From Candidatus Hydrothermales bacterium (lineage in GTDB: Bacteria > Hydrothermota > Hydrothermia > Hydrothermales > JAJRUZ01): a stretch of 64,000 nucleotides of DNA. The translations under genes were made by a program, and so were the position numbers. Under the pieces are notes generated by a model, which saw nothing but the letters and a program-made list of their open reading frames with translations, ran no database searches and had not been told where the DNA came from. This document shows, piece by piece, positions 1-64,000 of the stretch (positions are counted from its first letter, which is position 1; each line of letters starts with the position of its first letter). Location: the NCBI GenBank assembly GCA_039630575.1, contig JBCNUW010000002.1, positions 76,668 through 140,667 on the forward strand, in the 5' to 3' direction.

Positions 1-186
1 CTCATATTTAGGAGAAACAGAATCTGCTTTCCATTTAATTATTTCTTCTAAAGGAATATTATTTTTTTCTAATAATTCCTTTACTTTTTCACTGTATTTT
101 TTCAACCTCTTTTGCATTTCTTTGGGAGTTTTATATACTACAGGTGGCATAAACCCTTTTCTGTGAGCTATCTTAATCCTTATCAT
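1..186 (-). CDS. Hypothetical protein, partial; the N-terminal ~62 aa are visible and the gene runs off the left edge of the window
   Basis: ATG is the reverse complement of 184-186. The minus-strand reading frame is open to position 1 (MIRIKIAHRKGFMPPVVYKTPKEMQKRLKKYSEKVKELLEKNNIPLEEIIKWK...). It is co-directional with the McrB-like gene 136 nt upstream. No recognisable motif. Confidence 0.3.
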   Translation of the reverse strand, partial: MIRIKIAHRKGFMPPVVYKTPKEMQKRLKKYSEKVKELLEKNNIPLEEIIKWKADSVSPKYE

Positions 187-322
187 TTTTACCTCTTTTT
201 AGTTGAGTTTTTAAACTCTCTTCCTTTGCGGTAAAAATAAAATGTTATAAATATAACCATAAAGCAATATTCTATAGATTGTCAAAATTATTTAAATTAT
301 TTCCTTATTTACCTCTTTTCAA

Positions 323-2383
323 TCACAAATAACTCGCATAGCCATCGGTATAAAGTTTATAAAGCATTTCTAAAACCTTTCTGGCTGTATGGGGAAATTT
401 AAATTGTATTTTTTCCTTGTGTTGCTTTTCATATTTTTCTAAAAATTCATTTATGCCTAAAACATGATTTTTTTCTGTAATTTCCTTTATTTTTTTAATA
501 TTTTCTTCTTTTATTTCCTTTGTCTCTGGCTCCATACACCAATACAGCACCTTTAAAAGTGGTTCTTCAAGTTTTGCTCTATTTCCATGGAATTTGGGAA
601 GAACTTTCATTAAAATGGCAAGGTCAATTATTTCTTCGTCATTTTCAAAGGAGATTATACTTTCTTTCTTAGCTTCTATCGCATTTTTATAAAACAAAGC
701 AATTTCGTCAATAACACGATAGGCAAAATGAAGACCATAAGGTTCAAGGATTTGAGATAAATTTTTTAAATTTTCAAAATAAGGGAACGCTTCTATCGCT
801 TCTTTTATCCTATTTTTATCTGGATATGCCTTTAAAAATTTACCATTTAGTATAAAGTCGTCTTTAATTTTTTTGCTAATTTCCGTTATTGATTCCTTTT
901 CTTCTTTTTCCAAATTTTCTTTATATTTATCAAAATCAACTTCTTTGAATTCAATCGTGAATGCTCTATCTAAAACTTTTGGAGAAAACATAAAGGTTGT
1001 TTCATCAATATTTACGGTTCCAATAAAGTATAAATTTGGTGGAAGTTTTAAATCTATTATATTTTCTTTTGTGTTATAGCCTGCCTGTTCTAAGAGTTCA
1101 AATAGTTTCTTTTGTACTTCTTTTTGTTTATCAATATCTTTACCTGAAATTTGGATCTTAATTCCTTCTTTTGTAAAGCCATCTTCATCTCTTCCACTTT
1201 CAAGAACACTTAAAAATTCAGCAAAATAATATTCAACTCTTGCAAGGTTCATTTCGTCAAGGATTACAAAATATGGTAAAGCTTTATCTTTGTTTTCTTT
1301 ATAATCTATAATTGCCTCCAAAATAAATCTTAAGAACTGTGTCGGCTCTTCAAATCTATTCATAATTGGATTATAATACCCAAGCAATGATTTTGAATCT
1401 TTCCAATCAGGTCGGACGGAGAGGAAGAAAGATTTATTACCAAATATTTCAACAAAAATCTGTGCCATTTTAGTTTTTCCTATTCCAGATAATCCAGCAA
1501 GGATAACAAATCCTTTTGTTTTTAAGGCAGTGTAAAAAGAAGAGATTTGATTATTTTGAAAAAGGAATTTTTTACAACTAAAATATTCTTTTAATATGCT
1601 ATTCCCCATTTTATGGTGATTTTTATTTAAATTTAATTCTTTAAACACATTTTCAATTGTCCTCAGTATTCTTTCTATTTCCTCTTTTTCTTCTTCCCTT
1701 GTTATTGTTTTAAAAAGAGCTTTATGCTTTTCAATTGCTTTTCTCAAAATTTTATTAACATTTTCATTATCTATGTATATGAAAGTTTGTTTAACGGATA
1801 TTTGTTGCTTTTCTTCTTTTTTAGTTTTTGAATATACATCTTTAAAGTCATCTTCATCTAAAAATCCACCATAATGATAAAATCTTATCGCGTTTTCTTT
1901 TTTGCATTTCACACACAAAGGGATAGTTTTTACATTCTTTTTTTTCAATTCCGAAAGCCACTCCTTTTCTACTTTTTCAATTTCAATTTCTATCGGTTTT
2001 ATAAATTGGGGTTCGTACATAAACCCCACAATCCATTTTCTTTTTTCACCCATATTGAATTTTTCTCTTTCTATTTTAGGTACACCTCCTTGGACAATCC
2101 AAAAGAGAATTTTTACTTCTTCTTGAGGTTGTTTCCCTATTAAATGTTGAGCAAAGCTATATCTAAATCCATCTATCTCTAAGGAAGACGCGAAATTCCA
2201 ACTTTCAAAAGGAATAGGGGGTTCATATCCTGAGTATCCAAATCCGCCTGCTGTCCTTTCTGCCTCCTTTTTCAGTTCATCATAGTTATCAGGAAAACCT
2301 TCCCATAATTTTTCACCACACCAGGCTATTCGTACTACTATTCCCGCCTTTTCCTGCTTATTATTTTTCATCTTATCTTTCAT
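323..2383 (-). CDS. McrB-family AAA+ GTPase-like protein with a ~290-aa N-terminal region of unknown fold (type IV restriction-like)
   Basis: Walker A GLSGIGKT. Walker B and McrB-like segments YFVILDEMNLARVEYYFAEFLSVLE and NLYFIGTVNIDETT...SPKVLDRAF parallel McrB DEINRAN... / IIGTMNTADRS...D.ALRRRF. Start reassigned to the internal Met at 2383, which has AGGAGG 5 nt upstream; the ORF-track start at 2422 overlaps the upstream gene by 50 nt. Confidence 0.65.
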   Translation of the reverse strand: MKDKMKNNKQEKAGIVVRIAWCGEKLWEGFPDNYDELKKEAERTAGGFGYSGYEPPIPFESWNFASSLEIDGFRYSFAQHLIGKQPQEEVKILFWIVQGGVPKIEREKFNMGEKRKWIVGFMYEPQFIKPIEIEIEKVEKEWLSELKKKNVKTIPLCVKCKKENAIRFYHYGGFLDEDDFKDVYSKTKKEEKQQISVKQTFIYIDNENVNKILRKAIEKHKALFKTITREEEKEEIERILRTIENVFKELNLNKNHHKMGNSILKEYFSCKKFLFQNNQISSFYTALKTKGFVILAGLSGIGKTKMAQIFVEIFGNKSFFLSVRPDWKDSKSLLGYYNPIMNRFEEPTQFLRFILEAIIDYKENKDKALPYFVILDEMNLARVEYYFAEFLSVLESGRDEDGFTKEGIKIQISGKDIDKQKEVQKKLFELLEQAGYNTKENIIDLKLPPNLYFIGTVNIDETTFMFSPKVLDRAFTIEFKEVDFDKYKENLEKEEKESITEISKKIKDDFILNGKFLKAYPDKNRIKEAIEAFPYFENLKNLSQILEPYGLHFAYRVIDEIALFYKNAIEAKKESIISFENDEEIIDLAILMKVLPKFHGNRAKLEEPLLKVLYWCMEPETKEIKEENIKKIKEITEKNHVLGINEFLEKYEKQHKEKIQFKFPHTARKVLEMLYKLYTDGYASYL

Positions 2384-4001
2384 TTTTTCCTCCTTTTTCT
2401 GGCAGCATTTTACACCATCCAATTCCTTTTATATTATTTTTTAAAATTTCTTCTACATATTCCTTCAAATTTTGGAATTTTTTATTTTCTCCATTTTCTT
2501 TATAAAAATTGCTTTCTTTACCTGGATATAATATTATACATGCCTTTGTTTTTAAAGCATCTTTATAGGCATACATTTTAATTATGTTCCCGGTTTTTGG
2601 AAACTCTCCCTCTTTTTCTGCCTCTTCATACTCGTCTTTTTCATCTCTTTCTATTTGATATTCAAAAGCGAATTTAGCATCAAGAATTAATAGTAGATTT
2701 TTATTTTTATATATTGAAAAATCTGGTCTTAAAGGTAGGGTAGAATAACTTAAGGTGGTATATTGAGATTCTAGTTCGTATTCTTCTCCATTTAAGTCAA
2801 ATTTAAAATTAAGTCTAAAATTTTCTGGAATCTTTTTTTGAGGAATTATTTTAATTTCTTTCGCATTCAAAAGATTGCATAACTCCAAAGCGCACCAAAA
2901 CTCATAAAGTTCATAGACTTTTCTCAAATTTATTGCTTCCTCAATCCTTTCAAACGGTTTACTTGCAAAAAGATATTTTAAATAAAGAGTAAATAATTCT
3001 CTATAACCATCTCTCATCCTTAAAACTGTTGAAGTTTGAGGAAATATATAAAGTTCTCCAACTTCTTCCCATAACGGGTCTTTTAAAAAATCATCAATTA
3101 ACCCCTTTATTTCAATAATTTCTTTAAAGGTTTCCTTTTCAATTTTTGTAAATAAATTTTCAATATCTTGTGAAAGAATTTTAAGGAAATATAAAATGAA
3201 CCTATTTTCAGAATTATCAAGAGATTCATATTTTAAAGGTGATAAAACTTTTATTGGTGCATAATATTTTCCTTCAACTTCAAAACCGTAGCTTTCTGTT
3301 TGGTAAAGAAATTGTGGATTTGTTAAAATATTATAGATTGTGTCTGCATCAATTTCAGAAACTTTATTTATTTCAACAAATTCTTTTTCTTCTTTTAAAA
3401 TTCTATAGGGGTTTGCCCTTATTAAATTTAAAGCACTTTTAAGTTCTTCTTTATTATTTTTTAAAAAGAAAAATGTAAAAAGCGGAGTAGAATGTCTTGA
3501 AGAAATATAAGACGAGGGAGCAAAAGTAGGTGAGATTATATCAAATGGTAAAGCTGCAATATGCTCCCATATTGAAGAAACAATATTCTTATAAAATTTT
3601 GGGTAAAAAAGAGGGTCTTGTTCCTCTGTTTTTAATTTTTTAGAAATAACTTCAACAGGAATTGAAATTTTTTCACTATTTTTCTTTAAAATAATCTCCG
3701 ATTTTCCAATATAGTTTTTAAAAGGACAGTCTTTCGTTTTTGTTATTTTATTATTATTTTTATCTCTTACTATTTCAGTATTTCCAAATTTATCTAATTC
3801 CCATCCATTACTACTTTCAAACTCATAAATCCATAAGTTAGAAAATTTAGGATAATTTTTTAAATTAACTAATTCAATTTTACCTTTTAAAGTCCCGAGT
3901 ATTTCCCCTTTTTTCTCAATCTCTATTTCATTCTTAACTCCTTCTTTTCTTTTAAATTTGAAATCATTAAATTCAATCTCCTTTATATTAATTTCCCCCA
4001 T
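2373..4001 (-). CDS. McrC-like / DUF2357-like PD-(D/E)xK nuclease partner of the McrB-like GTPase
   Basis: Motif LRPDFSIYKNKNLLLILDAKFAF has the same PD...(14 aa)...D-A-K spacing as the E. coli McrC RPDIVI...VLDTKWK core. A downstream MYAYKDAL segment is also present. The gene overlaps the McrB-like gene on the same strand. Confidence 0.55.
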   Translation of the reverse strand: MGEINIKEIEFNDFKFKRKEGVKNEIEIEKKGEILGTLKGKIELVNLKNYPKFSNLWIYEFESSNGWELDKFGNTEIVRDKNNNKITKTKDCPFKNYIGKSEIILKKNSEKISIPVEVISKKLKTEEQDPLFYPKFYKNIVSSIWEHIAALPFDIISPTFAPSSYISSRHSTPLFTFFFLKNNKEELKSALNLIRANPYRILKEEKEFVEINKVSEIDADTIYNILTNPQFLYQTESYGFEVEGKYYAPIKVLSPLKYESLDNSENRFILYFLKILSQDIENLFTKIEKETFKEIIEIKGLIDDFLKDPLWEEVGELYIFPQTSTVLRMRDGYRELFTLYLKYLFASKPFERIEEAINLRKVYELYEFWCALELCNLLNAKEIKIIPQKKIPENFRLNFKFDLNGEEYELESQYTTLSYSTLPLRPDFSIYKNKNLLLILDAKFAFEYQIERDEKDEYEEAEKEGEFPKTGNIIKMYAYKDALKTKACIILYPGKESNFYKENGENKKFQNLKEYVEEILKNNIKGIGWCKMLPEKGGKNER

Positions 4002-4057
4002 TTAAATAAAATTAGATAGGAGAAAAAATTAAAAAAACAATTATATTTCAAACCTTT

Positions 4058-6784
4058 TTAACTTCTTCCTTCTATCTTCTCAATTCTTACTGCGCATGCC
4101 TTAAATTCAGGAATCCTTGCTACTGGATCTAAGATAGGATTTGTTAATATATTTGCATTTGTCTCTTTAAAATGAAAAGATATAAAAACAACTCCTTTTT
4201 TTGGTCTATCAGAAACTCTTGCATTTATTTCTATACTCCCTCTTCTACTTTTTACCCTTATAAGTTCCCCATCCTTTATATTCAATCTTTCAGCATCCTC
4301 TCTTGATATTTCTACATAATTTTTTGGTACAAAGGATTCAAGCGTTTTCACTCTTTTAGTTTCACTTCTTCCATGATAATGATAAAGAATTCTTCCTGTT
4401 GTTAGGATAAACGGATATTCTTCACAGGGCAATTCTTCTGACTCTATATATTCCACAGGGCTAAATATTGCTTTACCACTTGGTGTTTTAAATTTACCTC
4501 CCTCATAAAGTATTTCAGTTCCAGGATGATTTTCTGAAGGACAGGGCCATTGAATTCCGCCTCTTTCAAGTCTTTTATAGGTAATCCCTGCATAGGAAGG
4601 TGCAACCCTTCTTATCTCTTCCATAATTTCAAGAGGATTTTTATATTCCATTTTGTATCCCATTGCTTTGGCAATTAAAGATAAAATTTCCCAATCGTAT
4701 TTTGTTCCTTCTGGTTTTTCCCTTGCAGGTCTTATTAGTTGAACTCTTCTTTCAGTATTTGTAAATGTTCCATCCTTTTCATAAGCAGATGCAGCGGGAA
4801 GTATTACATGAGCAAGTTCTGCTGTCTCTGAAAGAAATATTTCCTGAACTACAATAAATTCAAGTTTTTTCAAAGCTTTTTCTAAAGTATTTAAATCTGG
4901 ATGTGTCATTAAAGGATTCCCACCCATAACATACATAGCTTTAATTTTTCCTTTTGAAATATAATGAGTAAGTTCTGAAACAAATATTCCAGGACTTGTA
5001 GGTAATTTAACATTCCATTCTTTTTCAAATTTCTCTATAACTAACTGATCTGTTATTCTTTGATTGCCAGGTAAATAAGTAGGTAGAGCTCCCATATCAC
5101 AGGCACCTTGAACATTTGCCTGTCCCCGCAGTGGCATAATTCCATTACCCTTACTTCCTATATGTCCTGTTAAAAGTGTAAGGTTTGCAATACTTAAAAC
5201 AGCATCTGTTCCTGTTGCATGCTGTGTTATTCCCATTGTATAGAAAATCATTGCTTTTTCAGCACTTCCATAGATTTCTGCTGCTTTTTCTATTAAATCT
5301 TTATCAACACCAGTAATTTTTGAAACAAGCTCAAGATCATACTTTGGAATAACTTTTAAGAATTCTTCAAAACCTTCTGTATTTTCTTCTATAAATTTTT
5401 TATTTACATATCCTTTATCTATTATCACTTTCATTATTCCATTTAAAAGTGCTACATCTGTTCCCGGATAATGTTGGATGTATATATCTGCATATTCAGC
5501 AAGGTTTATTCTTCTTGGGTCACATACAATAAGTTTTGCTCCATCCTTTTTATGCTTTTTAACTAATTGGGCAATAACAGGATGTGTTTCTGTCATATTT
5601 GAGCCTATCACAAACATAACCTCTGTATTTTTAATATCTTCAATAGGGTTTGTTGCAGCACCTGCACCGAGCACTTTACTAAGGGCAGCAACACTTGGTG
5701 CATGACATAATCTCGCACAGTTATCAATATTATTTGTTCCAATTACTGCACGAGCAAATTTCTGTAAAACATAATTATCTTCATTTGTGCATCTTGAAGA
5801 ACTAAGGAATGTTATTGAATCAGGACCATATCTTTCCTTAATTTCCTTTAATCTTTTTGCAACATAATTTATAGCCTCTTCCCATTCTATCTCTTTAAAA
5901 ATTCCATTTTCTTTTATAAGTGGCTTTGTTAATCTTTCGTTACTATTTGCATATTCAAATCCGTATCTACCTTTAACACAGAGCCTACCTTTATTAACTG
6001 GTGAATCTTCTTTTCCTTTAGCCATAACAATATTATTATTTTCATCAGTATAAAGAATAACTTCGCATCCCACACCGCAATAAGCACAAACTGTTTCTGT
6101 TTTTTTAAAGTGAAAAATTTTCCCTTTTCTTATCCTTGTTTTTTCAATTAAAGCACCTGTTGGGCAAGCTTGAACACATATCCCACAGAACTCGCACTCA
6201 GTATCTTCAATTGGTAATTCAAAAGGTGTATTTATTTTAGTTTTATAACCTCTACCTACAACGCTTATGGTATTAACTACCGCCATATTCTTACAAGCAT
6301 TTATGCACCTTCTACATAGGATACATTTTTCAGGATAAAATTTTATGAATGAATTTATCTCCCATGCTTTTGTTTCTTTATAAAAGATTTTTACTTTTTC
6401 AAAAAATCTACTATTTGAAATACTATATTTATAAGCAAGATCCTGTAAAAGGCAATCACCATCAGCCTCACAGGTTATACATTCGGGTAAATGGATTGAC
6501 AAAATAAATTCAAGGTTCATTTTTCTTACTTTATGAATTTTTTCACTATCTGTAATTATTTCCATTCCATCTTTTATTTCAGTTATACAGGCTCTTTGGA
6601 GACTTTTAAATCCTTTTATTTCAACAACACATATTCCACAACTTCCTTCTTCTGAAATTTCTTTTAAAAAGCAGAGTGTAGGAATAAAAATCCCTATTTT
6701 TTTACAAGCATCTACTATTTTTATGCCTTGAGGAAAAAGATATTCTTTACCATTTATCTTTACATTTATATATTTTTCATTCAT
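4058..6784 (-). CDS. fdhA: Formate dehydrogenase alpha subunit, molybdopterin-dependent, Cys-type (FdhA/FdsA-like)
   Basis: N-terminal 2Fe-2S (CGICVVEI). Several 4Fe-4S motifs (CITCEADGDC, CILCRRCINAC, CEFCGICVQACP). CAYCGVGC start of the molybdopterin oxidoreductase domain. RLCVKGRYGF at the Sec/Cys active-site position with no in-frame TGA. C-terminal molybdopterin dinucleotide-binding domain. 908 aa. Confidence 0.8.
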   Translation of the reverse strand: MNEKYINVKINGKEYLFPQGIKIVDACKKIGIFIPTLCFLKEISEEGSCGICVVEIKGFKSLQRACITEIKDGMEIITDSEKIHKVRKMNLEFILSIHLPECITCEADGDCLLQDLAYKYSISNSRFFEKVKIFYKETKAWEINSFIKFYPEKCILCRRCINACKNMAVVNTISVVGRGYKTKINTPFELPIEDTECEFCGICVQACPTGALIEKTRIRKGKIFHFKKTETVCAYCGVGCEVILYTDENNNIVMAKGKEDSPVNKGRLCVKGRYGFEYANSNERLTKPLIKENGIFKEIEWEEAINYVAKRLKEIKERYGPDSITFLSSSRCTNEDNYVLQKFARAVIGTNNIDNCARLCHAPSVAALSKVLGAGAATNPIEDIKNTEVMFVIGSNMTETHPVIAQLVKKHKKDGAKLIVCDPRRINLAEYADIYIQHYPGTDVALLNGIMKVIIDKGYVNKKFIEENTEGFEEFLKVIPKYDLELVSKITGVDKDLIEKAAEIYGSAEKAMIFYTMGITQHATGTDAVLSIANLTLLTGHIGSKGNGIMPLRGQANVQGACDMGALPTYLPGNQRITDQLVIEKFEKEWNVKLPTSPGIFVSELTHYISKGKIKAMYVMGGNPLMTHPDLNTLEKALKKLEFIVVQEIFLSETAELAHVILPAASAYEKDGTFTNTERRVQLIRPAREKPEGTKYDWEILSLIAKAMGYKMEYKNPLEIMEEIRRVAPSYAGITYKRLERGGIQWPCPSENHPGTEILYEGGKFKTPSGKAIFSPVEYIESEELPCEEYPFILTTGRILYHYHGRSETKRVKTLESFVPKNYVEISREDAERLNIKDGELIRVKSRRGSIEINARVSDRPKKGVVFISFHFKETNANILTNPILDPVARIPEFKACAVRIEKIEGRS

Positions 6785-8459
6785 GTTTTAAAGGGCATTT
6801 ATTTTCTTTTATATGAAATTCCCATTCTTCTTTAAATTCTTTAATAATATCTTTGATTACTTTTAAAGAGTTTTGACCAAGAGGGCAAAATGAAGAAAGT
6901 TCCATAGTTTCTGCTATTTCAAATAATATGTTAATGTCTTTTCTTTTCCCTTTTATTATATTTTTTATGATTTTTGACGCCTCATAAGTCCCAATTAAGC
7001 AAGGGATACACTTACCACAACTTTCCTCCATAAAAAATTCAATTATGTTCTCTGAAATACAAACTGAACACCTTTTATCATTTATTGCAATTATTGCTCC
7101 TGAACCAAAGGAAAGATTGGCTCTTGATAAAGATTCATAATCCATTTTTATATTAAGATAGGATGGTAATAAAAGATTTCCGGAAAGTCCACCAAGAATT
7201 AAAAATTTTAAATTTCCATCTTTTATACCACCTCCAATTTCTTTTATCACATACTCAAGAGAAGTTCCAAAAGGAATTTCACAAACTCCTTTAAAGTTTA
7301 AATCCCCTGAAAGACTTAATAGTATGCTTCCGTGATTTTTGTAAAAATCTGCTCCTTTTAAAATAATAATAGGTATATTTGCAAAGGTCTCAACATTGTT
7401 TATAAGAGTTGGTTTTCCAAAGAGTCCTTTTTCTGATGGATAGGGAGGTTTTCTTCTTGGTTCACCTCTTTTACCTTCTATTGACTCCATCAAAGCTGTT
7501 TCCTCTCCACATACATAACTTCCTCCACCTTTTATAATTTCAATATCAAAAGAAAAGTTGCTTCCATAGATATTTTTACCGAGAAATCCCTTTTCTTTTG
7601 CTTCATCTATTGCATTTTTTAATATTTTTAAACCACTCTCATATTCTCCTCTAATATAAATAAATCCTTTCTCTGCATCAACTGCATATCCTGCAATTAT
7701 CATCCCTTCAATAACTGAATGAGGATCATTTTCAATTAAAACTCTATCCTTAAATGTTCCAGGTTCTCCCTCATCGGCATTACATATAACAAATTTTGGT
7801 CTCTCTTTTTCCTTTTTTACAAATTCCCATTTTAATCCTGTTTTAAACCCTGCACCTCCTCTTCCTCTTAAATCTGCTTTTTTTATCTCTTCTATTATAG
7901 TTTCTCCTTCTCTTTTTAATGCTATTTCAAGTGCTTTATAACCTTCTCTTTTTAAATAATCTTCAATACTCAAAGGATTTATTTCGTAAACATTTCTTAA
8001 AATAAGTTTTCCATAAGGAGCAGAGATTGGAATCTTCAAAGGCATAGGCTCTTTTTCCTTAAATTCTTTAATTAAATAAGGTATTTTTTCACAAGTTACT
8101 TTTGGTATAAGAACATCATTTATCATAATTGAAGGAGAAAGAGAGCAGGCGCCTAAACAACTTGTGTATTCAAGGGTAAATTCGCCATCAGGTGTTGTGT
8201 TGCCAATTTCAATTTTAAGTAACTCCTTTAATTTTGAAATTATTTTATCCTTTCCTTCTAAGTGGCAGGAAAGGCTTTTACATACTCTTATAATATTTTT
8301 TCCTTTTGGTTTTGTATGAAATAAACTGTAGAAAGATAAAAACTCATAAAGGCTTGCTAATTTTTCTTTCCTTTCTTTTGCTATGATTTTTGCTTTTTCT
8401 TTTTCTACATATCCTTTTTCTTCATGAATTCTATTTATTAAAAATTTATTATCATCCAT
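6777..8459 (-). CDS. NuoE-NuoF fusion (24 kDa + 51 kDa NADH dehydrogenase-like subunit; FdsG/FdsB-like diaphorase)
   Basis: N-terminal thioredoxin-like 2Fe-2S segment (RVCKSLSCHLEG...CLGACSLSP). RGGAGFKTGLKW FMN/NADH site. C-terminal CGKCIPC 4Fe-4S. Overlaps fdhA by 8 nt. Confidence 0.8.
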   Translation of the reverse strand: MDDNKFLINRIHEEKGYVEKEKAKIIAKERKEKLASLYEFLSFYSLFHTKPKGKNIIRVCKSLSCHLEGKDKIISKLKELLKIEIGNTTPDGEFTLEYTSCLGACSLSPSIMINDVLIPKVTCEKIPYLIKEFKEKEPMPLKIPISAPYGKLILRNVYEINPLSIEDYLKREGYKALEIALKREGETIIEEIKKADLRGRGGAGFKTGLKWEFVKKEKERPKFVICNADEGEPGTFKDRVLIENDPHSVIEGMIIAGYAVDAEKGFIYIRGEYESGLKILKNAIDEAKEKGFLGKNIYGSNFSFDIEIIKGGGSYVCGEETALMESIEGKRGEPRRKPPYPSEKGLFGKPTLINNVETFANIPIIILKGADFYKNHGSILLSLSGDLNFKGVCEIPFGTSLEYVIKEIGGGIKDGNLKFLILGGLSGNLLLPSYLNIKMDYESLSRANLSFGSGAIIAINDKRCSVCISENIIEFFMEESCGKCIPCLIGTYEASKIIKNIIKGKRKDINILFEIAETMELSSFCPLGQNSLKVIKDIIKEFKEEWEFHIKENKCPLKHE

Positions 8460-9040
8460 GAGATTAGAAAGATTAAAATTGAAAAAATAAGTCCGAATTT
8501 TTTGTAAAACAAATTCACCTTTTTAATTTCTTTTGATAAAAAGTAATTATATAGAATTATTGCGAGGTTAAAAGTTATAAGTGAAAGCAAAAAAGCAATA
8601 CTTCCATTCACAAAGACATAATGAGTAATACCTGAAATCCCCCTTTTTACCCATCCTGAAACTTTTAAAATATATACTGCTGTAAGGGCAAACCCTAAAA
8701 AGCTAAAATAGGTTGAAAATAGAGGAATTAAAATACCTCTTAAATAAGGAATTAATGAGAATCCTATTTCAAAGAAAAGGGCTTCTATCATAACAGCAAC
8801 AAATTGGCAAAAGAATATTTTTGAATGAAGAAATTTAAAAGATAAAGCAATTAAACCAGTTATAATAGATATTCCCTTTTTATCATAAATCTTTCTTGAT
8901 AGAGTAAGAATTAAAATTCCATAGGCAAAAACAAAAGGAGATTTCATATTTACATTTAAAATTTTTAAAAGTTCCCATATCAAAACTTCTCCTATTCCCC
9001 ATAGAGAACCTGCCAGGAGAGAAACACTGATAAAATTCAT
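8438..9040 (-). CDS. Polytopic membrane protein, function unknown, first gene of the FDH cluster
   Basis: 200 aa, about 6 hydrophobic segments. Overlaps the nuoEF-like gene by 22 nt on the same strand. Confidence 0.45.
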   Translation of the reverse strand: MNFISVSLLAGSLWGIGEVLIWELLKILNVNMKSPFVFAYGILILTLSRKIYDKKGISIITGLIALSFKFLHSKIFFCQFVAVMIEALFFEIGFSLIPYLRGILIPLFSTYFSFLGFALTAVYILKVSGWVKRGISGITHYVFVNGSIAFLLSLITFNLAIILYNYFLSKEIKKVNLFYKKFGLIFSILIFLISWMIINF

Positions 9041-9127
9041 AGAAAAATTATAAAGAAAAAAAAGAAAAAATTAAAAATTTTGTATTTGAAACATGATTCC
9101 TAAAAAAAATTTGATTATAATATAAAT

Positions 9128-9475
9128 ATGGAATTTGCTTTAACATTTTTAGGTTTTGTCGCAGCTCTTTTAGGGATACTTCTTACATACATATGGAGAG
9201 CAAACGGAAAGATACAAAAGAGTATAATGGACAGCGTGAGGGAAATTATGGGGGCTGTAAAAGAAGTTGCCAATATGCAGAAGATATCTACTGAAATGCA
9301 TAAAACATCTATTGAGATGCATAAACAATCAATTGAGATGCACAAAACATCTATTGAGATGCAGAAGGCTGCGATGGAGATCCTTGAAAGAATTGAAAGG
9401 GGACAGGAAAGGATTGCTGAAATGTTACTTAATCAAACAAAAATTCTTGAGAGGATAGAAGGTAAGATCAAATAG
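9128..9475 (+). CDS. Small membrane-anchored coiled-coil protein with heptad repeats (MHKTSIE)x3-5
   Basis: N-terminal TM helix (ALTFLGFVAALLGILLTYIW), then EMHKTSIEMHKQSIEMHKTSIEMQK encoded by 21-nt tandem repeats at about 9286-9357. A TATAAT box at 9116-9121 lies immediately before the ATG, so the mRNA is possibly leaderless. Confidence 0.5.
   Translation: MEFALTFLGFVAALLGILLTYIWRANGKIQKSIMDSVREIMGAVKEVANMQKISTEMHKTSIEMHKQSIEMHKTSIEMQKAAMEILERIERGQERIAEMLLNQTKILERIEGKIK
9265..9369 (+). repeat. 21-bp tandem repeat (about 5 imperfect copies) inside the small coiled-coil ORF
   Basis: The 5-nt core ATGCA recurs at 9286, 9307, 9328 and 9349 with period 21, encoding a 7-aa heptad. Confidence 0.7.
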
Positions 9476-9486
9476 ATTTATAGTAA

Positions 9487-9752
9487 TTACACAAATCCCT
9501 GTAATTCAATTTTTTCTTTTAATTTTTTCAATTCCTTAACAAATTTAGGATGTTTATGTTCAAATTCCTTAATCAATTTTTCAGCAAAAATTTTGAATTT
9601 TTCATCGGTTGTGCGAATTCTTGGAATGACTTTATTTACAAGTGCGTCGTCGATATTTCCACCATATTTTATATAAATTCAAGATAAATTTCCTTTATAT
9701 AAAAAATTAATTATTTTTAAAATTAAAATTTCTGTGGCTTCATTGGGTTTCA
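9487..9752 (-). pseudogene. Small ORF (about 88 codons) interrupted by an in-frame TGA at 9679-9681; pseudogene or recoded gene
   Basis: On the minus strand, MKPNEATEILILKIINFLYKGNLS-TGA-IYIKYGGNIDDALVNKVIPRIRTTDEKFKIFAEKLIKEFEHKHPKFVKELKKLKEKIELQGFV-TAA reads in a single frame. TGA is a genuine stop elsewhere in the window, for example at the tsaC/purM junction. Confidence 0.3.
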
Positions 9753-9916
9753 TCACCAGAGATTTCAATATAACCCTATGTTTGTTATTTTTATCTAAAA
9801 CCTTTTTAGACTTTTTACCATTTTGAAGATCTTTTGATTTGATTTTTAATAATTTTTAATTTTTAAATGAAAACATTAAATCGCTGAAAAAGAAAATTCA
9901 CCTCCCATAACTAATA

Positions 9917-11869
9917 TTATCTTAAAATTTCAATTTTCCTTTTATCTTTTTCCCCTTTATCACTATTTAATACTAAAAAATAAATTCCTGATTTTAAAAA
10001 TTTTGTATTCAATAAATATTTATAAATTCCTTTGTCAAAATCTCTTTCAAATATTTTCAAAACTTTTGAACCTTTTATATCAAAAATTTCAAGAGTTGCT
10101 TTTCTTTTTGACGGGATTGAAAAAGTAATTTCTGCTATTTGAGAAATTATATTAGGTGAAATTTGAAGAAATCCAAACTTTTTTGAAGAATTTGATATTA
10201 ATGAAAAATTTGGTGGCAATTTTTCTTCTACTTTAACAGGCTGAATGCTTATCGCATCTTCAAGGATGAATAAATATAAATCAAGGTCATTACCTGTTAT
10301 ACTTGCATCTTCATTAACATCAACCCATAAGGCAGCCCATAAATCATAGATTCCATAAGGGGCATTATTAGGGACAATAAATTTTCTTGCTCTTGTGCTT
10401 GCACCTATAGGTAAAGTTACAAGCAAGTCATCTGGTGGGTCATCTATAAAACCTACATTGGGATTATAAAGTGAGGCACCGAGTAAGATGTTCCCATGCA
10501 TTTTCTCACAATAAGAATAAATGATATAATAAATTATAAAAGTATCACCGGGTTCAACTTGGTTTTGTGAAACACTAATTGAATTTATTTTCATTGGACT
10601 TGCAATATGCATATTCCCCGGTTCATAATAGTGGTTTATAATCCATTTCCATAATCTTCCTTGATTATATGCCCATCTTCTTGAACCCCATTGACACATT
10701 CCCCTTCCATGCCCATAGCAACTTGTTCCTGCACAAACAGGGTCTTCTATACATGGCCAGGTTGTCCCTGTCCCACTATATCCATCACCACATCCACAAT
10801 TATTATTTTCTGCTGAATATTCTGAACGAGCGTAGTTAGAATTTTTCTCAAGTAAAATTCCATTTGTTATATAAGCAGCAAGTGTGCAACTTGCATAAAT
10901 ATCATTTCCATCCCATACTTGACAACAGGTATTATCACATATATCATAATTTGGACTATAAGGATTTATTACATAATAAGTTCCATAACTTCTATAAGGA
11001 ATTGCACCAGCTCTTAATGTGTGTTGTCCCCATGAGGCAATCCATTCATCATCAAGCCCACTTGATACATAATATTCAAGACTCATGACAACTACATTAT
11101 AACAGGTCCAGCAACTACAAGGTTTACCCACTCTTATTGTAGGCGGTGGATCCAAAACAGTTCTTAAAATATTCTCTTCTATTTTACCTTCAAACTCACC
11201 TCTAAATTCATCTTTAGAAGGTAGATTTTCACCTGTCCCTTTTCCTCTTATTTCAGGTATTATTTCCTCGCCTATCCCTTTTTTCATTCTTATTTTTAAT
11301 ATTAAATTTTCTGGAATTAAAAGGATTTCTCTTTTTAAAGTTTTATAACCTTTAAGATTCAAAATTATCGTATCCCTTGGAACATCTTCAGGAGAAAGGT
11401 ACTCCTTTTCATGTACTTCTACCCAAAATTCAAATATTCCTTTTTCATCTGTTAGAGTTTTTAAATTTTTTCCCTTGAATATAACCTCTACATTTTTTAA
11501 AGGATTACCTCTTTCATCCGATACATATCCGCGGATTCCTGTTAATCCTTCTATTTCAGGAGGGAAAATGTTTTCTTTATTCAAAGGGGAAAGATAAACT
11601 ATAACTTTTAAATTTTCTTTTGGAGTTATGTAGAAATAAGTTTCAAGAGGAAGGTAATTTTCTGAATTAAATTGGAAACTGTATTTTCCTTCTGGTAAAG
11701 AAAAAACATGTTCCCCTTCTGTTTTTATTTTTAGTTTTAAATTTCCGTTCTTTAAAACTTTTATCTCACAGGGTATTGAATAACCTGTATAAGCATCTTC
11801 TATTTTAAAATGTATTATTCCTTCTGGTTGTTTTATACCCAAAAAGATTAAAATTAAAGATATACCCAT
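9917..11869 (-). CDS. Secreted SpoIID/LytB-domain protein with N-terminal carboxypeptidase-regulatory-like domains and a T9SS C-terminal sorting domain
   Basis: Signal peptide. CYGHGRGMCQWGSRRWA matches the SpoIID/LytB GHGxGMSQxGA motif. C-terminus ...LEIFDIKGSKVLKIF...GIYFLVLNSDKGEKDKRKIEILR is a Por_Secre_tail-like domain. GGGGAGG RBS. Confidence 0.6.
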   Translation of the reverse strand: MGISLILIFLGIKQPEGIIHFKIEDAYTGYSIPCEIKVLKNGNLKLKIKTEGEHVFSLPEGKYSFQFNSENYLPLETYFYITPKENLKVIVYLSPLNKENIFPPEIEGLTGIRGYVSDERGNPLKNVEVIFKGKNLKTLTDEKGIFEFWVEVHEKEYLSPEDVPRDTIILNLKGYKTLKREILLIPENLILKIRMKKGIGEEIIPEIRGKGTGENLPSKDEFRGEFEGKIEENILRTVLDPPPTIRVGKPCSCWTCYNVVVMSLEYYVSSGLDDEWIASWGQHTLRAGAIPYRSYGTYYVINPYSPNYDICDNTCCQVWDGNDIYASCTLAAYITNGILLEKNSNYARSEYSAENNNCGCGDGYSGTGTTWPCIEDPVCAGTSCYGHGRGMCQWGSRRWAYNQGRLWKWIINHYYEPGNMHIASPMKINSISVSQNQVEPGDTFIIYYIIYSYCEKMHGNILLGASLYNPNVGFIDDPPDDLLVTLPIGASTRARKFIVPNNAPYGIYDLWAALWVDVNEDASITGNDLDLYLFILEDAISIQPVKVEEKLPPNFSLISNSSKKFGFLQISPNIISQIAEITFSIPSKRKATLEIFDIKGSKVLKIFERDFDKGIYKYLLNTKFLKSGIYFLVLNSDKGEKDKRKIEILR

Positions 11870-12147
11870 TTTAGCCTCCCCTTTAAAATTTTATTTTATA
11901 AGTTTTGTATTTTTCTTTTGCCTTTTCTTCTATATTTGGTTAAACTGTTAAAAAAAAATTTGGTTTTGTATTTGTTCCCCTTTCATAAAATTTTCTTTTC
12001 TTTCTAAACCTATAAACATTATCAACTGTCCTTTTAAGTCTTAAATCTTATAAAAAGTGATTTCTACTTCACTTTTTTAATTCATTTATTACTTAATTTT
12101 AATTATAACGGATATGATCAGACATTTTAAAATCCTATCTATCTTAA

Positions 12148-12647
12148 TATCTTTTTTTAACTGTATTATTTGCCCAAAAAATTTGTCCAAGATGTAATAA
12201 TAAAGAATACTCTAAAGAATTTCAATGGTGTCCAAAATGTGGAATAAAATTTGAACTTAAAACAATAGAAGCTGATATAAAAATAGAAGGTTCAAGAGTA
12301 ACAATAACTTCAATTCCTACAGGTGCTGCTGTTTATATAAATAAGACATATAAAGCAAAAACACCTATTACAATAACACTTCCAAAAGGCAAACATACAG
12401 TAAAACTTACCCAAGTTATAAGAGCTTTAAAAGAAATTTTAATTAAAATATCACAAAAATGGAAAAAAACCTTCGGAGTAGTAATTCAGATGAAGGTTTT
12501 TCAATCATTCAGACAGAAGATGGTGGATACGCAATAACAGGAGAAACAGAATCTTTTGGTGCTGATTATAGTGATGTATGGGTTATAAAGTTAAAAAGAA
12601 ACTATTTATTTCTTTATTATAAACAAACAATCTTGCCACAATTGTAG
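12148..12647 (+). pseudogene. Decayed gene remnant: zinc ribbon + PEGA domain + DGGY-type repeat, no start codon, frameshifted
   Basis: The frame from 12148 has no ATG/GTG/TTG start: ...ICPRCNNKEYSKEFQWCPKCG...RVTITSIPTGAAVYINKTYKAKTPITITLPKGKHTVKL (PEGA-like). The reading continues in another frame from 12459 ([39 protein letters not shown]). The break is at an A7 homopolymer near 12465-12471. Confidence 0.4.
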
Positions 12648-12907
12648 TAATTTTTATCTCAAGTTTTTAAAATCTATCCTCATCAATTTCATTTTCTTCA
12701 AACCCTTTTTACTTTTTTTATTTCTTTGCTCATCAAACTTTCAATTTGCTTTCAAATAAATAAGTTTTTCTTCAATTTTTTTATCTACCATCTTTTCCCT
12801 CATTTCCTGATCTTAAGCTCTTTAGTAAGTGATTTTTAAATAATTCCCCGAATCCTTAACTTGATTAGTTTTGCTATGTCTTTATTTACTCTTTTATACT
12901 TAATTAA

Positions 12908-14164
12908 ATGTACAATTTAATTTTTTTCCTTTTTATTCCTTTTGAAAAATCAACTGTAAAAGTTCATCTCTCGAAAAACTATATCCTTTATAACCTTTAC
13001 TTTGTAAGAGAAAATGAATTTGAAATCTATAAACCATTTTATTTTAACCTAAAGGAGTTTTTGTATTTTAAAAAATTCAAGAATAGAATAACTCCCTATT
13101 ATATTAGATACGATTGGGATATAGGAATATACAAAAACTTTCCAAAATACTCTGTTAAGTTCTTTTTTAACCATGTTTGTAATCATGGACTTGACAATGA
13201 AGGAAAGGACAGAAGACAGTGGAATCAAATTGGATTTAAGTTGTCTTTTAAAAAAGAAAAATTTTATCTTTCTAATTCAATCGGTTATGTAACTTCACCT
13301 TTCGGACCAAAAAGAATTCACAACAATTATTACTGGATTTTTTCACATATTCTTGCTTATAAAAAGGATTATAAAAAACTTTCAATCATTTTTAAACTTG
13401 ATCTTACTGGATTCTATACATTAAAATCTTTGGTATATGAAAAAAACATTAAAATTTATCTTCAAAAAAACGAATTTTATTTTGGAGCCAACAAAGAAGT
13501 TAAATATGGTCTTTTAGGAAAAAACGATGAAAAATTTGTTTTTCAAAATATTTTTTGGGGCATATTTAAAAATATTGATAACCTTCACTTTCTGTACGGC
13601 TATTTTTTAAAAAACATAAAACATAGTTTTTTTTCAAAAACCCTTGTAAAATATAAAATTTTTAAAAATATAAAAATCTTACTTGACATAGAAACAGTTA
13701 GTTTCCCCAAAATGCAAAGACCAAGATTTGACGACTTTAAAATAGGCAATGAAATTGAATTAAAAAATTTAAAAATTACCCTTTATCACAGAGAAAGAAG
13801 GGATGACAATTTATTTGACGGTAAAACAGAAAAATATAAAAAACTTAAAATAAACTTTTTAAATCTATCTTTTGGATTTTCATTCGATAGAAAACACTAC
13901 CCTTTTTACCTATATACTAACTTATTCTTTGAAAAAAATCTCTACAAAAATAAAATATTCACTATCAAAAATATATCTTACATAACTTTTTTGATAGGAA
14001 AAAAAGAAAAAGGCTTTATTTTTGAAAATGGACCCTCTATTTCTATAGTTAAAAATAAAATACTCGGACTTTCATTTCTAATTAGAATAAGCACAGAAAA
14101 CGTTTTCTATAGCTACAGCTTCTTGGAAAAAAGAATATTTATATTCACTAATATTTTCAATTAA
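12908..14164 (+). CDS. Hypothetical K/F/Y/N-rich protein, possibly an outer-membrane beta-barrel
   Basis: 418 aa with alternating aromatic/hydrophilic stretches and no recognisable catalytic motif. 55 nt upstream of the large activase gene on the same strand. Confidence 0.35.
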   Translation: MYNLIFFLFIPFEKSTVKVHLSKNYILYNLYFVRENEFEIYKPFYFNLKEFLYFKKFKNRITPYYIRYDWDIGIYKNFPKYSVKFFFNHVCNHGLDNEGKDRRQWNQIGFKLSFKKEKFYLSNSIGYVTSPFGPKRIHNNYYWIFSHILAYKKDYKKLSIIFKLDLTGFYTLKSLVYEKNIKIYLQKNEFYFGANKEVKYGLLGKNDEKFVFQNIFWGIFKNIDNLHFLYGYFLKNIKHSFFSKTLVKYKIFKNIKILLDIETVSFPKMQRPRFDDFKIGNEIELKNLKITLYHRERRDDNLFDGKTEKYKKLKINFLNLSFGFSFDRKHYPFYLYTNLFFEKNLYKNKIFTIKNISYITFLIGKKEKGFIFENGPSISIVKNKILGLSFLIRISTENVFYSYSFLEKRIFIFTNIFN

Positions 14165-14219
14165 AATTAAATCACAAATTTGAAAAAAAGAAAAAAAATT
14201 TTTTAAAATACAAAACAAC

Positions 14220-17200
14220 ATGAGAAAAATTGGAATTGACATAGGCAATCTATACCTAAAAGCAGTAAAAGTTGAAGATAATAAAATAAAAGAAAAATTA
14301 ATGATTTTCCATAAAAAAGAGGTAATTCCCATTCTAAAGGAATTTCTAAAAGACAAAGATTTTTGTATAGGATTTACAGGCTCTTTTATAAAAGAATATC
14401 CTCCAGATTTCCCATACTTTGAGGAAGTGAAATCGCTTATCTTCTCAGTCAAAAAACTTTACCCTTTTGTAAAGTATATTTTTGATATAGGAGCAAATTC
14501 ATCAAAAATTATAGAAATTGATGAAAATGGAAATTTAAAAAATATTTACAAAAACTATCTATGTGCTGCAGGAACAGGAACATTCTTTGACCAGCAGATA
14601 AAAAGACTTTCCCTATCGTATGAAGAAATTGAAAATTGGAATATTCCTATAAATAACATTCCCCCAATAGCTTCAAGATGCACAGTCTTTGCAAAAACAG
14701 ATTTAATTAATAGACAACAGGAAGGATATTCAAAAAAAGAAATATGGGCAGGCCTATGCAAAAGTCTAAGTAAAGGAATTTTAAATTCTCTCTTAAAAGG
14801 GAAAAAGATAGACGGTAAATTAATACTTGCAGGCGGTTTATCAAAAAACAAATTTTTTGTTAACTATTTAAAAGAAGAGTTAAAAGATTTTTTGATAGAA
14901 AGTGAACTATCTCCTTTTCTCGGTGCAATAGGCGCAGCTTTTTTATCAGATATAAAATTTAACAAAGACTTTATTTTCCATTTAGAAAATTCCTTAAAAG
15001 AAAAAAAACATAAAAAAATAAGTAGAGCCCCTCAACTTACGCTTTTGAAAAGTAAACACATAGAAAAAAAAGATTTTCACGAAGAAGAAATTGACGGTGT
15101 TGAAGTAAGAATTTACAACATAAAAGAAAACCAGGAGTTAAACGTTTATTTTGGTATAGATATAGGATCTACAAGTACAAAATGCGTTTTAATGGATGAA
15201 AACTACACAATTCTTATTGATCTTTACACAAGAACAAAGGGCGAACCTATCAAAGCTACAAAAAAAATTCTTGAAACAATACTAAAAATTAAAGAAAAAT
15301 TCAATTTAAAAATAAACATCATCGGCTGCGGAACAACAGGCTCTGGCAGAAAAATTGTAGGTGAGTTCATTGGTGCCGATATAATTGTAAATGAAATCAC
15401 AGCCCATGCAAAAGGCGCTTTAAAAGTTCACAAAGATGCAGAAGTCATATTTGAAATAGGTGGCCAAGATTCAAAATATATAAGACTTAAAAATGGGAAA
15501 GTATATGAATGCAACATGAATTACATCTGCTCAGCAGGAACTGGCTCATTTATCGAAGAAGAGGCAAACAAATTGGGATTTAATATAAAAGAACTGGGAG
15601 ATCTGCTAAAAGATATTTCTCCACCCCAAATCGGTGAAAGATGCACAGTATTCATGGATCAAGACATTGAAAAACTTCTTTCTTTAGGTTTTACAAAAGA
15701 AGAGGTTATGGGTGCCTGTATATATTCAATTGCCCATAATTATTTAAATAAGGTTGTTGGAAAGAAATATATTCCAAAAGGAAAGATAATCTTTCAAGGA
15801 GCAACTGCAAGAAATAAAGCCCTTGTTGCCGCCTTTGAAAAAATATGCGACAGAGAAATTGTTGTCTCCCCATACTCTCATATTATGGGTGCCTATGGAA
15901 CCGCTATAATCTTAAAGGAAAATTTAAAAGACAAAACAAAATTTAAAGGATTTGAAATAAAAGATGAAGAAGAAAAAATCTGGTATGAAAATTGTATTCT
16001 TTGTGAGAATAAATGTAAAATAACCTATTTAAAAAGTAAAGACAAAGTTGTTTCTTTCGGCTATCAATGTGGAAGAGAACCCGATGATAATAAAAAGAGA
16101 GAAAGAGAAGAAATCTCCCTTTTTAATTTTTATAAAAACGAAGCTTTTAAACTCTCCCAATCCAAAAACAATTTAAAAATATATATTCCAAGAATTTTAT
16201 CCTCCTACTCCTTATTTCCACTTTACAAAACATTTCTTGAAAATCTCGGATATAAAGTTTTAGTCTCTAAACACCCAGATAGAGAAAGTATTGAAAAGGG
16301 AAAAGAATTATCTTCTTCTGAATTCTGTTTACCTGTAAAAGTTTCTTTTGGACTTATATCAGAAATTCTTGATAAAGATGCTTTAATATTTTTACCTTGG
16401 ATAATAAACTATCCTTCAAAAGATAAAGGTTATAATTATTTTTGTCCCTATGTGGAATCAGGTGCGGGTTATATTTTTTCAACTTTTAAATCAAAAGGTA
16501 TAAAGGAAGAAAAATTTTTAACACCTGTATTTGATTTTCTTTTCCCGGGAAATTTATACAAGTATTTTGAAAAGTTGGGTATTAATAAAAATAAAGTAAA
16601 AAAGGCTTTAAAAGAAGGAATTAAAGCTCAAAAAATATTTGAAGAAAAAATTAAAAGGGAAAAAGAAAAAATTTTACAAGAGATTAGAGATAAAAATAAA
16701 AAATTTATTGTTCTTTTTGGTAGACCTTATATAATATTCTGTGATAGTTTAAACCTTTTAATACCTTTAAAGTTTGCAAATATGGGCCTAAAAGTTATCC
16801 CTTGGAATTTTCTTGCAGGAGAAGAAAGTGAAATTCCAATAAAGAATATGTACTGGTATTATGGAAAAAGAGTAATTGAAGTTGCAGAATTCATAAAGGA
16901 TAAAGAAAATCTTTTCCCTGTTTATCTTTCCTGTTTTTCCTGTGGACCTGACTCTTTTTTACTTTCTTATCTTGAAGAAATTTTTAAAGATAAACCCTTT
17001 TTAATTCTTGAACTTGATGAGCACGGAGGAGAAGCAGTATTTCAAACAAGACTTGAAGCCTTTTACGATGTGATAAAAGATTATAAACAGGATAAAAAAA
17101 TCTTTCATATTTCAAAAGAACTTGAGAGAAAAGATATATATTCAAGAACAATATGGATTCCATCTATGCACCCAGAAGGTGCACGTCTATTTGCTGCAAG

Positions 17201-18287
17201 CTTTAGGAGGTTTGGACTTAAGGCAAAGGCGCTTCCCTTATCTGATGAAGAACATCTAAATACCGGAAAGAAGTTCTTAAGAGGTTCTGAATGCCTCCCA
17301 TGTGCACTTACTCTTGGAACATTTATTTATGAAATCAAAAAAGAAGAAAATGATAAACACACACTTTTTATGCCAACTTCAAGTGGTCCATGCAGGTTTG
17401 GTCAGTATGCAAATCTTCATAAAATTATATTTGAAAGAGAAAAAATGGATGTAGAAATACTTTCACCAAATTCCTACAATGCCTATGAAGGTTTACCAAA
17501 AGAATTAAGAAAATTTTTGTGGACCACAATACTAATATTTGATTCACTTTTAAAAGCAAGAAATAGAGTAAGACCTTATGAGAAAAATAAAGGAGAAACA
17601 GATAGAATTTATTTTGATTCAATAAACAGGATGGAAGAGATAATTGAAAGTGGAGAAGATCCTTATTTATGTTTAGAAGAATGTTTTAATAATTTTTCAA
17701 AAATAGAAAGAGAAAATGTTAAAAAGCCCCTTGTAGGTATAGTTGGTGAAATATATGTAAGGTTAGATCCCTTTTCAAATGATGATGTTATTCAATCTGT
17801 TGAAAAATGCTCCTGTGAAGCCTGGCTTTCACCGGTTTCAGAGTGGATATGGTATACTGATTTTACAGCAAGATGGAGAGCAAAAAATAAAAGAAATTTG
17901 AAAGAATATTTGATAACACTCTTAAAGAATAGATTTTTTAGAGAAATTGAAGAAAAAATTTATGAAATAACAAAAGATGTGATAGGAGATAGAAAAGAGC
18001 CTGAAATTGACGAAATTATGAAAAAAGTAGAAGAATTTATTCCTTATAATTTTGGAACTGAAGCACCTTTAACTATTGGAAGAGCGATTATTTTTAAAGA
18101 GCAAGGAGCAAAAGCAGTTATAAATGTCTCTCCTTTCACTTGTATGCCTGGAAATATTTCTCAAGCCTTTTCTCATTTTATTTCCTCTAAAATAAATATT
18201 CCGTTTATAAACATTTTCTATGATGGACAAAAAGGGAGTAACGAAGACCTTGAAATATTTTTAAGAAATCTTGTTACATCTGAATAA
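14220..18287 (+). CDS. Double BadF/BadG/BcrA/BcrD-type (ASKHA) CoA-enzyme activase fused to a 2-hydroxyacyl-CoA dehydratase-like C-terminal domain (1355 aa)
   Basis: Two activase modules: GIDIGNLYLKAV...CAAGTGTFFDQQ, and GIDIGSTSTKCVL...CSAGTGSFIEEE with GGQDSKYI. The long C-terminal region is the fused dehydratase-like domain, assigned from the architecture of known activase-dehydratase fusion proteins. Confidence 0.7.
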   Translation: MRKIGIDIGNLYLKAVKVEDNKIKEKLMIFHKKEVIPILKEFLKDKDFCIGFTGSFIKEYPPDFPYFEEVKSLIFSVKKLYPFVKYIFDIGANSSKIIEIDENGNLKNIYKNYLCAAGTGTFFDQQIKRLSLSYEEIENWNIPINNIPPIASRCTVFAKTDLINRQQEGYSKKEIWAGLCKSLSKGILNSLLKGKKIDGKLILAGGLSKNKFFVNYLKEELKDFLIESELSPFLGAIGAAFLSDIKFNKDFIFHLENSLKEKKHKKISRAPQLTLLKSKHIEKKDFHEEEIDGVEVRIYNIKENQELNVYFGIDIGSTSTKCVLMDENYTILIDLYTRTKGEPIKATKKILETILKIKEKFNLKINIIGCGTTGSGRKIVGEFIGADIIVNEITAHAKGALKVHKDAEVIFEIGGQDSKYIRLKNGKVYECNMNYICSAGTGSFIEEEANKLGFNIKELGDLLKDISPPQIGERCTVFMDQDIEKLLSLGFTKEEVMGACIYSIAHNYLNKVVGKKYIPKGKIIFQGATARNKALVAAFEKICDREIVVSPYSHIMGAYGTAIILKENLKDKTKFKGFEIKDEEEKIWYENCILCENKCKITYLKSKDKVVSFGYQCGREPDDNKKREREEISLFNFYKNEAFKLSQSKNNLKIYIPRILSSYSLFPLYKTFLENLGYKVLVSKHPDRESIEKGKELSSSEFCLPVKVSFGLISEILDKDALIFLPWIINYPSKDKGYNYFCPYVESGAGYIFSTFKSKGIKEEKFLTPVFDFLFPGNLYKYFEKLGINKNKVKKALKEGIKAQKIFEEKIKREKEKILQEIRDKNKKFIVLFGRPYIIFCDSLNLLIPLKFANMGLKVIPWNFLAGEESEIPIKNMYWYYGKRVIEVAEFIKDKENLFPVYLSCFSCGPDSFLLSYLEEIFKDKPFLILELDEHGGEAVFQTRLEAFYDVIKDYKQDKKIFHISKELERKDIYSRTIWIPSMHPEGARLFAASFRRFGLKAKALPLSDEEHLNTGKKFLRGSECLPCALTLGTFIYEIKKEENDKHTLFMPTSSGPCRFGQYANLHKIIFEREKMDVEILSPNSYNAYEGLPKELRKFLWTTILIFDSLLKARNRVRPYEKNKGETDRIYFDSINRMEEIIESGEDPYLCLEECFNNFSKIERENVKKPLVGIVGEIYVRLDPFSNDDVIQSVEKCSCEAWLSPVSEWIWYTDFTARWRAKNKRNLKEYLITLLKNRFFREIEEKIYEITKDVIGDRKEPEIDEIMKKVEEFIPYNFGTEAPLTIGRAIIFKEQGAKAVINVSPFTCMPGNISQAFSHFISSKINIPFINIFYDGQKGSNEDLEIFLRNLVTSE

Positions 18288-19290
18288 GTTCTTTATTATA
18301 AGCAAATATACTGAAGATTCCACCAGTATGTAAAAATAAAATTTTTTTAAACTCTTTTGACTCATTCAGCATACCATAAAAAGCTTTACCTGTGTAAACA
18401 GGATCTAAGATTATTCCGTAATTTTCTGAAATTTTCTTAATCAATTCAATTTCTTCTTTATAAGGAATTCCGTATCCTTCACCTATATATCCATCTACAA
18501 GTTCAATATCTGAAGGGGATATCTCTATTGGTAAATTGTATTTTTTAATTGCCTTTTCACATATATCTTCAATTTTTCCTTTAAAGAATTTAATAGAATC
18601 ACAAACAATGATACCAACAAGCCTTATATCTAAATTAAGTAGTTTCTTGCCAATTAAAAGACCTGCATAAGTTCCACCTGATCCAACTGCTAAATATATG
18701 GCTTCGATTTTTTCTTTTTTAATAAATTCTTTCATTTCATCCATACATTCAACATATCCAAGGCATCCAACTTCATTTGAGGCTCCTTCAGGAATTATGT
18801 AAGGTTTTTTATCTTTCTTTTTTAAATCTTCTGCAACTTCTTCAAGTATTTCATTTATCCTTTCTTTATATTCATTGTAACTTACATACTTTATTTTTGC
18901 TCCAAAAAGGTAATCAAGAAGTAAGTTCCCTTGATATTCCGTAGGTTCTCCTCTTAAAACAAGATGAACCTCAAAACCTTCTCTTTTACCTGCATAAGCA
19001 GTAGCTCTACAGTGGTTTGACTGCAATCCACCACAGGTAATTAAAGTATCACATTCTTTTTCTTTAGCATCAAATATAGCATATTCAAGTTTTCTTATTT
19101 TATTTCCAGAAGTTATAAGTCCTGTATAGTCATCTCTTTTAATATACACTTTAGCATTATTCCATAGATTTTCTAACAATTCTATCTTTGTAGGTTTCCA
19201 TGCAAGATTTATTTTTCGTTTTTTTAATTTTTCAAAAATCTTTTTCATGGTAATATTATAATCAAAATGTTTTAATTTTTTAAATTTCAA
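18274..19290 (-). CDS. dcyD: PLP-dependent D-cysteine desulfhydrase / ACC deaminase family protein
   Basis: YIKRDDYTGLITSGNKIRKLEY...GGLQSNHCRATAYAGKREG is typical of the ACC deaminase/DcyD fold-type II family. Convergent with the activase gene and overlaps it by 14 nt. Confidence 0.75.
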   Translation of the reverse strand: MKFKKLKHFDYNITMKKIFEKLKKRKINLAWKPTKIELLENLWNNAKVYIKRDDYTGLITSGNKIRKLEYAIFDAKEKECDTLITCGGLQSNHCRATAYAGKREGFEVHLVLRGEPTEYQGNLLLDYLFGAKIKYVSYNEYKERINEILEEVAEDLKKKDKKPYIIPEGASNEVGCLGYVECMDEMKEFIKKEKIEAIYLAVGSGGTYAGLLIGKKLLNLDIRLVGIIVCDSIKFFKGKIEDICEKAIKKYNLPIEISPSDIELVDGYIGEGYGIPYKEEIELIKKISENYGIILDPVYTGKAFYGMLNESKEFKKILFLHTGGIFSIFAYNKELIQM

Positions 19291-19722
19291 TCATGTTAGT
19301 TTCTAAATCAAAAAATTTGAAATGGAGAAAGGCTTTTAGTTTTTTAAATTGTTAGATTCTAAAACAAAAATAATAAAAAACACTTCTCCACCTCTAAAAG
19401 TTAAAAAACTTTTCTTAAACTTATGTAAGCTTTTCTATTATACAAATTTAAATCTTTTAATCAAAATTATCTTTAAAAAAGTGTCTGAAAAAACTTTCAA
19501 TTTTTAAAATTATTACTATACAATAAAATTTCTAAAAAATAAATTTAAAAATATGAAAATTAATTTTTGTTTTTGAATATAGCAAAACTCTAAAGAATTA
19601 GTTTGAAAAAATTTATGGTTAAAATTTAAAATTTTTATATATTAAAAACCATGATTCCTAATTGTGAATAAAGAGTAAGCAAATATGATAATTTTAAGCT
19701 TATTCTTGTTGAGAGAAAGAAT

Positions 19723-20523
19723 ATGTTTTATTCATTATCCACATTTACTTATCTTATAACTCTAATTTTTATTATATCGTTAGTATATTTATATTTGATC
19801 CAAAAAATTAGGGAAAAGGGAATTATATTTAAATTTTTTTTAGGAATTCTACTAATTGTATATTCTTTCTATACAGGCTTTTTTATAGGGGTTATGGTTT
19901 TTTCTCCAGAGGGAGGTTTAAAAATTAGTATTATTTTTGGCAACATCCTTTCTTTTTCTATAATTCTCCAAAGAGGAACAGTATTCTTAATAGAATATTT
20001 TAAATTTAAAAATGTTTTATCTCACTACTTCAAAAAAGAAAAAGTTTTAATCTCCTATAACAATTACATAGCAATGAAAAAACTTGCAGAAAATTATGTG
20101 AAGATGGGAGAATACGAAAAGGCAAAAAAGATACTTAAAGAAACTTTAGAAAACATAAAAGAAGAATCAATTAAAATGAATTTAAATATGGAAATAGATA
20201 ATCTTGAAGCTTTTTTGAGATCAATAAAATCAGAGGAAAAAAAGGTTTGTAAATTTTGTAAAAATGAAATTTTTAAAGATAGTATAATATGTAATTTTTG
20301 TGAAAAAGTTCAATATCCAATATCACCCTACATTTTTTTTAAAGAATTATTTAAAATAAATCCGAGGATTTTTATTGTCATTCCTTTATTCTTTTTTTTC
20401 ATTTCTCTTACGATTAAATTTTCTTTAGCATTTTCCTACATATTTCTTTTCCTCGCCTTATATTTTCTGATTTATAATCCATTTGGAGATTTAAAAGTCC
20501 CATCAAAAGAGGAATTTGATTAA
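19723..20523 (+). CDS. Membrane protein with TPR-like segment and a CxxC...CxxC zinc-ribbon motif
   Basis: Several TM segments at both ends. CKFCKNEIFKDSIICNFCEK. Confidence 0.4.
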   Translation: MFYSLSTFTYLITLIFIISLVYLYLIQKIREKGIIFKFFLGILLIVYSFYTGFFIGVMVFSPEGGLKISIIFGNILSFSIILQRGTVFLIEYFKFKNVLSHYFKKEKVLISYNNYIAMKKLAENYVKMGEYEKAKKILKETLENIKEESIKMNLNMEIDNLEAFLRSIKSEEKKVCKFCKNEIFKDSIICNFCEKVQYPISPYIFFKELFKINPRIFIVIPLFFFFISLTIKFSLAFSYIFLFLALYFLIYNPFGDLKVPSKEEFD

Positions 20524-20820
20524 AATTAAAATCTATTTATACCCTAAACATTGAGAATTTCCATAAGTGGGTTTATAGATTGGTCTTACCAATAAATTTT
20601 TAAAAGTGCTCAATCACCTTCATACCAAAAATAATGTTGATTTTCTTCCATGAAATTTTACGTGTTCTTTGAAATTCATGCATTAAATTAAAAATTTATT
20701 TAAAGTCCCATAAATTAATAACTCAATTTATAAATCCCCTGCGGTTACTTATATGAGTCTTTACGATCCAAATTTAAAAATTTATTTTTCTTAATCATCT
20801 TTTTTAAATTAAACTAGGAC

Positions 20821-20849
20821 TTGAAATTTATAAAAAATTAAATTATAAT
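20821..20849 (+). promoter_or_regulatory. Sigma70-type promoter of the 5S rRNA gene (TTGAAA-17 nt-TATAAT)
   Basis: TTGAAA at 20821-20826, a 17-nt spacer, TATAAT at 20844-20849. The 5S 5' end lies about 5 nt downstream. Confidence 0.6.
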
Positions 20850-20853
20850 ATAA

Positions 20854-20973
<120 letters not shown>

Positions 20974-20984
20974 TAAATTTAAAA

Positions 20985-21554
20985 TCAGTTTGGGGGAGTT
21001 AGAAATGTATAGATTCCTGCCCCTGTTAAAACCCAAAGAATTTCGGCTGGAACCCTGCCTAGAAGGAGAGCAAAAATAAAATCCCTTAAATTTACTCCGA
21101 TAAATCCAGCAAAATAACACAATAGATCCTTCGGTAGACCAGGTAGAGGAAGTAAAAAAAGTATTGAAAGCCAGAGAAAACTTTTTGATTTTATTTTTTC
21201 TCTATATTTCTCTAACCTCTCAAATTTTTTTAATTTTAAAAATTTTTTCTCCCCTACTCTACCAAGAAAAAATCCTAAAAGGGACCCCAAAAAGTTTCCA
21301 AGAAGTGCAAGAAAAATTCCAGGTATAAAACCATAAAAAAAGCCTATAAGAAAGGGAAATATTTGACCAGGTAAAGGAGCAACTATTACCTGAAAAGAGT
21401 GAAAAAAAATCAATAGTACAGGACCCAAAACCCCAGCCCGATTTACTATCTCTATCACTCTTGCTTTATTATAAGGATATAACAAGACCAAAATGGATAC
21501 TATAAAAATTATAAGGAGTACAGTTGCAAAAAAAATAAAAAACCTTTTTAACAT
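20985..21554 (-). CDS. DedA/TVP38/SNARE-associated family membrane protein
   Basis: Contains a VIVAPLPGQ segment of the kind conserved in DedA/TVP38 proteins. Multiple TM segments. Confidence 0.7.
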   Translation of the reverse strand: MLKRFFIFFATVLLIIFIVSILVLLYPYNKARVIEIVNRAGVLGPVLLIFFHSFQVIVAPLPGQIFPFLIGFFYGFIPGIFLALLGNFLGSLLGFFLGRVGEKKFLKLKKFERLEKYREKIKSKSFLWLSILFLLPLPGLPKDLLCYFAGFIGVNLRDFIFALLLGRVPAEILWVLTGAGIYTFLTPPN

Positions 21555-21664
21555 CTTCTTTAATTAAATAATAAGTCAAAAAATTTTAAAATATCTCTCT
21601 AAAGACAAAAATATTTTTAAAAAAGTTAAGATTTAAGTTATAATAATAAACCCAAAAAGATAAA

Positions 21665-22072
21665 ATGGGCTTTATAAAGTGGGACGAAAAATTTTCTACA
21701 GGTGTTGAGCAAATTGATGATCAGCATAAAAAATTTGTGGAAATTATTAATGAGCTACACAACGCAATGAAACAAGGAAAAGGAAAAGAAATTGTTAAAA
21801 AGATTCTAAATGAGCTTAAAAGCTATTCGGTATATCATTTTAAAACCGAAGAAACTTACATGACTAAATATAAATATCAGGAATATCAAGAACATAAAAA
21901 TGATCACGAATTTTTCAAAACTAAAGTTAAAGAATTATTAGATAAAGATGAAAAAGGGTATCTTGGACTCAGCATTGAAACTTTAAACTTCATGAAGAAT
22001 TGGCTAATAAAACATATACTCACCACAGATAAAAAGTTAGCAAATATCTTGTTACAAAAATCGGATCAATAA
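21665..22072 (+). CDS. Bacteriohemerythrin (hemerythrin-like metal-binding protein)
   Basis: W..F..G...IDDQHK, HF..EE..M......HK..H, WL.KHI..TD, i.e. the His/Asp iron ligands of hemerythrin, in 135 aa. Confidence 0.75.
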   Translation: MGFIKWDEKFSTGVEQIDDQHKKFVEIINELHNAMKQGKGKEIVKKILNELKSYSVYHFKTEETYMTKYKYQEYQEHKNDHEFFKTKVKELLDKDEKGYLGLSIETLNFMKNWLIKHILTTDKKLANILLQKSDQ

Positions 22073-23280
22073 GACTTTCTTGTAAAAGAAAGCGAAATTC
22101 CTAAAAGAATACTGTTTATAATAAAATTAGTTCCACCATAGGAGAAAAATGTAAGAGGGATACCTGTTAATGGTAATAGACCTAAAACGCCTCCAATATT
22201 TACAAAAAAAGCGTAGAAAATAGACGAAAAAGTTCCGAGAACAAAAAAAGCCTCAAAGCCTTCTTTTTCTTTACTCAAATTTAAAATTGAGCTAAGTAAG
22301 AAAAAGTAAAGCAAGATTAAAAAAAGTGATCCCAAAAATCCAAATTCTTCAGCAAAGGATGCAAAGGCAAAATCAGAATATGCCTGTGGTAAAAAGGCAA
22401 GAGACTTATGTGAACCTTTCAAAAAACCTTTACCTAAAATACCACCTGAACCAATGGCGAGCTTGCCTTGCAAAACTTGCCAACCTGCACCTTTTGGATC
22501 CTCTGCCGGATTTAAAAAATACTTCAGTCTTTTTCGCTGATACTCCTTTAAAAGATTATTATACACAAATGGAACTGTTAAACCTGGTAGCAAAATAGCA
22601 ATCGAGAGTAAAATTCTATCAAATGCCTTAAAACTTTTAATAAAAAAAACTAACAAAAGCGATAAAGTAGAAAATATGAAAAAACTTATAAAATTAAGGG
22701 AGGAAATAATTGATAAAGACGAAAATATATAAAATAATTTCACGCCAACGCTAAAATTCAAAACAAAAATATAAACACCAAAAAGAAAAATATAAAAGAA
22801 AGCAGATCCAAGATCAGGTTCTACTAAAACTAAAGAAAATGGAATAAGGTAGAGAAAAAACATTTTGAATGACTCAAAATAATCTCTCTTTTTAATAAGT
22901 GAACAGTTCAATGAATAAAAATAAATCAGAAAAGGCTTCACTGCATCTGAAACCTGAAATGAAAAATTACCTATACGAAGCCACCTTTTTATACCTTCTT
23001 CCTTAACAAGAACTAAAACAAGAAGAAAAATACTGATTAAAAAGAATAAATAATAAAACTCTCTCCACTTTGGTAAATTTATCTTGCTAAAAAAGATTAA
23101 TAAAGAAAAACCAAGTATAAAGTAAACAAGGTGCCTTAAAAATAAATGTCCTCCAAAAGAACGTGAAATTGAAAAAATATTCAATATACCTAAAAAGGAA
23201 ATAAGTAAATATATAATTAAAACTCTATTGTAAACTTTTAAGATATTTTTCATTAAGCCAATTAACCACCTTTCCAGCAA
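22066..23280 (-). CDS. rodA: Peptidoglycan glycosyltransferase RodA (SEDS family)
   Basis: FtsW/RodA signature region LAIGSGGILGKGFLKGSHKSLAFLPQAYSDFAFASFAEEFG. Lies downstream of mrdA within the mreBCD-mrdA array. The true start is probably an internal Met, because the ORF overlaps mrdA by 56 nt. Confidence 0.8.
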   Translation of the reverse strand: MLERWLIGLMKNILKVYNRVLIIYLLISFLGILNIFSISRSFGGHLFLRHLVYFILGFSLLIFFSKINLPKWREFYYLFFLISIFLLVLVLVKEEGIKRWLRIGNFSFQVSDAVKPFLIYFYSLNCSLIKKRDYFESFKMFFLYLIPFSLVLVEPDLGSAFFYIFLFGVYIFVLNFSVGVKLFYIFSSLSIISSLNFISFFIFSTLSLLLVFFIKSFKAFDRILLSIAILLPGLTVPFVYNNLLKEYQRKRLKYFLNPAEDPKGAGWQVLQGKLAIGSGGILGKGFLKGSHKSLAFLPQAYSDFAFASFAEEFGFLGSLFLILLYFFLLSSILNLSKEKEGFEAFFVLGTFSSIFYAFFVNIGGVLGLLPLTGIPLTFFSYGGTNFIINSILLGISLSFTRKSY

Positions 23281-24832
23281 TTGGAGCAGCTATCTCACCT
23301 CCCATACCAATATTCTCAACAATCACATAAACTGTAAATTTTGGATCATCAAAGGGGAAAAAACAAGCAAACTGAGCATGATCCTTACCAAAGGGATTTT
23401 GTGCTGTTCCTGTCTTACCCACAATCTTCAAACCTGGAACATAACTCAACCTTCCTGTTCCCTCTTCACCGTGCACCACTTTTAAAAGTGCTTTTTTTAA
23501 AATTCTTATGTTCTCCTTTTTGAAAGGTAATTCAACTTCTTCCACCTTTAAATCCTTTAAAAGAAAAGGGGAAGGTGCTTTCCCATCACAAGCAATTAAA
23601 GAAAATAAAAATGCTATCTGTAGTGGAGTCATAAGAATTTCTCCCTGACCAATTCCAAGATTTAAAACATTCCCCTCACCAAATCCATACTTCCCATATT
23701 TTTTAATATAAAAGTTAAAATCTGGCCTAAATCCATTTTTCTCTTCAAACAAGTCAATCCCTGTCTTTTCAAAGATTTTTAATTTTTCTAGGTAACTTAA
23801 AAATCTTTTTAAACCAATCCTTCTTGAAATTTCATAAAAATAAACATCACAAGAAACTTCTATAGCCTTAAAGAAATTCACAAAACCATGTCCCTCTTTT
23901 TTCCAATCCTTAAAAACTCTGTTACCAAATCTATATACTCCATCACAATTTATAGTTTTGTTTGTATCAATTAAATTCTCTTCAAGAGCTATTAAAGCTG
24001 TGATAACCTTAAAAATACTACCTGGCGGATATAAACCCTGAATACACCTGTTTAAAAGTGGATGGAGAGAATCGTTTACAACTTTCGAAAGTTCTTCCTT
24101 TTCAGTTTTCCCTGTAAGATAATTTAAGTTATATGCGGGTTTTGAATATAAAGCTAAAACTTCTCCAGATTTTGGATTCATAACAACACATGCGCCCTTA
24201 TTAAAAGGTTTAAAGAGAGAATCAATAAACCTCCCAAGCTCCATATCAAGATTAACAGTTATATCTCTACCATCGATAGGCTCTAGTGGAGGTCTTGTCT
24301 CCCTATTATAAACTCTTCCTTTCACATCCATTAAAAGAAATTTATAACCATCTGAGCCTCTTAAAATATCATCATAAAATTTTTCCAATCCCACTTTTCC
24401 AATCCTTAATAATGGATCTATCCCTCTTTCTACATCCTTTTTATCAGGAAGACCTGTATAACCTATAGTTTGAGCAAAAATATTTTCAAAGGGATAATAC
24501 CTATATAGTAAAGCATAAACATTAAAAAGTTTTGAAGAATCAGGATCCTCTAAATATCTAATAACCTCCTCCATTTGAACATCTTCTTTATACAAAGAGT
24601 CTCCTTTTAATAATCTGAAGCCTGTTCGCCAATAAGATACTATTATTCCGTTTCTATCTAAAATTTTACCTCTTTTGGAAGGAAGTCTTATCTTCTTTGA
24701 TTTTATCTCAATTGCTTTTTTTTCAAAAAATTCTCCCTTTAAAACTTGATAATCAAAAAGTTTTAAAAAAAACAAAAAAAATGAAAAAATTAAAAATGAA
24801 TTTAAAACTTTAATACTAAAATCCTTTTCCAT
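23225..24832 (-). CDS. mrdA: Penicillin-binding protein 2 (elongasome transpeptidase)
   Basis: SIFK (SxxK), SCD (SxN/D) and KTGTA (KTG) motifs. Position between mreD and rodA. Confidence 0.85.
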   Translation of the reverse strand: MEKDFSIKVLNSFLIFSFFLFFLKLFDYQVLKGEFFEKKAIEIKSKKIRLPSKRGKILDRNGIIVSYWRTGFRLLKGDSLYKEDVQMEEVIRYLEDPDSSKLFNVYALLYRYYPFENIFAQTIGYTGLPDKKDVERGIDPLLRIGKVGLEKFYDDILRGSDGYKFLLMDVKGRVYNRETRPPLEPIDGRDITVNLDMELGRFIDSLFKPFNKGACVVMNPKSGEVLALYSKPAYNLNYLTGKTEKEELSKVVNDSLHPLLNRCIQGLYPPGSIFKVITALIALEENLIDTNKTINCDGVYRFGNRVFKDWKKEGHGFVNFFKAIEVSCDVYFYEISRRIGLKRFLSYLEKLKIFEKTGIDLFEEKNGFRPDFNFYIKKYGKYGFGEGNVLNLGIGQGEILMTPLQIAFLFSLIACDGKAPSPFLLKDLKVEEVELPFKKENIRILKKALLKVVHGEEGTGRLSYVPGLKIVGKTGTAQNPFGKDHAQFACFFPFDDPKFTVYVIVENIGMGGEIAAPIAGKVVNWLNEKYLKSLQ

Positions 24833-25206
24833 GGTATCGAATGAACAAAGGAAAATAATACAAAAGTGAAAAAAAAGAAATAGAAGCCTTTTAAAAAGAT
24901 TAACGGACTAAATATTAGAATATTTCTTAAAAGTTGCGTAATGAAAATTGTAAAATTAATCTTATTTTTAAAGTAGTAATATAACATAAAAGTTACAATT
25001 AAAAAAAAAGTTAAAGGAACTTCTGAAAAATAATCATAAAAAACTCCAAAAATAAATAAATAAATAAAACTTAATGGTCTAACATCATCAATAACTATAA
25101 GAAACATAACAATTAAAGAAATATCTAAAGGTAAGTAAGGAAAAAAAATTTTTGATACAGGTAGTATGAAAAAAAGATTAAAAACAAAAATTAAGAAATT
25201 AATCAT
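24802..25206 (-). CDS. mreD: Rod shape-determining protein MreD
   Basis: Small polytopic membrane protein between mreC and mrdA. Confidence 0.6.
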   Translation of the reverse strand: MINFLIFVFNLFFILPVSKIFFPYLPLDISLIVMFLIVIDDVRPLSFIYLFIFGVFYDYFSEVPLTFFLIVTFMLYYYFKNKINFTIFITQLLRNILIFSPLIFLKGFYFFFFTFVLFSFVHSIPWKRILVLKF

Positions 25207-25862
25207 GGTCTAGGTGGAACAACATAATAAAAACAATACTTTTCCGGTTTCCATAAAGGAGATACATATATTTCAAAAAAAATTTCTCCCTTTTTTTCTA
25301 CTATACTATCTACAATAAAAGCTGGTATACCACTAGGAAAATTTTCTGTAATACCACTTGTATATAAAGTATCACCTTTGTTTATCTCACCCCAAGAAGG
25401 ATAAAAATAAACAATTCCAAACCTCCCACCGGTTCCCTGATATATTGATAAAATGTTATACTTTGAAATTAAGGAACACTTAAAATCCTCATTGAAAACA
25501 GTTTTAACTTTTAAAAAGTTTTTGTTAACCTCCAAAACTTTACCAACTAAAGCACCTTCTGTTACAACTACATCTCCCTTTTGCCCCTCTCCCTTTAAGA
25601 TAAGATTTTTTGGATAGGGAAAATCATCATAATAAACCGGAAAATTAACAAAAAGGGGAACCTCATGTTTTTTTAATTTAAATTTTAAACCCTCGAGTTT
25701 TTTCTCTCTAATATATAAAAAGGAATGAATTTCGTTATAAATATAAAAGTAAGGATAATAAATATAATTCTCAATTTTTTCATCAATAAAGGTTCTAATT
25801 TTTTTATTAAATGTCAAAAGTGAAAAAAACAATAAAAAGAAAAAATAAAGAAACTTACTCAA
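25203..25862 (-). CDS. mreC: Rod shape-determining protein MreC
   Basis: N-terminal TM/coiled region, then beta-rich repeats GDVVVTEGALVGKVLEV...GDTLYTSGITENFPSGIPAFIVDSIV. Synteny with mreB. Confidence 0.8.
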   Translation of the reverse strand: MSKFLYFFFLLFFSLLTFNKKIRTFIDEKIENYIYYPYFYIYNEIHSFLYIREKKLEGLKFKLKKHEVPLFVNFPVYYDDFPYPKNLILKGEGQKGDVVVTEGALVGKVLEVNKNFLKVKTVFNEDFKCSLISKYNILSIYQGTGGRFGIVYFYPSWGEINKGDTLYTSGITENFPSGIPAFIVDSIVEKKGEIFFEIYVSPLWKPEKYCFYYVVPPRP

Positions 25863-26907
25863 ATATTCTTTTTCTTTCTCTTAAAAGAACCTTCTCATAA
25901 ATTTCAAGGTTGTCAATGATTTTTCCTGCTCCCCTCACTACACATGTCCTTGGATCATCCGCAACTCTTACAGGAAGACCTGTAGCCTCCTGAATTAAAA
26001 TATCTAAGTTCCTAAGTAAAGCACCACCTCCTGTTAGATAAATTCCTCTATCGATTATATCTGAAGAAAGCTCTGGTGGCGTCTTGTCAAGAGCCTTTTT
26101 TGTTGAATCTATTATTTGAGCAAGAGGTTCTTTTAGAGCCTCTCTCACCTCGCTAGATGTTATCTTAATAGTCCGAGGAATTCCCTTTACTAAATCTCTT
26201 CCCCTTACTTCCATCTCTCTTTCATCGCCAATTGGTAAACAGTTCCCAATTTCAATTTTAATTCTTTCAGCAGTTTGATCACCAATCAAAACATTATATT
26301 TCTTTTTAACATACTCTATAATCGATTCGTCTAACTCATCTCCAGCAACTCGTGTTGAAACATTTGAAACAATTCCATTTAGAGCAATCACAGCAATCTC
26401 AGTAGTTCCACCTCCAATATCTATTACCATATTTCCAACAGGCTCTGAAATAGGAAGACCAATTCCAACTGCTGCAGCAATCGGTTCAGCCACAAGAAAA
26501 ACGTCCCTTGCACCTGCATGAATTGCTGAATCCCTTACTGCTCTAATCTCTACCTCAGTTATCCCAGATGGAACACATATGAGAATTTTTGGATGCAAAA
26601 ATAAAGACTTTTTAGTTACCTTAGTTATAAAATAATGAAGCATCTCCTGAACTAAAGCAAAATCTGCTATAACACCATCTTTCATCGGTCTTCTAGCAAC
26701 AATCTCACCTGGAGTTTTACCTAGCATCTTCTTAGCCTCACTTCCCACAGCTATGACTTTTCCTGATTCTTTCTCAACAGCAACTACCGAAGGTTCATCC
26801 AAAACAATTCCTTTTTCTTTTAAATAAATCAAAGTAGTTGCAGTACCAAGATCAATAGCTATCTCATTACCAAGAAAAAAATCAAAAAACTTGAAAAAAT
26901 TTTTCAC
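25855..26907 (-). CDS. mreB: Rod shape-determining protein MreB (actin homolog)
   Basis: IAIDLGTATTLIY, DGVIADF, DIGGGTTEIAVI and the RNLDILIQEATGLPV...DPRTCVVRG C-terminal segment are typical of MreB. Confidence 0.9.
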   Translation of the reverse strand: MKNFFKFFDFFLGNEIAIDLGTATTLIYLKEKGIVLDEPSVVAVEKESGKVIAVGSEAKKMLGKTPGEIVARRPMKDGVIADFALVQEMLHYFITKVTKKSLFLHPKILICVPSGITEVEIRAVRDSAIHAGARDVFLVAEPIAAAVGIGLPISEPVGNMVIDIGGGTTEIAVIALNGIVSNVSTRVAGDELDESIIEYVKKKYNVLIGDQTAERIKIEIGNCLPIGDEREMEVRGRDLVKGIPRTIKITSSEVREALKEPLAQIIDSTKKALDKTPPELSSDIIDRGIYLTGGGALLRNLDILIQEATGLPVRVADDPRTCVVRGAGKIIDNLEIYEKVLLRERKRIFE

Positions 26908-26919
26908 GTTAATTAATAT

Positions 26920-27120
26920 TTAATAATTTTTTCCAAATTTTTCCCTTAAAATTGTTTTAACTCTCGCAATATCTCTTTTAAATTTTCTAATCTCAGTGGG
27001 CTTCTCAATACTACCCAACACCTTCTTTGTTCTTAACTCAAATAATTTCTCTTTTAATTCTTTTAAAATTCTTAATAGTTCTTCTTGATCAAGTTCTCTA
27101 AGTTCAGAAGCCTTCACCAT
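26920..27120 (-). CDS. rpmC: 50S ribosomal protein L29
   Basis: 66 aa, [30 protein letters not shown]... Confidence 0.85.
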
Positions 27121-27533
27121 CCTCCCTCCCTTTGAGTAACAAATCTTGTTTTTATTGGCAACTTATGAGAAGCCAGTTCGAAAGCCCTTCTTGCAACATC
27201 CTCTGAAACACCAGCAAGTTCAAAAAGAATCCTACCTCTTTTTACAACAGCTACATAATGATCAACATTTCCCTTACCCTTTCCCATCCTGGTCTCTGCT
27301 GGCTTTTTGGAAACGGGTTTATCAGGAAATATCCTTATCCACAATTTACCACCTTTTTTTAAATACCTACCAATAGCTAACCTACATGCTTCAATTTGAT
27401 TTGCTTTAATCCAGGCAGACTCAAGTGCTTTTAAACCATACTCTCCAAAAGCAAGATAACATCCATCAATCGCTTTTCCTTTCCTCCTTCCTCTATGTTG
27501 TTTTCTATATTTCATTCTTTTAGGTTGAAGCAT
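27114..27533 (-). CDS. rplP: 50S ribosomal protein L16
   Basis: [21 protein letters not shown]... N-terminus. Confidence 0.9.
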
Positions 27534-27535
27534 AT

Positions 27536-28192
27536 TTAAACCTCCTCAATTTCAGGTTTTTCAAGAATATCACCTTTATATATCCAAACTTTAACACCTA
27601 TTGTTCCATACCTTGTAAAAGAAGTAGAAAAACCATAATCAATATCTGCCCTTATAGTCTGTAAAGGAACTCTACCCTGCATATACCCTTCCTTTCTTGC
27701 CAATTCTGCTCCTTGAAGTCTTCCTTTACATTGAACTTTTATTCCTTTTGCCCCCATTCTTAAAGCCTGTGAAACAGCCCTCTTCATGGCTCTCCTGTGA
27801 GAAACCTGCTGCTCTATTCTCCTTGCAATACCATCCGCAACAAGCTGAGCATCTAGTTCCGGAACTCTTATTTCCTGAACATGAATAGTTATATTTTCGT
27901 TTTTTAAAAGTGTGGAAAGTTCTTTTTTTACAAGTTCTATTTCCTTTCCCTTTTGTCCGATTACCATACCCGGAGAAGCAGTATAAACTGTGACAGTTAT
28001 TTGATCACCAGCTCTATCAATGATAACATCAGAAATTCTTGCATCCTTATATCTCTCTCTTAAATAAGTCCTAATTTTATTATCCTCATCAAAATATTTC
28101 ACATACTCAGCTCTCCTATCTGCAAACCAGTGTGCCTTCCAATCTTTATTTATACCAAGCCTAAAACCATAAGGATGAACTTTTTGACCCAT
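27536..28192 (-). CDS. rpsC: 30S ribosomal protein S3
   Basis: [24 protein letters not shown]... with KH domain. Confidence 0.9.
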
Positions 28193-28545
28193 TACTTTAC
28201 CTCCTCCACCACAACTGTAAAATGAGCTGTATGTCTTCTTGCAATTCTTGGTGCTCCTCTAAATCCTGGTCTTAGGATTCTCCAAGTGGAACCTTTATCA
28301 ACTTTACAAACTTTAACCATCAAGTTATTAAAATCAACGTCATCAAACTTTATACCCTTTTTTATTGCCCAGGAATTGCAAGCAGATTTTACTGCTTTGT
28401 AAAGTAATTTTGCCGGTTTTTTTGTAAGAAAATACAAAGTATCTAAAGCCTCTTTAGCAGTTTTTCCTCTTATAGCTTCACATATCCTCTTTGATTTTTT
28501 AAAAGATGTTCTCAGATACCTTATCCTGGCAACTCCCTCAACCAT
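28192..28545 (-). CDS. rplV: 50S ribosomal protein L22
   Basis: Start reassigned to the internal Met (MVEGVARIRYLRTSFKKSKRICEAIRGK...). The 30-aa N-terminal extension in the ORF track overlaps rpsS and is not L22-like. Confidence 0.85.
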   Translation of the reverse strand: MVEGVARIRYLRTSFKKSKRICEAIRGKTAKEALDTLYFLTKKPAKLLYKAVKSACNSWAIKKGIKFDDVDFNNLMVKVCKVDKGSTWRILRPGFRGAPRIARRHTAHFTVVVEEVK

Positions 28546-28546
28546 T

Positions 28547-28834
28547 TTATCCCTCCTTTTTTGCTTCCTTTTCCCTCTGACCCTTGTGTCCTCTAAATGT
28601 GCGTGTTGGTGAAAACTCACCAAGTTTATGACCAACCATTAATTCTGTTATATATACTGGAATGAACTTCCTTCCATTGTGCACCTGTATTGTTAAACCT
28701 ACCATCTCAGGAATAACAGTGCTTCTTCTTGAATATGTTTTTATGGGAGTTACATCACCTTTTTGTTTTGCTTCCAAAATTTTTTTTAAAAGTTTTGGAT
28801 CAACATAAACTCCCTTTTTACTTGATCTGGGCAT
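28547..28834 (-). CDS. rpsS: 30S ribosomal protein S19
   Basis: [19 protein letters not shown]...[29 protein letters not shown]. Confidence 0.9.
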
Positions 28835-28836
28835 AA

Positions 28837-29658
28837 TTATTTTCTCCTTTTTATTATGAATCTACTTGAAACTTTTCTTGGATTTCTTGTTTTCTTACCT
28901 TTTGTGATTTTTCCCCACGGAGTTTTTGGAATTTTCCCTTTTGTTCTTCCTTCACCTCCACCATGAGGGTGATCACATGGGTTCATTGCTGTACCCCTCA
29001 CATGAGGTTTTTTACCCATCCATCTAATTCTACCTGCCTTACCTATTATTATGTTTTCATTATCAAGATTTGAAACTCTTCCTATGGTAGCTAATGATTT
29101 CTGATTTATAAGTCTTATTTCTCCCGAGGGTAGTTGAACATGAGCATACTTTCCCTCCTTTGCTAAAATAATAGCAGCACTTCCGGCAGATCTTACTAAT
29201 TTACCACCCCTACCTGGAATAAGCTCTATGTTGTGAATTTCCATTCCCTCTGGAATTTCTGAGAGTGGTAAAGCATTACCAATTTTCAAAGGAGAACCTG
29301 AACCAGAAACCACCTCATCACCGACCTTTAAACCTTCTGGAGCTAAAATATATCTTTTTTCACCATCCTTATAACATAATAGTGCTATTCTTGCCGTTCT
29401 ATTAGGATCATACTCAATACTTAAAACCTTCGCAGGTATACCAAACTTTTCTCTTTTAAAATCAATAATCCTATATTGCCTTTTGTGACCACCACCTCTA
29501 AACCGAACCGTTATCCTACCATAATTGTTTCTACCAGCTTTCTTTTTAAGTGGTAAAGTTAAGCTTTTTTCAGGTTCTGTTTTTGTAATCTCCTCAAATG
29601 TATAACCTGTCATAAACCTCCTTGAAGGTGTATAAGCTTTATACCTTTTTATACCCAT
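28837..29658 (-). CDS. rplB: 50S ribosomal protein L2
   Basis: [13 protein letters not shown]...[20 protein letters not shown]. Confidence 0.9.
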
Positions 29659-29670
29659 ATCACACCCCCT

Positions 29671-29964
29671 CTACATTCCTTCATATAAAGGTATTGTTTC
29701 ACCTTCTTTTAATTTTACATACGCCTTTTTCCATGAGGATGTTCTACCGTATAGTCGATGTCTTAGCCTTTTTGGCTTAGATTTAACATTGAGAGTTCTT
29801 ACTTTTTCAACTTTTACCTTATATAAATTTTCAATTGCCCATTTAATTTCTTTTTTATTTGCATCTTTCCTTACTTTAAAAATATAGTAATTAGATTTTT
29901 CTCTTAAAAATGTTCCTTTTTCAGTTATAAGCGGTGAAATTATAATATCATAAGGACTTTTCAC
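29671..29964 (-). CDS. rplW: 50S ribosomal protein L23
   Basis: 97 aa, ISPLITEK...FKVRKDANKKEIKWAIENLYKVKVEKVRTLN. Confidence 0.85.
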   Translation of the reverse strand: MKSPYDIIISPLITEKGTFLREKSNYYIFKVRKDANKKEIKWAIENLYKVKVEKVRTLNVKSKPKRLRHRLYGRTSSWKKAYVKLKEGETIPLYEGM

Positions 29965-30595
29965 TTTTTAATCCTCCTCTTACTTCTAAAAATTCATTTA
30001 GACCTTCATCTGAAAAAATTATATATTTAGAATTTAATACATCATATGCGTTCACATCTTTTGCTCTTTTGCATTCAACTTTTTCAATATTTTTAAATGC
30101 TAAAAAACTTTTCCTTTCAGAATCAGCAAACAATAAAATAACCTTTTTATCAGTCAACCCAAGACTGTTTATTACTTTTTCCCCTTCTTTTGTTTTTAGT
30201 GTTAAATCCTTAACACCAGTTAATACTTTAACTCTCTCATCCCTTGCTCTATCACTTAAAGCAATATACAGTGCTTTTAATTTAACTTTATAAGGTAAAC
30301 TTATTGAAAAATCCCTTGGTTTAGGACCAAAAACAACTCCTCCCTTTCTCCATATTGGGGATCTAATTGAACCATGCCTTGCCCAACCTGTATGCTTCTG
30401 TGGCCAAGGTTTCCTCCCGCCTCCACTCACTTCTCCCCTTGTCTTTGTATTTGCAGTACCTGCTCTCTTCCTTGATAAGTAATACCTTGTTACAAGCCAA
30501 AGTAAATGCAAGTTAGGTTTTAAATTGAATATATAAGATGGTAACTCTCTTTCACCAATTTCTTTTCCTGTTATGTCAAAAACCTTTGCCTTCAT
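29948..30595 (-). CDS. rplD: 50S ribosomal protein L4
   Basis: TKTRGEVSGGGRKPWPQKHTGWARHGSIRSPIWRKGGVVFGPKPRDF. Confidence 0.9.
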   Translation of the reverse strand: MKAKVFDITGKEIGERELPSYIFNLKPNLHLLWLVTRYYLSRKRAGTANTKTRGEVSGGGRKPWPQKHTGWARHGSIRSPIWRKGGVVFGPKPRDFSISLPYKVKLKALYIALSDRARDERVKVLTGVKDLTLKTKEGEKVINSLGLTDKKVILLFADSERKSFLAFKNIEKVECKRAKDVNAYDVLNSKYIIFSDEGLNEFLEVRGGLKSEKSL

Positions 30596-31239
30596 TTCTG
30601 TTTTACTCTTTTAGGACTCCTAATAATAACTATTGATCCATTAGGACCAGGAACCGATCCCTTTAATCCTATTATCTTATTTTCTGTATCAACATATACA
30701 ACCTTTAAGTTATGAATGGTCTCTCTTTCATTTCCATAATGACCAGCCATCTTTTTCCCTTTCCAAACTCTCCCGGGATCTGTTGTTTGGCCAATTGAAC
30801 CAGGTCTTCTATGAGACATTGATCCATGAGAAGCTGGACCACCAGCGAAATTCCATCTTTTCACTACACCAGAAAAACCTCTACCTTTGGTAAATCCAAT
30901 AACATCTACAGTCTCTTCAGTCTGAAAGATTGAAGGTGATAGTTCAGAACCAACTCCAAAAATTTGTGAATCAAATTCACCCCTTATCTCTTTTATCAAT
31001 TCAGCAGGATATTCCTCTCTATCCCCAAAAACTTTTTTTAATTCACCTAAAAGAGGTCTTTTTATCCTTTTAACCTTCTTTTTACCAATACAAAGCTTTA
31101 CTGCTGAATAACCATCCTTTTCTTTAGTTCGAACTCCCAGAACATATACGTTATCTACATGTAAAAGTGTACATGGAATGATACTTTCCTTATAAGGAAT
31201 TCTTGTCATTCCAATTTTTCTTGCCAAAAGAGCTTTCAT
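30592..31239 (-). CDS. rplC: 50S ribosomal protein L3
   Basis: KIGMTRI...GFTKGRGFSGVVKRWNFAGGPASHGS. Confidence 0.9.
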   Translation of the reverse strand: MKALLARKIGMTRIPYKESIIPCTLLHVDNVYVLGVRTKEKDGYSAVKLCIGKKKVKRIKRPLLGELKKVFGDREEYPAELIKEIRGEFDSQIFGVGSELSPSIFQTEETVDVIGFTKGRGFSGVVKRWNFAGGPASHGSMSHRRPGSIGQTTDPGRVWKGKKMAGHYGNERETIHNLKVVYVDTENKIIGLKGSVPGPNGSIVIIRSPKRVKQK

Positions 31240-31559
31240 TTTTCAACACTCACTTCAATTTTTACATCAACACCAGCTGGGAGATCAAGCTTTGACAGCT
31301 TCTCAACTGTTTCCTGAGTTGGATTTATTATCTCTATTAATCTTTTATGGACAGAATAAAAAAACTGTTCTCTTGAGGTTTTATGAACAAAGGGACTTCT
31401 TATTACACTTATTAATGTTTTCTTTGTAGGTAATGGAATGGGACCCCTAACATCAGCTCCTGTTCCCCGAGCTGTTAAAGCAATCCTTTTTGCTGATTTT
31501 TCAATGAGCCTAGGGTCAAAACTCTTTAACTTTATCCTTATCTTTTCAGTTAATGGCAT
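31236..31559 (-). CDS. rpsJ: 30S ribosomal protein S10
   Basis: IRIKLKSFDPRLIEKSAKRIALTARGTGADVRGPIPLPTKK. Confidence 0.9.
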   Translation of the reverse strand: MPLTEKIRIKLKSFDPRLIEKSAKRIALTARGTGADVRGPIPLPTKKTLISVIRSPFVHKTSREQFFYSVHKRLIEIINPTQETVEKLSKLDLPAGVDVKIEVSVEK

Positions 31560-31565
31560 ATCTTC

Positions 31566-32780
31566 TTAATCTATGATATCTGTTATTACTCCTGCACCAA
31601 CTGTTTTTCCGCCTTCTCTTATAGCAAACCGAAGTTCCTTCTCCATTGCAACAGGGTACATAAGCTCAACCTCAAGATTAACATGATCACCAGGCATAAC
31701 CATTTCTCTCCCTTCTGGAAGTTTTATTGAACCTGTGACATCTGTTGTTCTAAAATAAAATTGAGGCTTATAACCTGTAAAGAAAGGAGTATGTCTTCCT
31801 CCTTCCTCTTTTGTAAGAACATAAACCTGTGCCCTAAATTTTGTGTGGGGTGTAATAGTGTTGGGTTTTGCAAGAACCATTCCTCTTTCAACCTCGTCCT
31901 TACCTATTCCTCTTAAAAGAATACCCACATTATCTCCTGCTCTTGCCTCATCAAGTACCTTTCTAAACATTTCAACAGATGTAGCTACGGTTTTTCGAGT
32001 GGGTCCAAAACCAACAATCTCTACCTCATCTCCAGGCTTTAAAGTTCCTCTTTCAACTCTTCCTGTTACTACTGTTCCTCTACCAGTAATTGAGAAAACA
32101 TCTTCAATAGCCATTAAAAAGGGTCTATCTATTTCTCTTATAGGATCTGGAATATAATTATCCATTGCATCTATTAACTCCCAAATTTTACCACAATGTT
32201 CACATTCCCTCTTACCACATCCACACCTCATTGCATTTAAAGCACTACCTCTTATAACAGGAACCTCATTTCCTGGAAACTCGTATTTTTTCAAAAGATC
32301 TCTCACCTCTTCTTCAACAAGATCTACTATCTCAGGATCATCTACTGCATCTACCTTGTTAATAAATACAACTATATAAGGCACGTTTACCTGTCTTGCC
32401 AAAAGAACATGTTCTCTTGTCTGCGGCATAACTGAATCAACAGCTGAAACTACCAAAATAGAACCATCCATTTGAGCAGCACCTGTTATCATGTTCTTTA
32501 TATAGTCATGATGACCAGGACAATCGATATGGGCATAATGTCTTTTCTCTGACTCATACTCTACATGAGCAAGATTAACGGTTAAAATCTTAGTTTCATC
32601 CCTTCTAAAAAGCTTAACATCAGCCTTTGCTACCTGCTCATACTCCTGCTCAACAGCAAGACCATGCTTGGAAAGTACTTTTGTAATAGCAGAAGTCAAA
32701 GTAGTCTTACCATGGTCAATGTGACCTATCGTACCCACATTAACATGCGTCTTCTTTCTTTCAAATTTAGGTTTACTCAT
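31566..32780 (-). CDS. tuf: Elongation factor Tu, with a Cys4 insertion in domain I
   Basis: [23 protein letters not shown] and the other G-motifs. Start reassigned to [10 protein letters not shown] at 32780; the 16-aa extension in the ORF track is translated 5'-UTR containing the GGTTCAAATCC motif. Insertion [13 protein letters not shown] sits where E. coli has EGDAEWEAK. Confidence 0.9.
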
Positions 32781-32865
32781 TTTAAAAATATAACTTTCCA
32801 GGGATTTGAACCCATTGGGTCCTTTCAAAATAATTTTAAAATTTTAAAATAATAATTTAATTATT

Positions 32866-34914
32866 TTAATATAAAAATTCTTTTTTTTCAAGTTTAGCTT
32901 CTCTAAATGAACTAACCTTCATCCAAATTCCTGCCTTTCCTTTTGTGTGTGATCTTAAAACAGTAACATATCCAAAAGTATTTTTAAGGGGCATCTCAGC
33001 AACTATTTTTATAATGTCAAAACCTTGTAAAATATCCTTTTCTATTATTTCTGCTTCTCGCTGCATGAGATCCTGAATCACATTCCCGATAAATTCGTGT
33101 GGCACAGTTATCTCTAAATAAGAATAGGGTTCAAGTAATACGGGTTCCGAAGTTTTTATCAATTCTTTTCCAGCCTCATGTATTGCTAATCTCAAACCTA
33201 ATGGAGTTGTTCTTTCTATATTATATACTCTTTTAAGAATCATTTTTACATCTATTAACGGGTAACCTGCTATTACACCAAAATCAAGAAGCTCTTTCAT
33301 AGAGCTATAAGCCACTTCTTTCAACTCTCCTTCTAAATTCAAGTTTTCATCTATCAAAATTTCGTTTCTCATAGAGCTTCTTATTGGTTCAACTTTTAAT
33401 AGTACTTTACCGTACTGTTCCTCTCCACCTATATTTTTCTTGATTTCTTTTATAATTTCTCCACTTATACTTATACTCTCCCTATAATGAACCTGAGGTT
33501 TTAATGCTCTAAAATCTAATTTATGGTCTCTTTTTAACCTATCCAATATAATCTCAAGATGAAGCTCTCCCATTCCTGATATTATAATTTGACCGGTTTC
33601 CTCGTCAATTTTTAAATTAAAGGTTGGATCCTCTTCTACCATCCATTTTAATCTTTCCTCTATTTTTTTGAAATCTTTTGAAGAAATTGGCTCTATAGCC
33701 TGTGAAACTACGGGTTCAGGAAAAAGCATCTCTTCATATAAAATTGAGTGTTCATGTGAACAAATAGTGTCTCCAGTCTTTATTTCTTTTGGACCTACTA
33801 TTCCAACTATTTCACCACATATAGCTTCCCTTATTGCGTTTTTTTTATTTGCATGAAGTCTGTAGAGACGTTGAATTCTTGTAACTTCATTTGTTCTTGG
33901 ATTATATATCTTCTCCCCTTGAGAAATTTTTCCTGAATATATTCTTACATAACACAACTTACCCATATCTTCAAAAATTTGAACCTTAAAAACAACTCCA
34001 CTAAAATGGTCATTTGGATCAGGATTTCTAAAAATTTCATTTCTAGTTAAAGGATCTATCCCTCTTATTTTTCCTCTATCAATTGGAGATGGCAAATATT
34101 CACAGATTGCATCTAAAAGTGGTTGAATACCTTTGTTTTTTAAGGCTGAACCAATCAAAACTGGTAAAAATCTTTTCTCTAAAACTCCCTTTCTTATCGC
34201 ATTGTTAACTTTAAAAGAGTTTACAAAGCCCTTTTCATAATATTCATCTGCAATACTCTCATCTATTTCCGAAAGAGTTATAATCATATCTTCATAATAA
34301 TTTTTAGCATCTTCCTTTAGACTATCTATCGGTAAAAAAGAATATTCGATTCCTAATTCATCTTTATCCCAGAGTATTTTTTTATTTTCAACAAAGTGAA
34401 AAACACCTAAAAATTGAGTTTCCAAACCAACTGGCCATTCAAGTAAAAGAGGTTTAATTTTAAATTTTTTTTCAATTTGATTCAAAACTTTTAAGTGGTC
34501 AGCACCCTGTCTATCCATTTTATTTATGAAAGCTATTCTCGGTACATTAAACTTTTCAGCTTGTCTCCATATTGTCTCAGATTGTGGTTCAACTCCCTCT
34601 ACTGCTGAAAAGATTATCACAAGACCGTCAAGAATTCTCATAGACCTTTCAACCTCTACTGTAAAATCTACATGTCCAGGTGTATCAACAATGTGTATTA
34701 GGTAATTTTTCCATTCGCAAAAAGTTGCAGCAGCCTGAATTGTAATTCCTCTCTCTTTCTCCTGAATCATATAGTCCATTGTGGCTGTACCCTCATCCAC
34801 CTCACCCATTCTATGTATCCTATGAGTATAAAAAAGAATCCTCTCAGTAGTTGTAGTTTTACCTGCATCTATATGAGCAGCAAAACCGATATTACGTATT
34901 TTACTTATGTCCAT
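32866..34914 (-). CDS. fusA: Elongation factor G
   Basis: NIGFAAHIDAGKTTTTERILFYT, DTPGHVDFTVEVERS, NKMDR. 682 aa, located between rpsG and tuf. Confidence 0.9.
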   Translation of the reverse strand: MDISKIRNIGFAAHIDAGKTTTTERILFYTHRIHRMGEVDEGTATMDYMIQEKERGITIQAAATFCEWKNYLIHIVDTPGHVDFTVEVERSMRILDGLVIIFSAVEGVEPQSETIWRQAEKFNVPRIAFINKMDRQGADHLKVLNQIEKKFKIKPLLLEWPVGLETQFLGVFHFVENKKILWDKDELGIEYSFLPIDSLKEDAKNYYEDMIITLSEIDESIADEYYEKGFVNSFKVNNAIRKGVLEKRFLPVLIGSALKNKGIQPLLDAICEYLPSPIDRGKIRGIDPLTRNEIFRNPDPNDHFSGVVFKVQIFEDMGKLCYVRIYSGKISQGEKIYNPRTNEVTRIQRLYRLHANKKNAIREAICGEIVGIVGPKEIKTGDTICSHEHSILYEEMLFPEPVVSQAIEPISSKDFKKIEERLKWMVEEDPTFNLKIDEETGQIIISGMGELHLEIILDRLKRDHKLDFRALKPQVHYRESISISGEIIKEIKKNIGGEEQYGKVLLKVEPIRSSMRNEILIDENLNLEGELKEVAYSSMKELLDFGVIAGYPLIDVKMILKRVYNIERTTPLGLRLAIHEAGKELIKTSEPVLLEPYSYLEITVPHEFIGNVIQDLMQREAEIIEKDILQGFDIIKIVAEMPLKNTFGYVTVLRSHTKGKAGIWMKVSSFREAKLEKKEFLY

Positions 34915-34982
34915 TTGGCCAATTTTTGGAATTTAATTTTAAAAAAATTAACTTTTTCTTTTAAAAAAAAATTTTATACTTT

Positions 34983-35450
34983 TTACCATCTAAAGTGTGC
35001 AAAGGCTCTGTTTGCCTCTGCCATTTTGTGGGTATTTTCTCTTATCTTAACTGCTCCGCCTTCATTATTTGCAGCACTTATTAACTCCTTTGCCAACTTC
35101 TCTATCATTCCTCTTTCTCCTCTCTCTCGCGCTGATTTTATAATCCATTTTATAGCAAGAGAAACTTGCCTTTTCGGTCTTACCTCAACTGGCACCTGAT
35201 AGGTAGCTCCTCCAACTCTCCTCGGTCTCACCTCAAGAGTAGGCTTTACATTCTCTATTGCTTTTTCAAAAACTTTTAATGGATCTTCACCTGTAAGATC
35301 TTGAATTCTCTTCATTGCATTATAAAATATTTTCATCGCAATACTTTTTTTACCATCCCACATCAAGTTGTTAATAAACTTCATAACAAGGGGTGAATTA
35401 TAAATAGGATCTGTTGGTATTTTTCTTTCAGGTGCTCTTCTTCTTCTCAT
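34983..35450 (-). CDS. rpsG: 30S ribosomal protein S7
   Basis: [19 protein letters not shown]...[21 protein letters not shown]. Confidence 0.9.
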
Positions 35451-35455
35451 ATTTT

Positions 35456-35836
35456 TTAACCCTCCTTCTTTTTCCTTTTAGTACCATAAAGACTTCTTGA
35501 ACTTGCCCTATTTGCCACACCTGCACAATCATAAACTCCTCTAACTATATGATACTTTACTCCAGGTAAATCTTTTACTCTCCCTCCTCTAACAAGAACG
35601 ACTGAGTGTTCTTGAAGGTTGTGCCCTTCTCCCGGTATGTAGGCAATCACCTCTCTACCATTCGAAAGTCTCACTTTAGCTACCTTCCTTAAAGCTGAGT
35701 TTGGTTTTTTGGGGCTAGTTGTATATACACGTATACAAACTCCTCTTTTTTGTGGACATGATTCAAGAGCAATACTTTTAGATTTTTTTCTCTTCTTTTT
35801 TCTTTTATGTCGTATAATTTGGTTTATAGTAGGCAT
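35456..35836 (-). CDS. rpsL: 30S ribosomal protein S12
   Basis: [15 protein letters not shown]...[59 protein letters not shown]. Confidence 0.9.
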
Positions 35837-36350
35837 TAATTTTTTTAAAATGCTATTTTTATTATGGATTTGAACCGAAATTTAATATAATTATAAAAGT
35901 TAAAAAGAAAAAAATCAAATAATTTTATAATTTTATAACATTTTAGACTGATTAAAATATTACTTTAAAGGTTCGTAATGTATAATTCCTTAAACATTTA
36001 AAACTTTTTTAAAGAACATGATAAATTAACATTCACAATCTTACTTTGTAATAAATAAACAAAAACAAATTTTTCCTAATATGAATCTACAGATTACTTT
36101 CTCAACTCTTACATAAAACTTTCTTTGGATTTAATTAGATTATGATCATTAAAAACTATGATCTATTTTCATACAAAGTTTACAAGGTAACATCTTAAAC
36201 TCATCTCATCTAACTTTTTTTACTTTCCTATCTTTGTCGGAGTTCTATCAGCGATTTTTACACTTCAGAGTTCGAATAAAATATCTAAAATAAGTAAGTT
36301 CCCTTTAACTTTTGACTTACATCATTCTTTTATTATAAACATCAAAACAA

Positions 36351-36379
36351 TTGAAAATTCTGAAAATTTCATTTATAAT
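36351..36379 (+). promoter_or_regulatory. Sigma70-type promoter of tRNA-Thr (TTGAAA-17 nt-TATAAT)
   Basis: TTGAAA at 36351-36356, a 17-nt spacer, TATAAT at 36374-36379. The tRNA 5' end is at 36388. Confidence 0.6.
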
Positions 36380-36387
36380 AGAAAACT

Positions 36388-36460
36388 GCCCGCGTAGCTC
36401 AGGCGGTAGAGCACTTCCTTGGTAAGGAAGAGGCCGCCGGTTCGAGTCCGGCCGCGGGCT
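36388..36460 (+). tRNA. tRNA-Thr (anticodon GGT), no encoded CCA
   Basis: Cloverleaf: acceptor GCCCGCG/CGCGGGC. D-arm GCTC-AGGCGGTA-GAGC. Anticodon arm CTTCC-TTGGTAA-GGAAG, giving GGT. T-arm GCCGG-TTCGAGT-CCGGC. Discriminator T. Confidence 0.85.
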
Positions 36461-36473
36461 TTTAAATTAAAAA

Positions 36474-37559
36474 TTGGAACTGAAAACTCCCAAGAAAAGC
36501 TTTAGAAAAGCTCTTGAAGTACTTAAAAAAGGAGGAGTTATAGCTATACCAACTGACACAGTTTCAGGACTTGTAACACCATATTGGTCTCAAGAGGGAG
36601 TTAAAAGAATCTTTTCTATTAAAAAAAGAGAAAGTGAAAAAACTCTTGGTCTTTTTATCTCTCAATCAAAAGAACTTAGACTCTTTACAAAAAACATAAC
36701 AGAAACAAGAAAAAGATTGATACATAACTTGTGGCCAGGATCTATATCTCTTTTATTTAAAGCAAAAGAAAATTTACCTGAATATATTGTCCATAGAGAA
36801 AAAAAAACAGTATCTGTTAGAATCCCAAATCATCCTGTTCCACTTTCCCTTTGCAGTTTAGCAGGACCTCTTGTACAAACTTCAGTTAATATCTCTGGTC
36901 ATAAAGAAATAAATGATTATGAAGAGATTGAAAAAAAATTTGGTAAATATGTTGATTTTGTTTATCCTCAAAACTCTTATGGAAATTCTGCCTCAACAAT
37001 TCTTGACGTATCCAAATATCCCTTTTTGTTATTACGAAAAGGACCTATAGGTATAACTCAGATTGAAAGTTTGCTTTTAAAAAAAATAAAAATTTCAAAA
37101 TCCATCAAAACAAACATCCTATTTGTTTGCAGTGGAAACACATGTAGATCTCCAATGGCTATGGGTATAATGTATTCACTTTTAAAACAAAATCTAAGGG
37201 ATTTGGTAAATATTAAATCAGCAGGAGTTGACACAATAGATGGACTTTTAATTGCTGAAAATACACTTAAAGTACTTGAGAAGGTATACAACTTAGATCT
37301 CAGTTACTATAGAACTAGGAAACTAAAAAAAGATGATCTTGAATGGGCAGACTTCATTTATGTTATGGAAAAAAAACACTTAAGAGAAATTCAAAAAATG
37401 GGATTTTATGAAAAAGCAAAACTGTTAAACCTCATAGATGGATTTAAAGATATACCTGACCCATTCGGTAAGGACTATAGCTACTATCTTTATGTATCAA
37501 AACTAATTGAAAAAAATATAAAATTGATTGTTAAAGAAATAGAGTATAGATACTCATGA
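36474..37559 (+). CDS. Fusion protein: L-threonylcarbamoyladenylate synthase (YrdC/TsaC domain) + low-molecular-weight protein phosphatase (LMW-PTP/arginine phosphatase-like)
   Basis: N-terminal GGVIAIPTDTVSGLV (YrdC PTDTVYGL motif). C-terminal ILFVCSGNTCRSPMAMGIMY (CX5R P-loop of LMW-PTP) with a downstream DP motif. Starts with TTG directly after the tRNA. Stop TGA overlaps the purM ATG. Confidence 0.7.
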   Translation: MELKTPKKSFRKALEVLKKGGVIAIPTDTVSGLVTPYWSQEGVKRIFSIKKRESEKTLGLFISQSKELRLFTKNITETRKRLIHNLWPGSISLLFKAKENLPEYIVHREKKTVSVRIPNHPVPLSLCSLAGPLVQTSVNISGHKEINDYEEIEKKFGKYVDFVYPQNSYGNSASTILDVSKYPFLLLRKGPIGITQIESLLLKKIKISKSIKTNILFVCSGNTCRSPMAMGIMYSLLKQNLRDLVNIKSAGVDTIDGLLIAENTLKVLEKVYNLDLSYYRTRKLKKDDLEWADFIYVMEKKHLREIQKMGFYEKAKLLNLIDGFKDIPDPFGKDYSYYLYVSKLIEKNIKLIVKEIEYRYS

Positions 37560-38521
37560 GGTATAAAGAAGCTGGGGTAGATCTTAAAAAAGCCGAAAGT
37601 GTTTCAAAAATTTTTAAAATAATAACAAAACAAAAGGAAAGATTTTCAGGTATATTTGATCTTGGAGACTATTTTGTTGCTGCTACATGTGATGGAGTAG
37701 GTACTAAAACTCAAGTGGCAAGAATTGCCCGTAAATTTGAAGTTCTTGGTGAAGATATAGTGAATCACTCGGTAAATGATCTTTTATGTCAAGGTGCAAA
37801 ACCTATTTTTTTCCTAGATTATATTGCTTCATCAAGCCTTGATTTGAGAGTTGTAAGAAAAATAGCAAAAGGAATATTAAAAGCCCTTAGAGAGAACGGA
37901 AATATAGCACTTTTAGGTGGAGAAACTGCAGAAATGCCAGACATATATAATAAAAACGAGTGGGACATAGTTGGTTTTTGTGTTGGGCTTTTAAAAAAAG
38001 AGAATCTATTACCAAAAAAAATCAAAAAGGGAGATTTACTTTTAGGCTTACCATCAAATGGACTTCATACAAATGGGTACTCACTTGCACGTAAAGTTCT
38101 TTTAAAAAAATATGATTTAAATAAAAAATTTGAAGGAAAAACACTTAAAAGTCTTTTACTTAAGCCACATAAAAGTTATTTCAAGATACTTTATCCTCTT
38201 ATAGAAAAAAAACTTATAAAGGGTTTAGCTCATATAACTGGAGGTGGTATAGAAGGAAATCTAAAGAGAATTTTGCCAAATAGCTTAGGTTTTGATATAG
38301 ATATAAGAGATGTAGAAAAACCCATAATTTTTGAGATAATTCAAAAAGAAGGAAATGTTCCTTATGATGAAATGCTAAAGGTATTCAATTTAGGAATAGG
38401 AATGATTGTAGTTATAGATGTAAAGGAATTAGAAAATATAAAAAATTTTTTGATAAAAAAAGGGGAAAAATTTTACATAATTGGTGAAATAACAAAAGGG
38501 AGAAAAAGAGTTATATTTTGA
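37556..38521 (+). CDS. purM: Phosphoribosylformylglycinamidine cyclo-ligase (AIR synthetase)
   Basis: YKEAGVDLKKAE...ATCDGVGTKTQVA...GGETAEMPD, typical of PurM. Confidence 0.85.
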   Translation: MRYKEAGVDLKKAESVSKIFKIITKQKERFSGIFDLGDYFVAATCDGVGTKTQVARIARKFEVLGEDIVNHSVNDLLCQGAKPIFFLDYIASSSLDLRVVRKIAKGILKALRENGNIALLGGETAEMPDIYNKNEWDIVGFCVGLLKKENLLPKKIKKGDLLLGLPSNGLHTNGYSLARKVLLKKYDLNKKFEGKTLKSLLLKPHKSYFKILYPLIEKKLIKGLAHITGGGIEGNLKRILPNSLGFDIDIRDVEKPIIFEIIQKEGNVPYDEMLKVFNLGIGMIVVIDVKELENIKNFLIKKGEKFYIIGEITKGRKRVIF

Positions 38522-38545
38522 GAATTATAAAAAAGGAGGAAAAAA

Positions 38546-40969
38546 ATGACTGAGAGGCTGATTAATGCACCTATAGAAGAGGAAATGTCAACAAGTTATA
38601 TCGACTATGCGATGAGTGTAATTGTAGGTAGAGCTCTTCCTGATGTGAGAGATGGATTAAAACCTGTTCACAGAAGAATTTTATACTCAATGTACGAATC
38701 AGGTCTTTTACCAACAAAACCGTTCAAAAAAAGCGCAACAGTAGTTGGTGATGTACTTGGTAAATTTCATCCCCATGGGGATATGGCTGTTTACGATGCT
38801 CTTGTAAGAATGGCACAAGACTTCTCACTTAGATATCCACTGATTGAAGGTCAGGGAAATTTCGGTTCTATTGATGGAGATCCTCCAGCAGCATATAGAT
38901 ACACTGAAGTAAGGCTTTCAAAGATAGCTCTGGAAATGCTTAAAGATTTAGATAAAAACACTGTTGATTTTGTGCCAAATTTCGATGGGAGGTTAAAAGA
39001 ACCTGTTGTTTTACCATCACTTTTACCAAACTTGCTTGTAAATGGCTCAACAGGAATAGCTGTAGGAATGTCAACTAATATACCACCCCATAACTTATCT
39101 GAAACCGTTGATGCACTTATATATTTAATCGACAACCCAGATTGTAAAGACGAAGATCTATTCGAAATTATAAAAGGACCCGACTTTCCTACAGGAGGTT
39201 TGATATTAGGTAAAAAGGGGATACATGATTACTTTAAGATTGGAAGGGGACAAATAGTAATTAGAGGTAAATACTATATTGAAGAAAAGGGCAGAAAGAA
39301 AATTATATTTACTGAAATTCCTTATCTTGTAAACAAAGCAAGCTTACTTGAAAGAATTGCAGATCTTATAAGAGATAAAAAAATAGAAGGTATACAGGAT
39401 TTAAGGGATGAATCAGATAGAGATGGTTTAAGAATTGTAATTGAACTTAAAAAGAACATTTCTGAGAAACTTATCTTAAATCAACTTTTTAAATACACAC
39501 AGCTTCAGGATAGATTTAATGTAATTATGTTGAGCCTTGTTGAAAATGAACCAAAAGTTTTATCTTTAAGAGAAATTTTAAACTACTATCTTAGACACAG
39601 AGAGGAGGTTACAAGAAGGAAAACAGAATTTTTACTTAAGAAAGCTCAGGAAAGAGCCCATATTTTAGATGGTCTTAAAGTTGCTTTAAAAAACATCGAT
39701 GAAGTTATCAAAATAATTAAACACTCAAAAGATCCAAAAGAAGCAGGTGAAAAGTTGAGAAAAGTTTATAAACTTACAGAATTACAGACTCAGGCAATAT
39801 TAGAAATGAGACTACAAACTCTTACAAAACTCGAAATTTCAAAAATTGAGGAAGAGTATGAGAAAATAATTAAGGATATTCAGAAGTATAAAAGAATTTT
39901 AGAGGAAAGAAAAATTCTCTTTGAGGAAATAAAAAAAGAATTAATTGAACTAAAGGAAAAACACGGAGATAAAAGAAAAACAGAGATCTTAGATCAGGAA
40001 CCAGAGGAAATTGACATCGAAAGTTTAATCAAAAAAGAAAAAATTCTTATTTTACTTTCAAAAAATGGTTATATAAAAAGGATACAAGGTTCATATTTAA
40101 AAACAAAGTCAAGGGGAACTCAAGGTCAAAAAGGAGTTCTGTTAGATGAGGATGACTTTCCGGAGGATGTTTTTTATTCTTTTTCCCATGATTATGTGCT
40201 TTTTGTATCAAATAAAGGAAAAGTTTACTCTTTAAAAGCCTATGAAATTCCTGAGAGTGGGTTAAGAGGTAAGGGAAAACCTGTAAATACAATTCTTAAT
40301 TTACCAGATGGAGAGAAAATTGTCGATATGATCCCAATATCAGAATTCAAAAAGGGTGTTTATCTTTTTCTTATAACAAGAAAAGGTATAATTAAAAAAA
40401 CTGACATTGAACTTTTTAAAAATGCTGGAAAAAGAGGTATCACAGGTCAAATCCTAAAGGAAAAAGATGAGACAATAAAAGGTTTACTTGTAACAGATGA
40501 AGATGAAGTTATTCTCTTAAAGGAAAACGGTCTTGCATCGAGAATAATATCAAAAGCAGTAAGACCCATGGGAAGGTCGAGTTATGGAATAATAGGAATA
40601 AAAACCAGCGATGCCGAATGTATATCAGGAGCTGTAATAAAGGAAAATACCACCATTCTTGTTGTAACAGAAAAGGGTTACGGTAAAAGATTTAAACCAG
40701 AGGAAATTCCAGCAAAAGGAAGAGGTGCTAAGGGTGTAATTGTACAAAAGGTAAATGAAAAAACTGGAAAAGCTATTTGGTTAAAAGCCTTTGATGATAA
40801 AGATCATCTTGTATTGCTAACAAGTTCATCAAAACTATTAAGACAAAAAGTAGAAGAAATTCCTTTAATTTCAAGAGCAACAAGAGGTGTAAGGCTTATA
40901 AAAGTAGAGAAGGAAGATAAGGTTGTTGGTTGTGCAAAAATTCCTTATGAGGAGGAAATGGATGTTTAA
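38546..40969 (+). CDS. gyrA: DNA gyrase subunit A (type IIA topoisomerase A subunit; ParC not formally excluded)
   Basis: [29 protein letters not shown], active-site region [28 protein letters not shown]...EVRLSKIA. Degenerate GyrA-box-like [11 protein letters not shown]-terminal beta-pinwheel repeats. AAGGAGG RBS. Confidence 0.8.
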
Positions 40970-41579
40970 CATAATTACTTTTTTTCTATTATCGATTAGC
41001 CCAATTAGAGGTGCTCTTTTATCTTTAATTGTTCCTGGTCTTGGACTTAGGCAAATGGGCGAAGATAGGTTGTTTTTAAGTATGGTAGCTGGAGAATTGA
41101 CGCTATTTTCTTTCTACATTTATGATTTTAAAACTAAAGGAGAAATAAGAGAAAGTTACAAGAAATTTGCCTATGAAAATGCTTCAGCTTTCCCTGGAAC
41201 CGATGATGAAAGGTATTGGAGTGCTGTTGAAAATTATTATAGTTATGAATTCTATTACGAATATCTTTTAAGAGAAGCAAGATCTTTGTATCCTGATGAA
41301 CCTTTAAGGTGGGAAAATTATGCTAATGCCAATTCTGTTGCATACAAATGGGCTTGGAAAGATACAACTTCATGGGATGCATTTCTGCATAAAAGAGAAA
41401 AAGAAAGAAGAATAGAATCGAGAATGAAAATTCTTCAGGGATTTGTAATTACCTACCACTTATTTTCTGCGATATACACTTTTGTCTATATTAAGAAAAA
41501 GAAAATAAACTTTCAAATAGAGGGAGAAATCGAGCCATCACAAGATAAGGCCTACCTAAAATTTACTTTCAAGTTCTAA
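40962..41579 (+). CDS. Hypothetical membrane/periplasmic protein
   Basis: N-terminal hydrophobic segment [29 protein letters not shown]. No known motif. Start chosen at the Met overlapping the gyrA stop by 8 nt instead of the longer ORF-track start. Confidence 0.4.
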
Positions 41580-41583
41580 AGAT

Positions 41584-42129
41584 TTGTATTACATAAAAAG
41601 GGAAGAATGGTTAAAAAAAAGTATAACAGAAAGGATAAAGAATGTTAATATAAAACCTATTGTTATCATTCACCATACAGCAACACCAAAAAAGGAATAT
41701 CAGGGGGATATCAATTATTTAGATAGGATTCACAGAGAGAAAGGTTTCATAATGATCGGTTATCATTTTATTATAGCTCCTGATGGTAAAGTATTTGAAG
41801 GAAGAAAGATTAACGAGGAGGGAGCTCATACAAAGAGGTTTAACAGCTTTTTAGGAATTGCATTAATTGGAAACTTTGAGGAAGAGGAAATGGAAAAAAG
41901 GCAGTTATTTTCCCTATTAAATTTTATGAGTTATTTAGAAAAGATTTTTTTTATAAATAAATTTTCTTTTCACTTTATGCTGAATGAAAAAACTTTATGT
42001 GGAAAAAAAATTTTTGACAAGTTAGTGAAAAATAGAAATAAAAGAGTGTTTAAATTTCCAGATGATTTGTTTTATAATTTAATAGGTTCAAATCCATTTA
42101 CAGAAGATTTTAGTAAAAGGAGGGACTAA
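41584..42129 (+). CDS. N-acetylmuramoyl-L-alanine amidase (Amidase_2/PGRP fold)
   Basis: IVIIHHTATP, GYHFIIAPDGKVFEGR and EGAHTKRFNSFLGIALIGNF match the zinc-binding His/Cys region of AmpD/AmiD-type amidases. Confidence 0.7.
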   Translation: MYYIKREEWLKKSITERIKNVNIKPIVIIHHTATPKKEYQGDINYLDRIHREKGFIMIGYHFIIAPDGKVFEGRKINEEGAHTKRFNSFLGIALIGNFEEEEMEKRQLFSLLNFMSYLEKIFFINKFSFHFMLNEKTLCGKKIFDKLVKNRNKRVFKFPDDLFYNLIGSNPFTEDFSKRRD

Positions 42130-42130
42130 T

Positions 42131-43066
42131 ATGAAGGAAAAAGTATTCATAATAGGAGCAGGCTATGTTGGAGCTGAGTGTGCAAATGATTTAGCACTTA
42201 AGGACTTCTGTGATATAGTTTTGATTGACATTCTTGAGGGGATCCCTCAGGGTAAATCTCTTGATATGACCCATTCAAACCCTATCAGGTATGTATCACC
42301 AAATATAAGGGGTCAAAATAGTTACGATGGAATAGAAGAAGCAAAAGTAGTTGTTATAACAGCAGGAGTTCCAAGAAAGCCCGGAATGACAAGAGAAGAA
42401 TTACTTGATATCAATTTTAATATTGTTAAAAGTGTTACAGAGGAAATAAAAAAAAGAAATAAAAAAGCAATATTAATAGTAGTTACAAATCCACTTGATG
42501 CAATGACCTACGCAGCTTATAGAATTTCTGGGTTTGAAAGGGAAAGAGTGATAGGAATGGCTGGTGTTCTTGATTCAACAAGGTTTAGAGCTTTCATTGC
42601 TATGGAACTTGGAGTTGCCTATGAAGATGTTTCTGCAATAACACTTGGGACACATGGTGATTTAATGGTTCCTCTACCAAGGTATGCAACAGTAGGAGGA
42701 ATACCTGTGAGTCATTTAATACCTAAAGAAAAATTGGATTCAATCGTTGATAGAACAAGAAAAGCTGGAACTGAAATTGTATCTCTTTTAAAAACAGGTA
42801 GTGCTTATTATGGTCCTGGAACCTCAACAGCTATAATGGTTGAATCAATAATCAAAGATAAAAAAAGAGTACTTTCAGCATCAGTTCTTTTAAAAGGAGA
42901 ATATGGTATTAATGATATTTTTGTTGGAGTTCCTGTAATTTTAGGAGAAAAAGGAGTTGAAAAGGTTATTGAAATGAAACTTGAACCAGAGGAACTTGAA
43001 GCTCTTAAAAAATCTGCAGAACATGTTAAAAAAATGCAGGAAGAAATTGATGCTAAATTGAAATAG
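42131..43066 (+). CDS. mdh: Malate dehydrogenase (LDH-like MDH)
   Basis: IIGAGYVGAECA Rossmann motif. AGVPRKPGMTREELL. VVTNPLDAMTY. LGTHGDLMVP. AAGGAGG RBS. Confidence 0.85.
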   Translation: MKEKVFIIGAGYVGAECANDLALKDFCDIVLIDILEGIPQGKSLDMTHSNPIRYVSPNIRGQNSYDGIEEAKVVVITAGVPRKPGMTREELLDINFNIVKSVTEEIKKRNKKAILIVVTNPLDAMTYAAYRISGFERERVIGMAGVLDSTRFRAFIAMELGVAYEDVSAITLGTHGDLMVPLPRYATVGGIPVSHLIPKEKLDSIVDRTRKAGTEIVSLLKTGSAYYGPGTSTAIMVESIIKDKKRVLSASVLLKGEYGINDIFVGVPVILGEKGVEKVIEMKLEPEELEALKKSAEHVKKMQEEIDAKLK

Positions 43067-43170
43067 CTTTAAAAACTTAAAAAGGGGGTAAATTAAATTT
43101 TCAGCTAAAATCTAGAAGATTAACTTTTTTATAAGCATTCTTGAATTTATCTTATATAATTAATTTCTGC

Positions 43171-43347
43171 CTATTTAAACTTAAAGAGAAGTCCAAAAGG
43201 TATTAGCACCAGATAACCTAAAACAAGAAATATTACCGAAAATGTTTTATCTCCAAACCAGAGAAATATAAATCCTATTAAGGCAGAGATTATACCTAAA
43301 ATGATAAGAATGTAATTTTCTTTTTTATAAGGTAATGTATTTTTCAT
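43171..43347 (-). CDS. Small two-TM membrane protein (58 aa), not in the ORF track
   Basis: Minus-strand ORF MKNTLPYKKENYILIILGIISALIGFIFLWFGDKTFSVIFLVLGYLVLIPFGLLFKFK. Lies 33 nt downstream of the LpoA-like gene. Confidence 0.3.
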   Translation of the reverse strand: MKNTLPYKKENYILIILGIISALIGFIFLWFGDKTFSVIFLVLGYLVLIPFGLLFKFK

Positions 43348-43379
43348 TTATTTATTTTAAGCAAAAAATAGTTAATTTA

Positions 43380-45005
43380 TCAAAATTCAATAGGTTCAAA
43401 TTTTTTTCCTTTAATTTTATAAAACTTTATATTTTCTATACTTTTTCCAAAGAGGTAAAATTTGAAAGATCCTTTAAAATATGTTAAATTTTTTAAAAAA
43501 TTTATTAAAGCGAATGATCCTGTTATGTTTTTTTCAAGGGTATAATTTAAAATGCTTCCAATATCGTAGCCAATATAGGCAGTTTCACTTGGGTAATCAC
43601 CATATTTTGATTTAAATTCAAGAATAAACTTTTCAGATACCGAATTATCCCATATTCCGGCACTGGCAAAAATTACCCTTTCTTCAACATATCTATTAGA
43701 TTTGATGGCAAAATCTTCTGTTGTAAACTTTCCAGTTGTCAATATTTTTGACTTTAATCCCTTAAAAACAATCTGAGAAGAAAGAGAGAGAAGTGACTCT
43801 TCTGTTCCTGATGGGAAAACAATAACATCAGGTCCAAGTGTATCCTGAAAAAAATTAATAATTTGATCAATTTTACTCTGAAAATCGAGTGAATCAATTG
43901 AAAAAAAAAGATAAAAGACTTTATTCCTTTTCTCAAATAAGTCTATTAATAAAGAAGTAATACTCTCCCCTTCTTCAGTAATGGGCAAAAGAGCACATAT
44001 TTTATTTATATTGTTAGGAATAATATACCTTTCTATAATCGCTTTTATCTCAAGATAAAGTGAATTTGAAAGAGTTATTATATTTTCACCGTATTCACAG
44101 GCTCTTATATAAGAAAGTGCAGGAACTATAAATACTTTATCCCTTTTTTTTGCAAAATAAGGAAGAGCCAAATAAAAACTTTTGCTCAAAAGAGGCCCTA
44201 TCAGAATCTTAAAATCATAATTATAACCAATATGATCTTCGAGTAGTTTATATGTATATAATGGATCCTCTCTTGTATCAAAAACATTATAGTTTTTGTA
44301 TTTAAAGGATAGTTCAAAACCTCTTAAAAATTCTTTTCCCAATAAACTGTCTGGTCCAGATAGGGGAAGATATATAAAAATTTCTTTTAATGTTCTCGAC
44401 TTAAAAAAAGGATCCAATCTTTTTTTTGTGTAAATTTCTTCAATTTCTTTAGTTTTTTCATGTTCAGGAACCTCTTCTTTCAAAATTTCAAAAATTTCTT
44501 CTTGAGCCTTTACATCTCCCTCTTGTCTTGCCTTTTCAAAGGCTATAAAAAGGATATTTGGATAAATTTCAAGATCTTTAAGCTTACTAATATTTTTTAA
44601 TATTTCTCTGAGGGACAATTTTTTCGAAAGTTCAAGGATTTTATTCTCAGCTTCCTTAAAATAAGGAGAATCTCTAAATTTTAAAATAGCTAAATAACTT
44701 TCGAAGGCTCTCACTAAAAAATTAATTTTTTCATAACTTTTTGCAAGCATATATAGAACTTGCACTCTATACTCGCTCTCATGGTAATTACTAAGGAATA
44801 TATTAGAATAAACAATTACAGAATCACTTTTTTCAAGAGAATATAAAACATAGATAAAAAGATAATCAATCTTTTCACTCTTTTCACCTTTTCTAATCAA
44901 ATTTCTTATTTCTTTTTCTGCTTCTTTCATTCTATTTGCCTTGATCAAATCAATAATTTTAAACTCACTTTGATTTAAAAGTAATAACAATAAAAAAGGT
45001 ATCAT
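43380..45005 (-). CDS. LpoA/LppC-like protein: N-terminal TPR-like helical domain + C-terminal periplasmic-binding-protein type I-like domain
   Basis: Signal-like N-terminus. Helical TPR-like repeats in aa 20-200. C-terminal ~330 aa has a LivJ-like alpha/beta pattern (inferred from architecture, not a sharp motif). Confidence 0.35.
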   Translation of the reverse strand: MIPFLLLLLLNQSEFKIIDLIKANRMKEAEKEIRNLIRKGEKSEKIDYLFIYVLYSLEKSDSVIVYSNIFLSNYHESEYRVQVLYMLAKSYEKINFLVRAFESYLAILKFRDSPYFKEAENKILELSKKLSLREILKNISKLKDLEIYPNILFIAFEKARQEGDVKAQEEIFEILKEEVPEHEKTKEIEEIYTKKRLDPFFKSRTLKEIFIYLPLSGPDSLLGKEFLRGFELSFKYKNYNVFDTREDPLYTYKLLEDHIGYNYDFKILIGPLLSKSFYLALPYFAKKRDKVFIVPALSYIRACEYGENIITLSNSLYLEIKAIIERYIIPNNINKICALLPITEEGESITSLLIDLFEKRNKVFYLFFSIDSLDFQSKIDQIINFFQDTLGPDVIVFPSGTEESLLSLSSQIVFKGLKSKILTTGKFTTEDFAIKSNRYVEERVIFASAGIWDNSVSEKFILEFKSKYGDYPSETAYIGYDIGSILNYTLEKNITGSFALINFLKNLTYFKGSFKFYLFGKSIENIKFYKIKGKKFEPIEF

Positions 45006-45016
45006 TTAAATTAAAA

Positions 45017-45047
45017 GCCCCTCCCAAGAAGAAATAAAGGGAGGGGC
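45017..45047 (-). terminator. Rho-independent terminator (9-bp GC stem) after the BNR/T9SS gene
   Basis: GCCCCTCCC-aagaagaaataaa-GGGAGGGGC is a perfect 9-bp stem. On the minus-strand transcript the stem is followed by TTTTAATTT. Confidence 0.7.
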
Positions 45048-45078
45048 CTTTTATAAATCTCTAAACTTCTGCTATTTT

Positions 45079-46803
45079 CTATTCAGTAACAACAAGTTTT
45101 AAATTACCCTGGATATCTCCCTTATATTTCAAGAAGTATATTCCAGATTTGAGGTTAGAAACCTTTATTTCGTTATTTCCTTCTTTAACGGATACGGTTT
45201 TAGATGTAATTCTCTTTCCTGATACATCAAAAATATCAAATACCATTTTTCCATTTAAAGGTGATACAAATCTGATAGCTCCTTTATCAAAAACATTTCC
45301 ATTAAAGGTTAGCTTGTTCAAAACTAATTTATCCTTTGAGCTTTCGAAAATACTCGTAACTGGAATATAACCTGTTAAAATATAAGTAGGTACTGTTCCG
45401 CCAAGTGCATAAGTGTTATAATGAATATCAAGTCCCGCATTTGCACCATCCCATGCTCTTGGAACATTGAAGAGAAGCCATAATTTATAATCATTTGAAG
45501 GAGTAAATACATGCTTTATTGTGTGAACTTTATGTTCAATCTTATCATCTGTAGGTTGATTTGCCTCGTCTCTTGTAATGTTATATGGCGCAGACCAAGT
45601 AGCTCCACCATCAAGTGAATATTTTACATAGACATCAGTCCACCCATACCTACGATTAGGAACATAATCAATTGTATGGTATGCAACATAAGTAACGAAG
45701 AGTATGTTGCGAACATGATCAATTGTAAGTTCAATATTTGCAAAAAATGTTAAATCATCAGGGTCTATAATTGTATAGGTTGCTGTAGGTGTAACAAGAT
45801 AAGCACCATTCCCAGAGACAAATGTATCAGTCCCAAAAACTATCGGATTTGTAAAGTAACATGTAGTTGTCAAAAGTGCCATAGGTGTTGTTGAATTAAG
45901 AAGGGCAAAATCCCAGTAATTTACATACCAAAGATAATCAACAATATAATCTATTCCTTGAAATCTAAAAGTATCAACTGGGACATTAAAATAAAGGGGA
46001 ATACTTGTCCATGTAGCTCCATCGTCATTAGATACTTTAACAGTATCTGGTCCTACAAGAGCTGCAAGTGTCCCACCCAAATAATCCATTAGCCATACAT
46101 CTCCAGGGTGGTTTGGGAAAAGTGTAGCTGGAGGGTCAGGATCAATAAAAGCAAGTCTCCACCACCAATGAGTGAAGTAGTTATTATCTTGACCTACAAG
46201 AAAATTAACAAAATTTCCCATATCGTTTGAGGCATTTCCAAAACTCCTATATCCTACAAATCCAGGAGTCTGAATGAAGTAGGTATAAATATTTCCTTGT
46301 GGTAAAGCACCATCAGATGGAACTGTAGAAATAGCACCTTCATAAGGTGTTCTAACTGTAGAGTATGTTAGAATAAAAGTGTCACTGTTACCCATCCATG
46401 GACCTACATTCGGATATCTTCCGGCTCCATCTATATTGTATGGCCATATTCTTGTCCAAGTGTTCCCACCATCTTGAGAAAAAACAAGAGCTAAACGTCC
46501 TGTTCCAGGATAAGCAGGGTTATCAGATAATCTTCTATAAGTGAAAAATACACAGGATTGATCAGGTGATGTATTTATTGGTTTTGGTGCTGTATACAAA
46601 GTTGAATACTGATTGGGCATAGTATCTATATAAGCAATAGGTATTGTAGGATACGTCGGAAGTGCGGAAGGATAGATATCTGAAGTATTTTTAAAATCCT
46701 CCCGATCAATTATTAAATGATCCTTTACAATAGGTCTTATGGTTCCTGCAAACAGAAATCCTACAAGAAAAACAGTCAGTAGTACTTTTTTATTTTTACT
46801 CAT
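45079..46803 (-). CDS. Secreted BNR/Asp-box repeat protein with T9SS C-terminal sorting domain
   Basis: Signal peptide. Asp-boxes SQDGGNTWT, SNDDGATWT, SLDGGATWS. C-terminus ...VFDIFDVSGKRI...SGIYFLKYKGDIQGNLKLVVTE (Por_Secre_tail). Confidence 0.7.
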   Translation of the reverse strand: MSKNKKVLLTVFLVGFLFAGTIRPIVKDHLIIDREDFKNTSDIYPSALPTYPTIPIAYIDTMPNQYSTLYTAPKPINTSPDQSCVFFTYRRLSDNPAYPGTGRLALVFSQDGGNTWTRIWPYNIDGAGRYPNVGPWMGNSDTFILTYSTVRTPYEGAISTVPSDGALPQGNIYTYFIQTPGFVGYRSFGNASNDMGNFVNFLVGQDNNYFTHWWWRLAFIDPDPPATLFPNHPGDVWLMDYLGGTLAALVGPDTVKVSNDDGATWTSIPLYFNVPVDTFRFQGIDYIVDYLWYVNYWDFALLNSTTPMALLTTTCYFTNPIVFGTDTFVSGNGAYLVTPTATYTIIDPDDLTFFANIELTIDHVRNILFVTYVAYHTIDYVPNRRYGWTDVYVKYSLDGGATWSAPYNITRDEANQPTDDKIEHKVHTIKHVFTPSNDYKLWLLFNVPRAWDGANAGLDIHYNTYALGGTVPTYILTGYIPVTSIFESSKDKLVLNKLTFNGNVFDKGAIRFVSPLNGKMVFDIFDVSGKRITSKTVSVKEGNNEIKVSNLKSGIYFLKYKGDIQGNLKLVVTE

Positions 46804-46858
46804 TTAAAACCTCCTTTTTTTTAGGGAATTGAACCCTTCTTTGTTTTTTATATTATAT

Positions 46859-47743
46859 CTAATCATTCATAAGCTCTTCAATCTTTAAAAGAATTTTCAG
46901 ATGTGAAGATGGGTCAAAAGGGTCATCAGGATAATCTATCCAACCTGATAACTTTAACACATCAACTGCATTTGCGTAAAGTCCTTCTTTAAAGTAAACA
47001 TAAGCAGCTGCTCCAAGTATGTTAGTGAATTTAATAAAAGGATAGTGAGGAAAATAGAAAGCCCTACTTCTTTTTGCAAGTGAATAGAGATATTCAGCAG
47101 ACAAAGATCTTTTATCTTGAGCAAGATAAATCAAACCAATCCCTGCCCATGCCCAGAAGAATATATCGTCTGTTGGACTTTGAGGTTTATAATAGGTATA
47201 GTCAATATAAGTTACAGTATCAGGTGGTGTCCCTTTAAAATAAACAAGAGTATCATCAAAATAAATTGGGCTGTGAACATCAGCTGGTGCTTCGATAACA
47301 TTTGCGATCCATACTATATTCCTCTTTTTTGTCTTTATCGCCCAAGTGGCTCCGTAAGGTAAAGACTGTGGCCTTATAACAGTAGCTACTTCCTTAAACC
47401 TTCTCTCGACAAGAGATATTCCGTCAATTGCAAGTATAAGAGAAAAATAAGAAAGAGCCGAAGATAGATCATAATCCTTTTTTGAAATTAAAGTATAACC
47501 TTTACCAAGTAAAGCTTCTCTATCACGTAGATTCAAAGTTATAAGAGAATCAAACCAGAATTCTGCAACATCAAATTCTCCCCTATCATAATAATCCCAA
47601 GCCCTCTGAAGTATAAGATCCCTCGAGGGTTCTGCCTCAAATTCAGGTTCTTCTTTCTTACATGACATAAGAAAATATATTATTGAAAAAAACACAAAAA
47701 GATATTTTATTTTTTTCATTTTCCCCTCCTTATTTTGTATCAA
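46859..47743 (-). CDS. Lipoprotein with TPR-like repeats
   Basis: Signal peptide with lipobox-like LMSC. Helical repeats. Confidence 0.45.
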   Translation of the reverse strand: MIQNKEGKMKKIKYLFVFFSIIYFLMSCKKEEPEFEAEPSRDLILQRAWDYYDRGEFDVAEFWFDSLITLNLRDREALLGKGYTLISKKDYDLSSALSYFSLILAIDGISLVERRFKEVATVIRPQSLPYGATWAIKTKKRNIVWIANVIEAPADVHSPIYFDDTLVYFKGTPPDTVTYIDYTYYKPQSPTDDIFFWAWAGIGLIYLAQDKRSLSAEYLYSLAKRSRAFYFPHYPFIKFTNILGAAAYVYFKEGLYANAVDVLKLSGWIDYPDDPFDPSSHLKILLKIEELMND

Positions 47744-50700
47744 AAACTATAAGCTTTTTCTTTATCACTGAAAAGCCCTTTATATCAGCCTTTATAAAGT
47801 ACACTCCATGTGAAGGAAACATTAAGTTAAACTCATAAATTCCAGGTTCTCTTTCTCCATCAATTATATCATAAACTTTTCTTCCCGTTGAATTATAAAT
47901 TGACAATTTTACATCTGTCTTTATGGGGACATAAAGCAAAACTTTACCCTCATCCCTTTTCAAAAGATGATCTACTTTCAATATTGGATAGCTCTTTACA
48001 CTTCCGCCAGTCCTTACCTGGTAAATACCAAAAGCATTTGTCTCAAATACAAATTTCCCTTCAGATCTCTCTACAAATCCCTCCACAGGAACCCATCCGA
48101 ACTCCTCATCATATCTAAATATTCCTGTTCCCTCAGTCAACAATGAAGGATCAATAATTTCTACAACAAAAGTATGAGCCAACTTTTTACCTCTACTTCC
48201 TACCATGAAAACATCAGATTTTCCCTCCTTTGAACCTGGCACAATAATATCTACAGCCTCTTTGTTAATCTTTGAAAGTGTTAAGAATAAATTATTTACA
48301 TTAGATGGAAACCTCAATTTCACTGAACCATCCGAAGAGGCATATACACCACCTCCTTCAACATAATATGTGGGAACTGGAAGAACAACATCAACTCCGT
48401 TACCAGTTGTATCTTCAACATATGCAGTAAAAGTGTAAATTGTCGATTTCCTTAAAAGTTCTTTTGATGTGGTATAAAAGGCTATAGGAGCAGCACCTGC
48501 CAAGTTGGTAAGATTCTCATCTCGAATTAGAGTTCTTCCTGCCTCAGATATTTTAAGAATTACTCCTTCCTCCCTTGCATCCTTAAAGATTTTTCTTCTG
48601 TTCCACACATATACATCAACAAAATTGTCAATTATTGGATTTTGCAAGACTATCATAATTGGATAAGGAGCTTCAGTATCCCTACCCCTTGCAGTACTGT
48701 AAACTCTTCTTGGATCTTTATTTATTACAACTATTTTTTGCCTTTTAACTGTTTGGTTGTCACAAAGACATATGGAGTAGATATTTTTAGAAGAGTCAAT
48801 AGGGAAAAGTCTGTTAACTTCAATTGTAGTATCAATAATATTACCTTGAGCATCTCTTACAAATACATACCTCACATCATAAACTTCTATATAAGTAATC
48901 CAGTTACCTTGCCTATCGTAATAAGAAGCCTCGTCTGATACACTTAATTTAAGTGTATGTTTTTTAGCATCTGGGTTGTGTCTATAGATTATGTAAGAAA
49001 ATGGTTCCTGTTGTATAAAACCATACCTTTCCAAAACAGTAGCTTCCTCACGTGGAAAAGTATTTATTAATCTAAAGTAGTAATCTTTATTGTCTCCAAA
49101 GACCCTATCTATAGCATTCGCTAAAGCCCAGGAAGTTATGTATGGATTAAATCTCTTCCATGTTCTTGATGTATCATCAAAAAGCTCTCTGATTTTTGTT
49201 AATCCGTATCTTTCTTTTATATATTCAAAAAGTGTAAATACTCTTGCTGTGCTAAATTCATTTGCCTCAGGTTCACCAAGTCCATGATACTTTGAAATAT
49301 TAAACATGTTTACATTTGTTCCTGTCGAATCGTAATATGAAGAAAGATCAAAAAGTCCGGGAACTCCAGTTATCAAAGGATTATTATAAAGAATAGAGTC
49401 TGTCCTTGATTTATAATTAGCAACAAGAAGTGCAGCTAAAGCTTTTCTTACAAGCTTATCCTCGTTAGGTTTTAAAACAAAAAGTCCCCTGTTAACAAAT
49501 TGATAATTAAATACAAACTTCTTTGCTATATCAGTAAGTGAAAGAAAACCACCAACTTTTCCAAGCATTTCAAAACCAACCTTCACATATATGGCATCCT
49601 TTAAATCCTGAAGCGGCTCTGAGTGTTTATCATGAAGGGTAAAAAGTGTAACAGGCATAATATCTGAAGGTGTGTATGGAGGGCTAGCATGATCATCGGG
49701 GGGAGTAACAAGATAAGGATTTATAACAAAATGAATATAAGATTCTGGGTACTCCCTCCCAAAATAGTTTCTAAACATTGACTTAATTTCCTCTAAGTCT
49801 ATATATAAAGTATCAGTAAACAAATTTTTAAAGGAATTCACAAAAGCATTAACAATTTCATCAGCTACATTAACACCTATTAATTTTGAAGATTCTGGAT
49901 TCTGTGGATCATACTTTTCATCAATTCCAGGATTGAAGTTCCAAACATAATTTCCACCACCAATATCCTTTAAATAAAATAGACCAGCCTCACAAGCATA
50001 CCATAACCTGTTATAGACATCAGGCTCAATATCAAAACCATTTAAAGCACCGTAATTTTTAAATACATCTAAACCTTTAGTAAAATGATTACCAAGATCA
50101 TCATATACACCTTCACCTTTAATTACTGCGAAGTAAGTCCCTATACCAGGATAACTACCACTAGGCTTTTCAGTTACCGAGAGAACATTCTTTCCTGAAA
50201 ATGAGGTTATAGGTGTAAAGGTTAAACCGTTATCAACAGAATAGTATGCACCATCAGTTGTTGCAAGATATATCCTTGCACCCGGTACTCCAGTCCCTTT
50301 AAGAGAATTAATTTTATAGTCATTGACCTGTGTCCAACTCGTTCCATCCCATCTAAAAAGACCTGAAGGAGTAACAGCAAGGATAAAAGAACTTGTTGCA
50401 TAAAGAATTTTAACCGAATCGTTCAGATTTCCAACTCTATTCCATTTTAAATAATACTCTAACCTTCTTTTTACTGTATCCCCCCTCATAAAAACAATAG
50501 TATCAAGTTTGCTGAAATAGACTCCTTCAGTTGTTCCTACGTAAACAAAAGTATCAACCTTACCAACCACAAGGGAAACTGATAGAGTCTTAATTGGATT
50601 TTTGACCAATGTGTCAATTAGTGTATTGTAAGGTAAAGTATCATTAATGTTATCCTTGAAAACAAAATTCTCCCTTAGTAATGAATCTAACGTTATGCTG

Positions 50701-51173
50701 TAAATTTTAATTTTTCCATCTGAAGAGACACCATATATTAGCTCAGGAGAAGGTATATACACAGCTCCTGTTCTTCTATAAGATAAAGAAAAATCAACAA
50801 TACCTTCTTCAAGTGGTCTTGAGAAAGCAAGCAAATTTGTATTATCTAAACTTGCAGTTCTGTAAACACCAAAACCGTCTACAAGCAACCATCCATATTT
50901 TCTCTGAGGAAGAGTTCCTGAAATTCTGTTTATCTTAAACTTTTTTACCGGAATTTTGTCATAGGGAGTCCATACACAAAAACGTAACTTCTTTAAATCT
51001 CCTCCTTCTTCGTAAGTAACTGAATCAATGTGTCTTAAAATTATGTTATCTTCATAGAAAGCAAGGGTAATTCCCCATCTTAGAAAAATTTGATTCTTAC
51101 TTTCCCCAGGAGTGTATGAAGCAAAGAGTCCAGAGAGAAAAAGTGTTAATAAAAGAAAAATCTTATTTTTCAT
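47730..51173 (-). CDS. Large secreted protein (1147 aa) with T9SS C-terminal sorting domain
   Basis: Signal peptide. C-terminus ...LSIYNSTGRKVYDIIDGEREPGIYEF...GVYFIKADIKGFSVIKKKLIVFDTK. AGGAGG RBS. Confidence 0.6.
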   Translation of the reverse strand: MKNKIFLLLTLFLSGLFASYTPGESKNQIFLRWGITLAFYEDNIILRHIDSVTYEEGGDLKKLRFCVWTPYDKIPVKKFKINRISGTLPQRKYGWLLVDGFGVYRTASLDNTNLLAFSRPLEEGIVDFSLSYRRTGAVYIPSPELIYGVSSDGKIKIYSITLDSLLRENFVFKDNINDTLPYNTLIDTLVKNPIKTLSVSLVVGKVDTFVYVGTTEGVYFSKLDTIVFMRGDTVKRRLEYYLKWNRVGNLNDSVKILYATSSFILAVTPSGLFRWDGTSWTQVNDYKINSLKGTGVPGARIYLATTDGAYYSVDNGLTFTPITSFSGKNVLSVTEKPSGSYPGIGTYFAVIKGEGVYDDLGNHFTKGLDVFKNYGALNGFDIEPDVYNRLWYACEAGLFYLKDIGGGNYVWNFNPGIDEKYDPQNPESSKLIGVNVADEIVNAFVNSFKNLFTDTLYIDLEEIKSMFRNYFGREYPESYIHFVINPYLVTPPDDHASPPYTPSDIMPVTLFTLHDKHSEPLQDLKDAIYVKVGFEMLGKVGGFLSLTDIAKKFVFNYQFVNRGLFVLKPNEDKLVRKALAALLVANYKSRTDSILYNNPLITGVPGLFDLSSYYDSTGTNVNMFNISKYHGLGEPEANEFSTARVFTLFEYIKERYGLTKIRELFDDTSRTWKRFNPYITSWALANAIDRVFGDNKDYYFRLINTFPREEATVLERYGFIQQEPFSYIIYRHNPDAKKHTLKLSVSDEASYYDRQGNWITYIEVYDVRYVFVRDAQGNIIDTTIEVNRLFPIDSSKNIYSICLCDNQTVKRQKIVVINKDPRRVYSTARGRDTEAPYPIMIVLQNPIIDNFVDVYVWNRRKIFKDAREEGVILKISEAGRTLIRDENLTNLAGAAPIAFYTTSKELLRKSTIYTFTAYVEDTTGNGVDVVLPVPTYYVEGGGVYASSDGSVKLRFPSNVNNLFLTLSKINKEAVDIIVPGSKEGKSDVFMVGSRGKKLAHTFVVEIIDPSLLTEGTGIFRYDEEFGWVPVEGFVERSEGKFVFETNAFGIYQVRTGGSVKSYPILKVDHLLKRDEGKVLLYVPIKTDVKLSIYNSTGRKVYDIIDGEREPGIYEFNLMFPSHGVYFIKADIKGFSVIKKKLIVFDTK

Positions 51174-51186
51174 CTTTTAACCTCCT

Positions 51187-52176
51187 TTAATATATAAAAT
51201 TTAAAGAAAGTCTATGAACAAAAGGTAATATACCCATATCATTGAAAGAATAACTCAATTTTAAAGCTCCAAATTTAATTTTTGTATTAAGACCAAAACC
51301 TAAGGAAAATCCACCTTCATCAAACTTCTCCTCTATCACTCTTTCACCAATTAAAAGGAAATATCCTGTCGAAAAATAAAAATTATTGAAATCAAACTTT
51401 ATACCACAATGAAAACTTTCATTATAATCTGTTGGATGCAAAAGTTCAAAGGTGCTTGTTATTTTTAAAAACTTTGAAGTATAGGGATCAACGGCTAGAC
51501 CTAACCTGAAAGTCGTGGGCAAAGGATAACTTGTATAAAACCTTTTATACTCATTCATCTGACCACCTTCATATAAATACTGAATATACTCACCAGAAGG
51601 CTTTAAGTCTGGCCCCAAATTTACAAAAGCCATTCCTAACCTGATTGTATAAAGTCCTGTATTGAAAACTGTTCCAGCATCAAAGGCTACACCCCTTGTT
51701 TTTGAGATTGAACCATAATTTTCTCCCACATACTTTATAGAAACTCCTGAAGCAAATCTATCTGTGAAATATCTTGAATAATTTAAACCAACCTGATAAG
51801 CATTGTAATTAAAAGTTTTACCCGTGGGACCCTCGACTGTCCACTCCTCCATATCTCCAGAGAAAAACCCTGAAACAAAGAATCCAAAATTCCCGTAAAA
51901 TCCCTGACTTTTAACAATTGAGATATAAGGAACTCTTGCATCTTCAAACCACATTGTATAACCTGTATATAACTCTAAACCCTTAACATCTGCTGTTCCT
52001 GAAGGATTCCAAAATACACTTGAAGCACCACTTGAAATAGCAGTATAGGCACCGCCCATTCCCATAGCCTCAGGAAGAAGAGGTATTGATAAAAAATCTG
52101 CTCCTACATTGCCCACCTTTTGCTGAGCATAAATAATCGTTAGTAAGGAAATAAATACTAATAAAAATTTTTTCAT
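51187..52176 (-). CDS. PorV/PorQ (LptO)-like outer-membrane beta-barrel, T9SS-associated
   Basis: Signal peptide, then GADFLSIPLLPEAMGMGGAYTAISSGASSVFWNPSG, resembling the PorV/PorQ N-terminal FL.I..ARA.AMGGA....WNPAG signature. Ends in an aromatic residue. About 330 aa. Confidence 0.5.
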   Translation of the reverse strand: MKKFLLVFISLLTIIYAQQKVGNVGADFLSIPLLPEAMGMGGAYTAISSGASSVFWNPSGTADVKGLELYTGYTMWFEDARVPYISIVKSQGFYGNFGFFVSGFFSGDMEEWTVEGPTGKTFNYNAYQVGLNYSRYFTDRFASGVSIKYVGENYGSISKTRGVAFDAGTVFNTGLYTIRLGMAFVNLGPDLKPSGEYIQYLYEGGQMNEYKRFYTSYPLPTTFRLGLAVDPYTSKFLKITSTFELLHPTDYNESFHCGIKFDFNNFYFSTGYFLLIGERVIEEKFDEGGFSLGFGLNTKIKFGALKLSYSFNDMGILPFVHRLSLNFIY

Positions 52177-52190
52177 TTAAAACCTCCCTT

Positions 52191-54299
52191 TTAGTCAAGT
52201 ATTACAAATTTTCCTATCTTTGTCTTACCCTCAGGTGTCTCAATCTTGTAATAATAAAATCCAGAAGATACTTTAACATTATTTTCATTTAGAAGATCCC
52301 AAGATTCAGTTCCTGTCAAATTGTTATGGTTTAAAAGCTTCACAAGCTTTCCACTTGCTGTGAATATATAAATCTTACATATTGGAGGAAGATTCTGAAA
52401 TTCAATCTTGCTGTAAAGTTCTGTTGCTGACCATTTTGCTGAACCTACGAAAGGATTTGGAACTACCTTAACATTCGAAAGATCACCCTCTTCAGCAGGC
52501 TCAGTTGTAATATAAAGAGGTATAGCACTACCATCCGGCCCTTTTTTGTAGTTTGTCTTTGGAGATTCAAGAGAATCCACATCCATAGCAGTTACAACAT
52601 AAAAGTAAGGAAAACCAACTTGAGCTGTTGTATCAACAAATGTGTGAGAAATATTTCCAAATAGATCTCTCTTAACCTCTGCTAAAAGTGTAAATCCCCT
52701 GGGTTCAAATACACTTCTATATACTCTATAAAGCAGAAAATCTGGTATGCCTTTTAATGGATCTACATAAACCTCTGCAGAGTTGTCCCATACAAGCAAA
52801 ACGCCCTTTTTGGTAAGCTGATACTTAAGGAGAGGAGTAGGAGGTGGTATTGGAATTTTCCAATGATCATCCTTTGCAGGGTCAAGTTTTGGTGGAGTAG
52901 GATGAGCAGGATCACCGGGATTCCCAGCATAATATGCTCTATAAGCCCATTCAAGAGTGTGTCTTGCACCCCTTAAAAAGCCTCTTCCCCAATAGTCGTC
53001 CATACCACCATTCAATCCTTGACCCACTCCAGCAATCCAAACAAATTTCAGTGTATCTCCACTTTTCAAAGTATAGGGTCCTACGGTATTTAAGAATCTG
53101 TAATCAAATTCCGCAGCATTAAGATCATTTGGATGTGGAGCATATCTATAATTCTGTGTAGCAGGGTGTTTACCCTTCATATATCTATACCTATCAAGAT
53201 CTGTTCCAGGGTCAGATTCCCAGTTCCACCACTGATGGGAAAAAGGTCTAATTATTCTACAGGTATCACCATTTTCTACCCATATAGAATCTGAAGGTGC
53301 TGGAGGCGCATAAATAAAAGCGCCAAAGTTGTAACCTGCAGACCTACCTCCTTCTTCACCAGTATCATCTCCAGGGACTGCAGGATCATCTGCATCGTAA
53401 ATATAACTCATGCCATAAGGAATCAGATAACCCGAAACTGTATCATAAGTTCCATCAGGCTTTTTTACTGGTATTTTTGAAACACAAGTTGTAAAATTAA
53501 CATGCTCCATTTCGTGATCACCCCAAATAAAGTAATCATCAGGTATCCCATCTGAAAATTCTATATAACCATCCTCTTGTCCATAAAAGCTTACCTTATC
53601 CACATTAGGTGGGAATCTAAAATTAGGACTCCACTCATTTGCTGTCCATCCCGAAAAGTGTACAAGATCATCTATATGAGGCTCACTTGCATCTGCTCCA
53701 GAAACATCACAATCATACCACATACCAACAAAGAATGAATCAAGTTGATCACCTATTCCTGGAATATCAGATGAGTCCTTATCAAAAGTTATATACATCT
53801 CATACGCGATAAAATCATTGTAAGGATCATTAGGCCAAGTTAATACTCTCCATAATACTTTTACCCCAAGATGTCTACCAGGACTGTTTCTTGGATTTGA
53901 TTTGGCATCATTATAGACAACAACAATATCAAAAACTGACTTTCCAGGACCAAGATAGTCTTTAAAGTTTATCTGTGAATTCCATTCATTTGCTGTATAA
54001 TCAGACTGAGTAACATAATATTCTCCCCTAACTTTTGCTCCAACCAAGAAGTAAGCAAGCCAAAGGTAATAATTATTTACAGCTGCACCACCTGGCCAAG
54101 TAAAACCCCAAAGATTAGCTGCAGCTTCCCCACCTAAAAATCCATAATTACTCATCCAGTTCCAAGCCTCAGGAATTGTCTGGTTATATATGGCCCTCGG
54201 ACCCTTAAATATTGTGATATCTTTTCTTTCAGGAGCAAGCTTATGAAAAGAAAAAAGGTTAAAAGATAAAAGTATTGTAAAAATGAAGAACTTCTTCAT
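52191..54299 (-). CDS. Secreted protein (702 aa) with FN3-like segment and T9SS C-terminal sorting domain
   Basis: Signal peptide. C-terminus VVPNPFVG...KIYIFTASGKLVKLL...SGFYYYKIETPEGKTKIGKFVILD is a canonical Por_Secre_tail. GGGAGG RBS. Confidence 0.65.
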   Translation of the reverse strand: MKKFFIFTILLSFNLFSFHKLAPERKDITIFKGPRAIYNQTIPEAWNWMSNYGFLGGEAAANLWGFTWPGGAAVNNYYLWLAYFLVGAKVRGEYYVTQSDYTANEWNSQINFKDYLGPGKSVFDIVVVYNDAKSNPRNSPGRHLGVKVLWRVLTWPNDPYNDFIAYEMYITFDKDSSDIPGIGDQLDSFFVGMWYDCDVSGADASEPHIDDLVHFSGWTANEWSPNFRFPPNVDKVSFYGQEDGYIEFSDGIPDDYFIWGDHEMEHVNFTTCVSKIPVKKPDGTYDTVSGYLIPYGMSYIYDADDPAVPGDDTGEEGGRSAGYNFGAFIYAPPAPSDSIWVENGDTCRIIRPFSHQWWNWESDPGTDLDRYRYMKGKHPATQNYRYAPHPNDLNAAEFDYRFLNTVGPYTLKSGDTLKFVWIAGVGQGLNGGMDDYWGRGFLRGARHTLEWAYRAYYAGNPGDPAHPTPPKLDPAKDDHWKIPIPPPTPLLKYQLTKKGVLLVWDNSAEVYVDPLKGIPDFLLYRVYRSVFEPRGFTLLAEVKRDLFGNISHTFVDTTAQVGFPYFYVVTAMDVDSLESPKTNYKKGPDGSAIPLYITTEPAEEGDLSNVKVVPNPFVGSAKWSATELYSKIEFQNLPPICKIYIFTASGKLVKLLNHNNLTGTESWDLLNENNVKVSSGFYYYKIETPEGKTKIGKFVILD

Positions 54300-54314
54300 C
54301 TTTTACCTCCTTTT

Positions 54315-57300
54315 TTAAAATCCACCAATTTGAACATAGAAACCTATTCTTGTCTGTCTCCTTGCAGACCATACACCAATGTTTTTGACCTCACCCTCAG
54401 GATCACCAAACTGATCGTACCAATTTTCATCTTCGATGCTAACTAAGTTTCTATAGTTAAATATGTTATAAATATCCACGAAAAGTTGTAAGTTTCCTTT
54501 ACCTCTTAGTAAAGGAAAGTTCTTATAAATTCTTAAGTCAGCATCTTTTGTAGATGGAAGTCTCCTTGCATTTATTAGTTCAATAGCATCCCTCTCTGAC
54601 CTAATAGGAGGTGTCCATGGATAACCTGAACCGTAACTGTATTGAAGTGAAATACCATAGTCAGAAAGCCTTAAAAACTTCCTATTCTTTGGAACTATCC
54701 AGGAAATAACTGCATTTATAGTATGGGTCTGATCCCAATCAAGAGGAGATTCCCTTGGAGGAAGAGGATAACCTAGCCACTGCCAATAATAACCTAAATA
54801 TGGAGAAGAGAAGGAACCTCTTGCCACCTGGAATGTATAGTTTATATTAAGTGAAAGATAGGGTATAAAGGTTCCAGCAGGTCTTTTAATTATCTCTATT
54901 TCAATTCCCCTTGAAGAACCATAGTCCTCATTATAAAAAGTTGTAACATTAGTTAAAGGATCTACTTTATAAAACTTTGTTCTTGCCCAATTCTGGATAT
55001 CCTTGTAGAATGCAGTAACATCTACAATAAATTCAGGCGTGAATCCATGCTTAACCCCAAGTTCATAAGAAACTGTTTTTTCTGGCTTAAGTTTTGGATT
55101 ACCAATTATGGGGAAAGCACCTGTTACTACGTAATTAAAGTTTGTCTGATTATATGATGGAATCTGATAATAGTGCCCATAGGTAAAATGCAAAACATCC
55201 CTTTCAGTAATAGGATGAGATACACCAATTCTTGGAGAAACAATCCAGTAAGGCTTTGTATTCTCAGCTACTGAAAAGTATTTAACACCATACACAGGAT
55301 CAACTACAAAGGCATCCTGTGGTCTTGTCTCAAGAATAGGTGAATAATAACCATCATTATCTATATAATCAAACCTTACACCAACTCTTGCGTACATTCC
55401 TTCCATTTCAATTTTATCTCTCAAAAAGAAGGCAAACTGATAAGGCTTTACCTTATGAGCATTCAACCAATCAACAAAGGTATAAGTAGTATCAAAAGAT
55501 CTCCTTGAAAGTGGAGGATTAACCATCTGAAGATAAATATTTCCTCCTGAGGCAAAATCAACATCATAGACCATAAGGTTAATCCTCTTAAACTCAGCTC
55601 CCATCAGAATCTCATGTCCAGGAGCAGTTTTAGTTTTCTTTGTGAGCTGAGCTGTCATCTTCCAAGATAGGGTAAAGTGATTGTTTCTTAAATAACCCCA
55701 TTGATCCCTCTCAAAATTATGGGGATAAGGTAAATAAAGGTTACCAACAGATAAAATTGTCCTTCTTATTTGTGAACCTGGTGGTAGAAAACTCATTCTT
55801 TGAGTTTCAAAAAATCTCCAATCTAGCTGTAAAGGATAAGGATAGTATACTCCTTGCATATCTACAAAAGTATCTATACTTCCATCTGGAAGTACCACTT
55901 CAATTACATCAAAATCTTGAACAAAACTCTGACCCCATCCGTATCTGTTTAGGGGGGCATTCATATCTGTTGGCCACCATTGAGGATGTGCTGCACTCTG
56001 TCCAGGATAAAAACCATAGACAAAATCTTCCCACCAGAAGAACGGAAGTTCTACATAACCTTCTTTCTCATTAACATTAAAATTCTCCCTCTTTAAATTT
56101 GTCATCTTTGCTATAGAGTCAATTCCATACCAATAATTAGGATCTATAACCCATGTACCTCTAACAGGGTCATAATAAACTCTCTTAAAGTAATCGATAT
56201 CTATTTCAGCGAATCCATCAAGATCTCTATCATCAAAATCGTCTACACCATCTTTATCCATATCTTCAAATATATTTCTCTTTTGAGACCTCTGGAAAAA
56301 CCCAAAGTTTATCTCGTTCATATATTTCTGAGCTACAAGCCAGTTTATACCACCAGAGAAACTCGTCAAATACCTATGAAACTCAAAACTTAAATCAGGT
56401 AATAGTCTAAATTGAGGATCATAAACTCCAAATCTTTCAAACCTGTAAAAACCTGTAAAATAAAGAAGAAGATAAAGTGAAGGTCTTACATCCAATCTCC
56501 ATGAAAGACCGTAGTTTTTTATCCTCTTTTTCTCATCAGCATAAACTGGAAATCTTCCCTTGTGAGTAATGTAATCACCACTTATCAGAAAGCTTGCAGC
56601 CTCTCTCCTCATAAAGGGAATGGGACCAGATAGAGAAAATTCATTTAATATTTCATCCCTTCTGTGTCTTTTTCCTTTAGTAGTTCCCATATCCTTATTT
56701 ATACCAAGCAGGAAATCCCTGATATAGTCTCCCCTTTCTACATTAAAGAAACTATTAATACCTTCTCCGAGAAAACTTAAATTCGTTGTTGAAAATCTAT
56801 ATTCTGAACTGTATTTATCCCCTCCACCTTTTGTAACAACATTTATCATACCTCCTGCAGCACTTCCTTGATCAACGTCAAATCCACCAGTTGAAACACC
56901 TGCTTCCTCCATTGCAAGAAGTGGTATTCCAGGAGCTGTAAAGGCTGTAAATGGATCCCTTACCTCAACACCATTTACAACATAAACAACCTCATCAGGT
57001 CTTGATCCCCTTATGTGCAACCCTCCCCTTTCCACAACACCCACAGAAATCTCAACAACACCTTGAATACTCATTACAGGAATGTTAGCCACTTCCTCTT
57101 TCTTCATAATTTTTCTTGATTCTGGAAGATCAGCTCTTATTAGCTCTTCTTTTGCCTCTACAACAATAGGTGGAACCTCAACAGTAGTTGGTTTTAAGGC
57201 AACATTCACCTCAACAGTTCTATCGGCTTCTACAGCAACACCTTTTATAATACTCGGCTGATATCCCGCATAGGTCACTTCAATATCATATTTACCAGGT

Positions 57301-57503
57301 GGAACTTTTAAGATGACAAAATATCCTTGGTCATCAGTATATGTTCCCATTTGGGTTCCAACTATTTTTACGATTGCGAAGGGGAGACCCTCTCCGGTCG
57401 TTGCATCAGTGACACGACCGGAAATTTTTCCTGTAGTTCCTGCCCACAGGATACTTACTAAAAATCCTGCAAGCAGGAAACTGCACATTATTTTTAACCT
57501 CAT
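54315..57503 (-). CDS. SusC/RagA-like TonB-dependent outer-membrane receptor (carboxypeptidase-regulatory-like N-domain + plug + 22-strand barrel)
   Basis: GKISGRVTDATTGEGLPFAIVKIVGT...GYFVIL (CarbopepD_reg-like). Plug region IQGVVEISVGVV...GVEVRDPFTAF. 1062 aa. Terminal ...YVQIGGF. GGAGGG RBS. Confidence 0.7.
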   Translation of the reverse strand: MRLKIMCSFLLAGFLVSILWAGTTGKISGRVTDATTGEGLPFAIVKIVGTQMGTYTDDQGYFVILKVPPGKYDIEVTYAGYQPSIIKGVAVEADRTVEVNVALKPTTVEVPPIVVEAKEELIRADLPESRKIMKKEEVANIPVMSIQGVVEISVGVVERGGLHIRGSRPDEVVYVVNGVEVRDPFTAFTAPGIPLLAMEEAGVSTGGFDVDQGSAAGGMINVVTKGGGDKYSSEYRFSTTNLSFLGEGINSFFNVERGDYIRDFLLGINKDMGTTKGKRHRRDEILNEFSLSGPIPFMRREAASFLISGDYITHKGRFPVYADEKKRIKNYGLSWRLDVRPSLYLLLYFTGFYRFERFGVYDPQFRLLPDLSFEFHRYLTSFSGGINWLVAQKYMNEINFGFFQRSQKRNIFEDMDKDGVDDFDDRDLDGFAEIDIDYFKRVYYDPVRGTWVIDPNYWYGIDSIAKMTNLKRENFNVNEKEGYVELPFFWWEDFVYGFYPGQSAAHPQWWPTDMNAPLNRYGWGQSFVQDFDVIEVVLPDGSIDTFVDMQGVYYPYPLQLDWRFFETQRMSFLPPGSQIRRTILSVGNLYLPYPHNFERDQWGYLRNNHFTLSWKMTAQLTKKTKTAPGHEILMGAEFKRINLMVYDVDFASGGNIYLQMVNPPLSRRSFDTTYTFVDWLNAHKVKPYQFAFFLRDKIEMEGMYARVGVRFDYIDNDGYYSPILETRPQDAFVVDPVYGVKYFSVAENTKPYWIVSPRIGVSHPITERDVLHFTYGHYYQIPSYNQTNFNYVVTGAFPIIGNPKLKPEKTVSYELGVKHGFTPEFIVDVTAFYKDIQNWARTKFYKVDPLTNVTTFYNEDYGSSRGIEIEIIKRPAGTFIPYLSLNINYTFQVARGSFSSPYLGYYWQWLGYPLPPRESPLDWDQTHTINAVISWIVPKNRKFLRLSDYGISLQYSYGSGYPWTPPIRSERDAIELINARRLPSTKDADLRIYKNFPLLRGKGNLQLFVDIYNIFNYRNLVSIEDENWYDQFGDPEGEVKNIGVWSARRQTRIGFYVQIGGF

Positions 57504-57520
57504 ATAAACCCTCCTTGCTC

Positions 57521-58129
57521 TTATTTTGTTAATCTAAATATAAAAGGAATAACAACCCTAACTGAAACTGGTATACCTGCCTGTTTGGCAGGTTTAAATA
57601 AACATTGAAGGGCAGCCCTTTCTACAGGCTCCCTAAATATTTCATTATCAACAAAAATCTTTTCTATTTTAACAACCCTACCATCTGGTCCAACTATCAC
57701 AAGAACCTTTGCAGTTCCCTGTATCCCTAACTTTCTTGCAACCTCAGGATACTCTGGCTCAACCTTTTTTATCAATACAGGCTTTTCTTCAACCTCAAAC
57801 TCATTAAATACTTGACCTGGCTCTGGTAAAGGTATATCAATTTCTACATCACCTGCTGTACCCTCTTGTATCGTTTCCTGAACATTTTCTTCCTCTTCCT
57901 CCTCTGCCTCCTCAATTTCTACAGGCAATTTAGGCTTTGGTGGTGGTTGAGGAAGCTGAATCTCCTCGAGCTTTTCTTGAATATTTTCCATAAGTATGTC
58001 TCTTTGCCCTCTTGATACATAAGGATTTACACTGACCTTCACCCCTAAAAACAATACTATAAAAAGAATAAAGGTCAGTGAAAGAGCTATTTGGGTAATA
58101 AGATCCCCTTTTTCTCTTGGATCAAACAT
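57521..58129 (-). CDS. tonB: Energy transducer TonB
   Basis: N-terminal TM. Pro/Glu-rich linker PQPPPKPKLPVEIEEAEEEEEE. C-terminal TonB domain EPEYPEVARKLGIQGTAKVLVIVGPDGRV. Confidence 0.75.
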   Translation of the reverse strand: MFDPREKGDLITQIALSLTFILFIVLFLGVKVSVNPYVSRGQRDILMENIQEKLEEIQLPQPPPKPKLPVEIEEAEEEEEENVQETIQEGTAGDVEIDIPLPEPGQVFNEFEVEEKPVLIKKVEPEYPEVARKLGIQGTAKVLVIVGPDGRVVKIEKIFVDNEIFREPVERAALQCLFKPAKQAGIPVSVRVVIPFIFRLTK

Positions 58130-58172
58130 AATTTATTTTAGGAAATTAAATTGTTATTTTTCAACAAAAAAA

Positions 58173-58586
58173 TCATTTTTTTTCAAAATCAGTTCTGAAA
58201 CTTATTCTCAAAGCTTTTGCCTCTCTTAAAGACTCAGTTACCATATTTACATATTTATATTTAACCCTTTTATCTGCCATTATCATTGTTAAAAGCTGAG
58301 GATCTTCAAACATGAGCCTTCTAAATTCCTTTTCTATATAACTTGTATCTACTGGTAAATCATGAACAAAAATATCACCATTGGAAGATATCCATATGTA
58401 AGCTAAATGTTTATGCTTCTTTATCCTTTGCGTTTGTTCAGCCTGAGGAAACTGAATAACCTTAAGTCCCCTTTCTTTCCTAAAAACAGTTGTTAACATA
58501 AAAAATATTATAAGAAGAAAGGCTATATCAGCCATTGAAGCAGTAGGTATAACTACCTTCGGCTTAGCTATTTTCTCTATTTTCAT
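58173..58586 (-). CDS. exbD: Biopolymer transport protein ExbD/TolR
   Basis: ADIAFLLIIFFMLTTVF TM, then periplasmic domain. 137 aa. Confidence 0.75.
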   Translation of the reverse strand: MKIEKIAKPKVVIPTASMADIAFLLIIFFMLTTVFRKERGLKVIQFPQAEQTQRIKKHKHLAYIWISSNGDIFVHDLPVDTSYIEKEFRRLMFEDPQLLTMIMADKRVKYKYVNMVTESLREAKALRISFRTDFEKK

Positions 58587-59089
58587 ATTTCCTCCCCTAT
58601 TCCTTTAATTGAAATCTTTCTCGGTATTTTCTCATCATCGTCCAAAATACCATTTCTATTTTTATCAAGAAGACCCCTTTTCCACATTATTGAATCAACT
58701 TCTTCATAGGAGAGCAAAACTTCATCAAATACATCTATCATAATATTATAAACTGAATTGACATTTGTTTTAATAAAGATAACTATTTTATCTGGATTGT
58801 TAAGTATTTCATTTTTAATCTTCTCTCTTAACATGCTAAAGGGAGTTTCAGTGAGTTCTTCCTTAAAGAAAATTTTCCCCTCAGGATTTATAAATATAGA
58901 TAAGAGATTTTCCTTTTTAATTTTTATTACCCTTTCCTCTGACTTTTCTGGCAAAATAATCTTTAAACCTCTATCTCTTGAAAATATAGTGGTGACCATA
59001 AAGAATATGATAAGTAAAAAGGCTATGTCAGCCATTGAGGCAGTTGGTATCTCTGCCTCGTACTTAAATCTACCCTTAAAAAGTGACAT
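58583..59089 (-). CDS. exbD: Biopolymer transport protein ExbD/TolR (second copy)
   Basis: ADIAFLLIIFFMVTTIF. 168 aa. Confidence 0.75.
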   Translation of the reverse strand: MSLFKGRFKYEAEIPTASMADIAFLLIIFFMVTTIFSRDRGLKIILPEKSEERVIKIKKENLLSIFINPEGKIFFKEELTETPFSMLREKIKNEILNNPDKIVIFIKTNVNSVYNIMIDVFDEVLLSYEEVDSIMWKRGLLDKNRNGILDDDEKIPRKISIKGIGEEI

Positions 59090-59093
59090 AATT

Positions 59094-59759
59094 TTATTTT
59101 ACTTTAGTTTCAAGAACATATTCAATTAAAGTGTTTGCTGCTTCCTCCATTTCTCTTGAAAAAGCATTAATCCTTGAGGAAAAAAAGGTGTGAAAAATTG
59201 CAACTGGTGCTGCTATTAAAAGACCTGTAGCAGTTGTAATTAGAGCTTCAGAAATTCCTGCAGCTACAAGAGTTGGCTCAACTTCTCCAGCCGCTGCTAC
59301 TGCTTGAAAGGCTCTAATCATACCTGTTACTGTTCCTAAAAATCCTAAAATAGGAGCTATAGTTGTAAAGGAAGCAAGCCAAAGCATACCCCTATCAAGG
59401 AAAGCAAGCTCAGTTGTTGCTCTCCTTGCAACATTTTCTTCTATTATTTCCTTAGAATTTCCTGCTTTCTCAAGAACAGCCTGACAGATTTTTGAAACAA
59501 CAGAAGTATTCCTTGAGCAATAGTCCATTGCTTCCGACAAACCACTAGTTTCAATCAAATCAATAACATCAACAACAAATCTTCTTGGATTTGTTCTTAA
59601 CCTAAAAAGAGTATAAAACCTTTCAATAATTATCACAACAGATAATATAGCAACAAGCAGTAAAAGCCACATTACTCCTCCACCCTTATGGAAATAGTCT
59701 ACAAGACTTTCTATTACTCCTTGCTGGCCTATTATTAAAGTTGTTAAAATTCCACTCAT
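59094..59759 (-). CDS. exbB: MotA/TolQ/ExbB proton channel protein
   Basis: Three TM segments with the conserved C-terminal TM2/TM3 region ...APILGFLGTVTGMIRAF... Confidence 0.8.
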   Translation of the reverse strand: MSGILTTLIIGQQGVIESLVDYFHKGGGVMWLLLLVAILSVVIIIERFYTLFRLRTNPRRFVVDVIDLIETSGLSEAMDYCSRNTSVVSKICQAVLEKAGNSKEIIEENVARRATTELAFLDRGMLWLASFTTIAPILGFLGTVTGMIRAFQAVAAAGEVEPTLVAAGISEALITTATGLLIAAPVAIFHTFFSSRINAFSREMEEAANTLIEYVLETKVK

Positions 59760-59805
59760 TTTAATTTAAATTGTTTTTGTGGAATTGAACCCTTTACAGA
59801 GTCTA

Positions 59806-60156
59806 TCATCTCGAAACCCAATAAAGATAGATGGATGTTGCTAAAAATGAAAAAAGAGACCCTAATAAAAAAAACAAATTCTCAAAAAAACTAAGCTGAA
59901 AAGAATTCAAAATAATTTCAAAAAGTTCAAAACCAGCTACCTTTAATCTTGGATAAACAAAAACAATTTTATAAAAATGAATTATAGAAGCAAGAAGAAG
60001 AAAAAAAGCCCCGATTAACGGAAAAACAGTAAGAAATTTTGGTTTTCTCAAAAGCATTAGCATTCTTGAAAGTATACCAGAAAAATAAAAAAGTGAAAAA
60101 ACAAATAAAAGAGTCCCAATAAAAAATAGAATTTCTGCCCTTATATCAAATTTCAT
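59806..60156 (-). CDS. Small polytopic membrane protein (116 aa)
   Basis: About 4 hydrophobic segments. Co-directional with and downstream of ftsE. Confidence 0.4.
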   Translation of the reverse strand: MKFDIRAEILFFIGTLLFVFSLFYFSGILSRMLMLLRKPKFLTVFPLIGAFFLLLASIIHFYKIVFVYPRLKVAGFELFEIILNSFQLSFFENLFFLLGSLFSFLATSIYLYWVSR

Positions 60157-60500
60157 CTTTTAAATCCTCCTTTTACCACATTTAGAAAACTCCTTAAACT
60201 TATAAAGGTTAAAAGCGAACCAATAAAAAATAAACCATAACAAATTAAGCTCTCAAGTGGAGTCAATTTCACTTTACCCTGAAAAGCTGAATAAAGGGAA
60301 AATATTCCGTAAAGAAAAAGACCAGTTGGAGCTATCATTATGAAAAACCAACCAGTTTTAAGTTTTAAAACCTTTTCAAATCTCCTTGCAATTATTCCGG
60401 TAAACACAAAGGAAACCCAAAGTAAGAATATAGCAAAAAGTAATATATAATTTGAAAATCTTATATATAAAAACTCTTGCTGAGGTGTTAAATCAAACAT
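60153..60500 (-). CDS. Small polytopic membrane protein (115 aa)
   Basis: 3-4 hydrophobic segments. Immediately downstream of ftsE, where ftsX would be expected. Confidence 0.4.
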   Translation of the reverse strand: MFDLTPQQEFLYIRFSNYILLFAIFLLWVSFVFTGIIARRFEKVLKLKTGWFFIMIAPTGLFLYGIFSLYSAFQGKVKLTPLESLICYGLFFIGSLLTFISLRSFLNVVKGGFKR

Positions 60501-60543
60501 AACTTATTTTAACAAATTTTTAACAGAAATTTCAAATAAAAAA

Positions 60544-61221
60544 TCATCTTTCTTCCCTTTTTATTTTTCCAAACTCCATATGAATTATCCTCTTTACTTT
60601 AATTTTCTCAATCAAAGAGTAATTATGAGTAGCCATTAGGATTGTAGTCCCCTTTGAATGAATTTCTTGGAGATGGTACATTATTTCCTCCTGAGCACCT
60701 GGATCTATGTTTCCAGTTGGTTCATCAGCTATAAGTATTACCGGCTCCCTTATAAGAGCTCTTGCTATTGCTAACTTTTGCTTTTCACCTCCAGAAAGTT
60801 CATATACGCTCTTTTCAGCTTTTGAAAGCATTCCAAGATTATATAGTATACTTAAAGCTTTTTCCCTTGCCTTTCTTGAGGTTTCACCTGTTGCCTCAAG
60901 GGCAAGTGATACGTTTGAAAGGGCATTCCTATCAGATAAAAGCTTAAAGTCCTGAAAAATTATACCTATTCTTCTTCTCAAAAAATTTATTTCATTTCTT
61001 TTAATATATCTTGAAGAAAAGTTAAGAACCCTCACTTCACCCTCATCAGGAAACTCAGCCATGTAAATATGTCTTAAAAGTGTTGTTTTCCCAGCACCTG
61101 TTGGACCAACAATAAAAACAAATTCTCCCTTTTTTATCTCCAAATTCACATCATGAAGTGCCCTAAATCTTCCCTCGTAAACCTTTGAAACCTTTATACA
61201 CTGCACTACCACATCCATCAC
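60544..61221 (-). CDS. ftsE: Cell-division ABC transporter ATP-binding protein FtsE
   Basis: GPTGAGKTTLL, FLRRRIGIIFQDFKLL, LSGGEKQKLAIARAL, ILIADEPTGNID, MATHN. 225 aa. Confidence 0.8.
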   Translation of the reverse strand: MMDVVVQCIKVSKVYEGRFRALHDVNLEIKKGEFVFIVGPTGAGKTTLLRHIYMAEFPDEGEVRVLNFSSRYIKRNEINFLRRRIGIIFQDFKLLSDRNALSNVSLALEATGETSRKAREKALSILYNLGMLSKAEKSVYELSGGEKQKLAIARALIREPVILIADEPTGNIDPGAQEEIMYHLQEIHSKGTTILMATHNYSLIEKIKVKRIIHMEFGKIKREER

Positions 61222-62795
61222 ATTCTTAAAGGTGCGGTTATACCCATAGAGTTTAAGGTAAATTTTAATAAATTTTTGAGAGATTTTACAAGAAAAAGTC
61301 TTTTTTGTGTTCTATATGAATCTTTTTCATCAACAATTCTTTCAGATTGATAAAAGGAATGAAAAAGAGAGGAAATTTCAATCAACTTGTTAGGAAGAAT
61401 ATGGGTGTAAAAGTTTTTGGAAATTTTATGGTAAATATTCTGGATCAAAAAGATTTTCTTTAAAATCTCTCTTTCTTTTTTATCAACATCAAATTTTTTT
61501 GGAATTTTAAAATTATTAAAACCCTTTTTAATTGCAAATTCAATAACCTGATTTGCTCTTGCATGGGCATACTGAACATAATATAGTGGATTATCAATAC
61601 TCATTTTTTTTGCCACTTCAAGATCAAAATCAAGTGGTGATGAAGGTGCGCGTAAAAGTAAAAAAAACCTTGCGGCATCTTTACCAACCTCTTTAATCAA
61701 ATCATCAAGAGAATAAATTTCACCCTTTCTTTTGCTCATCCTAACAATTTCATTTCCTCTTTTTAAATTTACCTGTTGAACAATTAGAACTTTAAAATTC
61801 TCAAAAGATAAAACCTTTAAAGCACTTTCCATCCTTTTTATGTAACCGTGATGATCAGGGCCCCATAAATTAATTAAATAAGTGTAACCTCTTTTTATTT
61901 TTGAAAGGTGATAGGCTATATCGATAGCAAAATAAGTATATTCTCCATCTGATTTTACAAGAACTCTGTCTTTTTCGTCGCCAAAAATTGTGCTTTTAAA
62001 AAATAAGGCACCGTTCTCCATATAGGTGTAATTGCTTAATTTTTTTAAAACTTCATTTACAAAACCACTTTTTCTTATTTCACTTTCATAATAAAAATTT
62101 TTAAATTCTGTTTTAAACCTTTTTAGTGATCTTTTTTGCATTCTTATTATTTCTTTTAAAACAAATTCTCTTATATTTAAGTTCAAATTTTTTTTAACAT
62201 ATTGCATAGCTAATTTTTTTAAATATTCACCGTGATAACCCTCTTCAGGAATTTGAAAATCTTCTCCCTTTATCTCTTTAATTCTTTCTAGCATAGAAAT
62301 CTCAAGTAGGTCAATTTGTTTTCCCTCATCATTACAATAGTATTCAGAATCACATTCAAATCCTGTGATTTTAAAGGATTTGCAGAGTAGATCTCCTATA
62401 CAAGCAGCCCTTGCATTTGCCACATTGAGGGGACCTGTTGGATTTGCTGAAATATACTCAATTAAAACTTTTCCATCTTTTTTTCCTCCCCTAAAGAACC
62501 TTGATGGATTTTTAAATAAAATTTTAATAGAATCAATCAAAAGTTTATCACTAATTTTTATATTAATAAATCCATTTATAAATTCTACTTTTTCAAAAAA
62601 ATCTATTTCTCTGAGATCTTTCAGTATTTTTTCAACTTTTGTTTTGCCTTCACTTAGAATTTCAAAGGCAGGAAAAGAAATATCAGCATCAATTCCCTTT
62701 ACCTCTGGTTCAAAAACTTCTAAGTTAATCTTTTTTTCTAAATTATTTTGAACTATTTTCTTTATAAGATCTTCAACCTCTAAAAGTCGTGTCAT
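61218..62795 (-). CDS. argS: Arginine--tRNA ligase with non-canonical HIGH motif (NVAN)
   Basis: EYISANPTGPLNVANARAACIGD aligns with the ArgS SANPTGPLHxGHAR box. YCNDEGKQI, DHHGYIKRM and MSKRKG (KMSK) are present. 525 aa. Confidence 0.8.
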   Translation of the reverse strand: MTRLLEVEDLIKKIVQNNLEKKINLEVFEPEVKGIDADISFPAFEILSEGKTKVEKILKDLREIDFFEKVEFINGFINIKISDKLLIDSIKILFKNPSRFFRGGKKDGKVLIEYISANPTGPLNVANARAACIGDLLCKSFKITGFECDSEYYCNDEGKQIDLLEISMLERIKEIKGEDFQIPEEGYHGEYLKKLAMQYVKKNLNLNIREFVLKEIIRMQKRSLKRFKTEFKNFYYESEIRKSGFVNEVLKKLSNYTYMENGALFFKSTIFGDEKDRVLVKSDGEYTYFAIDIAYHLSKIKRGYTYLINLWGPDHHGYIKRMESALKVLSFENFKVLIVQQVNLKRGNEIVRMSKRKGEIYSLDDLIKEVGKDAARFFLLLRAPSSPLDFDLEVAKKMSIDNPLYYVQYAHARANQVIEFAIKKGFNNFKIPKKFDVDKKEREILKKIFLIQNIYHKISKNFYTHILPNKLIEISSLFHSFYQSERIVDEKDSYRTQKRLFLVKSLKNLLKFTLNSMGITAPLRM

Positions 62796-63123
62796 ATTTT
62801 ATTTTTCTACTATTTTCATAAAGGGATTCAATATCATAGAAAGCTCTTGTTTTTTCATCAAAAATGTGAACTACTATATCTCCAGCATCAACAAGAACCC
62901 ACTTACCGTTTTCATAACCTTCAATATGGTGGATTTTGATTCCCCTTTTCTTTAATTTAGTCTCAATCTCTTCAGCAATTGCTCTGGCGTGGTCCTCTGA
63001 TAAAGATGTTGCCAAAATAAAATAATCACATATTCCCATTAGTAAATTTCTAACATCAATAATAAGAATATCCTCTCCCTTTTTATTATAAATAAGTTCT
63101 GATATATACTTTACTATTTCCAA
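62773..63123 (-). CDS. rsfS: Ribosome silencing factor RsfS (Iojap family)
   Basis: KGEDILIIDVRNLLMGICDYFILATSLSEDHARAIAEEI...DIVVHIF. Confidence 0.8.
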   Translation of the reverse strand: MEIVKYISELIYNKKGEDILIIDVRNLLMGICDYFILATSLSEDHARAIAEEIETKLKKRGIKIHHIEGYENGKWVLVDAGDIVVHIFDEKTRAFYDIESLYENSRKIKYDTTFRG

Positions 63124-63524
63124 ATTAAAAGTAAATCTTTAAAAATTTTTTTATAATCTTTACCAATCACAAGAGAAACATCGGTTAACTTCTGAGGATC
63201 AGGATCAAAATCTAACCTTTTGATGCCTGTAAATTTGGCTAAAACTTTTGCATACCTTTTATCAGGACTTACTCTCTCGATAATCACAGTTTTAGATAAA
63301 GTATCAGAAGCATTATCAAATCTTATAACATCGAATCCTCTTCTTCTTAATTCCATGGATATAACTCTTGCAAGGTGCATCTCTCCGGTGGCATTCAAAA
63401 CTTCAACCCTTACTTCTGATGGTTTTATGTTTTCTCTTTTAGAACAAGAAAGTAATGTTGTTAAGATCAAAAAAAGTATCTTAAACATCTTTAATTTTAA
63501 ATTCAAAACAGTTCTTTTTTCCAC
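63114..63524 (-). CDS. LytR_C (LytR/CpsA/Psr C-terminal) domain lipoprotein
   Basis: Signal/lipobox LLSCS. VRVEVLNATGEMHLARVISMELRRRGFDV is typical of the LytR_C domain. Confidence 0.55.
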   Translation of the reverse strand: MEKRTVLNLKLKMFKILFLILTTLLSCSKRENIKPSEVRVEVLNATGEMHLARVISMELRRRGFDVIRFDNASDTLSKTVIIERVSPDKRYAKVLAKFTGIKRLDFDPDPQKLTDVSLVIGKDYKKIFKDLLLIWK

Positions 63525-64000
63525 TTTTCTTCAATTTCTCTTTTTAAATTTTCATCTTCAGCTAATATGAAAGCCCTTTTAAAATAAAGATCCTTTTTTT
63601 CCCTGGAAGATATAACAGCTGCCCTCAAAAGCATCTTAGCTGCTTGATTTCTATTCACCTTAAAACTTTCAGCAGCCTTTTCATAAAACGAAATAGCTTT
63701 ACTATTATTTCCTTTAAATTCTTCTCTTTGAGCTAAAAAGTAATAAACATAGGGATCATCAGTAATATTTAATTTAACTAAGTAATCTATTAATGTATCA
63801 AGGAGAAAAATGTTTCTTTCAAAAATTGCTATCTCTCCAAGCTTTATAATTGCTTTGTAAGAAATTGAATCATTACCAGAGATCAAGTCTTTAAAGAATA
63901 CACTTGCCTCTTTTGTTTTACCTCTTTTAAGGTAAAAATCACCAAGTTTTAAAAAAAACTCTCTTCCAGTTTCATTATTTTTTATCTCAAAATCTTTTAG
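63503..64000 (-). CDS. TPR-repeat protein, partial (continues past the right window edge)
   Basis: The ORF-track start at 63886 is a TTG inside a longer open frame (...FFKDLISGNDSIS...). TPR-like helical content. Confidence 0.5.
   Translation of the reverse strand, partial: LKDFEIKNNETGREFFLKLGDFYLKRGKTKEASVFFKDLISGNDSISYKAIIKLGEIAIFERNIFLLDTLIDYLVKLNITDDPYVYYFLAQREEFKGNNSKAISFYEKAAESFKVNRNQAAKMLLRAAVISSREKKDLYFKRAFILAEDENLKREIEEKWKKELF

Follow-up and report, generated by a model that had tools for sequence, protein, structure and literature searches.

Two adjacent genes on the minus strand of the window (the whole analysed stretch of 64,000 nucleotides, from a thermophilic Candidatus Hydrothermales bacterium) most likely encode a restriction system of the McrBC type that is driven by NTP and belongs to the 'NxD' branch, probably a Type IV, i.e. 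modification-dependent, system directed against foreign DNA. The system is real and of an ordinary kind, with a rare reader head. Conceptually it holds nothing new: swappable readers of the PUA type are an established feature of McrBC enzymes, and an in-silico catalogue of the NxD branch exists already. The first-pass annotation had proposed the pairing of an McrB-like NTPase with an McrC-like PD-(D/E)xK nuclease, and this was borne out by the domain matches, by the motor profile and by conservation of the pairing across distant taxa.

The gene pair and its surroundings

An ORF of 542 aa with an ATG start is followed by one of 686 aa with an overlap of 11 nt, and all motifs quoted in the first-pass annotation were found in the two ORFs. 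The features of the locus are listed below.

2373..4001, minus strand: McrC-like nuclease gene (542 aa), first of the pair, from its ORF, Pfam matches and homologous partners beside NxD McrB genes
3723..4001, minus strand: N-terminal extension of the McrC-like protein, aa 1-93, outside the Pfam matches and without an assigned domain
2982..3722, minus strand: DUF2357 domain (PF09823), aa 94-340
2514..2912, minus strand: PD-(D/E)xK nuclease domain (PF04411), aa 364-496, with E367, D427 (RPDFS) and D441-A-K443 (LDAKF)
2373..2395, minus strand: gene junction read from the sequence, with the AAGGAGG ribosome-binding site (2389-2395), the ATG (2381-2383) and the McrC-like stop codon (2373-2375)
323..2383, minus strand: McrB-like NTPase gene (686 aa), stop codon 323-325
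1769..2356, minus strand: predicted modified-base reader domain, aa ~10-205, YTH/EVE-like PUA fold, with the family-conserved W21, E60, W62, N63, F64 and G120
1598..1768, minus strand: helical linker from reader to motor, aa ~206-262
326..1597, minus strand: McrB-type AAA+ NTPase core and C-terminal helical part, aa ~263-686, from homologues and profile A1
1472..1495, minus strand: Walker A / P-loop GLSGIGKT, aa 297-304; G, GK and T invariant in A1; aligns with GPPGTGKT of Thermococcus gammatolerans McrB (TgMcrB)
1232..1258, minus strand: Walker B region DEMNLARVE, aa 376-384; D-E-M invariant in A1; aligns with IIDEINRGN of TgMcrB
995..1024, minus strand: shortened McrB signature loop IGTVN-I-D-ETT, aa 454-463; NxD followed by E

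The overlap agrees with the earlier placement of the 542-aa gene upstream of, and overlapping, the GTPase gene. The longest downstream ORF comprises 699 aa from a TTG; the 686-aa reading uses the ATG at 2383, which lies 5 nt behind the AAGGAGG sequence. The same junction, as an overlap or a gap of no more than 35 nt, is present in homologous loci, and the overlapping junction suggests that the two genes are co-translated. The gene order had been described as inverted. The nuclease gene does come first, but this is not special to the locus: nuclease-first genes that overlap, as in the window, or lie closely adjacent are the standard layout of the whole clade, i.e. of the DUF2357-type/NxD branch. 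The order was the same in each of the six comparison loci where the pair is complete; these represent archaea, bacteria and a Thermococcus plasmid. The NTPase gene is directly preceded by a DUF2357 gene in L001, L002/L003, L004 (Methanocaldococcus), L005 (Pyrococcus) and plasmid pTBMP1 of T. barophilus, and homologous McrC-like partners adjoin NxD McrB genes in L001, L002/L003, L004, L005 and L023. The clade is rich in hyperthermophilic archaea.

As the first-pass annotation had it, the rest of the window, where sampled, is core-like, with genes for housekeeping functions (cell-wall synthesis, a TonB receptor, formate-dehydrogenase-like genes), and a third gene follows on the same strand. This gene has its start at 186; the 137-nt gap in front of it contains a promoter-like site, TTGACA/TATGGT. 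It was rejected as a third component, having a homologue only in the sister MAG and not beside other McrBC loci, and being separated by the gap with the promoter-like site. A mobile island found no support, with no tRNA nearby and a base composition that is not unusual. The PADLOC candidate-defence model PDC-M26A matched the NTPase (E 2.2e-55) as well as its homologues; a literature search on PDC-M26 found no paper. A homologue in WOR-3 adjoins CRISPR-Cas genes.

The two genes could also be the nuclease side of a classical restriction-modification system. The pair would then cut unmodified DNA at specific sites, restrained by a methyltransferase whose gene lies elsewhere, as in PcaI, LlaJI, LlaI and BsuMI. 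The PcaI pair of Pectobacterium, an AAA+ GTPase with a DUF2357 protein, restricts unmethylated DNA and has a cognate methyltransferase (PMC8989522), many NxD GTPases are associated with methyltransferases (Bell et al., PMC11090510), and the left edge of the window lies 322 nt past the pair. However, no methyltransferase was called or annotated beside the homologous loci examined (L001, L002/L003, L004, L005 and pTBMP1), and the only DNA-methyltransferase motif in the 60 kb to the right was one SPPY tetrapeptide, in a 1147-aa ORF 45 kb away without a Pfam match. In addition, the head of the NTPase has the predicted fold of a modified-base reader and not that of a site-specific DNA-binding domain. 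We therefore regard the restriction-modification explanation as improbable.

In the sister MAG GCA_039630235.1 the homologous locus consists of several short ORFs, with ILDEM of Walker B changed to IPDEM, and carries different specificity parts; its different position fits a simple inversion of ~14 kb. Such breakage and such changed specificity parts are the turnover expected of defence genes. The broken sister locus with its altered Walker B, together with the extreme rarity of the window's reader version (2 sequences worldwide), would also suit a decaying or domesticated remnant devoid of restriction activity. Nevertheless, both window genes are of full length with all catalytic and family-invariant residues intact, the strong ribosome-binding site and coupled junction have been kept, and the only close relative (P0002) retains 67% identity over the whole protein with a conserved reader core, all of which makes a remnant very improbable.

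The nuclease and motor subunits

The 542-aa protein matched Pfam DUF2357 (E 2.9e-44) over the full length of the profile (positions 6-251 of 251) and PDDEXK_7 (E 4.6e-11). The PD...D-A-K core previously noted in this protein was thus confirmed by PF04411, with an intact E...D...DxK site, RPDFSIY being located at 425-431 and ILDAKF at 439-444. Residues E367, D427, D441, A442 and K443 were invariant in alignment A8 (5 sequences, the most distant 31% identical to the window protein), while the extension of aa 1-93 varied in length and sequence among the same homologues. With ~540 aa the protein is indeed much longer than E. coli McrC, which has 348 aa, but the length is the norm of the DUF2357-type/NxD branch rather than special to the locus, and the Methanocaldococcus partner also comprises 542 aa. 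No match to PF10117, the 'McrBC' family of canonical McrC, was obtained at E<=1, in contrast to the McrC of L016, which matched PF10117 at 1.4e-71. The McrC-like profile found no match among solved structures by sequence, and no PADLOC model matched the nuclease partner, either here or in four homologous loci. The combination of DUF2357 and PD-(D/E)xK domains is the McrC architecture as described (PMC11090510). DUF2357 is the N-terminal domain of McrC, and in solved McrBC complexes it touches the McrB ring and switches it on (Bell et al. 2024, PMC11090510); by analogy, it would do the same in the present system.

The 686-aa protein is identical (100%) to P0001, a protein of a 'Candidatus Hydrothermales bacterium' MAG. 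As had been proposed, its NTPase core is restricted to the C-terminal part (~425 aa), and in this motor core it shares 45-66% identity with over 100 homologues, among them several named 'McrB family protein'. When profile A1 of the motor family was compared with the PDB, T. gammatolerans McrB (6ut3, E 1.4e-6) and E. coli McrB (6hz4, E 2.9e-5) were recovered, and only McrB structures reached significance. On the other hand, a single-sequence phmmer search of the 686-aa protein against the PDB gave no match, and Pfam AAA_5 scored 19.7, under its cut-off of 22 bits. Since profile A1 alone detects the relationship, the homology of the motor to the solved McrBs, as judged by these searches, is remote.

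The Walker B region reads FVILDEMN (372-379) in its fuller form, and LDRAF occupies 471-475. The signature loop aligns with IIGTMNTADRS (NxxD) of TgMcrB with a deletion of one residue, so that the NxD variant is found instead of the canonical NxxD form, and GTVN[IMVL]DET occurs in 36/36 of the motor family members listed. On the strength of this NxD-E signature in the sequence, the 686-aa protein is assigned to the 'NxD' branch defined by Bell et al. 2024, in which no McrB has been characterised biochemically (PMC11090510). The non-canonical McrB homologues LlaI.R2 and BsuMI.R2 hydrolyse both ATP and GTP (bioRxiv 10.64898/2026.08.31.748284). Nucleotide specificity is not readable from the sequence, and GTP would be the presumed nucleotide.

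The predicted N-terminal reader domain

The N-terminal motifs were located at 18-30 (RIAWCGEKLWEGF), 92-102 (ILFWIVQGGVP) and 117-125 (WIVGFMYEP). The region had been left unassigned and considered possibly novel, and direct comparisons agreed with this: no match was found in Pfam, NCBIfam or PADLOC, and an exhaustive phmmer search with residues 1-200 against 1.84 billion representatives returned no sequence other than P0002 and the protein itself. When the two-sequence alignment or a typical family member was used in word-indexed searches, essentially nothing was obtained, and known members were missed as well. The domain was assigned by bridging via the N-termini of its own motor family, where hhalign tied it to a recurrent domain family (96.1%, E 3.7e-9). 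On the predicted fold given below, the novelty is that of a new sequence family within a known type of reader. The earlier description of the N-terminus as Cys-containing carried no signal: the 290 aa hold four Cys (22, 157, 160 and 270) of the five in the whole protein, and none of them is conserved across the wider domain family.

An AF2 model from a 15-sequence alignment (pLDDT 69.9, i.e. moderate; pLDDT 34 with the two-sequence alignment) predicted the fold of YTH/EVE PUA-like readers, with a PUA-like beta-barrel. It ends in a long C-terminal helix (segment residues 199-224, protein residues 206-231), which belongs to the linker of ~55 aa; many homologues align with this stretch in their pre-motor region. 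Residues W21, E60, W62, N63 and F64 hardly vary within the family and may contribute to a pocket. The least confident loops of the model (protein residues 21-34 and 44-58) hold W21 and directly precede E60-F64, and these residues are therefore pocket candidates rather than an established pocket.

No match to Pfam YTH, EVE or ASCH was found in 26/26 members of the reader family at E<=0.1, nor did the family profile match the PDB by sequence; the family, which is concentrated in hyperthermophiles, is likewise absent by sequence from Pfam and NCBIfam. It has its own specific set of motifs, IAW / E-x-W-N-F / VGF. The reader may also resemble the start of bacterial proteins named 'HNH endonuclease' (RICWN..GW...GFGHEEWLF); in this connection tblastn found the T. 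barophilus plasmid alone among plasmids and nothing among phages, and the possible likeness carries no weight in the assignment. Members are fused to NxD McrB or inserted within it (L012), are fused to a canonical NxxD McrB that is followed by a PF10117 McrC (L016), and are fused to NucS_C PD-(D/E)xK nucleases (L014, L015, L017 and L019). This shuffling matches the behaviour of Type IV specificity modules. The window reader strongly diverges from the other members of this family, which is not yet catalogued but has, on the predicted structure, the known YTH/EVE fold. An apparent orphan, with 2 sequences in 1.84 billion, thereby became assignable to a family shuffled among NxD McrB, canonical McrB and NucS-type nucleases in thermophiles.

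The best fold matches of the reader model are RNA m6A readers, and RNA targeting has been predicted for part of the NxD branch (Bell et al., PMC11090510). The system might accordingly sense modified RNA (e.g. m6A-bearing tRNA, rRNA or viral transcripts) and serve in abortive infection or in an RNA-directed response, the role put forward for the CoCoNuTs within that branch. The hallmarks of CoCoNuTs (a long coiled coil, HEPN or another RNase, a cold-shock or SmpB-like domain, a helicase partner) were, however, not found, and the sole nuclease is an intact PD-(D/E)xK domain. Moreover, the reader family also occurs on NxxD McrB with PF10117 McrC and on NucS_C nucleases, which are DNA enzymes, and in T. 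gammatolerans McrB the YTH-like N-domain is DNA-binding (PMC7544203). RNA sensing is therefore unlikely, and modification-dependent restriction of DNA is preferred.

Proposed mechanism and known systems

For such a Type IV system, the N-terminal YTH/EVE-like PUA domain would read a modified base; this base would probably flip into an aromatic/polar pocket formed by the conserved residues named above. The helical linker would couple the reader to the McrB-type AAA+ motor, which may form a ring upon nucleotide binding. The DUF2357 domain of the 542-aa subunit would then enter this ring, whereby NTP hydrolysis and DNA translocation would be stimulated, and the DNA would be cut by the PD-(D/E)xK site (E367, D427, D441 and K443). 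It is conceivable, though unlikely, that the reader family reads a modification outside those of all characterised Type IV readers, e.g. one typical of thermophile viruses, that the window's offshoot has shifted again, and that the NxD motor and nuclease-first operon differ from canonical McrBC in activation or nucleotide. As a compact, thermostable two-gene representative of the NxD branch with a clean architecture, the system would be convenient for studying how the short signature loop and the partner of DUF2357 type work, and it might provide a modification-dependent nuclease that is thermostable and new to epigenetic mapping.

E. coli K-12 McrBC (6hz4, 6ut6) is likewise a two-subunit, nucleotide-driven, modification-dependent nuclease with a homologous motor (profile E 2.9e-5), but it differs from the window system in its DUF3578/ADAM-type reader, its NxxD signature, its PF10117-type McrC and the position of mcrB before mcrC. 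McrBC of T. gammatolerans (6ut3/6ut5, motor and complex; 6p0f/6p0g, N-terminal domain) has NxxD in place of NxD-E, and its reader shares no detectable sequence similarity with that of the window, although the predicted fold is alike. Its genes are described as lying in the order B then C; in the related canonical locus L016, B is followed by a PF10117 McrC, whereas in the window the DUF2357/PDDEXK_7 partner comes first. The predicted reader fold is already known from the McrB N-domain of Staphylothermus marinus (6n0s, EVE-like). Both this domain and that of the EVE-HNH enzyme VcaM4I (6yex) are PUA-superfamily readers on Type IV nucleases, without a sequence-profile relationship to the window reader.

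With the NxD branch (PMC11090510) the window system shares NxD followed by Glu and a DUF2357-containing McrC partner, and the variable GTPase inserts of that branch are seen in its close relatives P0002, P0009 and L012. The rest of the branch has methyltransferases and two-component genes, neither of which is present at the window locus. CoCoNuTs, which unlike the present clade are nearly absent from archaea (PMC11090510), share the NxD motif only, the window system being without their long coiled coils, tandem/HEPN nucleases, helicase (CnuH) and CARF. PcaI and LlaI/BsuMI resemble the window system in combining an AAA+ McrB-like motor with an McrC-like nuclease partner (with DUF2357 in PcaI). 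PcaI acts with a methyltransferase, and LlaI.R1 and BsuMI.R1 are separate DNA-binding subunits, whereas the window locus has neither a methylase nor a conserved third subunit. Finally, PcaI attacks unmodified DNA and LlaI/BsuMI are site-specific, whereas the head of the window protein has the predicted fold of a modification reader.

The gene pair, its nuclease and its motor

The two minus-strand genes described in the first-pass annotation were confirmed by the ORF calls, and all motifs quoted for the two proteins were found in place. The recognition of the genes as a McrBC-like pair was likewise correct.

2373-4001, minus strand: McrC-like gene, 542 aa, upstream member of the pair
2383 (start ATG) to 323 (end), minus strand: McrB-like NTPase gene, 686 aa, downstream member of the pair

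The genes overlap by 11 nt. Since an AAGGAGG box, read from the sequence at 2389-2395, precedes the ATG at 2383, this was considered the best start for the 686-aa gene, whose product is identical to P0001, a database protein from a 'Candidatus Hydrothermales bacterium' MAG. A formate-dehydrogenase-like gene ends 56 nt upstream of the McrC-like start, and because of this short distance transcriptional read-through into the restriction genes is possible. The upstream stretch (4058-8459, minus strand) holds two genes with overlapping frames, a formate-dehydrogenase-alpha-like one of 908 aa (Fe-S/molybdopterin) and a NuoF-like one of 560 aa. On the other side, a third gene (start 186) lies on the strand of the pair, 137 nt beyond it; the spacer contains a promoter-like site, TTGACA-18-TATGGT. 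For this partial gene (1-186, minus strand; MIRIKIAHRKGFMPPVVYKTPKEMQKRLKKYSEKVKELLEKNNIPLEEIIKWKADSVSPKYE...), a 64%-identical homologue occupies the same relative place in a sister Hydrothermales MAG (GCA_039630235.1), and none was found beside the other McrBC loci.

Elsewhere in the window, two large ORFs lacked a Pfam match at E<=1e-5. One, of 1147 aa (47730-51173, minus strand), contains one SPPY tetrapeptide and nothing else methyltransferase-like. The other, of 418 aa (12908-14164, plus strand), adjoins a BcrAD_BadFG/DUF2229 CoA-enzyme-activase-like gene and is kept in the sister MAG with about 71% aa identity.

The 542-aa protein matches Pfam DUF2357 along the whole length of that family (E 2.9e-44, residues 94-340), followed by PDDEXK_7 (E 4.6e-11, residues 364-496). 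DUF2357 plus a PD-(D/E)xK nuclease is described as the architecture of McrC (Bell et al. 2024, PMC11090510); in solved complexes it is DUF2357 that touches the McrB ring and activates it (PMC11090510). The protein has no match to PF10117, to which Pfam assigns canonical McrC, and no solved structure was found by a profile of five McrC-like sequences. When it was aligned with four partners from other loci, the most distant of them 31% identical to it, E367, D427 (RPDFS) and D441-A-K443 (LDAKF) were invariant in all five sequences. Its length, noted earlier as far above that of E. coli McrC, is normal for this type, as homologous partners have 500-590 aa and the Methanocaldococcus partner also has 542 aa.

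No Pfam AAA family matched the motor, i.e. the AAA+ core of the 686-aa protein, above threshold (AAA_5, 19.7 bits versus a cut-off of 22), nor did phmmer find a PDB match to it. For the C-terminal ~425 aa the databases yield more than 4,800 matching proteins, the nearest of them from WOR-3/Hydrothermales bacteria and many, with 45-53% identity, from Thermococcus, Pyrococcus, Methanocaldococcus and Archaeoglobus; several sources label these homologues 'McrB family protein'. A ten-sequence motor-only profile matches McrB in 6ut3 (T. gammatolerans, E 1.4e-6) and in 6hz4 (E. coli, E 2.9e-5); the match that comes next, to a dynein heavy chain (E 0.006), is a generic AAA+ one. In the profile alignment GTVN-VDETT of the motor family stands opposite GTMNTADRS of McrB. 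The NxxD of the McrB signature has thus become a shorter NxD with a Glu behind it, a form seen in all family members inspected. This signature defines the 'NxD' branch (Bell et al., PMC11090510), of which, according to the same authors, no McrB has been characterised to date. The PADLOC candidate-defence model PDC-M26A matches the NTPase (2.2e-55) as well as its homologues, and no PADLOC model matches the nuclease partner.

The N-terminal head and its sequence family

The head of the 686-aa protein had been described as matching no recognised reader domain, and in direct searches this holds. An exhaustive phmmer search with residues 1-200 against 1.84 billion representatives returned only the protein itself and P0002, a metagenomic homologue 68% identical within these residues. 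P0002, the only close relative of the window protein, has this head too and in addition ~160 aa inserted after Walker A, which may be a second specificity module. The insertion (residues ~300-460 of P0002, itself encoded at L001, 2228-4588) lies directly behind the Walker A helix, a site where other family members have inserts as well.

The family link was found through the motor family. In a filter-free local phmmer search against the 120 retrieved motor homologues, the head aligned weakly but colinearly with the N-termini of six, which have the common pattern GIVxxIAW..RWkGF ... YGFeYv..G.aHEWWNFY. A profile of the window's protein and P0002 matched that of the six N-termini with 84.6% probability over 189 columns, and that of 24 family members with 96.1% (E 3.7e-9, 192 columns). 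Scanning 185,579 species genomes with the pattern yielded 15 additional reader-family loci, mostly from Thermococci, Archaeoglobus/Geoglobus, Desulfurococcales and Thermoplasmatales, and also from single Methanocalculus, WOR-3 and unclassified-bacterial MAGs. The window's head is a far-diverged offshoot of the reader family.

The reader domain is present in about 15 of 121 retrieved proteins and is found in different contexts. It forms the N-terminus of NxD McrBs, or follows other N-terminal modules; in an uncultured bacterium MAG (L012, 3983-4567) it interrupts the NxD NTPase, following LDRANTIEF, and so separates the alpha/beta subdomain from the helical lid, and at L016 it is carried by a canonical NxxD McrB. 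In Desulfurococcales MAGs (L014, L015, L017, L019) the reader and a C-terminal NucS_C PD-(D/E)xK nuclease (NucS_C E 3.6e-14) make up single chains of ~390 aa, which have the look of self-contained modification-dependent nucleases in hyperthermophilic archaea. W21, E60, W62, N63, F64 and G120 (numbering of the 686-aa protein) are near-invariant. No consistent Pfam or NCBIfam family was matched by any member, and no PDB sequence by the family profile.

A second recurrent, mostly helical module was observed in the N-terminal regions of P0003/L018, L009, L016, P0085, P0086 and L022; in many members of the family it stands ahead of the reader or of the motor. The module, with motifs such as ...SFLAFL... 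and ...EA(R/F)YYM(V)KY / EVAFYLSKY, is sometimes repeated, and it has no Pfam match.

AlphaFold2 failed with the two-sequence alignment (pLDDT 34); with 15 sequences pLDDT 69.9 and pTM 0.72 were obtained, the strands and the terminal helix being well predicted and residues 21-34 and 44-58 forming poor loops. YTH was the top fold match of the head. The top-ranked Foldseek match, not significant, was again the N-domain of T. gammatolerans McrB, a YTH-like DNA binder that prefers N6mA-containing DNA (summarised in PMC7544203). As modeled, the head thus appears to have an established reader fold, put to its established use, with a sequence family that is new. A YTH match would also suit RNA sensing, as proposed for the CoCoNuTs, which are part of the NxD branch. 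However, the CoCoNuT hallmarks are all absent, and this reader also comes attached to DNA nucleases; we consider RNA sensing unlikely.

Comparison loci and turnover

Both genes of the pair were recovered at six more loci, and in all of them the DUF2357/PDDEXK_7 gene lies directly upstream of the NTPase gene, with an overlap or a gap of <=35 nt.

Loci with a complete pair, nuclease gene first
Metagenomic contig of P0002
Two WOR-3 MAG contigs
Methanocaldococcus bathoardescens
Pyrococcus horikoshii
Plasmid pTBMP1 of Thermococcus barophilus

In the WOR-3 MAGs (L002/L003, 3765-14682) overlapping genes flank the pair, PDDEXK_3 before it and a 242-aa gene with no assigned function after it. Type I CRISPR-Cas genes (Cas6, Cas7/DevR, Cas5d) lie ~2 kb away, for which reason the stretch looks like a defence island.

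In the sister MAG, with ~84% nucleotide identity to the window in neighbouring conserved genes, a homologous McrBC locus adjoins the same downstream gene (L022 contig end, 1-3400). Comparison of this stretch with window 288-2732 and 12906-19233 showed the genes of this locus fragmented into short ORFs, with Walker B changed from ILDEM to IPDEM. In place of the window's reader, of which no trace was found in the L022 locus, it has a helical module at the N-terminus and ~230 aa inserted behind Walker A. The conserved neighbouring block has the opposite relative orientation in L022, a layout that fits a ~14-kb inversion. The decay of the sister locus would agree with the window's pair being an inactive remnant, but both window genes are intact and this is very improbable. 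Together with the WOR-3 homologue adjoining CRISPR-Cas genes and one Thermococcus homologue being located on a plasmid, the turnover patterns agree with a defence gene pair that evolves fast. A mobile island at the window locus is not supported, as neither a nearby tRNA nor a compositional anomaly was found.

Mode of action and relation to known McrBC systems

The domain identities, the intact motifs, the co-conservation of the genes, and the modular behaviour and predicted fold of the reader were all established above. The best-supported reading is that the pair is probably a restriction enzyme of McrBC build that depends on modification and is driven by a nucleotide. In such an enzyme the reader would select modified DNA, the motor ring would translocate, and the partner, through its DUF2357 domain, would activate hydrolysis and bring in the PD-(D/E)xK nuclease. 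Ring assembly, activation, substrate and nucleotide are what we infer for the pair, and ATP is also used by related non-canonical motors. A restriction-modification type of enzyme that cuts unmodified DNA, like PcaI, has little probability: no DNA-methyltransferase motif was found near the pair in the window, no methyltransferase is called or annotated beside the pair in the six comparison loci, and the head has a predicted reader fold.

The first-pass annotation had considered the inverted gene order unusual. In an Archaeoglobus locus, whose McrB is of the canonical NxxD type, the usual order is seen instead, the gene for a PF10117 McrC following downstream. Since the nuclease gene comes first in all six pair loci, the 'inverted' order is a character of the clade. 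Both seemingly unusual features thereby dissolve, the order being the norm of the branch and the head a divergent PUA/YTH-like reader by its predicted fold. The remaining interest lies in a reader family of thermophile restriction systems that had not been catalogued, and in a clean example of the NxD branch, whose biochemistry is unexplored.

Follow-up and report, generated by a model that had tools for sequence, protein, structure and literature searches.

A conserved T-arm-like element in the putative mRNA leaders of core genes in an AT-rich candidate division WOR-3 clade

An 11-nt element, GGTTCAAWTCC, was found upstream of the start codons of five genes in the window, as we call the whole 64-kb stretch of DNA that was analyzed. 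The element is conserved at the same sites in related genomes, has the sequence profile of a tRNA T-loop, is flanked by co-varying bases, and keeps a limited range of distances to the ATG codon and, in many instances, to an exact TATAAT box. The best reading of these observations is a leader signal that acts after transcription. Our tentative preference, to which we give a probability of roughly 0.45, is a cis-acting T-loop mini-hairpin in the mRNA leader, which would be bound by a partner, cap the 5′ end, and raise expression.

The sequence GGTTCAAWTCC matched exactly five times in the 64-kb window, against an expectation of 0.14 and a maximum of one in 100 dinucleotide shuffles. All five copies were in the sense orientation relative to the downstream gene and lay 21–35 nt 5′ of its ATG (Table 1). 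The initial annotation had listed five sense copies with gaps of 21 nt (tuf, BNR gene, and exbB), 29 nt (rpsL), and 35 nt (mdh), and the count over the window reproduced this list. With the three variable positions relaxed (GGTTCNANNCC), seven matches were obtained against 0.9 expected, of which two were additional: one is the T-arm of tRNA-Thr, and the other lies antisense to fusA in a coding stretch with conservation across phyla. Allowing one or two mismatches gave hardly any enrichment of copies (57 versus 41 expected), and none of them preceded a start codon. The element is sharply defined, without degenerate copies.

Based on NCBIfam and Pfam, the downstream genes encode EF-Tu, S12, malate dehydrogenase, a Por_Secre_tail/BNR protein (T9SS-tail gene), and a MotA/TolQ/ExbB-family protein. 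The matches of the last protein to the TolQ and ExbB families were below both curated cut-offs, and its identity was assigned from these sub-threshold matches together with the ExbD and TonB_C genes that follow in relatives. With the flanking g and c (32813 and 32801), the tuf copy gives a 3-bp stem and a 7-nt loop, and the copy of the T9SS-tail gene has a 4-bp stem. The mdh copy lies in frame within the last codons, at the 3′ end, of the Amidase_2 gene. Residues 186–196 of the EF-Tu form a four-cysteine stretch that resembles a zinc-ribbon-type motif and is identical in the WOR-3 relative L001. The T9SS-tail gene is separated from its neighbor by an inverted repeat that resembles a terminator hairpin.

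Table 1. Coordinates of the element copies, promoter boxes, and other features, given for the window or, where an L-number is stated, for the locus of a relative
Feature	Position	Strand	Details
Element copy, tuf	32802-32812	(-)	GGTTCAAATCC; 21-nt A/U-rich spacer; ATG 32780-32778; no Shine-Dalgarno sequence
Element copy, rpsL	35866-35876	(-)	GGTTCAAATCC; 29-nt spacer; ATG 35836-35834; no Shine-Dalgarno sequence
Element copy, mdh	42085-42095	(+)	GGTTCAAATCC; 35-nt spacer with GGAGG; ATG 42131
Element copy, T9SS-tail/BNR gene	46825-46835	(-)	GGTTCAATTCC; 21-nt spacer with GGAGG; ATG 46803-46801
Element copy, exbB/tolQ	59781-59791	(-)	GGTTCAATTCC; 21-nt spacer; ATG 59759-59757; no Shine-Dalgarno sequence
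Sigma-70-type promoter, rpsL	35890-35918	(-)	TTGATT (35918-35913), 17 nt, TATAAT (35895-35890)
TATAAT box, mdh	42073-42078	(+)	6 nt before the mdh copy
Sigma-70-type promoter match, T9SS-tail gene	46852-46881	(-)	TTGAAG, 18 nt, TATAAT; -10 box ends 16 nt before the element
fusA-tuf G/C hairpin	L001 11470-11520; L017 9430-9470; L097 990-1040; L106 1100-1140		CCCC...GGGG
Mini-ORF, tuf	32778-32815	(-)	runs through the element copy
Mini-ORF, exbB	59757-59809	(-)	runs through the element copy
Four-cysteine stretch of EF-Tu	32193-32225	(-)	
5S rRNA gene	20856-20972	(+)	
tRNA-Thr(GGT)	36388-36460	(+)	
Sua5/YciO/YrdC-family gene	36474-37559	(+)	TTG start
Inverted repeat	45006-45078	(-)	cccctccc...gggagggg
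Retropepsin-like genes	L001 8454-8834 and 12777-13178	(+)	PF13975, PF13650

The window DNA has a G+C content of 31%, and the genome closest to it is a 'candidate division WOR-3' assembly whose EF-G is 75% identical. Homologues of Mdh formed a tight clade with 79–92% identity, labelled WOR-3 or 'Candidatus Hydrothermales', and the next relatives fell to 66%; the ExbB homologues gave the same picture. The cultured WOR-3 strain sy37 appears G+C-rich, as judged from two published primer sequences alone, so it probably does not belong to this AT-rich clade. The str-operon, mdh, and exbB regions of about nine genomes (loci L001, L016–L018, and L096–L110) were used as the clade sample, and about 90 loci of more distant lineages as the outgroup sample. 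Gene order around the 32–64-kb portion of the window was kept within the clade. No 16S rRNA gene was present in the approximately 110 fetched loci. The 5S rRNA gene of the window is isolated: the 64 kb contain neither a 23S nor a 16S rRNA gene, and the TATAAT directly upstream of the 5S gene (ttataatataatG) suggests that it is unlinked and separately transcribed.

In total, 42 instances of the element were found at nine gene sites in these related genomes. It was kept before tuf in nine of nine genomes, before rpsL and mdh in nine of nine instances each, before the T9SS-tail gene in six of six, and before exbB in four of four, the relatives with the exbB copy being L108, L109, and L110. The rpsL copy in L018 was the variant GGTTCTATCCC, and the mdh copy in two lineages was GGTCCRAATCC. 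Two genomes had a further copy before the gene for a 488-aa protein of unknown function, and L018 had one before yet another gene. In L001, where retropepsin-like genes are inserted in the str/S10 operon, copies were found before rpsG and rpsJ directly after them. The two inserted genes are paralogous, encode retropepsin-like aspartyl proteases, and follow rpsL and tuf; each insertion is followed by an element copy and then by the next ribosomal gene, and the window genome has neither insertion.

The core of the element was kept at the same sites while the surrounding non-coding sequence had diverged, and this pattern points to purifying selection on the core. Outside the clade, the pattern was found only in tRNA genes and coding sequence (1.29 Mb of loci, mostly from outgroup lineages), and the leader element was absent from all outgroup loci. 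The earlier proposal of a lineage-specific, promoter-proximal 5′-leader element is supported by this same-site conservation in about nine WOR-3 genomes, by its absence from the outgroups, and by the TATAAT boxes upstream (see below).

The consensus of the 42 instances was GGTTC(A)ANYCC. The bases G52, G53, T54, A58, C61, and C62 were conserved in 100% of the instances, T55 in 95%, C56 in 98%, and A57 in 88% (G three times and T twice); position 59 was any base, and position 60 was a pyrimidine in 93%. The tRNA T-loop/TruB consensus is GUUCNANNC, with a 7-nt loop closed by G53-C61 (PMC13492117, PMC5340967). As in the tRNA T-arm, the element has a 7-nt loop in which the closing G53-C61, U54 and A58 (the reverse-Hoogsteen partners), U55, and C56 are conserved and positions 57, 59, and 60 are free. 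In this comparison, the invariant positions coincide with the T-loop's structural core, and the variable positions with those left free in tRNAs. The same 11-mer pattern formed the T-arm of 96 of the 108 tRNA genes in the fetched loci. The resemblance to a T-arm pointed out in the initial annotation was therefore strengthened, both by the distribution of invariant and variable positions and by the co-variation of the flanking pair described below. The rule is broken in a few copies (a C replaces U55 in two mdh lineages, a G replaces C56 once, and a U replaces A57 twice), and these changes count against the reading as a T-arm mimic.

The element differs from tRNA in having no cloverleaf, acceptor stem, or D-arm, in being located in mRNA leaders, where its distance to the start codon is set, and in its preference for A57 (88%), whereas G57 prevailed in the tRNAs of the same data (74%); G52-C62 is invariant in the element. 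ARAGORN and Rfam revealed no tRNA at any site, which bore out the earlier statement that no cloverleaf surrounds the element: the only tRNA that ARAGORN detected in the window was tRNA-Thr, which is at none of the five sites, and Rfam at gathering thresholds yielded only the 5S rRNA and this tRNA in the window, with no family for the element. Permissive Rfam 15 scans of the tuf and rpsL leaders gave only a 13-nt, 5.7-bit match to the T-arm of tmRNA. On sequence grounds, the element would be a sense-strand mimic of the T-arm with a short stem. The tRNA-Thr(GGT) gene of the window ends 13 nt before a gene of the Sua5/YciO/YrdC family, which belongs to the threonylcarbamoyl-adenosine pathway, and in all clade loci that include this gene, the tRNA is again found shortly before it.

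The bases flanking the core paired more often than expected. Pair 51-63 was present in 34 of the 42 instances, versus 55% expected from column composition (G-C 19, A-U 11, U-A 3, and G-U 1), and it switched inside orthologous series, among G-C, G-U, and A-U in mdh and between A-U and U-A in rpsL. Pair 50-64 was present in 25 of the 42 instances, versus 43% expected, and the fourth pair alternated among A-U, U-A, and G-U in the T9SS-tail series. Beyond 3–4 bp, pairing was at chance level in the 42 instances, which showed no longer acceptor-like stem and no conserved larger leader structure. None of 500 shuffles attained the observed covariation score. The slid-register control was modestly worse than the true register (64.5% versus 68% paired), a small margin that is explained by the A/T runs of the flanks. 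The stem supported by this covariation is usually 3–4 bp long, shorter than the 5 bp of tRNA. The minimum-free-energy fold was precisely the T-arm-like hairpin in nine of ten tested cases, with low nearest-neighbour folding energies of -0.4 to -6 kcal/mol, and three of the five copies in the window lineage had only two G-C pairs (2 bp). These weak stems count against our preferred reading; a simple stabilizer hairpin would be selected for the strength of its stem and not for the sequence of its loop.

An exact TATAAT was located 6–17 nt upstream of the element in 24 of the 42 instances; by a rough estimate from base composition, the chance of finding it in a 12-position window is a few per cent. 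The distances fell into two classes, 6–9 nt (mdh and exbB) and 13–17 nt (rpsL, the T9SS-tail gene, and some tuf instances). The box was found 13–17 nt upstream in nine of nine rpsL instances, 6–9 nt upstream in nine of nine mdh instances, and 6–7 nt upstream of the exbB copy in L109 and L110. The initial annotation had placed TATAAT 6–16 nt before the element at rpsL, the BNR gene, and mdh, and this is correct, the distances being 13, 16, and 6 nt, respectively. For tuf, TATAAT was found 35 nt upstream in L001 and was not found in the window, so not every copy need be at a primary 5′ end. A sigma-70 consensus scan, which gave 65 matches versus 62 expected, is uninformative alone in DNA of 31% G+C, and the promoter argument is based on the exact TATAAT conserved across relatives.

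Transcription usually starts about 7 nt after the -10 box. From the conserved boxes, we infer that the mRNA begins zero to about ten nucleotides before G52, which would place the element at or near the 5′ end; for mdh, the predicted transcript start is on or adjoining the first G of the element. The two genomes of the mdh series with a 6-nt gap from the -10 box were without flank pairing, and gaps of 8–9 nt went with stems of 3–6 bp. With the box only 6 nt away, the stem flank would be untranscribed, which may be why these mdh stems are the shortest. We rejected the element as a -35 or -10 box, since the spacing misfits, a conserved TATAAT lies upstream, and TTCAAA taken as a -35 box would put the start inside the coding sequence. 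A leaderless-type reading was likewise rejected because of the conserved TATAAT boxes upstream of the element. Codon adaptation as a proxy for expression gave no discrimination in this AT-rich genome. A G/C-rich hairpin lies between the fusA stop codon and the tuf element in several relatives, though not in the window lineage, and may act as a terminator or attenuator of fusA.

The gap between the element and the ATG was 19–35 nt, with a median of 23 nt and a mode of 21–24 nt (42 instances), and the spacer was A/U-rich. The element was never closer than 19 nt to the ATG, and it occurred with and without a Shine-Dalgarno sequence. As had been stated for the window, some element genes carry one and tuf and exbB do not; mdh and the T9SS-tail gene have one, and rpsL also has none. 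The element is not itself a Shine-Dalgarno sequence, because it has no GGAGG-like core to match the CCUCC at the 16S 3′ end, it is located 19–35 nt upstream, and real GGAGG sites occur between it and the start codon at mdh and the T9SS-tail gene.

The element might, in another reading, be a translation enhancer that replaces the Shine-Dalgarno sequence: the T-arm mimic would dock on the ribosome, for instance where the elbow of a tRNA is otherwise contacted, and the start codon about 21–25 nt downstream would enter the P site. A strong GGAGG 7–10 nt before the start, without the element, is found at tuf and rpsL in essentially all outgroup lineages, including the nearest outgroup, L032, in which the N-terminal segment of the tuf product is 90% and S12 is 85% identical; in the clade, the element is present at both genes and the Shine-Dalgarno sequence is absent. 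This exchange favors replacement, as do the peak of the spacing at 21–24 nt, the tuf spacing of 21–25 nt in nine genomes despite a diverged spacer sequence, and the rpsG and rpsJ genes of L001, which are without a Shine-Dalgarno sequence and each have an element 22–24 nt upstream. On the other hand, mdh, the T9SS-tail gene, and g1609 carry both the element and a strong Shine-Dalgarno sequence, about half of the window genes have no Shine-Dalgarno sequence anyway, and the spacing varies within orthologous series (mdh 23–35 nt and rpsL 21–30 nt), more so than the distance to the -10 box. On balance, we consider replacement unlikely, although it is the strongest of the alternatives. Its specific form, in which a tRNA-elbow mimic has supplanted the Shine-Dalgarno sequence at rpsL and tuf and a T-loop-contacting ribosomal site or a T-loop enzyme loads the ribosome at a set distance, is more doubtful still.

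The position immediately after conserved -10 boxes would also suit a DNA operator, at which a clade-specific transcription factor would bind an 11-bp duplex at about +1 to +20 and co-regulate core genes, for instance, through repression when growth is slow. Repressors commonly bind just after -10 boxes, and the sharply defined core with no degenerate copies also speaks for such a site. However, all 42 copies were on the sense strand, the flanks co-vary as base pairs including G-U, which fits RNA rather than a duplex site, and some copies lie between operon genes without an obvious promoter. Under this reading, it would be a coincidence that the invariant and the variable positions both agree with the T-loop. 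We regard an operator as improbable.

Copies at the fusA-tuf, amidase-mdh, and ORF-exbB junctions and before rpsG and rpsJ of L001 are inside apparent operons and could instead mark RNA processing, in which a tRNA-like hairpin would be cut by a tRNA-maturation nuclease of the RNase P/RNase Z type or by another nuclease, dividing operon transcripts and setting mRNA 5′ ends in the manner of plant-mitochondrial t-elements. The T-arm belongs to the minimal recognition unit of RNase P/RNase Z-type enzymes. Against this reading, the element has no acceptor-like stem, pairing past 3–4 bp is at chance, and ARAGORN and Rfam gave no tRNA-like fold; moreover, with a conserved promoter directly upstream, no processing is needed at mdh, rpsL, and exbB, and if RNase Z-like cleavage took place about 11 nt downstream, the T9SS-tail gene would lose part of its Shine-Dalgarno sequence. 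A processing signal therefore seems slightly less probable even than an operator.

The complement of the element had been noted to resemble the 790 loop of 16S rRNA, and about ten pairs, with one mismatch and one bulge, can be drawn between the window versions of the element and GGAUUAGAUACC of the E. coli loop. Such pairing was not supported: the partners of A787 and U788 are the freely varying positions 59 and 60 (element positions 8–9), the mostly conserved A57 (88%, element position 6) would face a mismatch, the GG/CC of the 790 hairpin is already paired in the ribosome, and a universal loop contrasts with an element known from one clade only. We give very little credence to leader pairing with this loop. 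The 5S rRNA in the window had no complement to the element.

Decayed tRNA genes, a short upstream coding frame (Gly-Ser-x-Pro), and chance, taken together, are the least credible origin, since the core is kept at nine unrelated gene sites while the flanks diverge and chance predicts 0.14 copies, even though tRNA genes often precede tuf in other bacteria and ATG-initiated mini-ORFs run through the window tuf and exbB copies and end in an ATGA overlap with the gene start. The start of the exbB mini-ORF also overlaps the stop codon of the preceding gene. The two mini-ORFs are not conserved in relatives and are probably incidental. An upstream ORF or peptide was rejected, as the instances share no common frame, start, or stop, and synonymous changes of GGT and TCA were never seen.

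We thus return to the T-loop mini-hairpin in the leader as our preferred reading. The hairpin would consist of a 2–4-bp stem closed by G53-C61 and a 7-nt loop, UUCAANY, and it would come before any other structured feature of the mRNA, zero to about ten nucleotides past the start site, followed by an A/U-rich single-stranded spacer of at least 19 nt and then the start codon. The loop would take the T-loop fold and be recognized by a cellular T-loop-binding partner, for which TruB/TrmA-type T-arm enzymes, another tRNA-elbow-binding protein, and the ribosome are candidates. TruB and Pus4 modify 3-bp stem-loops with the T-loop consensus in vitro, and 2 bp of stem are sufficient for TRUB1 (PMC13492117). 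Since these enzymes accept stems of 2–3 bp, the leaders, which have the required sequence, are plausible substrates for a putative modification. A compact or protein-bound 5′ end may shield the transcript from decay that starts at the 5′ end, and a hairpin just outside the ribosome footprint may lead to higher expression of the core-gene set. The effects proposed here on stability and translation, like the transcript 5′ ends, the T-loop fold, and the partner, are predictions from the sequence pattern.

Leader hairpins and tRNA-like features are both known from other systems. The 5′ stabilizer stem-loops of abundant mRNAs, such as those of the E. coli ompA leader and of Bacillus, are gene-specific and defined by stem stability. 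The element would resemble them in that its hairpin is predicted to lie a few nucleotides from the transcript start, ahead of the ribosome binding region, whether or not a Shine-Dalgarno sequence is present, and it differs in its weak stems and in a shared loop sequence conserved across unrelated genes. Upstream translational enhancers of strongly expressed genes, such as 'epsilon' of phage T7 gene 10 and A/U-rich S1 sites, are unstructured, and epsilon has been proposed to pair with 16S rRNA. Like them, the element is short and lies about 20–30 nt before the start codon; unlike them, it combines a G/C-clamped hairpin with a tRNA-like loop, and it had no identified rRNA complement. Plant-mitochondrial t-elements, which RNase P or RNase Z cuts, include an acceptor-like stem. 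They are likewise tRNA-like features outside tRNA genes that adjoin mRNA ends, whereas the element mimics the T-arm only.

A further likeness in form is to the eukaryotic TRUB1/Pus4 mRNA hairpins, short stem-loops with the T-loop consensus GUUCNANNC (PMC5340967, PMC13492117), for which stems of 2–3 bp are enough in reporter and in vitro assays (PMC13492117, PMC5340967). The eukaryotic sites are scattered and mostly unconserved, with no fixed position, whereas the hairpins of this clade are positionally fixed and conserved clade-wide. In bacteria, TruB is stated to target tRNAs only (PMC13492117). No earlier description was found in the literature on GGTTCAA/GGUUCAA in leaders or on WOR-3, and there is no Rfam family for the element, in agreement with the initial annotation, which knew of no described equivalent. 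What is distinctive is that a shared tRNA-type loop, and not stem strength, is conserved across unrelated genes; otherwise, the element combines a leader hairpin with tRNA mimicry.

If the element acts as RNA, it would be a compact expression signal of 11–17 nt common to different genes, and the most conserved structural motif of tRNA would be found in a new place, the 5′ end of mRNA. Bacteria, and not eukaryotes alone, would then carry selected T-loop look-alikes in their mRNAs, and nature would have provided, in this clade, a way to test for an action of T-arm enzymes or tRNA-elbow-binding sites on mRNAs of bacteria. If loading by an elbow mimic proved true, bacterial initiation could be based on tRNA mimicry. 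Because the Shine-Dalgarno sequence has been exchanged at tuf and rpsL, ideas on how translation-initiation signals evolve can be tested directly within a single clade. In practical terms, the element may serve as an operon-start marker for the annotation of WOR-3 genomes and is a candidate small leader part for thermophile expression systems.

What the first reader, a model, noticed from the sequence alone, without database searches (positions are those of the whole stretch)
36474..37559. Fusion of TsaC/YrdC (t6A threonylcarbamoyl-AMP synthase) with an LMW protein phosphatase, directly after tRNA-Thr
One ORF carries an N-terminal YrdC domain (PTDTVSGLV) and a C-terminal LMW-PTP domain (CSGNTCRSP P-loop). 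In Bacillus subtilis the homologues ywlC (tsaC) and ywlE (protein arginine phosphatase) are separate adjacent genes, so this looks like a gene fusion of a conserved neighbourhood. The gene starts with TTG 14 nt after a tRNA-Thr and is translationally coupled (ATGA) to purM. The fusion is an observation; any function is speculative.
Basis: partly seen in the sequence, partly recalled or inferred. Interest (0 to 1): 0.5.

Follow-up and report, generated by a model that had tools for sequence, protein, structure and literature searches.

The report
TsaC–YwlE-like phosphatase fusion gene
One gene really does encode a tRNA-modification enzyme (TsaC, which makes the precursor of t6A) joined to a small YwlE-like protein phosphatase, but the same fusion occurs in hundreds of other bacteria and is filed in databases simply as "threonylcarbamoyl-AMP synthase", so it is a genuine, unstudied hint of a functional link and not a rarity.

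Summary
ORF 36474..37559 (+, 361 aa, TTG start) has a full-length YrdC/TsaC domain (PF01300, 2.4e-44; TIGR00057 above its cutoff) and a full-length LMW-PTP domain (PF01451, 6.5e-22). It starts 13 nt after tRNA-Thr(GGU) and overlaps purM by ATGA.

It is not an assembly artefact. The identical protein is in NCBI (Candidatus Hydrothermales MAG). Well over 200 fused cluster representatives exist. 86 of 87 fetched loci have a single-frame match across the junction.

Both active sites are conserved: K50/R52/S137/N139 in TsaC, and C219/R225/D329 in the phosphatase. The N-domain has the TsaC-type signature Thr136. The P-loop CSGNTCRS carries the Thr that makes B. subtilis YwlE a phosphoarginine phosphatase.

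The fusion is the joined form of the conserved tsaC-ywlE-rpiB-glyA neighbourhood; rpiB lies downstream in 61 of 88 loci. A second architecture, Sua5 + Sua5_C + LMWPc, is common in Bacillota.

The tRNA-Thr linkage holds only in close relatives (46-75% identity), where the tRNA promoter probably drives the operon.

Verdict: a real bifunctional protein and one more member of a populated but unstudied architecture. Functional coupling to t6A (TsaD is a YwlE-dependent pArg target in B. subtilis) is plausible but untested. Interest is modest.

The parts
36351..36379 (+). Sigma-70-like promoter (TTGAAA-17-TATAAT, 11 of 12) ending 9 nt before the tRNA. It is the probable promoter of the tRNA-Thr / fusion / purM / gyrA transcript.
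   Evidence: A TATAAT box 7-20 nt upstream of the tRNA is present in all five related contexts. Function is inferred, not shown.
36388..36460 (+). tRNA-Thr (anticodon GGU), with U36-A37-A38 and no encoded CCA. It belongs to the ANN-decoding class, the class that is modified to t6A37.
   Evidence: ARAGORN. Rfam RF00005, 71.1 bits. Sequence read. It sits in the same position in L081, L082, L083/84 and L085/86.
36461..36473 (+). 13-nt A/T-rich spacer (TTTAAATTAAAAA) between the tRNA 3' end and the start codon. It has no Shine-Dalgarno sequence and no terminator.
   Evidence: The spacer is 9-17 nt in relatives. It is predicted to be unstructured.
36474..37559 (+). Fusion ORF, 361 aa, TTG start, TGA stop: TsaC-type TC-AMP synthase plus a YwlE-like LMW phosphatase.
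   Evidence: Identical to NCBI protein P0001, annotated as L-threonylcarbamoyladenylate synthase from a Candidatus Hydrothermales MAG.
36489..37073 (+). TsaC/YrdC domain (aa 6-200). Catalytic residues: K50 (36621-36623), R52 (36627-36629), R116, and T136-S137-V138-N139 (36879-36890).
   Evidence: TIGR00057 covers aa 6-200 and PF01300 covers aa 15-190. Conservation in 120 homologues: K50 and R52 0.97, T136 0.93, S137 and N139 0.99. Fold match to E. coli YrdC 1hru, TM-score (target-normalised) 0.82.
37074..37109 (+). Short interdomain linker (aa 201-212).
   Evidence: This is the gap between the domain matches. AF2 pLDDT is about 96 across it and pTM for the whole chain is 0.89.
37110..37556 (+). 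LMW-PTP / YwlE-like phosphatase domain (aa 213-361). P-loop C219-S-G-N-T223-C-R225-S226 lies at 37128-37151. The general-acid D329-P330 lies at 37458-37463.
   Evidence: PF01451 covers aa 215-349. Residue alignment to YwlE structures 4pic and 1zgg. C219, N222, R225, S226, D329 and P330 are invariant in 120 homologues. Fold TM-score (target-normalised) 0.83-0.90 to 4egs, 4pic and 4kk3.
37556..38521 (+). purM (AIR synthetase), whose start overlaps the fusion stop (ATGA).
   Evidence: AIRS and AIRS_C domains in the syntenic genes of L081, L082, L083 and L085.
38546..40969 (+). gyrA, the next gene of the same-strand block. It has a strong AAGGAGG Shine-Dalgarno sequence.
   Evidence: Synteny.

Best explanation
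The ORF encodes a genuine two-domain, bifunctional protein.

**N-terminal domain (aa ~6-200).** This is a TsaC-type (single-domain type, not Sua5-type) L-threonylcarbamoyl-AMP synthase. It condenses threonine, bicarbonate/CO2 and ATP into TC-AMP. TsaD/TsaB/TsaE then use TC-AMP to make t6A37 on ANN-decoding tRNAs.

**C-terminal domain (aa ~213-361).** This is a catalytically intact LMW-PTP-fold phosphatase of the YwlE type. Cys219 is the nucleophile, Arg225 binds phosphate and Asp329 is the general acid. Thr223 sits at the position that confers phosphoarginine specificity in YwlE.

**Origin.** The protein is the fused form of two neighbouring genes of an ancient, widely conserved operon (tsaC - ywlE - rpiB - glyA). 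These genes often overlap by a few bases, so one frameshift or stop-codon loss joins them. Such joining happened at least twice: TsaC-PTP in WOR-3, Omnitrophota, Planctomycetota and others, and Sua5-PTP in Bacillota. The result has been kept under purifying selection on both active sites.

**Shown here:** the domain identities, intact catalytic residues, the reality and recurrence of the fusion, and the operon context.

**Inferred:** the two enzyme activities, and phosphoarginine rather than phosphotyrosine specificity.

**Consequence of the fusion.** The minimal reading is obligatory 1:1 co-expression. A possible further role is bringing the phosphatase to the t6A machinery.

**Transcription in this lineage.** The gene has no Shine-Dalgarno sequence. 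It is most likely transcribed from the promoter of the tRNA-Thr(GGU) gene 13 nt upstream, as a tRNA-mRNA co-transcript with purM and gyrA, and released by tRNA 3' processing. This is inferred.
For: **Domains**
- PF01300 at 2.4e-44 and PF01451 at 6.5e-22.
- TIGR00057 equivalog at 154.5 bits, above the 123.2 cutoff.
- Closest solved relatives are Sua5/TsaC for the N-domain and 4egs, 4pic and 1zgg (YwlE) for the C-domain.

**Reality of the fusion**
- An identical protein is in NCBI.
- All 120 best homologues, down to 28% identity and from independent assemblies, carry both Pfam domains.
- The exhaustive search of the library of representative proteins (one per 50%-identity cluster) returned a best-150 list in which most entries are single matches running colinearly across both domains.
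- 86 of 87 fetched loci are single-frame across the junction.

**Active sites**
- K50 and R52 0.97; S137 and N139 0.99; C219, N222, R225, S226, D329 and P330 1.00.

**TsaC type**
- There is no Sua5_C hit.
- The signature before S-x-N is Thr in 177 and Ser in 13 of 223 two-domain fusions. It is Pro in all 30 three-domain Sua5-PTP proteins. This matches the TsaC/Sua5 rule in PMC10321239.

**YwlE type**
- The P-loop CSGNTCRS aligns with YwlE CTGNTCRS.
- Thr at P-loop position 5 is the pArg determinant (PMC7772506).
- That position is T or S in 181 of 223 two-domain fusions and T in 30 of 30 three-domain fusions.

**Operon origin**
- rpiB lies downstream on the same strand in 61 of 88 loci.
- Caldithrix L062 has separate genes overlapping by 14 nt.
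- One 90% cluster contains both 502-aa fused members and 346 + 155-aa split members.

**Second architecture**
-.

**At least two fusion events**
- PTP domains of Sua5-PTP proteins group with standalone YwlE. Those of TsaC-PTP proteins group separately.

**Compact protein**
- AF2 pLDDT 94.3 and pTM 0.89.

**Transcription**
- Promoter-like site with 11 of 12 matches directly before the tRNA, and no terminator between tRNA and ORF.
- A TATAAT box, a 9-17 nt spacer and a conserved start position in 5 contexts, although the upstream genes differ.
Against: - No activity of either domain was measured.
- Phosphoarginine specificity rests on one residue. About 16% of two-domain fusions have L, I or V there, which is the phosphotyrosine type.
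- I could not determine whether these genomes encode an arginine kinase (McsB). I also could not determine whether they have a second TsaC/Sua5 copy.
- Co-transcription with the tRNA is inferred from consensus matches and spacing only. In this window rpiB is not next to the fusion.
- Taxon labels of MAGs may be imprecise.
Confidence: 0.85

Rival explanations
1. The fusion reflects a direct functional coupling. The phosphatase domain is delivered by TsaC to the t6A machinery. There it removes phosphoarginine (or another phospho-mark) from TsaD, TsaB, TsaE or TsaC itself. This protects the machinery from degradation or inactivation and ties t6A output to a stress or nutrient phospho-signal.
For: - In B. 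subtilis, TsaD is phosphorylated on Arg282. The ywlE-disruption phenotype depends on that residue, and McsB/YwlE control ClpCP degradation of TsaD (PMC7546277).
- The same two functions were fused at least twice independently.
- They are operon neighbours across many phyla.
- Both active sites are strictly conserved in the fusions.
- The predicted two-domain packing is rigid, with pTM 0.89.
Against: - Other neighbours in the same tightly packed operon also fuse: purE-tsaC (AIRC + YrdC proteins) and rpiB-glyA (L015). Fusion alone may therefore only reflect adjacency.
- No arginine kinase was identified in these lineages.
- No interaction data exist.
- The TsaD-YwlE link has been demonstrated in one organism only.
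Confidence: 0.25
2. The LMW-PTP domain is a working part of TC-AMP synthesis. Either it substitutes for the SUA5 domain of Sua5 enzymes by positioning or gating the active site, or it handles a small phospho-compound. Candidates are PPi or stray TC-AMP and other acyl-adenylates.
For: - It occupies the C-terminal position where Sua5 has its Rossmann-like SUA5 domain.
- Foldseek aligns about 330 columns to Sua5 structures.
- P-loops bind phosphate-type anions, and PPi is a TsaC product.
Against: - The superposition on Sua5 is poor (rmsd 8-13 A over about 330 columns, TM-score normalised by query length about 0.52), so only the TsaC half matches in space.
- The N-domain carries the TsaC-type Thr136, which marks enzymes that work without a SUA5 domain.
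- In Bacillota the phosphatase is added after an intact SUA5 domain, not in place of it.
- The full protein-phosphatase triad, including the Asp general acid, is invariant.
Confidence: 0.06
3. The tRNA-Thr directly upstream is a cis-acting regulatory element. TsaC binds unmodified tRNA-Thr embedded in its own transcript. This modulates processing or translation of the start codon 13 nt downstream, giving feedback from t6A status to TsaC synthesis.
For: - E. coli YrdC preferentially binds tRNA-Thr lacking only t6A (PMC2685093).
- The tRNA-to-start spacing of 9-17 nt without a Shine-Dalgarno sequence is kept in five contexts, even where the upstream genes differ.
- The tRNA has U36-A37.
Against: - The linkage is absent from all 80 more distant fusion loci, so it is a clade-specific synteny.
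- tRNA-mRNA co-transcripts are known elsewhere without such regulation. E. coli thrU-tyrU-glyT-thrT-tufB is an example (my own knowledge).
- No alternative structure is predicted that would sequester the start (z -1.15).
- In L087 another ORF lies between the tRNA cluster and the fusion gene.
Confidence: 0.08
4. The single ORF is an artefact, produced by a sequencing frameshift or assembly chimera that joined two separate genes.
For: - Split versions exist in nature: L062 and the 346 + 155-aa members of one cluster. A single indel can therefore interconvert the two states.
Against: - The same uninterrupted architecture, with the same short linker, is found in more than 250 independent proteins from NCBI, JGI, ENA and Logan assemblies.
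- It is also found in 86 of 87 loci.
- It includes the four closest relatives at 46-75% identity.
Confidence: 0.01
5. The C-terminal domain is a thioredoxin-coupled arsenate reductase (ArsC of the LMW-PTP fold), not a protein phosphatase.
For: - There are weak NCBIfam matches to arsC families: NF010053 at 31.7 bits and TIGR02691 at 27.5 bits.
Against: - Those scores are far below the cutoffs of 215 and 174.
- The domain has only the two P-loop cysteines, C219 and C224. It has no cysteine in the region where ArsC carries its two downstream redox cysteines. This comes from the sequence; the ArsC requirement is my own knowledge.
- The conserved DP general-acid motif is the phosphatase type.
Confidence: 0.01

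Closest known systems
E. coli TsaC (YrdC, PDB 1hru), the single-domain L-threonylcarbamoyl-AMP synthase
   Same: - Same fold: TM-score (target-normalised) 0.82-0.84, rmsd about 2.1 A.
- Same K-x-R and S-x-N catalytic motifs at almost the same residue numbers.
- Same TsaC-type Thr before S-x-N.
- No SUA5 domain.
   Different: - It carries a 150-residue phosphatase domain at the C-terminus.
- Sequence identity is only about 29%.
YwlE protein arginine phosphatase of B. subtilis and G. stearothermophilus (PDB 1zgg, 4kk3, 4pic), and the T. tengcongensis LMW-PTP 4egs
   Same: - Best sequence and fold matches of the C-domain.
- The P-loop is C-[ST]-G-N-T-C-R-S, including the Thr11 equivalent.
- D-P-F-G general-acid loop.
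- Gene neighbourhood with tsaC and rpiB (the B. subtilis gene order ywlC-ywlD-ywlE-ywlF-ywlG-glyA is from my own knowledge).
   Different: - Here it is covalently joined to TsaC.
- Identity is about 26-31%.
- The substrate is unknown and the partner kinase is unidentified.
Three-domain Sua5 + Sua5_C + LMWPc proteins of Bacillota/Clostridia (for example Sedimentibacter hydroxybenzoicus DSM 7310, P0386; Saccharofermentanales, P0244)
   Same: - The same two functions are fused in the same order.
- The YwlE-type P-loop is CTGNTCRS in 30 of 30.
- They are also annotated only as threonylcarbamoyl-AMP synthase.
   Different: - They keep the SUA5 domain and the Sua5-type PSAN signature.
- Their PTP domains group with standalone Firmicute YwlE and not with the TsaC-PTP group. 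This indicates a separate fusion event.
Other fusions of the TsaC-like domain: HypF, TobZ, Pandoravirus TsaN (TsaD-TsaC-SUA5-TcdA)
   Same: - A YrdC-like adenylate-forming domain is joined to another enzyme (PMC10484737; PMC10321239).
   Different: - In those proteins the partner is a Kae1/TsaD-like transferase that consumes the adenylate.
- Here the partner is a phosphatase with no known role in the reaction.

Membership tests
TsaC/Sua5 L-threonylcarbamoyl-AMP synthase (COG0009; TIGR00057; PF01300) | Full-length YrdC-like domain scoring above the curated equivalog cutoff | tested here: met
   TIGR00057 scores 154.5 bits against a cutoff of 123.2, covering aa 6-200. PF01300 covers profile positions 1-178 of 178, E 2.4e-44.
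TsaC/Sua5 L-threonylcarbamoyl-AMP synthase (COG0009; TIGR00057; PF01300) | Catalytic K-x-R ... S-x-N tetrad (E. coli K50, R52, S139, N141) | tested here: met
   K50, R52, S137 and N139 are present. They are 97-99% conserved in 120 homologues.
TsaC/Sua5 L-threonylcarbamoyl-AMP synthase (COG0009; TIGR00057; PF01300) | TC-AMP synthesis and support of t6A formation | not testable with these tools
   This needs an enzyme assay or complementation.
TsaC subtype (as opposed to Sua5) | No SUA5 C-terminal domain, and Thr/Ser rather than Pro immediately before S-x-N (PMC10321239) | tested here: met
   There is no PF03481 hit. The motif is T136-S-V-N. The residue is T or S in 190 of 223 two-domain fusions and P in 30 of 30 Sua5-PTP proteins.
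Low-molecular-weight protein phosphatase (PF01451, LMWPc) | Domain match above the gathering score and an LMW-PTP fold | tested here: met
   78.7 bits against a cutoff of 23.2. The AF2 model matches 4egs, 4pic and 2wmy with TM-score (target-normalised) 0.83-0.90.
Low-molecular-weight protein phosphatase (PF01451, LMWPc) | C-X5-R-(S/T) P-loop near the domain N-terminus and a D-P general-acid loop | tested here: met
   C219-SGNTC-R225-S226 and D329-P330 align with YwlE C7, R13 and D118. They are invariant in 120 homologues.
YwlE-type protein arginine phosphatase | Thr at P-loop position 5 (YwlE Thr11), the residue shown to switch pArg/pTyr preference | tested here: met
   Thr223. The literature basis is PMC7772506, citing Fuhrmann 2013.
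YwlE-type protein arginine phosphatase | Phosphoarginine phosphatase activity | not testable with these tools
   This needs an assay with pArg substrates and a T223I mutant.
YwlE-type protein arginine phosphatase | Partner arginine kinase (McsB/McsA) in the same genome | tested here: inconclusive
   Only about 0.9 Mb of window plus loci could be searched. The query was a McsB sequence recalled from memory and not validated. It gave no hit.
Thioredoxin-coupled arsenate reductase (ArsC, LMW-PTP fold) | Score above the family cutoff and two additional redox cysteines downstream of the P-loop | tested here: not met
   31.7 and 27.5 bits against cutoffs of 215 and 174. There are no cysteines after C224 in the domain.
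Sua5 (TsaC2) two-domain enzymes | SUA5 C-terminal domain (PF03481) with a Pro-S-A-N signature | tested here: not met
   There is no PF03481 hit. The signature residue is Thr, not Pro.

The most novel reading that the evidence does not exclude
The repeated, independent welding of a YwlE-like phosphatase onto both TsaC and Sua5 may be a Rosetta-stone signal. On this reading, protein (arginine) dephosphorylation is an integral and so far unrecognised control layer of t6A tRNA modification in many phyla, including lineages with no known McsB system. The phosphatase domain would act on the t6A machinery (for example TsaD) while docked through TsaC. In the Hydrothermales clade, the substrate tRNA-Thr embedded in the gene's own transcript could add a feedback element.
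Probability: 0.2. Interest if true: 0.65.

Novelty: new member of a known kind. Interest (0 to 1): 0.35.

Why it matters
Automatic annotation names these proteins only "L-threonylcarbamoyladenylate synthase". A complete, catalytically intact phosphatase is therefore hidden in hundreds of genomes.

The searchable papers I checked do not mention this architecture. These include the dedicated TsaC/Sua5 family survey, the founding YrdC/Sua5 paper and the TsaN paper.

The fusion gives independent comparative support for a link between YwlE-type phosphatases and t6A synthesis. So far that link has been seen only genetically in B. subtilis, where TsaD Arg282 is phosphorylated. The fusion also offers a natural single-polypeptide system for testing the link.

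It is not a new kind of system. Both halves are ordinary members of well-known families, and the architecture is already abundant in databases.

Tried and rejected
**Explanations considered and rejected**
- **Frameshift or chimera artefact.** Rejected: 86 of 87 loci and more than 250 proteins carry the same uninterrupted architecture.
- **PTP domain as a substitute for the SUA5 domain.** Rejected on three grounds: the TsaC-type Thr136, the existence of Sua5 + Sua5_C + LMWPc proteins, and poor spatial superposition on Sua5.
- **Arsenate reductase.** Rejected: scores are far below the cutoffs and the redox cysteines are missing.
- **tRNA-Thr adjacency as a general feature of the fusion.** Rejected: none of the 80 distant loci has it. 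The only nearby tRNAs there are Lys(CTT) in L037 and Arg(TCT) in L034 and L035. It is conserved only in relatives of 46% identity or more.
- **An RNA structure that sequesters the start codon.** None was predicted.
- **An Rfam family in the 551-nt gap upstream or around the tRNA.** None was found.
- **A paralogue of either domain elsewhere in the window.** None was found.
- **The 218-aa ORF before the fusion in L087 as a relative of the 218-aa ORF after gyrA in the window.** They are unrelated.

**Dead ends**
- **Literature.** Seven searches and four papers gave no description of a TsaC/Sua5-LMW-PTP fusion.
- **McsB.** A tblastn search of window plus loci, using a McsB sequence recalled from memory, gave no hit. 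This is uninformative.
- **The afdb50 fold library** was not available.
- **Model coordinates** are not exposed, so the distance and orientation of the two active sites could not be measured.
Full report
**1. The observation**

The window contains ORF 36474..37559 on the + strand (361 aa, TTG start). A tRNA-Thr with anticodon GGT lies at 36388..36460 (+). It is the only tRNA in the window. Thirteen A/T-rich bases separate it from the start codon. The stop codon overlaps the ATG of the next ORF (37556..38521) as ATGA.

- Pfam finds a complete Sua5_yciO_yrdC domain (aa 15-190, E 2.4e-44) and a complete LMWPc domain (aa 215-349, E 6.5e-22).
- NCBIfam's equivalog model for L-threonylcarbamoyladenylate synthase (TIGR00057) scores 154.5 bits against a cutoff of 123.2.
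- Against solved structures, the N-half matches Sua5/TsaC proteins. The C-half matches LMW-PTPs, best of all the YwlE group: 4egs, 4pic and 1zgg.

**2. Is the fusion real?**

- The identical protein is deposited at NCBI as [quoted passage not shown].
- All 120 best homologues, down to 28% identity and from NCBI, JGI, ENA and Logan assemblies, carry both Pfam domains.
- An exhaustive HMMER search of 1.84 billion cluster representatives returned a best-150 list dominated by 330-390-aa proteins matched colinearly over residues ~10-355.
- A scan of one genome per species recovered 587 relatives of the P-loop motif. All of the best 80 cover both domains.
- By tblastn, 86 of 87 fetched loci have one HSP in one frame across the junction.

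The exception is informative. A Caldithrix MAG (L062) has tsaC (5944..6588) and the phosphatase gene (6575..7090) as separate genes that overlap by 14 nt in different frames. One 90%-identity cluster also holds both 502-aa fused members and 346 + 155-aa split members. A sequencing artefact is therefore excluded for the architecture as such. The likely precursor state, overlapping neighbour genes, is directly visible.

**3. Are both halves functional?**

Across 120 fused homologues, the conservation is as follows.

| Domain | Residues | Conservation |
|---|---|---|
| TsaC | K50, R52 | 97% |
| TsaC | R116, S137, N139 | 99% |
| Phosphatase | C219, N222, R225, S226, D329, P330 | 100% |

The residue-level alignment puts C219, R225 and D329 on C7, R13 and D118 of YwlE. 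An AlphaFold2 model built from 38 diverse fusions has mean pLDDT 94.3 and pTM 0.89, with high confidence through the ~12-residue linker. This indicates a compact two-domain protein. Foldseek finds no solved chain that contains both domains. The N-domain matches E. coli YrdC (TM-score, target-normalised, 0.82). The C-domain matches 4egs, 4pic and 4kk3 (0.83-0.90).

**4. What type is each half?**

*N-domain.* Pichard-Kostuch et al. 2023 (PMC10321239) report that TsaC enzymes carry Thr/Ser immediately before the S-x-N motif, whereas Sua5 enzymes carry Pro and depend on the SUA5 domain and linker. The window protein has T136-S-V-N and no Sua5_C domain. In a census of 253 fused proteins, the two-domain form has T or S in 190 of 223. 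The three-domain form has P in 30 of 30. The N-half is therefore a bona fide TsaC type that should work without an accessory domain.

*C-domain.* Thr at P-loop position 5 (YwlE Thr11) is the reported determinant of phosphoarginine over phosphotyrosine specificity (PMC7772506, citing Fuhrmann 2013). The window protein has Thr223 at that position (CSGNTCRS against YwlE CTGNTCRS). The position is T or S in 181 of 223 two-domain fusions and T in all 30 three-domain fusions. An arsenate-reductase reading fails. The scores are far below the cutoffs, and there are no cysteines beyond the P-loop.

**5. Where does the fusion come from?**

I clustered the neighbours of the fusion gene in 88 loci.

| Neighbour | Position | Loci |
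|---|---|---|
| rpiB (LacAB_rpiB) | downstream, same strand | 61 (fused to glyA/SHMT in L015) |
| purD | upstream | 24 |
| purE | upstream | 24 |
| purM | nearby | 21 |
| dCMP deaminase | nearby | 17 |
| nrdR | nearby | 17 |
| CCA-adding enzyme-like gene | nearby | 11 |

This is the B. subtilis ywlC(tsaC)-ywlD-ywlE-ywlF(rpiB)-ywlG-glyA arrangement (gene order from my own knowledge; tsaC = ywlC confirmed in PMC10221552).

The fusion is also recurrent. Proteins of 470-606 aa have YrdC + Sua5_C + LMWPc. 119 of the best 120 homologues of one of them share that architecture. These are mostly Bacillota/Clostridia and include the cultured Sedimentibacter hydroxybenzoicus DSM 7310.

A neighbour-joining tree of the phosphatase domains places the Sua5-PTP domains with standalone YwlE of Bacillus and Geobacillus and with 4egs. 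The TsaC-PTP domains form their own group, which includes the standalone Caldithrix protein. This suggests at least two fusion events. The tree is crude and has no bootstrap support.

By MAG labels, the two-domain form occurs in WOR-3, Omnitrophota (16 loci), Planctomycetota (the majority of the 80), Cloacimonadota, Aerophobetes, Verrucomicrobiota and a few others.

**6. The tRNA-Thr and purM context**

In the window and in four further independent contexts, tRNA-Thr(GGU) sits 9-17 nt before the start codon and purM-gyrA follow. These contexts are L081 (75% identity), L082 (58%), L083/84 (46%) and L085/86 (47%).

This holds even though the upstream genes differ: rpsL-rpsG in three contexts and an ABC/MacB efflux cluster in two. 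The tRNA and the fusion gene therefore travel together.

- All five contexts have a TATAAT box 7-20 nt upstream of the tRNA. In the window it is part of a TTGAAA-17-TATAAT site with 11 of 12 matches.
- There is no terminator between tRNA and ORF.
- The spacer has no Shine-Dalgarno sequence, although many genes of the window have a clear GGAGG.
- The start position is homologous in all five contexts, TTG or ATG.

The simplest reading is a tRNA-mRNA co-transcript in which tRNA 3' processing generates a short-leadered mRNA. This is inferred.

The tRNA has U36-A37-A38, so it is itself a t6A-class substrate. E. coli YrdC was reported to bind tRNA-Thr lacking t6A (PMC2685093). This makes an autoregulatory idea conceivable. 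Three results argue against it:

- none of the 80 more distant loci has a tRNA-Thr upstream;
- in L087 (38% identity) a Thr-Tyr-Gly-Thr tRNA cluster is separated from the fusion gene by another ORF;
- no start-sequestering structure is predicted.

I treat the adjacency as clade-specific synteny with a probable transcriptional role.

**7. How it most likely works**

*Shown:* two intact catalytic domains of known families in one polypeptide, derived from operon neighbours, recurrent and under selection.

*Inferred:*
- The N-domain makes TC-AMP for the TsaD/B/E transferase.
- The C-domain is a Cys-dependent phosphatase, probably with phosphoarginine preference.
- The minimal consequence of the fusion is obligatory equimolar co-expression.

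A stronger reading is that the phosphatase acts on the t6A machinery. It has one piece of outside support. In B. subtilis, TsaD is phosphorylated on Arg282, ywlE disruption lowers a TsaD-dependent readout, and R282K suppresses that effect. McsB/YwlE control ClpCP-mediated TsaD degradation (PMC7546277).

Against over-reading the fusion, the same compact operon also yields purE-tsaC (AIRC + YrdC) and rpiB-glyA fusions. Adjacency alone can therefore generate fusions. I could not establish whether the carrier genomes encode an arginine kinase (one search is uninformative).

**8. Comparison with what is known, and novelty**

Both halves pass the membership tests of their families: TsaC subtype, LMW-PTP, and the YwlE-type specificity residue. 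The enzymatic activities are untested.

The architecture is abundant in public databases and is consistently annotated only as threonylcarbamoyl-AMP synthase. I found no paper that mentions it in seven full-text searches. It is also absent from the TsaC/Sua5 family survey, the founding YrdC/Sua5 paper and the TsaN paper.

I therefore classify the window's gene as a new member of a known, populated but unstudied kind. Interest is modest at 0.35. It is useful as Rosetta-stone support for a YwlE-t6A connection and as an annotation gap. It is not surprising to a specialist who looks at domain-architecture tables.

Noticed in passing
P0221 (624 aa) and P0234 (488 aa); purE upstream of the fusion in 24 loci, e.g. 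L040 5408-5911: Proteins exist that fuse an AIRC (PurE/LarB-like) domain to the N-terminus of a YrdC/TsaC domain. purE, purD and purM are frequent neighbours of tsaC. In the window, purM overlaps the fusion gene by ATGA. This points to a recurrent purine-biosynthesis / tsaC linkage. Both PurE and TsaC handle CO2/bicarbonate chemistry.
   Followed up: partly
L015 7044-8723: A single ORF fuses rpiB (LacAB_rpiB, aa 3-140) to glyA (SHMT, aa 154-529), directly downstream of the TsaC-PTP gene in a Verrucomicrobiota MAG. It is another fusion of neighbours from the same operon.
   Followed up: partly
cluster of P0192 (P0268 and P0273 at 502 aa; P0270 at 346 aa plus P0269 at 155 aa on one 12.5-kb contig): Within one 90%-identity cluster, the Sua5-PTP protein occurs both fused and as two adjacent genes. 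This is either a real fused/split polymorphism or frameshift errors in some assemblies.
   Followed up: no
window 20856-20972 (+): A 5S rRNA gene (Rfam, 111.8 bits) with no 23S or 16S rRNA anywhere in the 64-kb window. It is apparently an unlinked 5S gene.
   Followed up: no
window 43383-54299 (-): A run of large ORFs has no Pfam match: 541, 294, 1147, 329 and 702 aa. The run is interrupted by a Por_Secre_tail (T9SS-sorting) protein at 45082-46803 and bounded on the far side by a TonB-dependent-receptor-like outer-membrane protein at 54318-57503. It may be an uncharacterised cell-surface gene cluster.
   Followed up: partly
window 35837-36387: A 551-nt non-coding gap lies between rpsL (-) and the tRNA-Thr promoter. 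It has no ORF of 25 aa or more and no Rfam match. The equivalent gap is only about 224 nt in L081 and about 147 nt in L082.
   Followed up: partly
window 40923-41579 (+); L081 9486-10103, L082 9534-10151, L083 9474-10088, L085 9476-10081: A 201-218-aa ORF without any Pfam match directly follows gyrA in all close relatives, so it is a conserved unknown gene. In the window it overlaps the end of gyrA by 47 nt as called.
   Followed up: no
window 326-4001 (-): A DUF2357 + PD-(D/E)XK (PDDEXK_7) protein (542 aa) overlaps a 699-aa ORF with no Pfam hit. The pair resembles a restriction/defence-type gene pair.
   Followed up: no
L087 3953-4320: A tRNA cluster Thr(TGT)-Tyr-Gly-Thr(GGT) lies upstream of the fusion gene in a 38%-identity relative. 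It has the same order as the E. coli thrU-tyrU-glyT-thrT cluster that precedes tufB (my own knowledge). This suggests that the lone tRNA-Thr(GGT) in the window is a remnant of that cluster; the window's tuf gene lies about 3.5 kb away on the other strand.
   Followed up: partly
P0003, P0004, P0007 (379-380 aa): Some close homologues are called 18-19 residues longer at the N-terminus than the window protein. Given the tRNA 9-17 nt upstream in relatives, these starts probably run into the tRNA gene and are miscalled.
   Followed up: no
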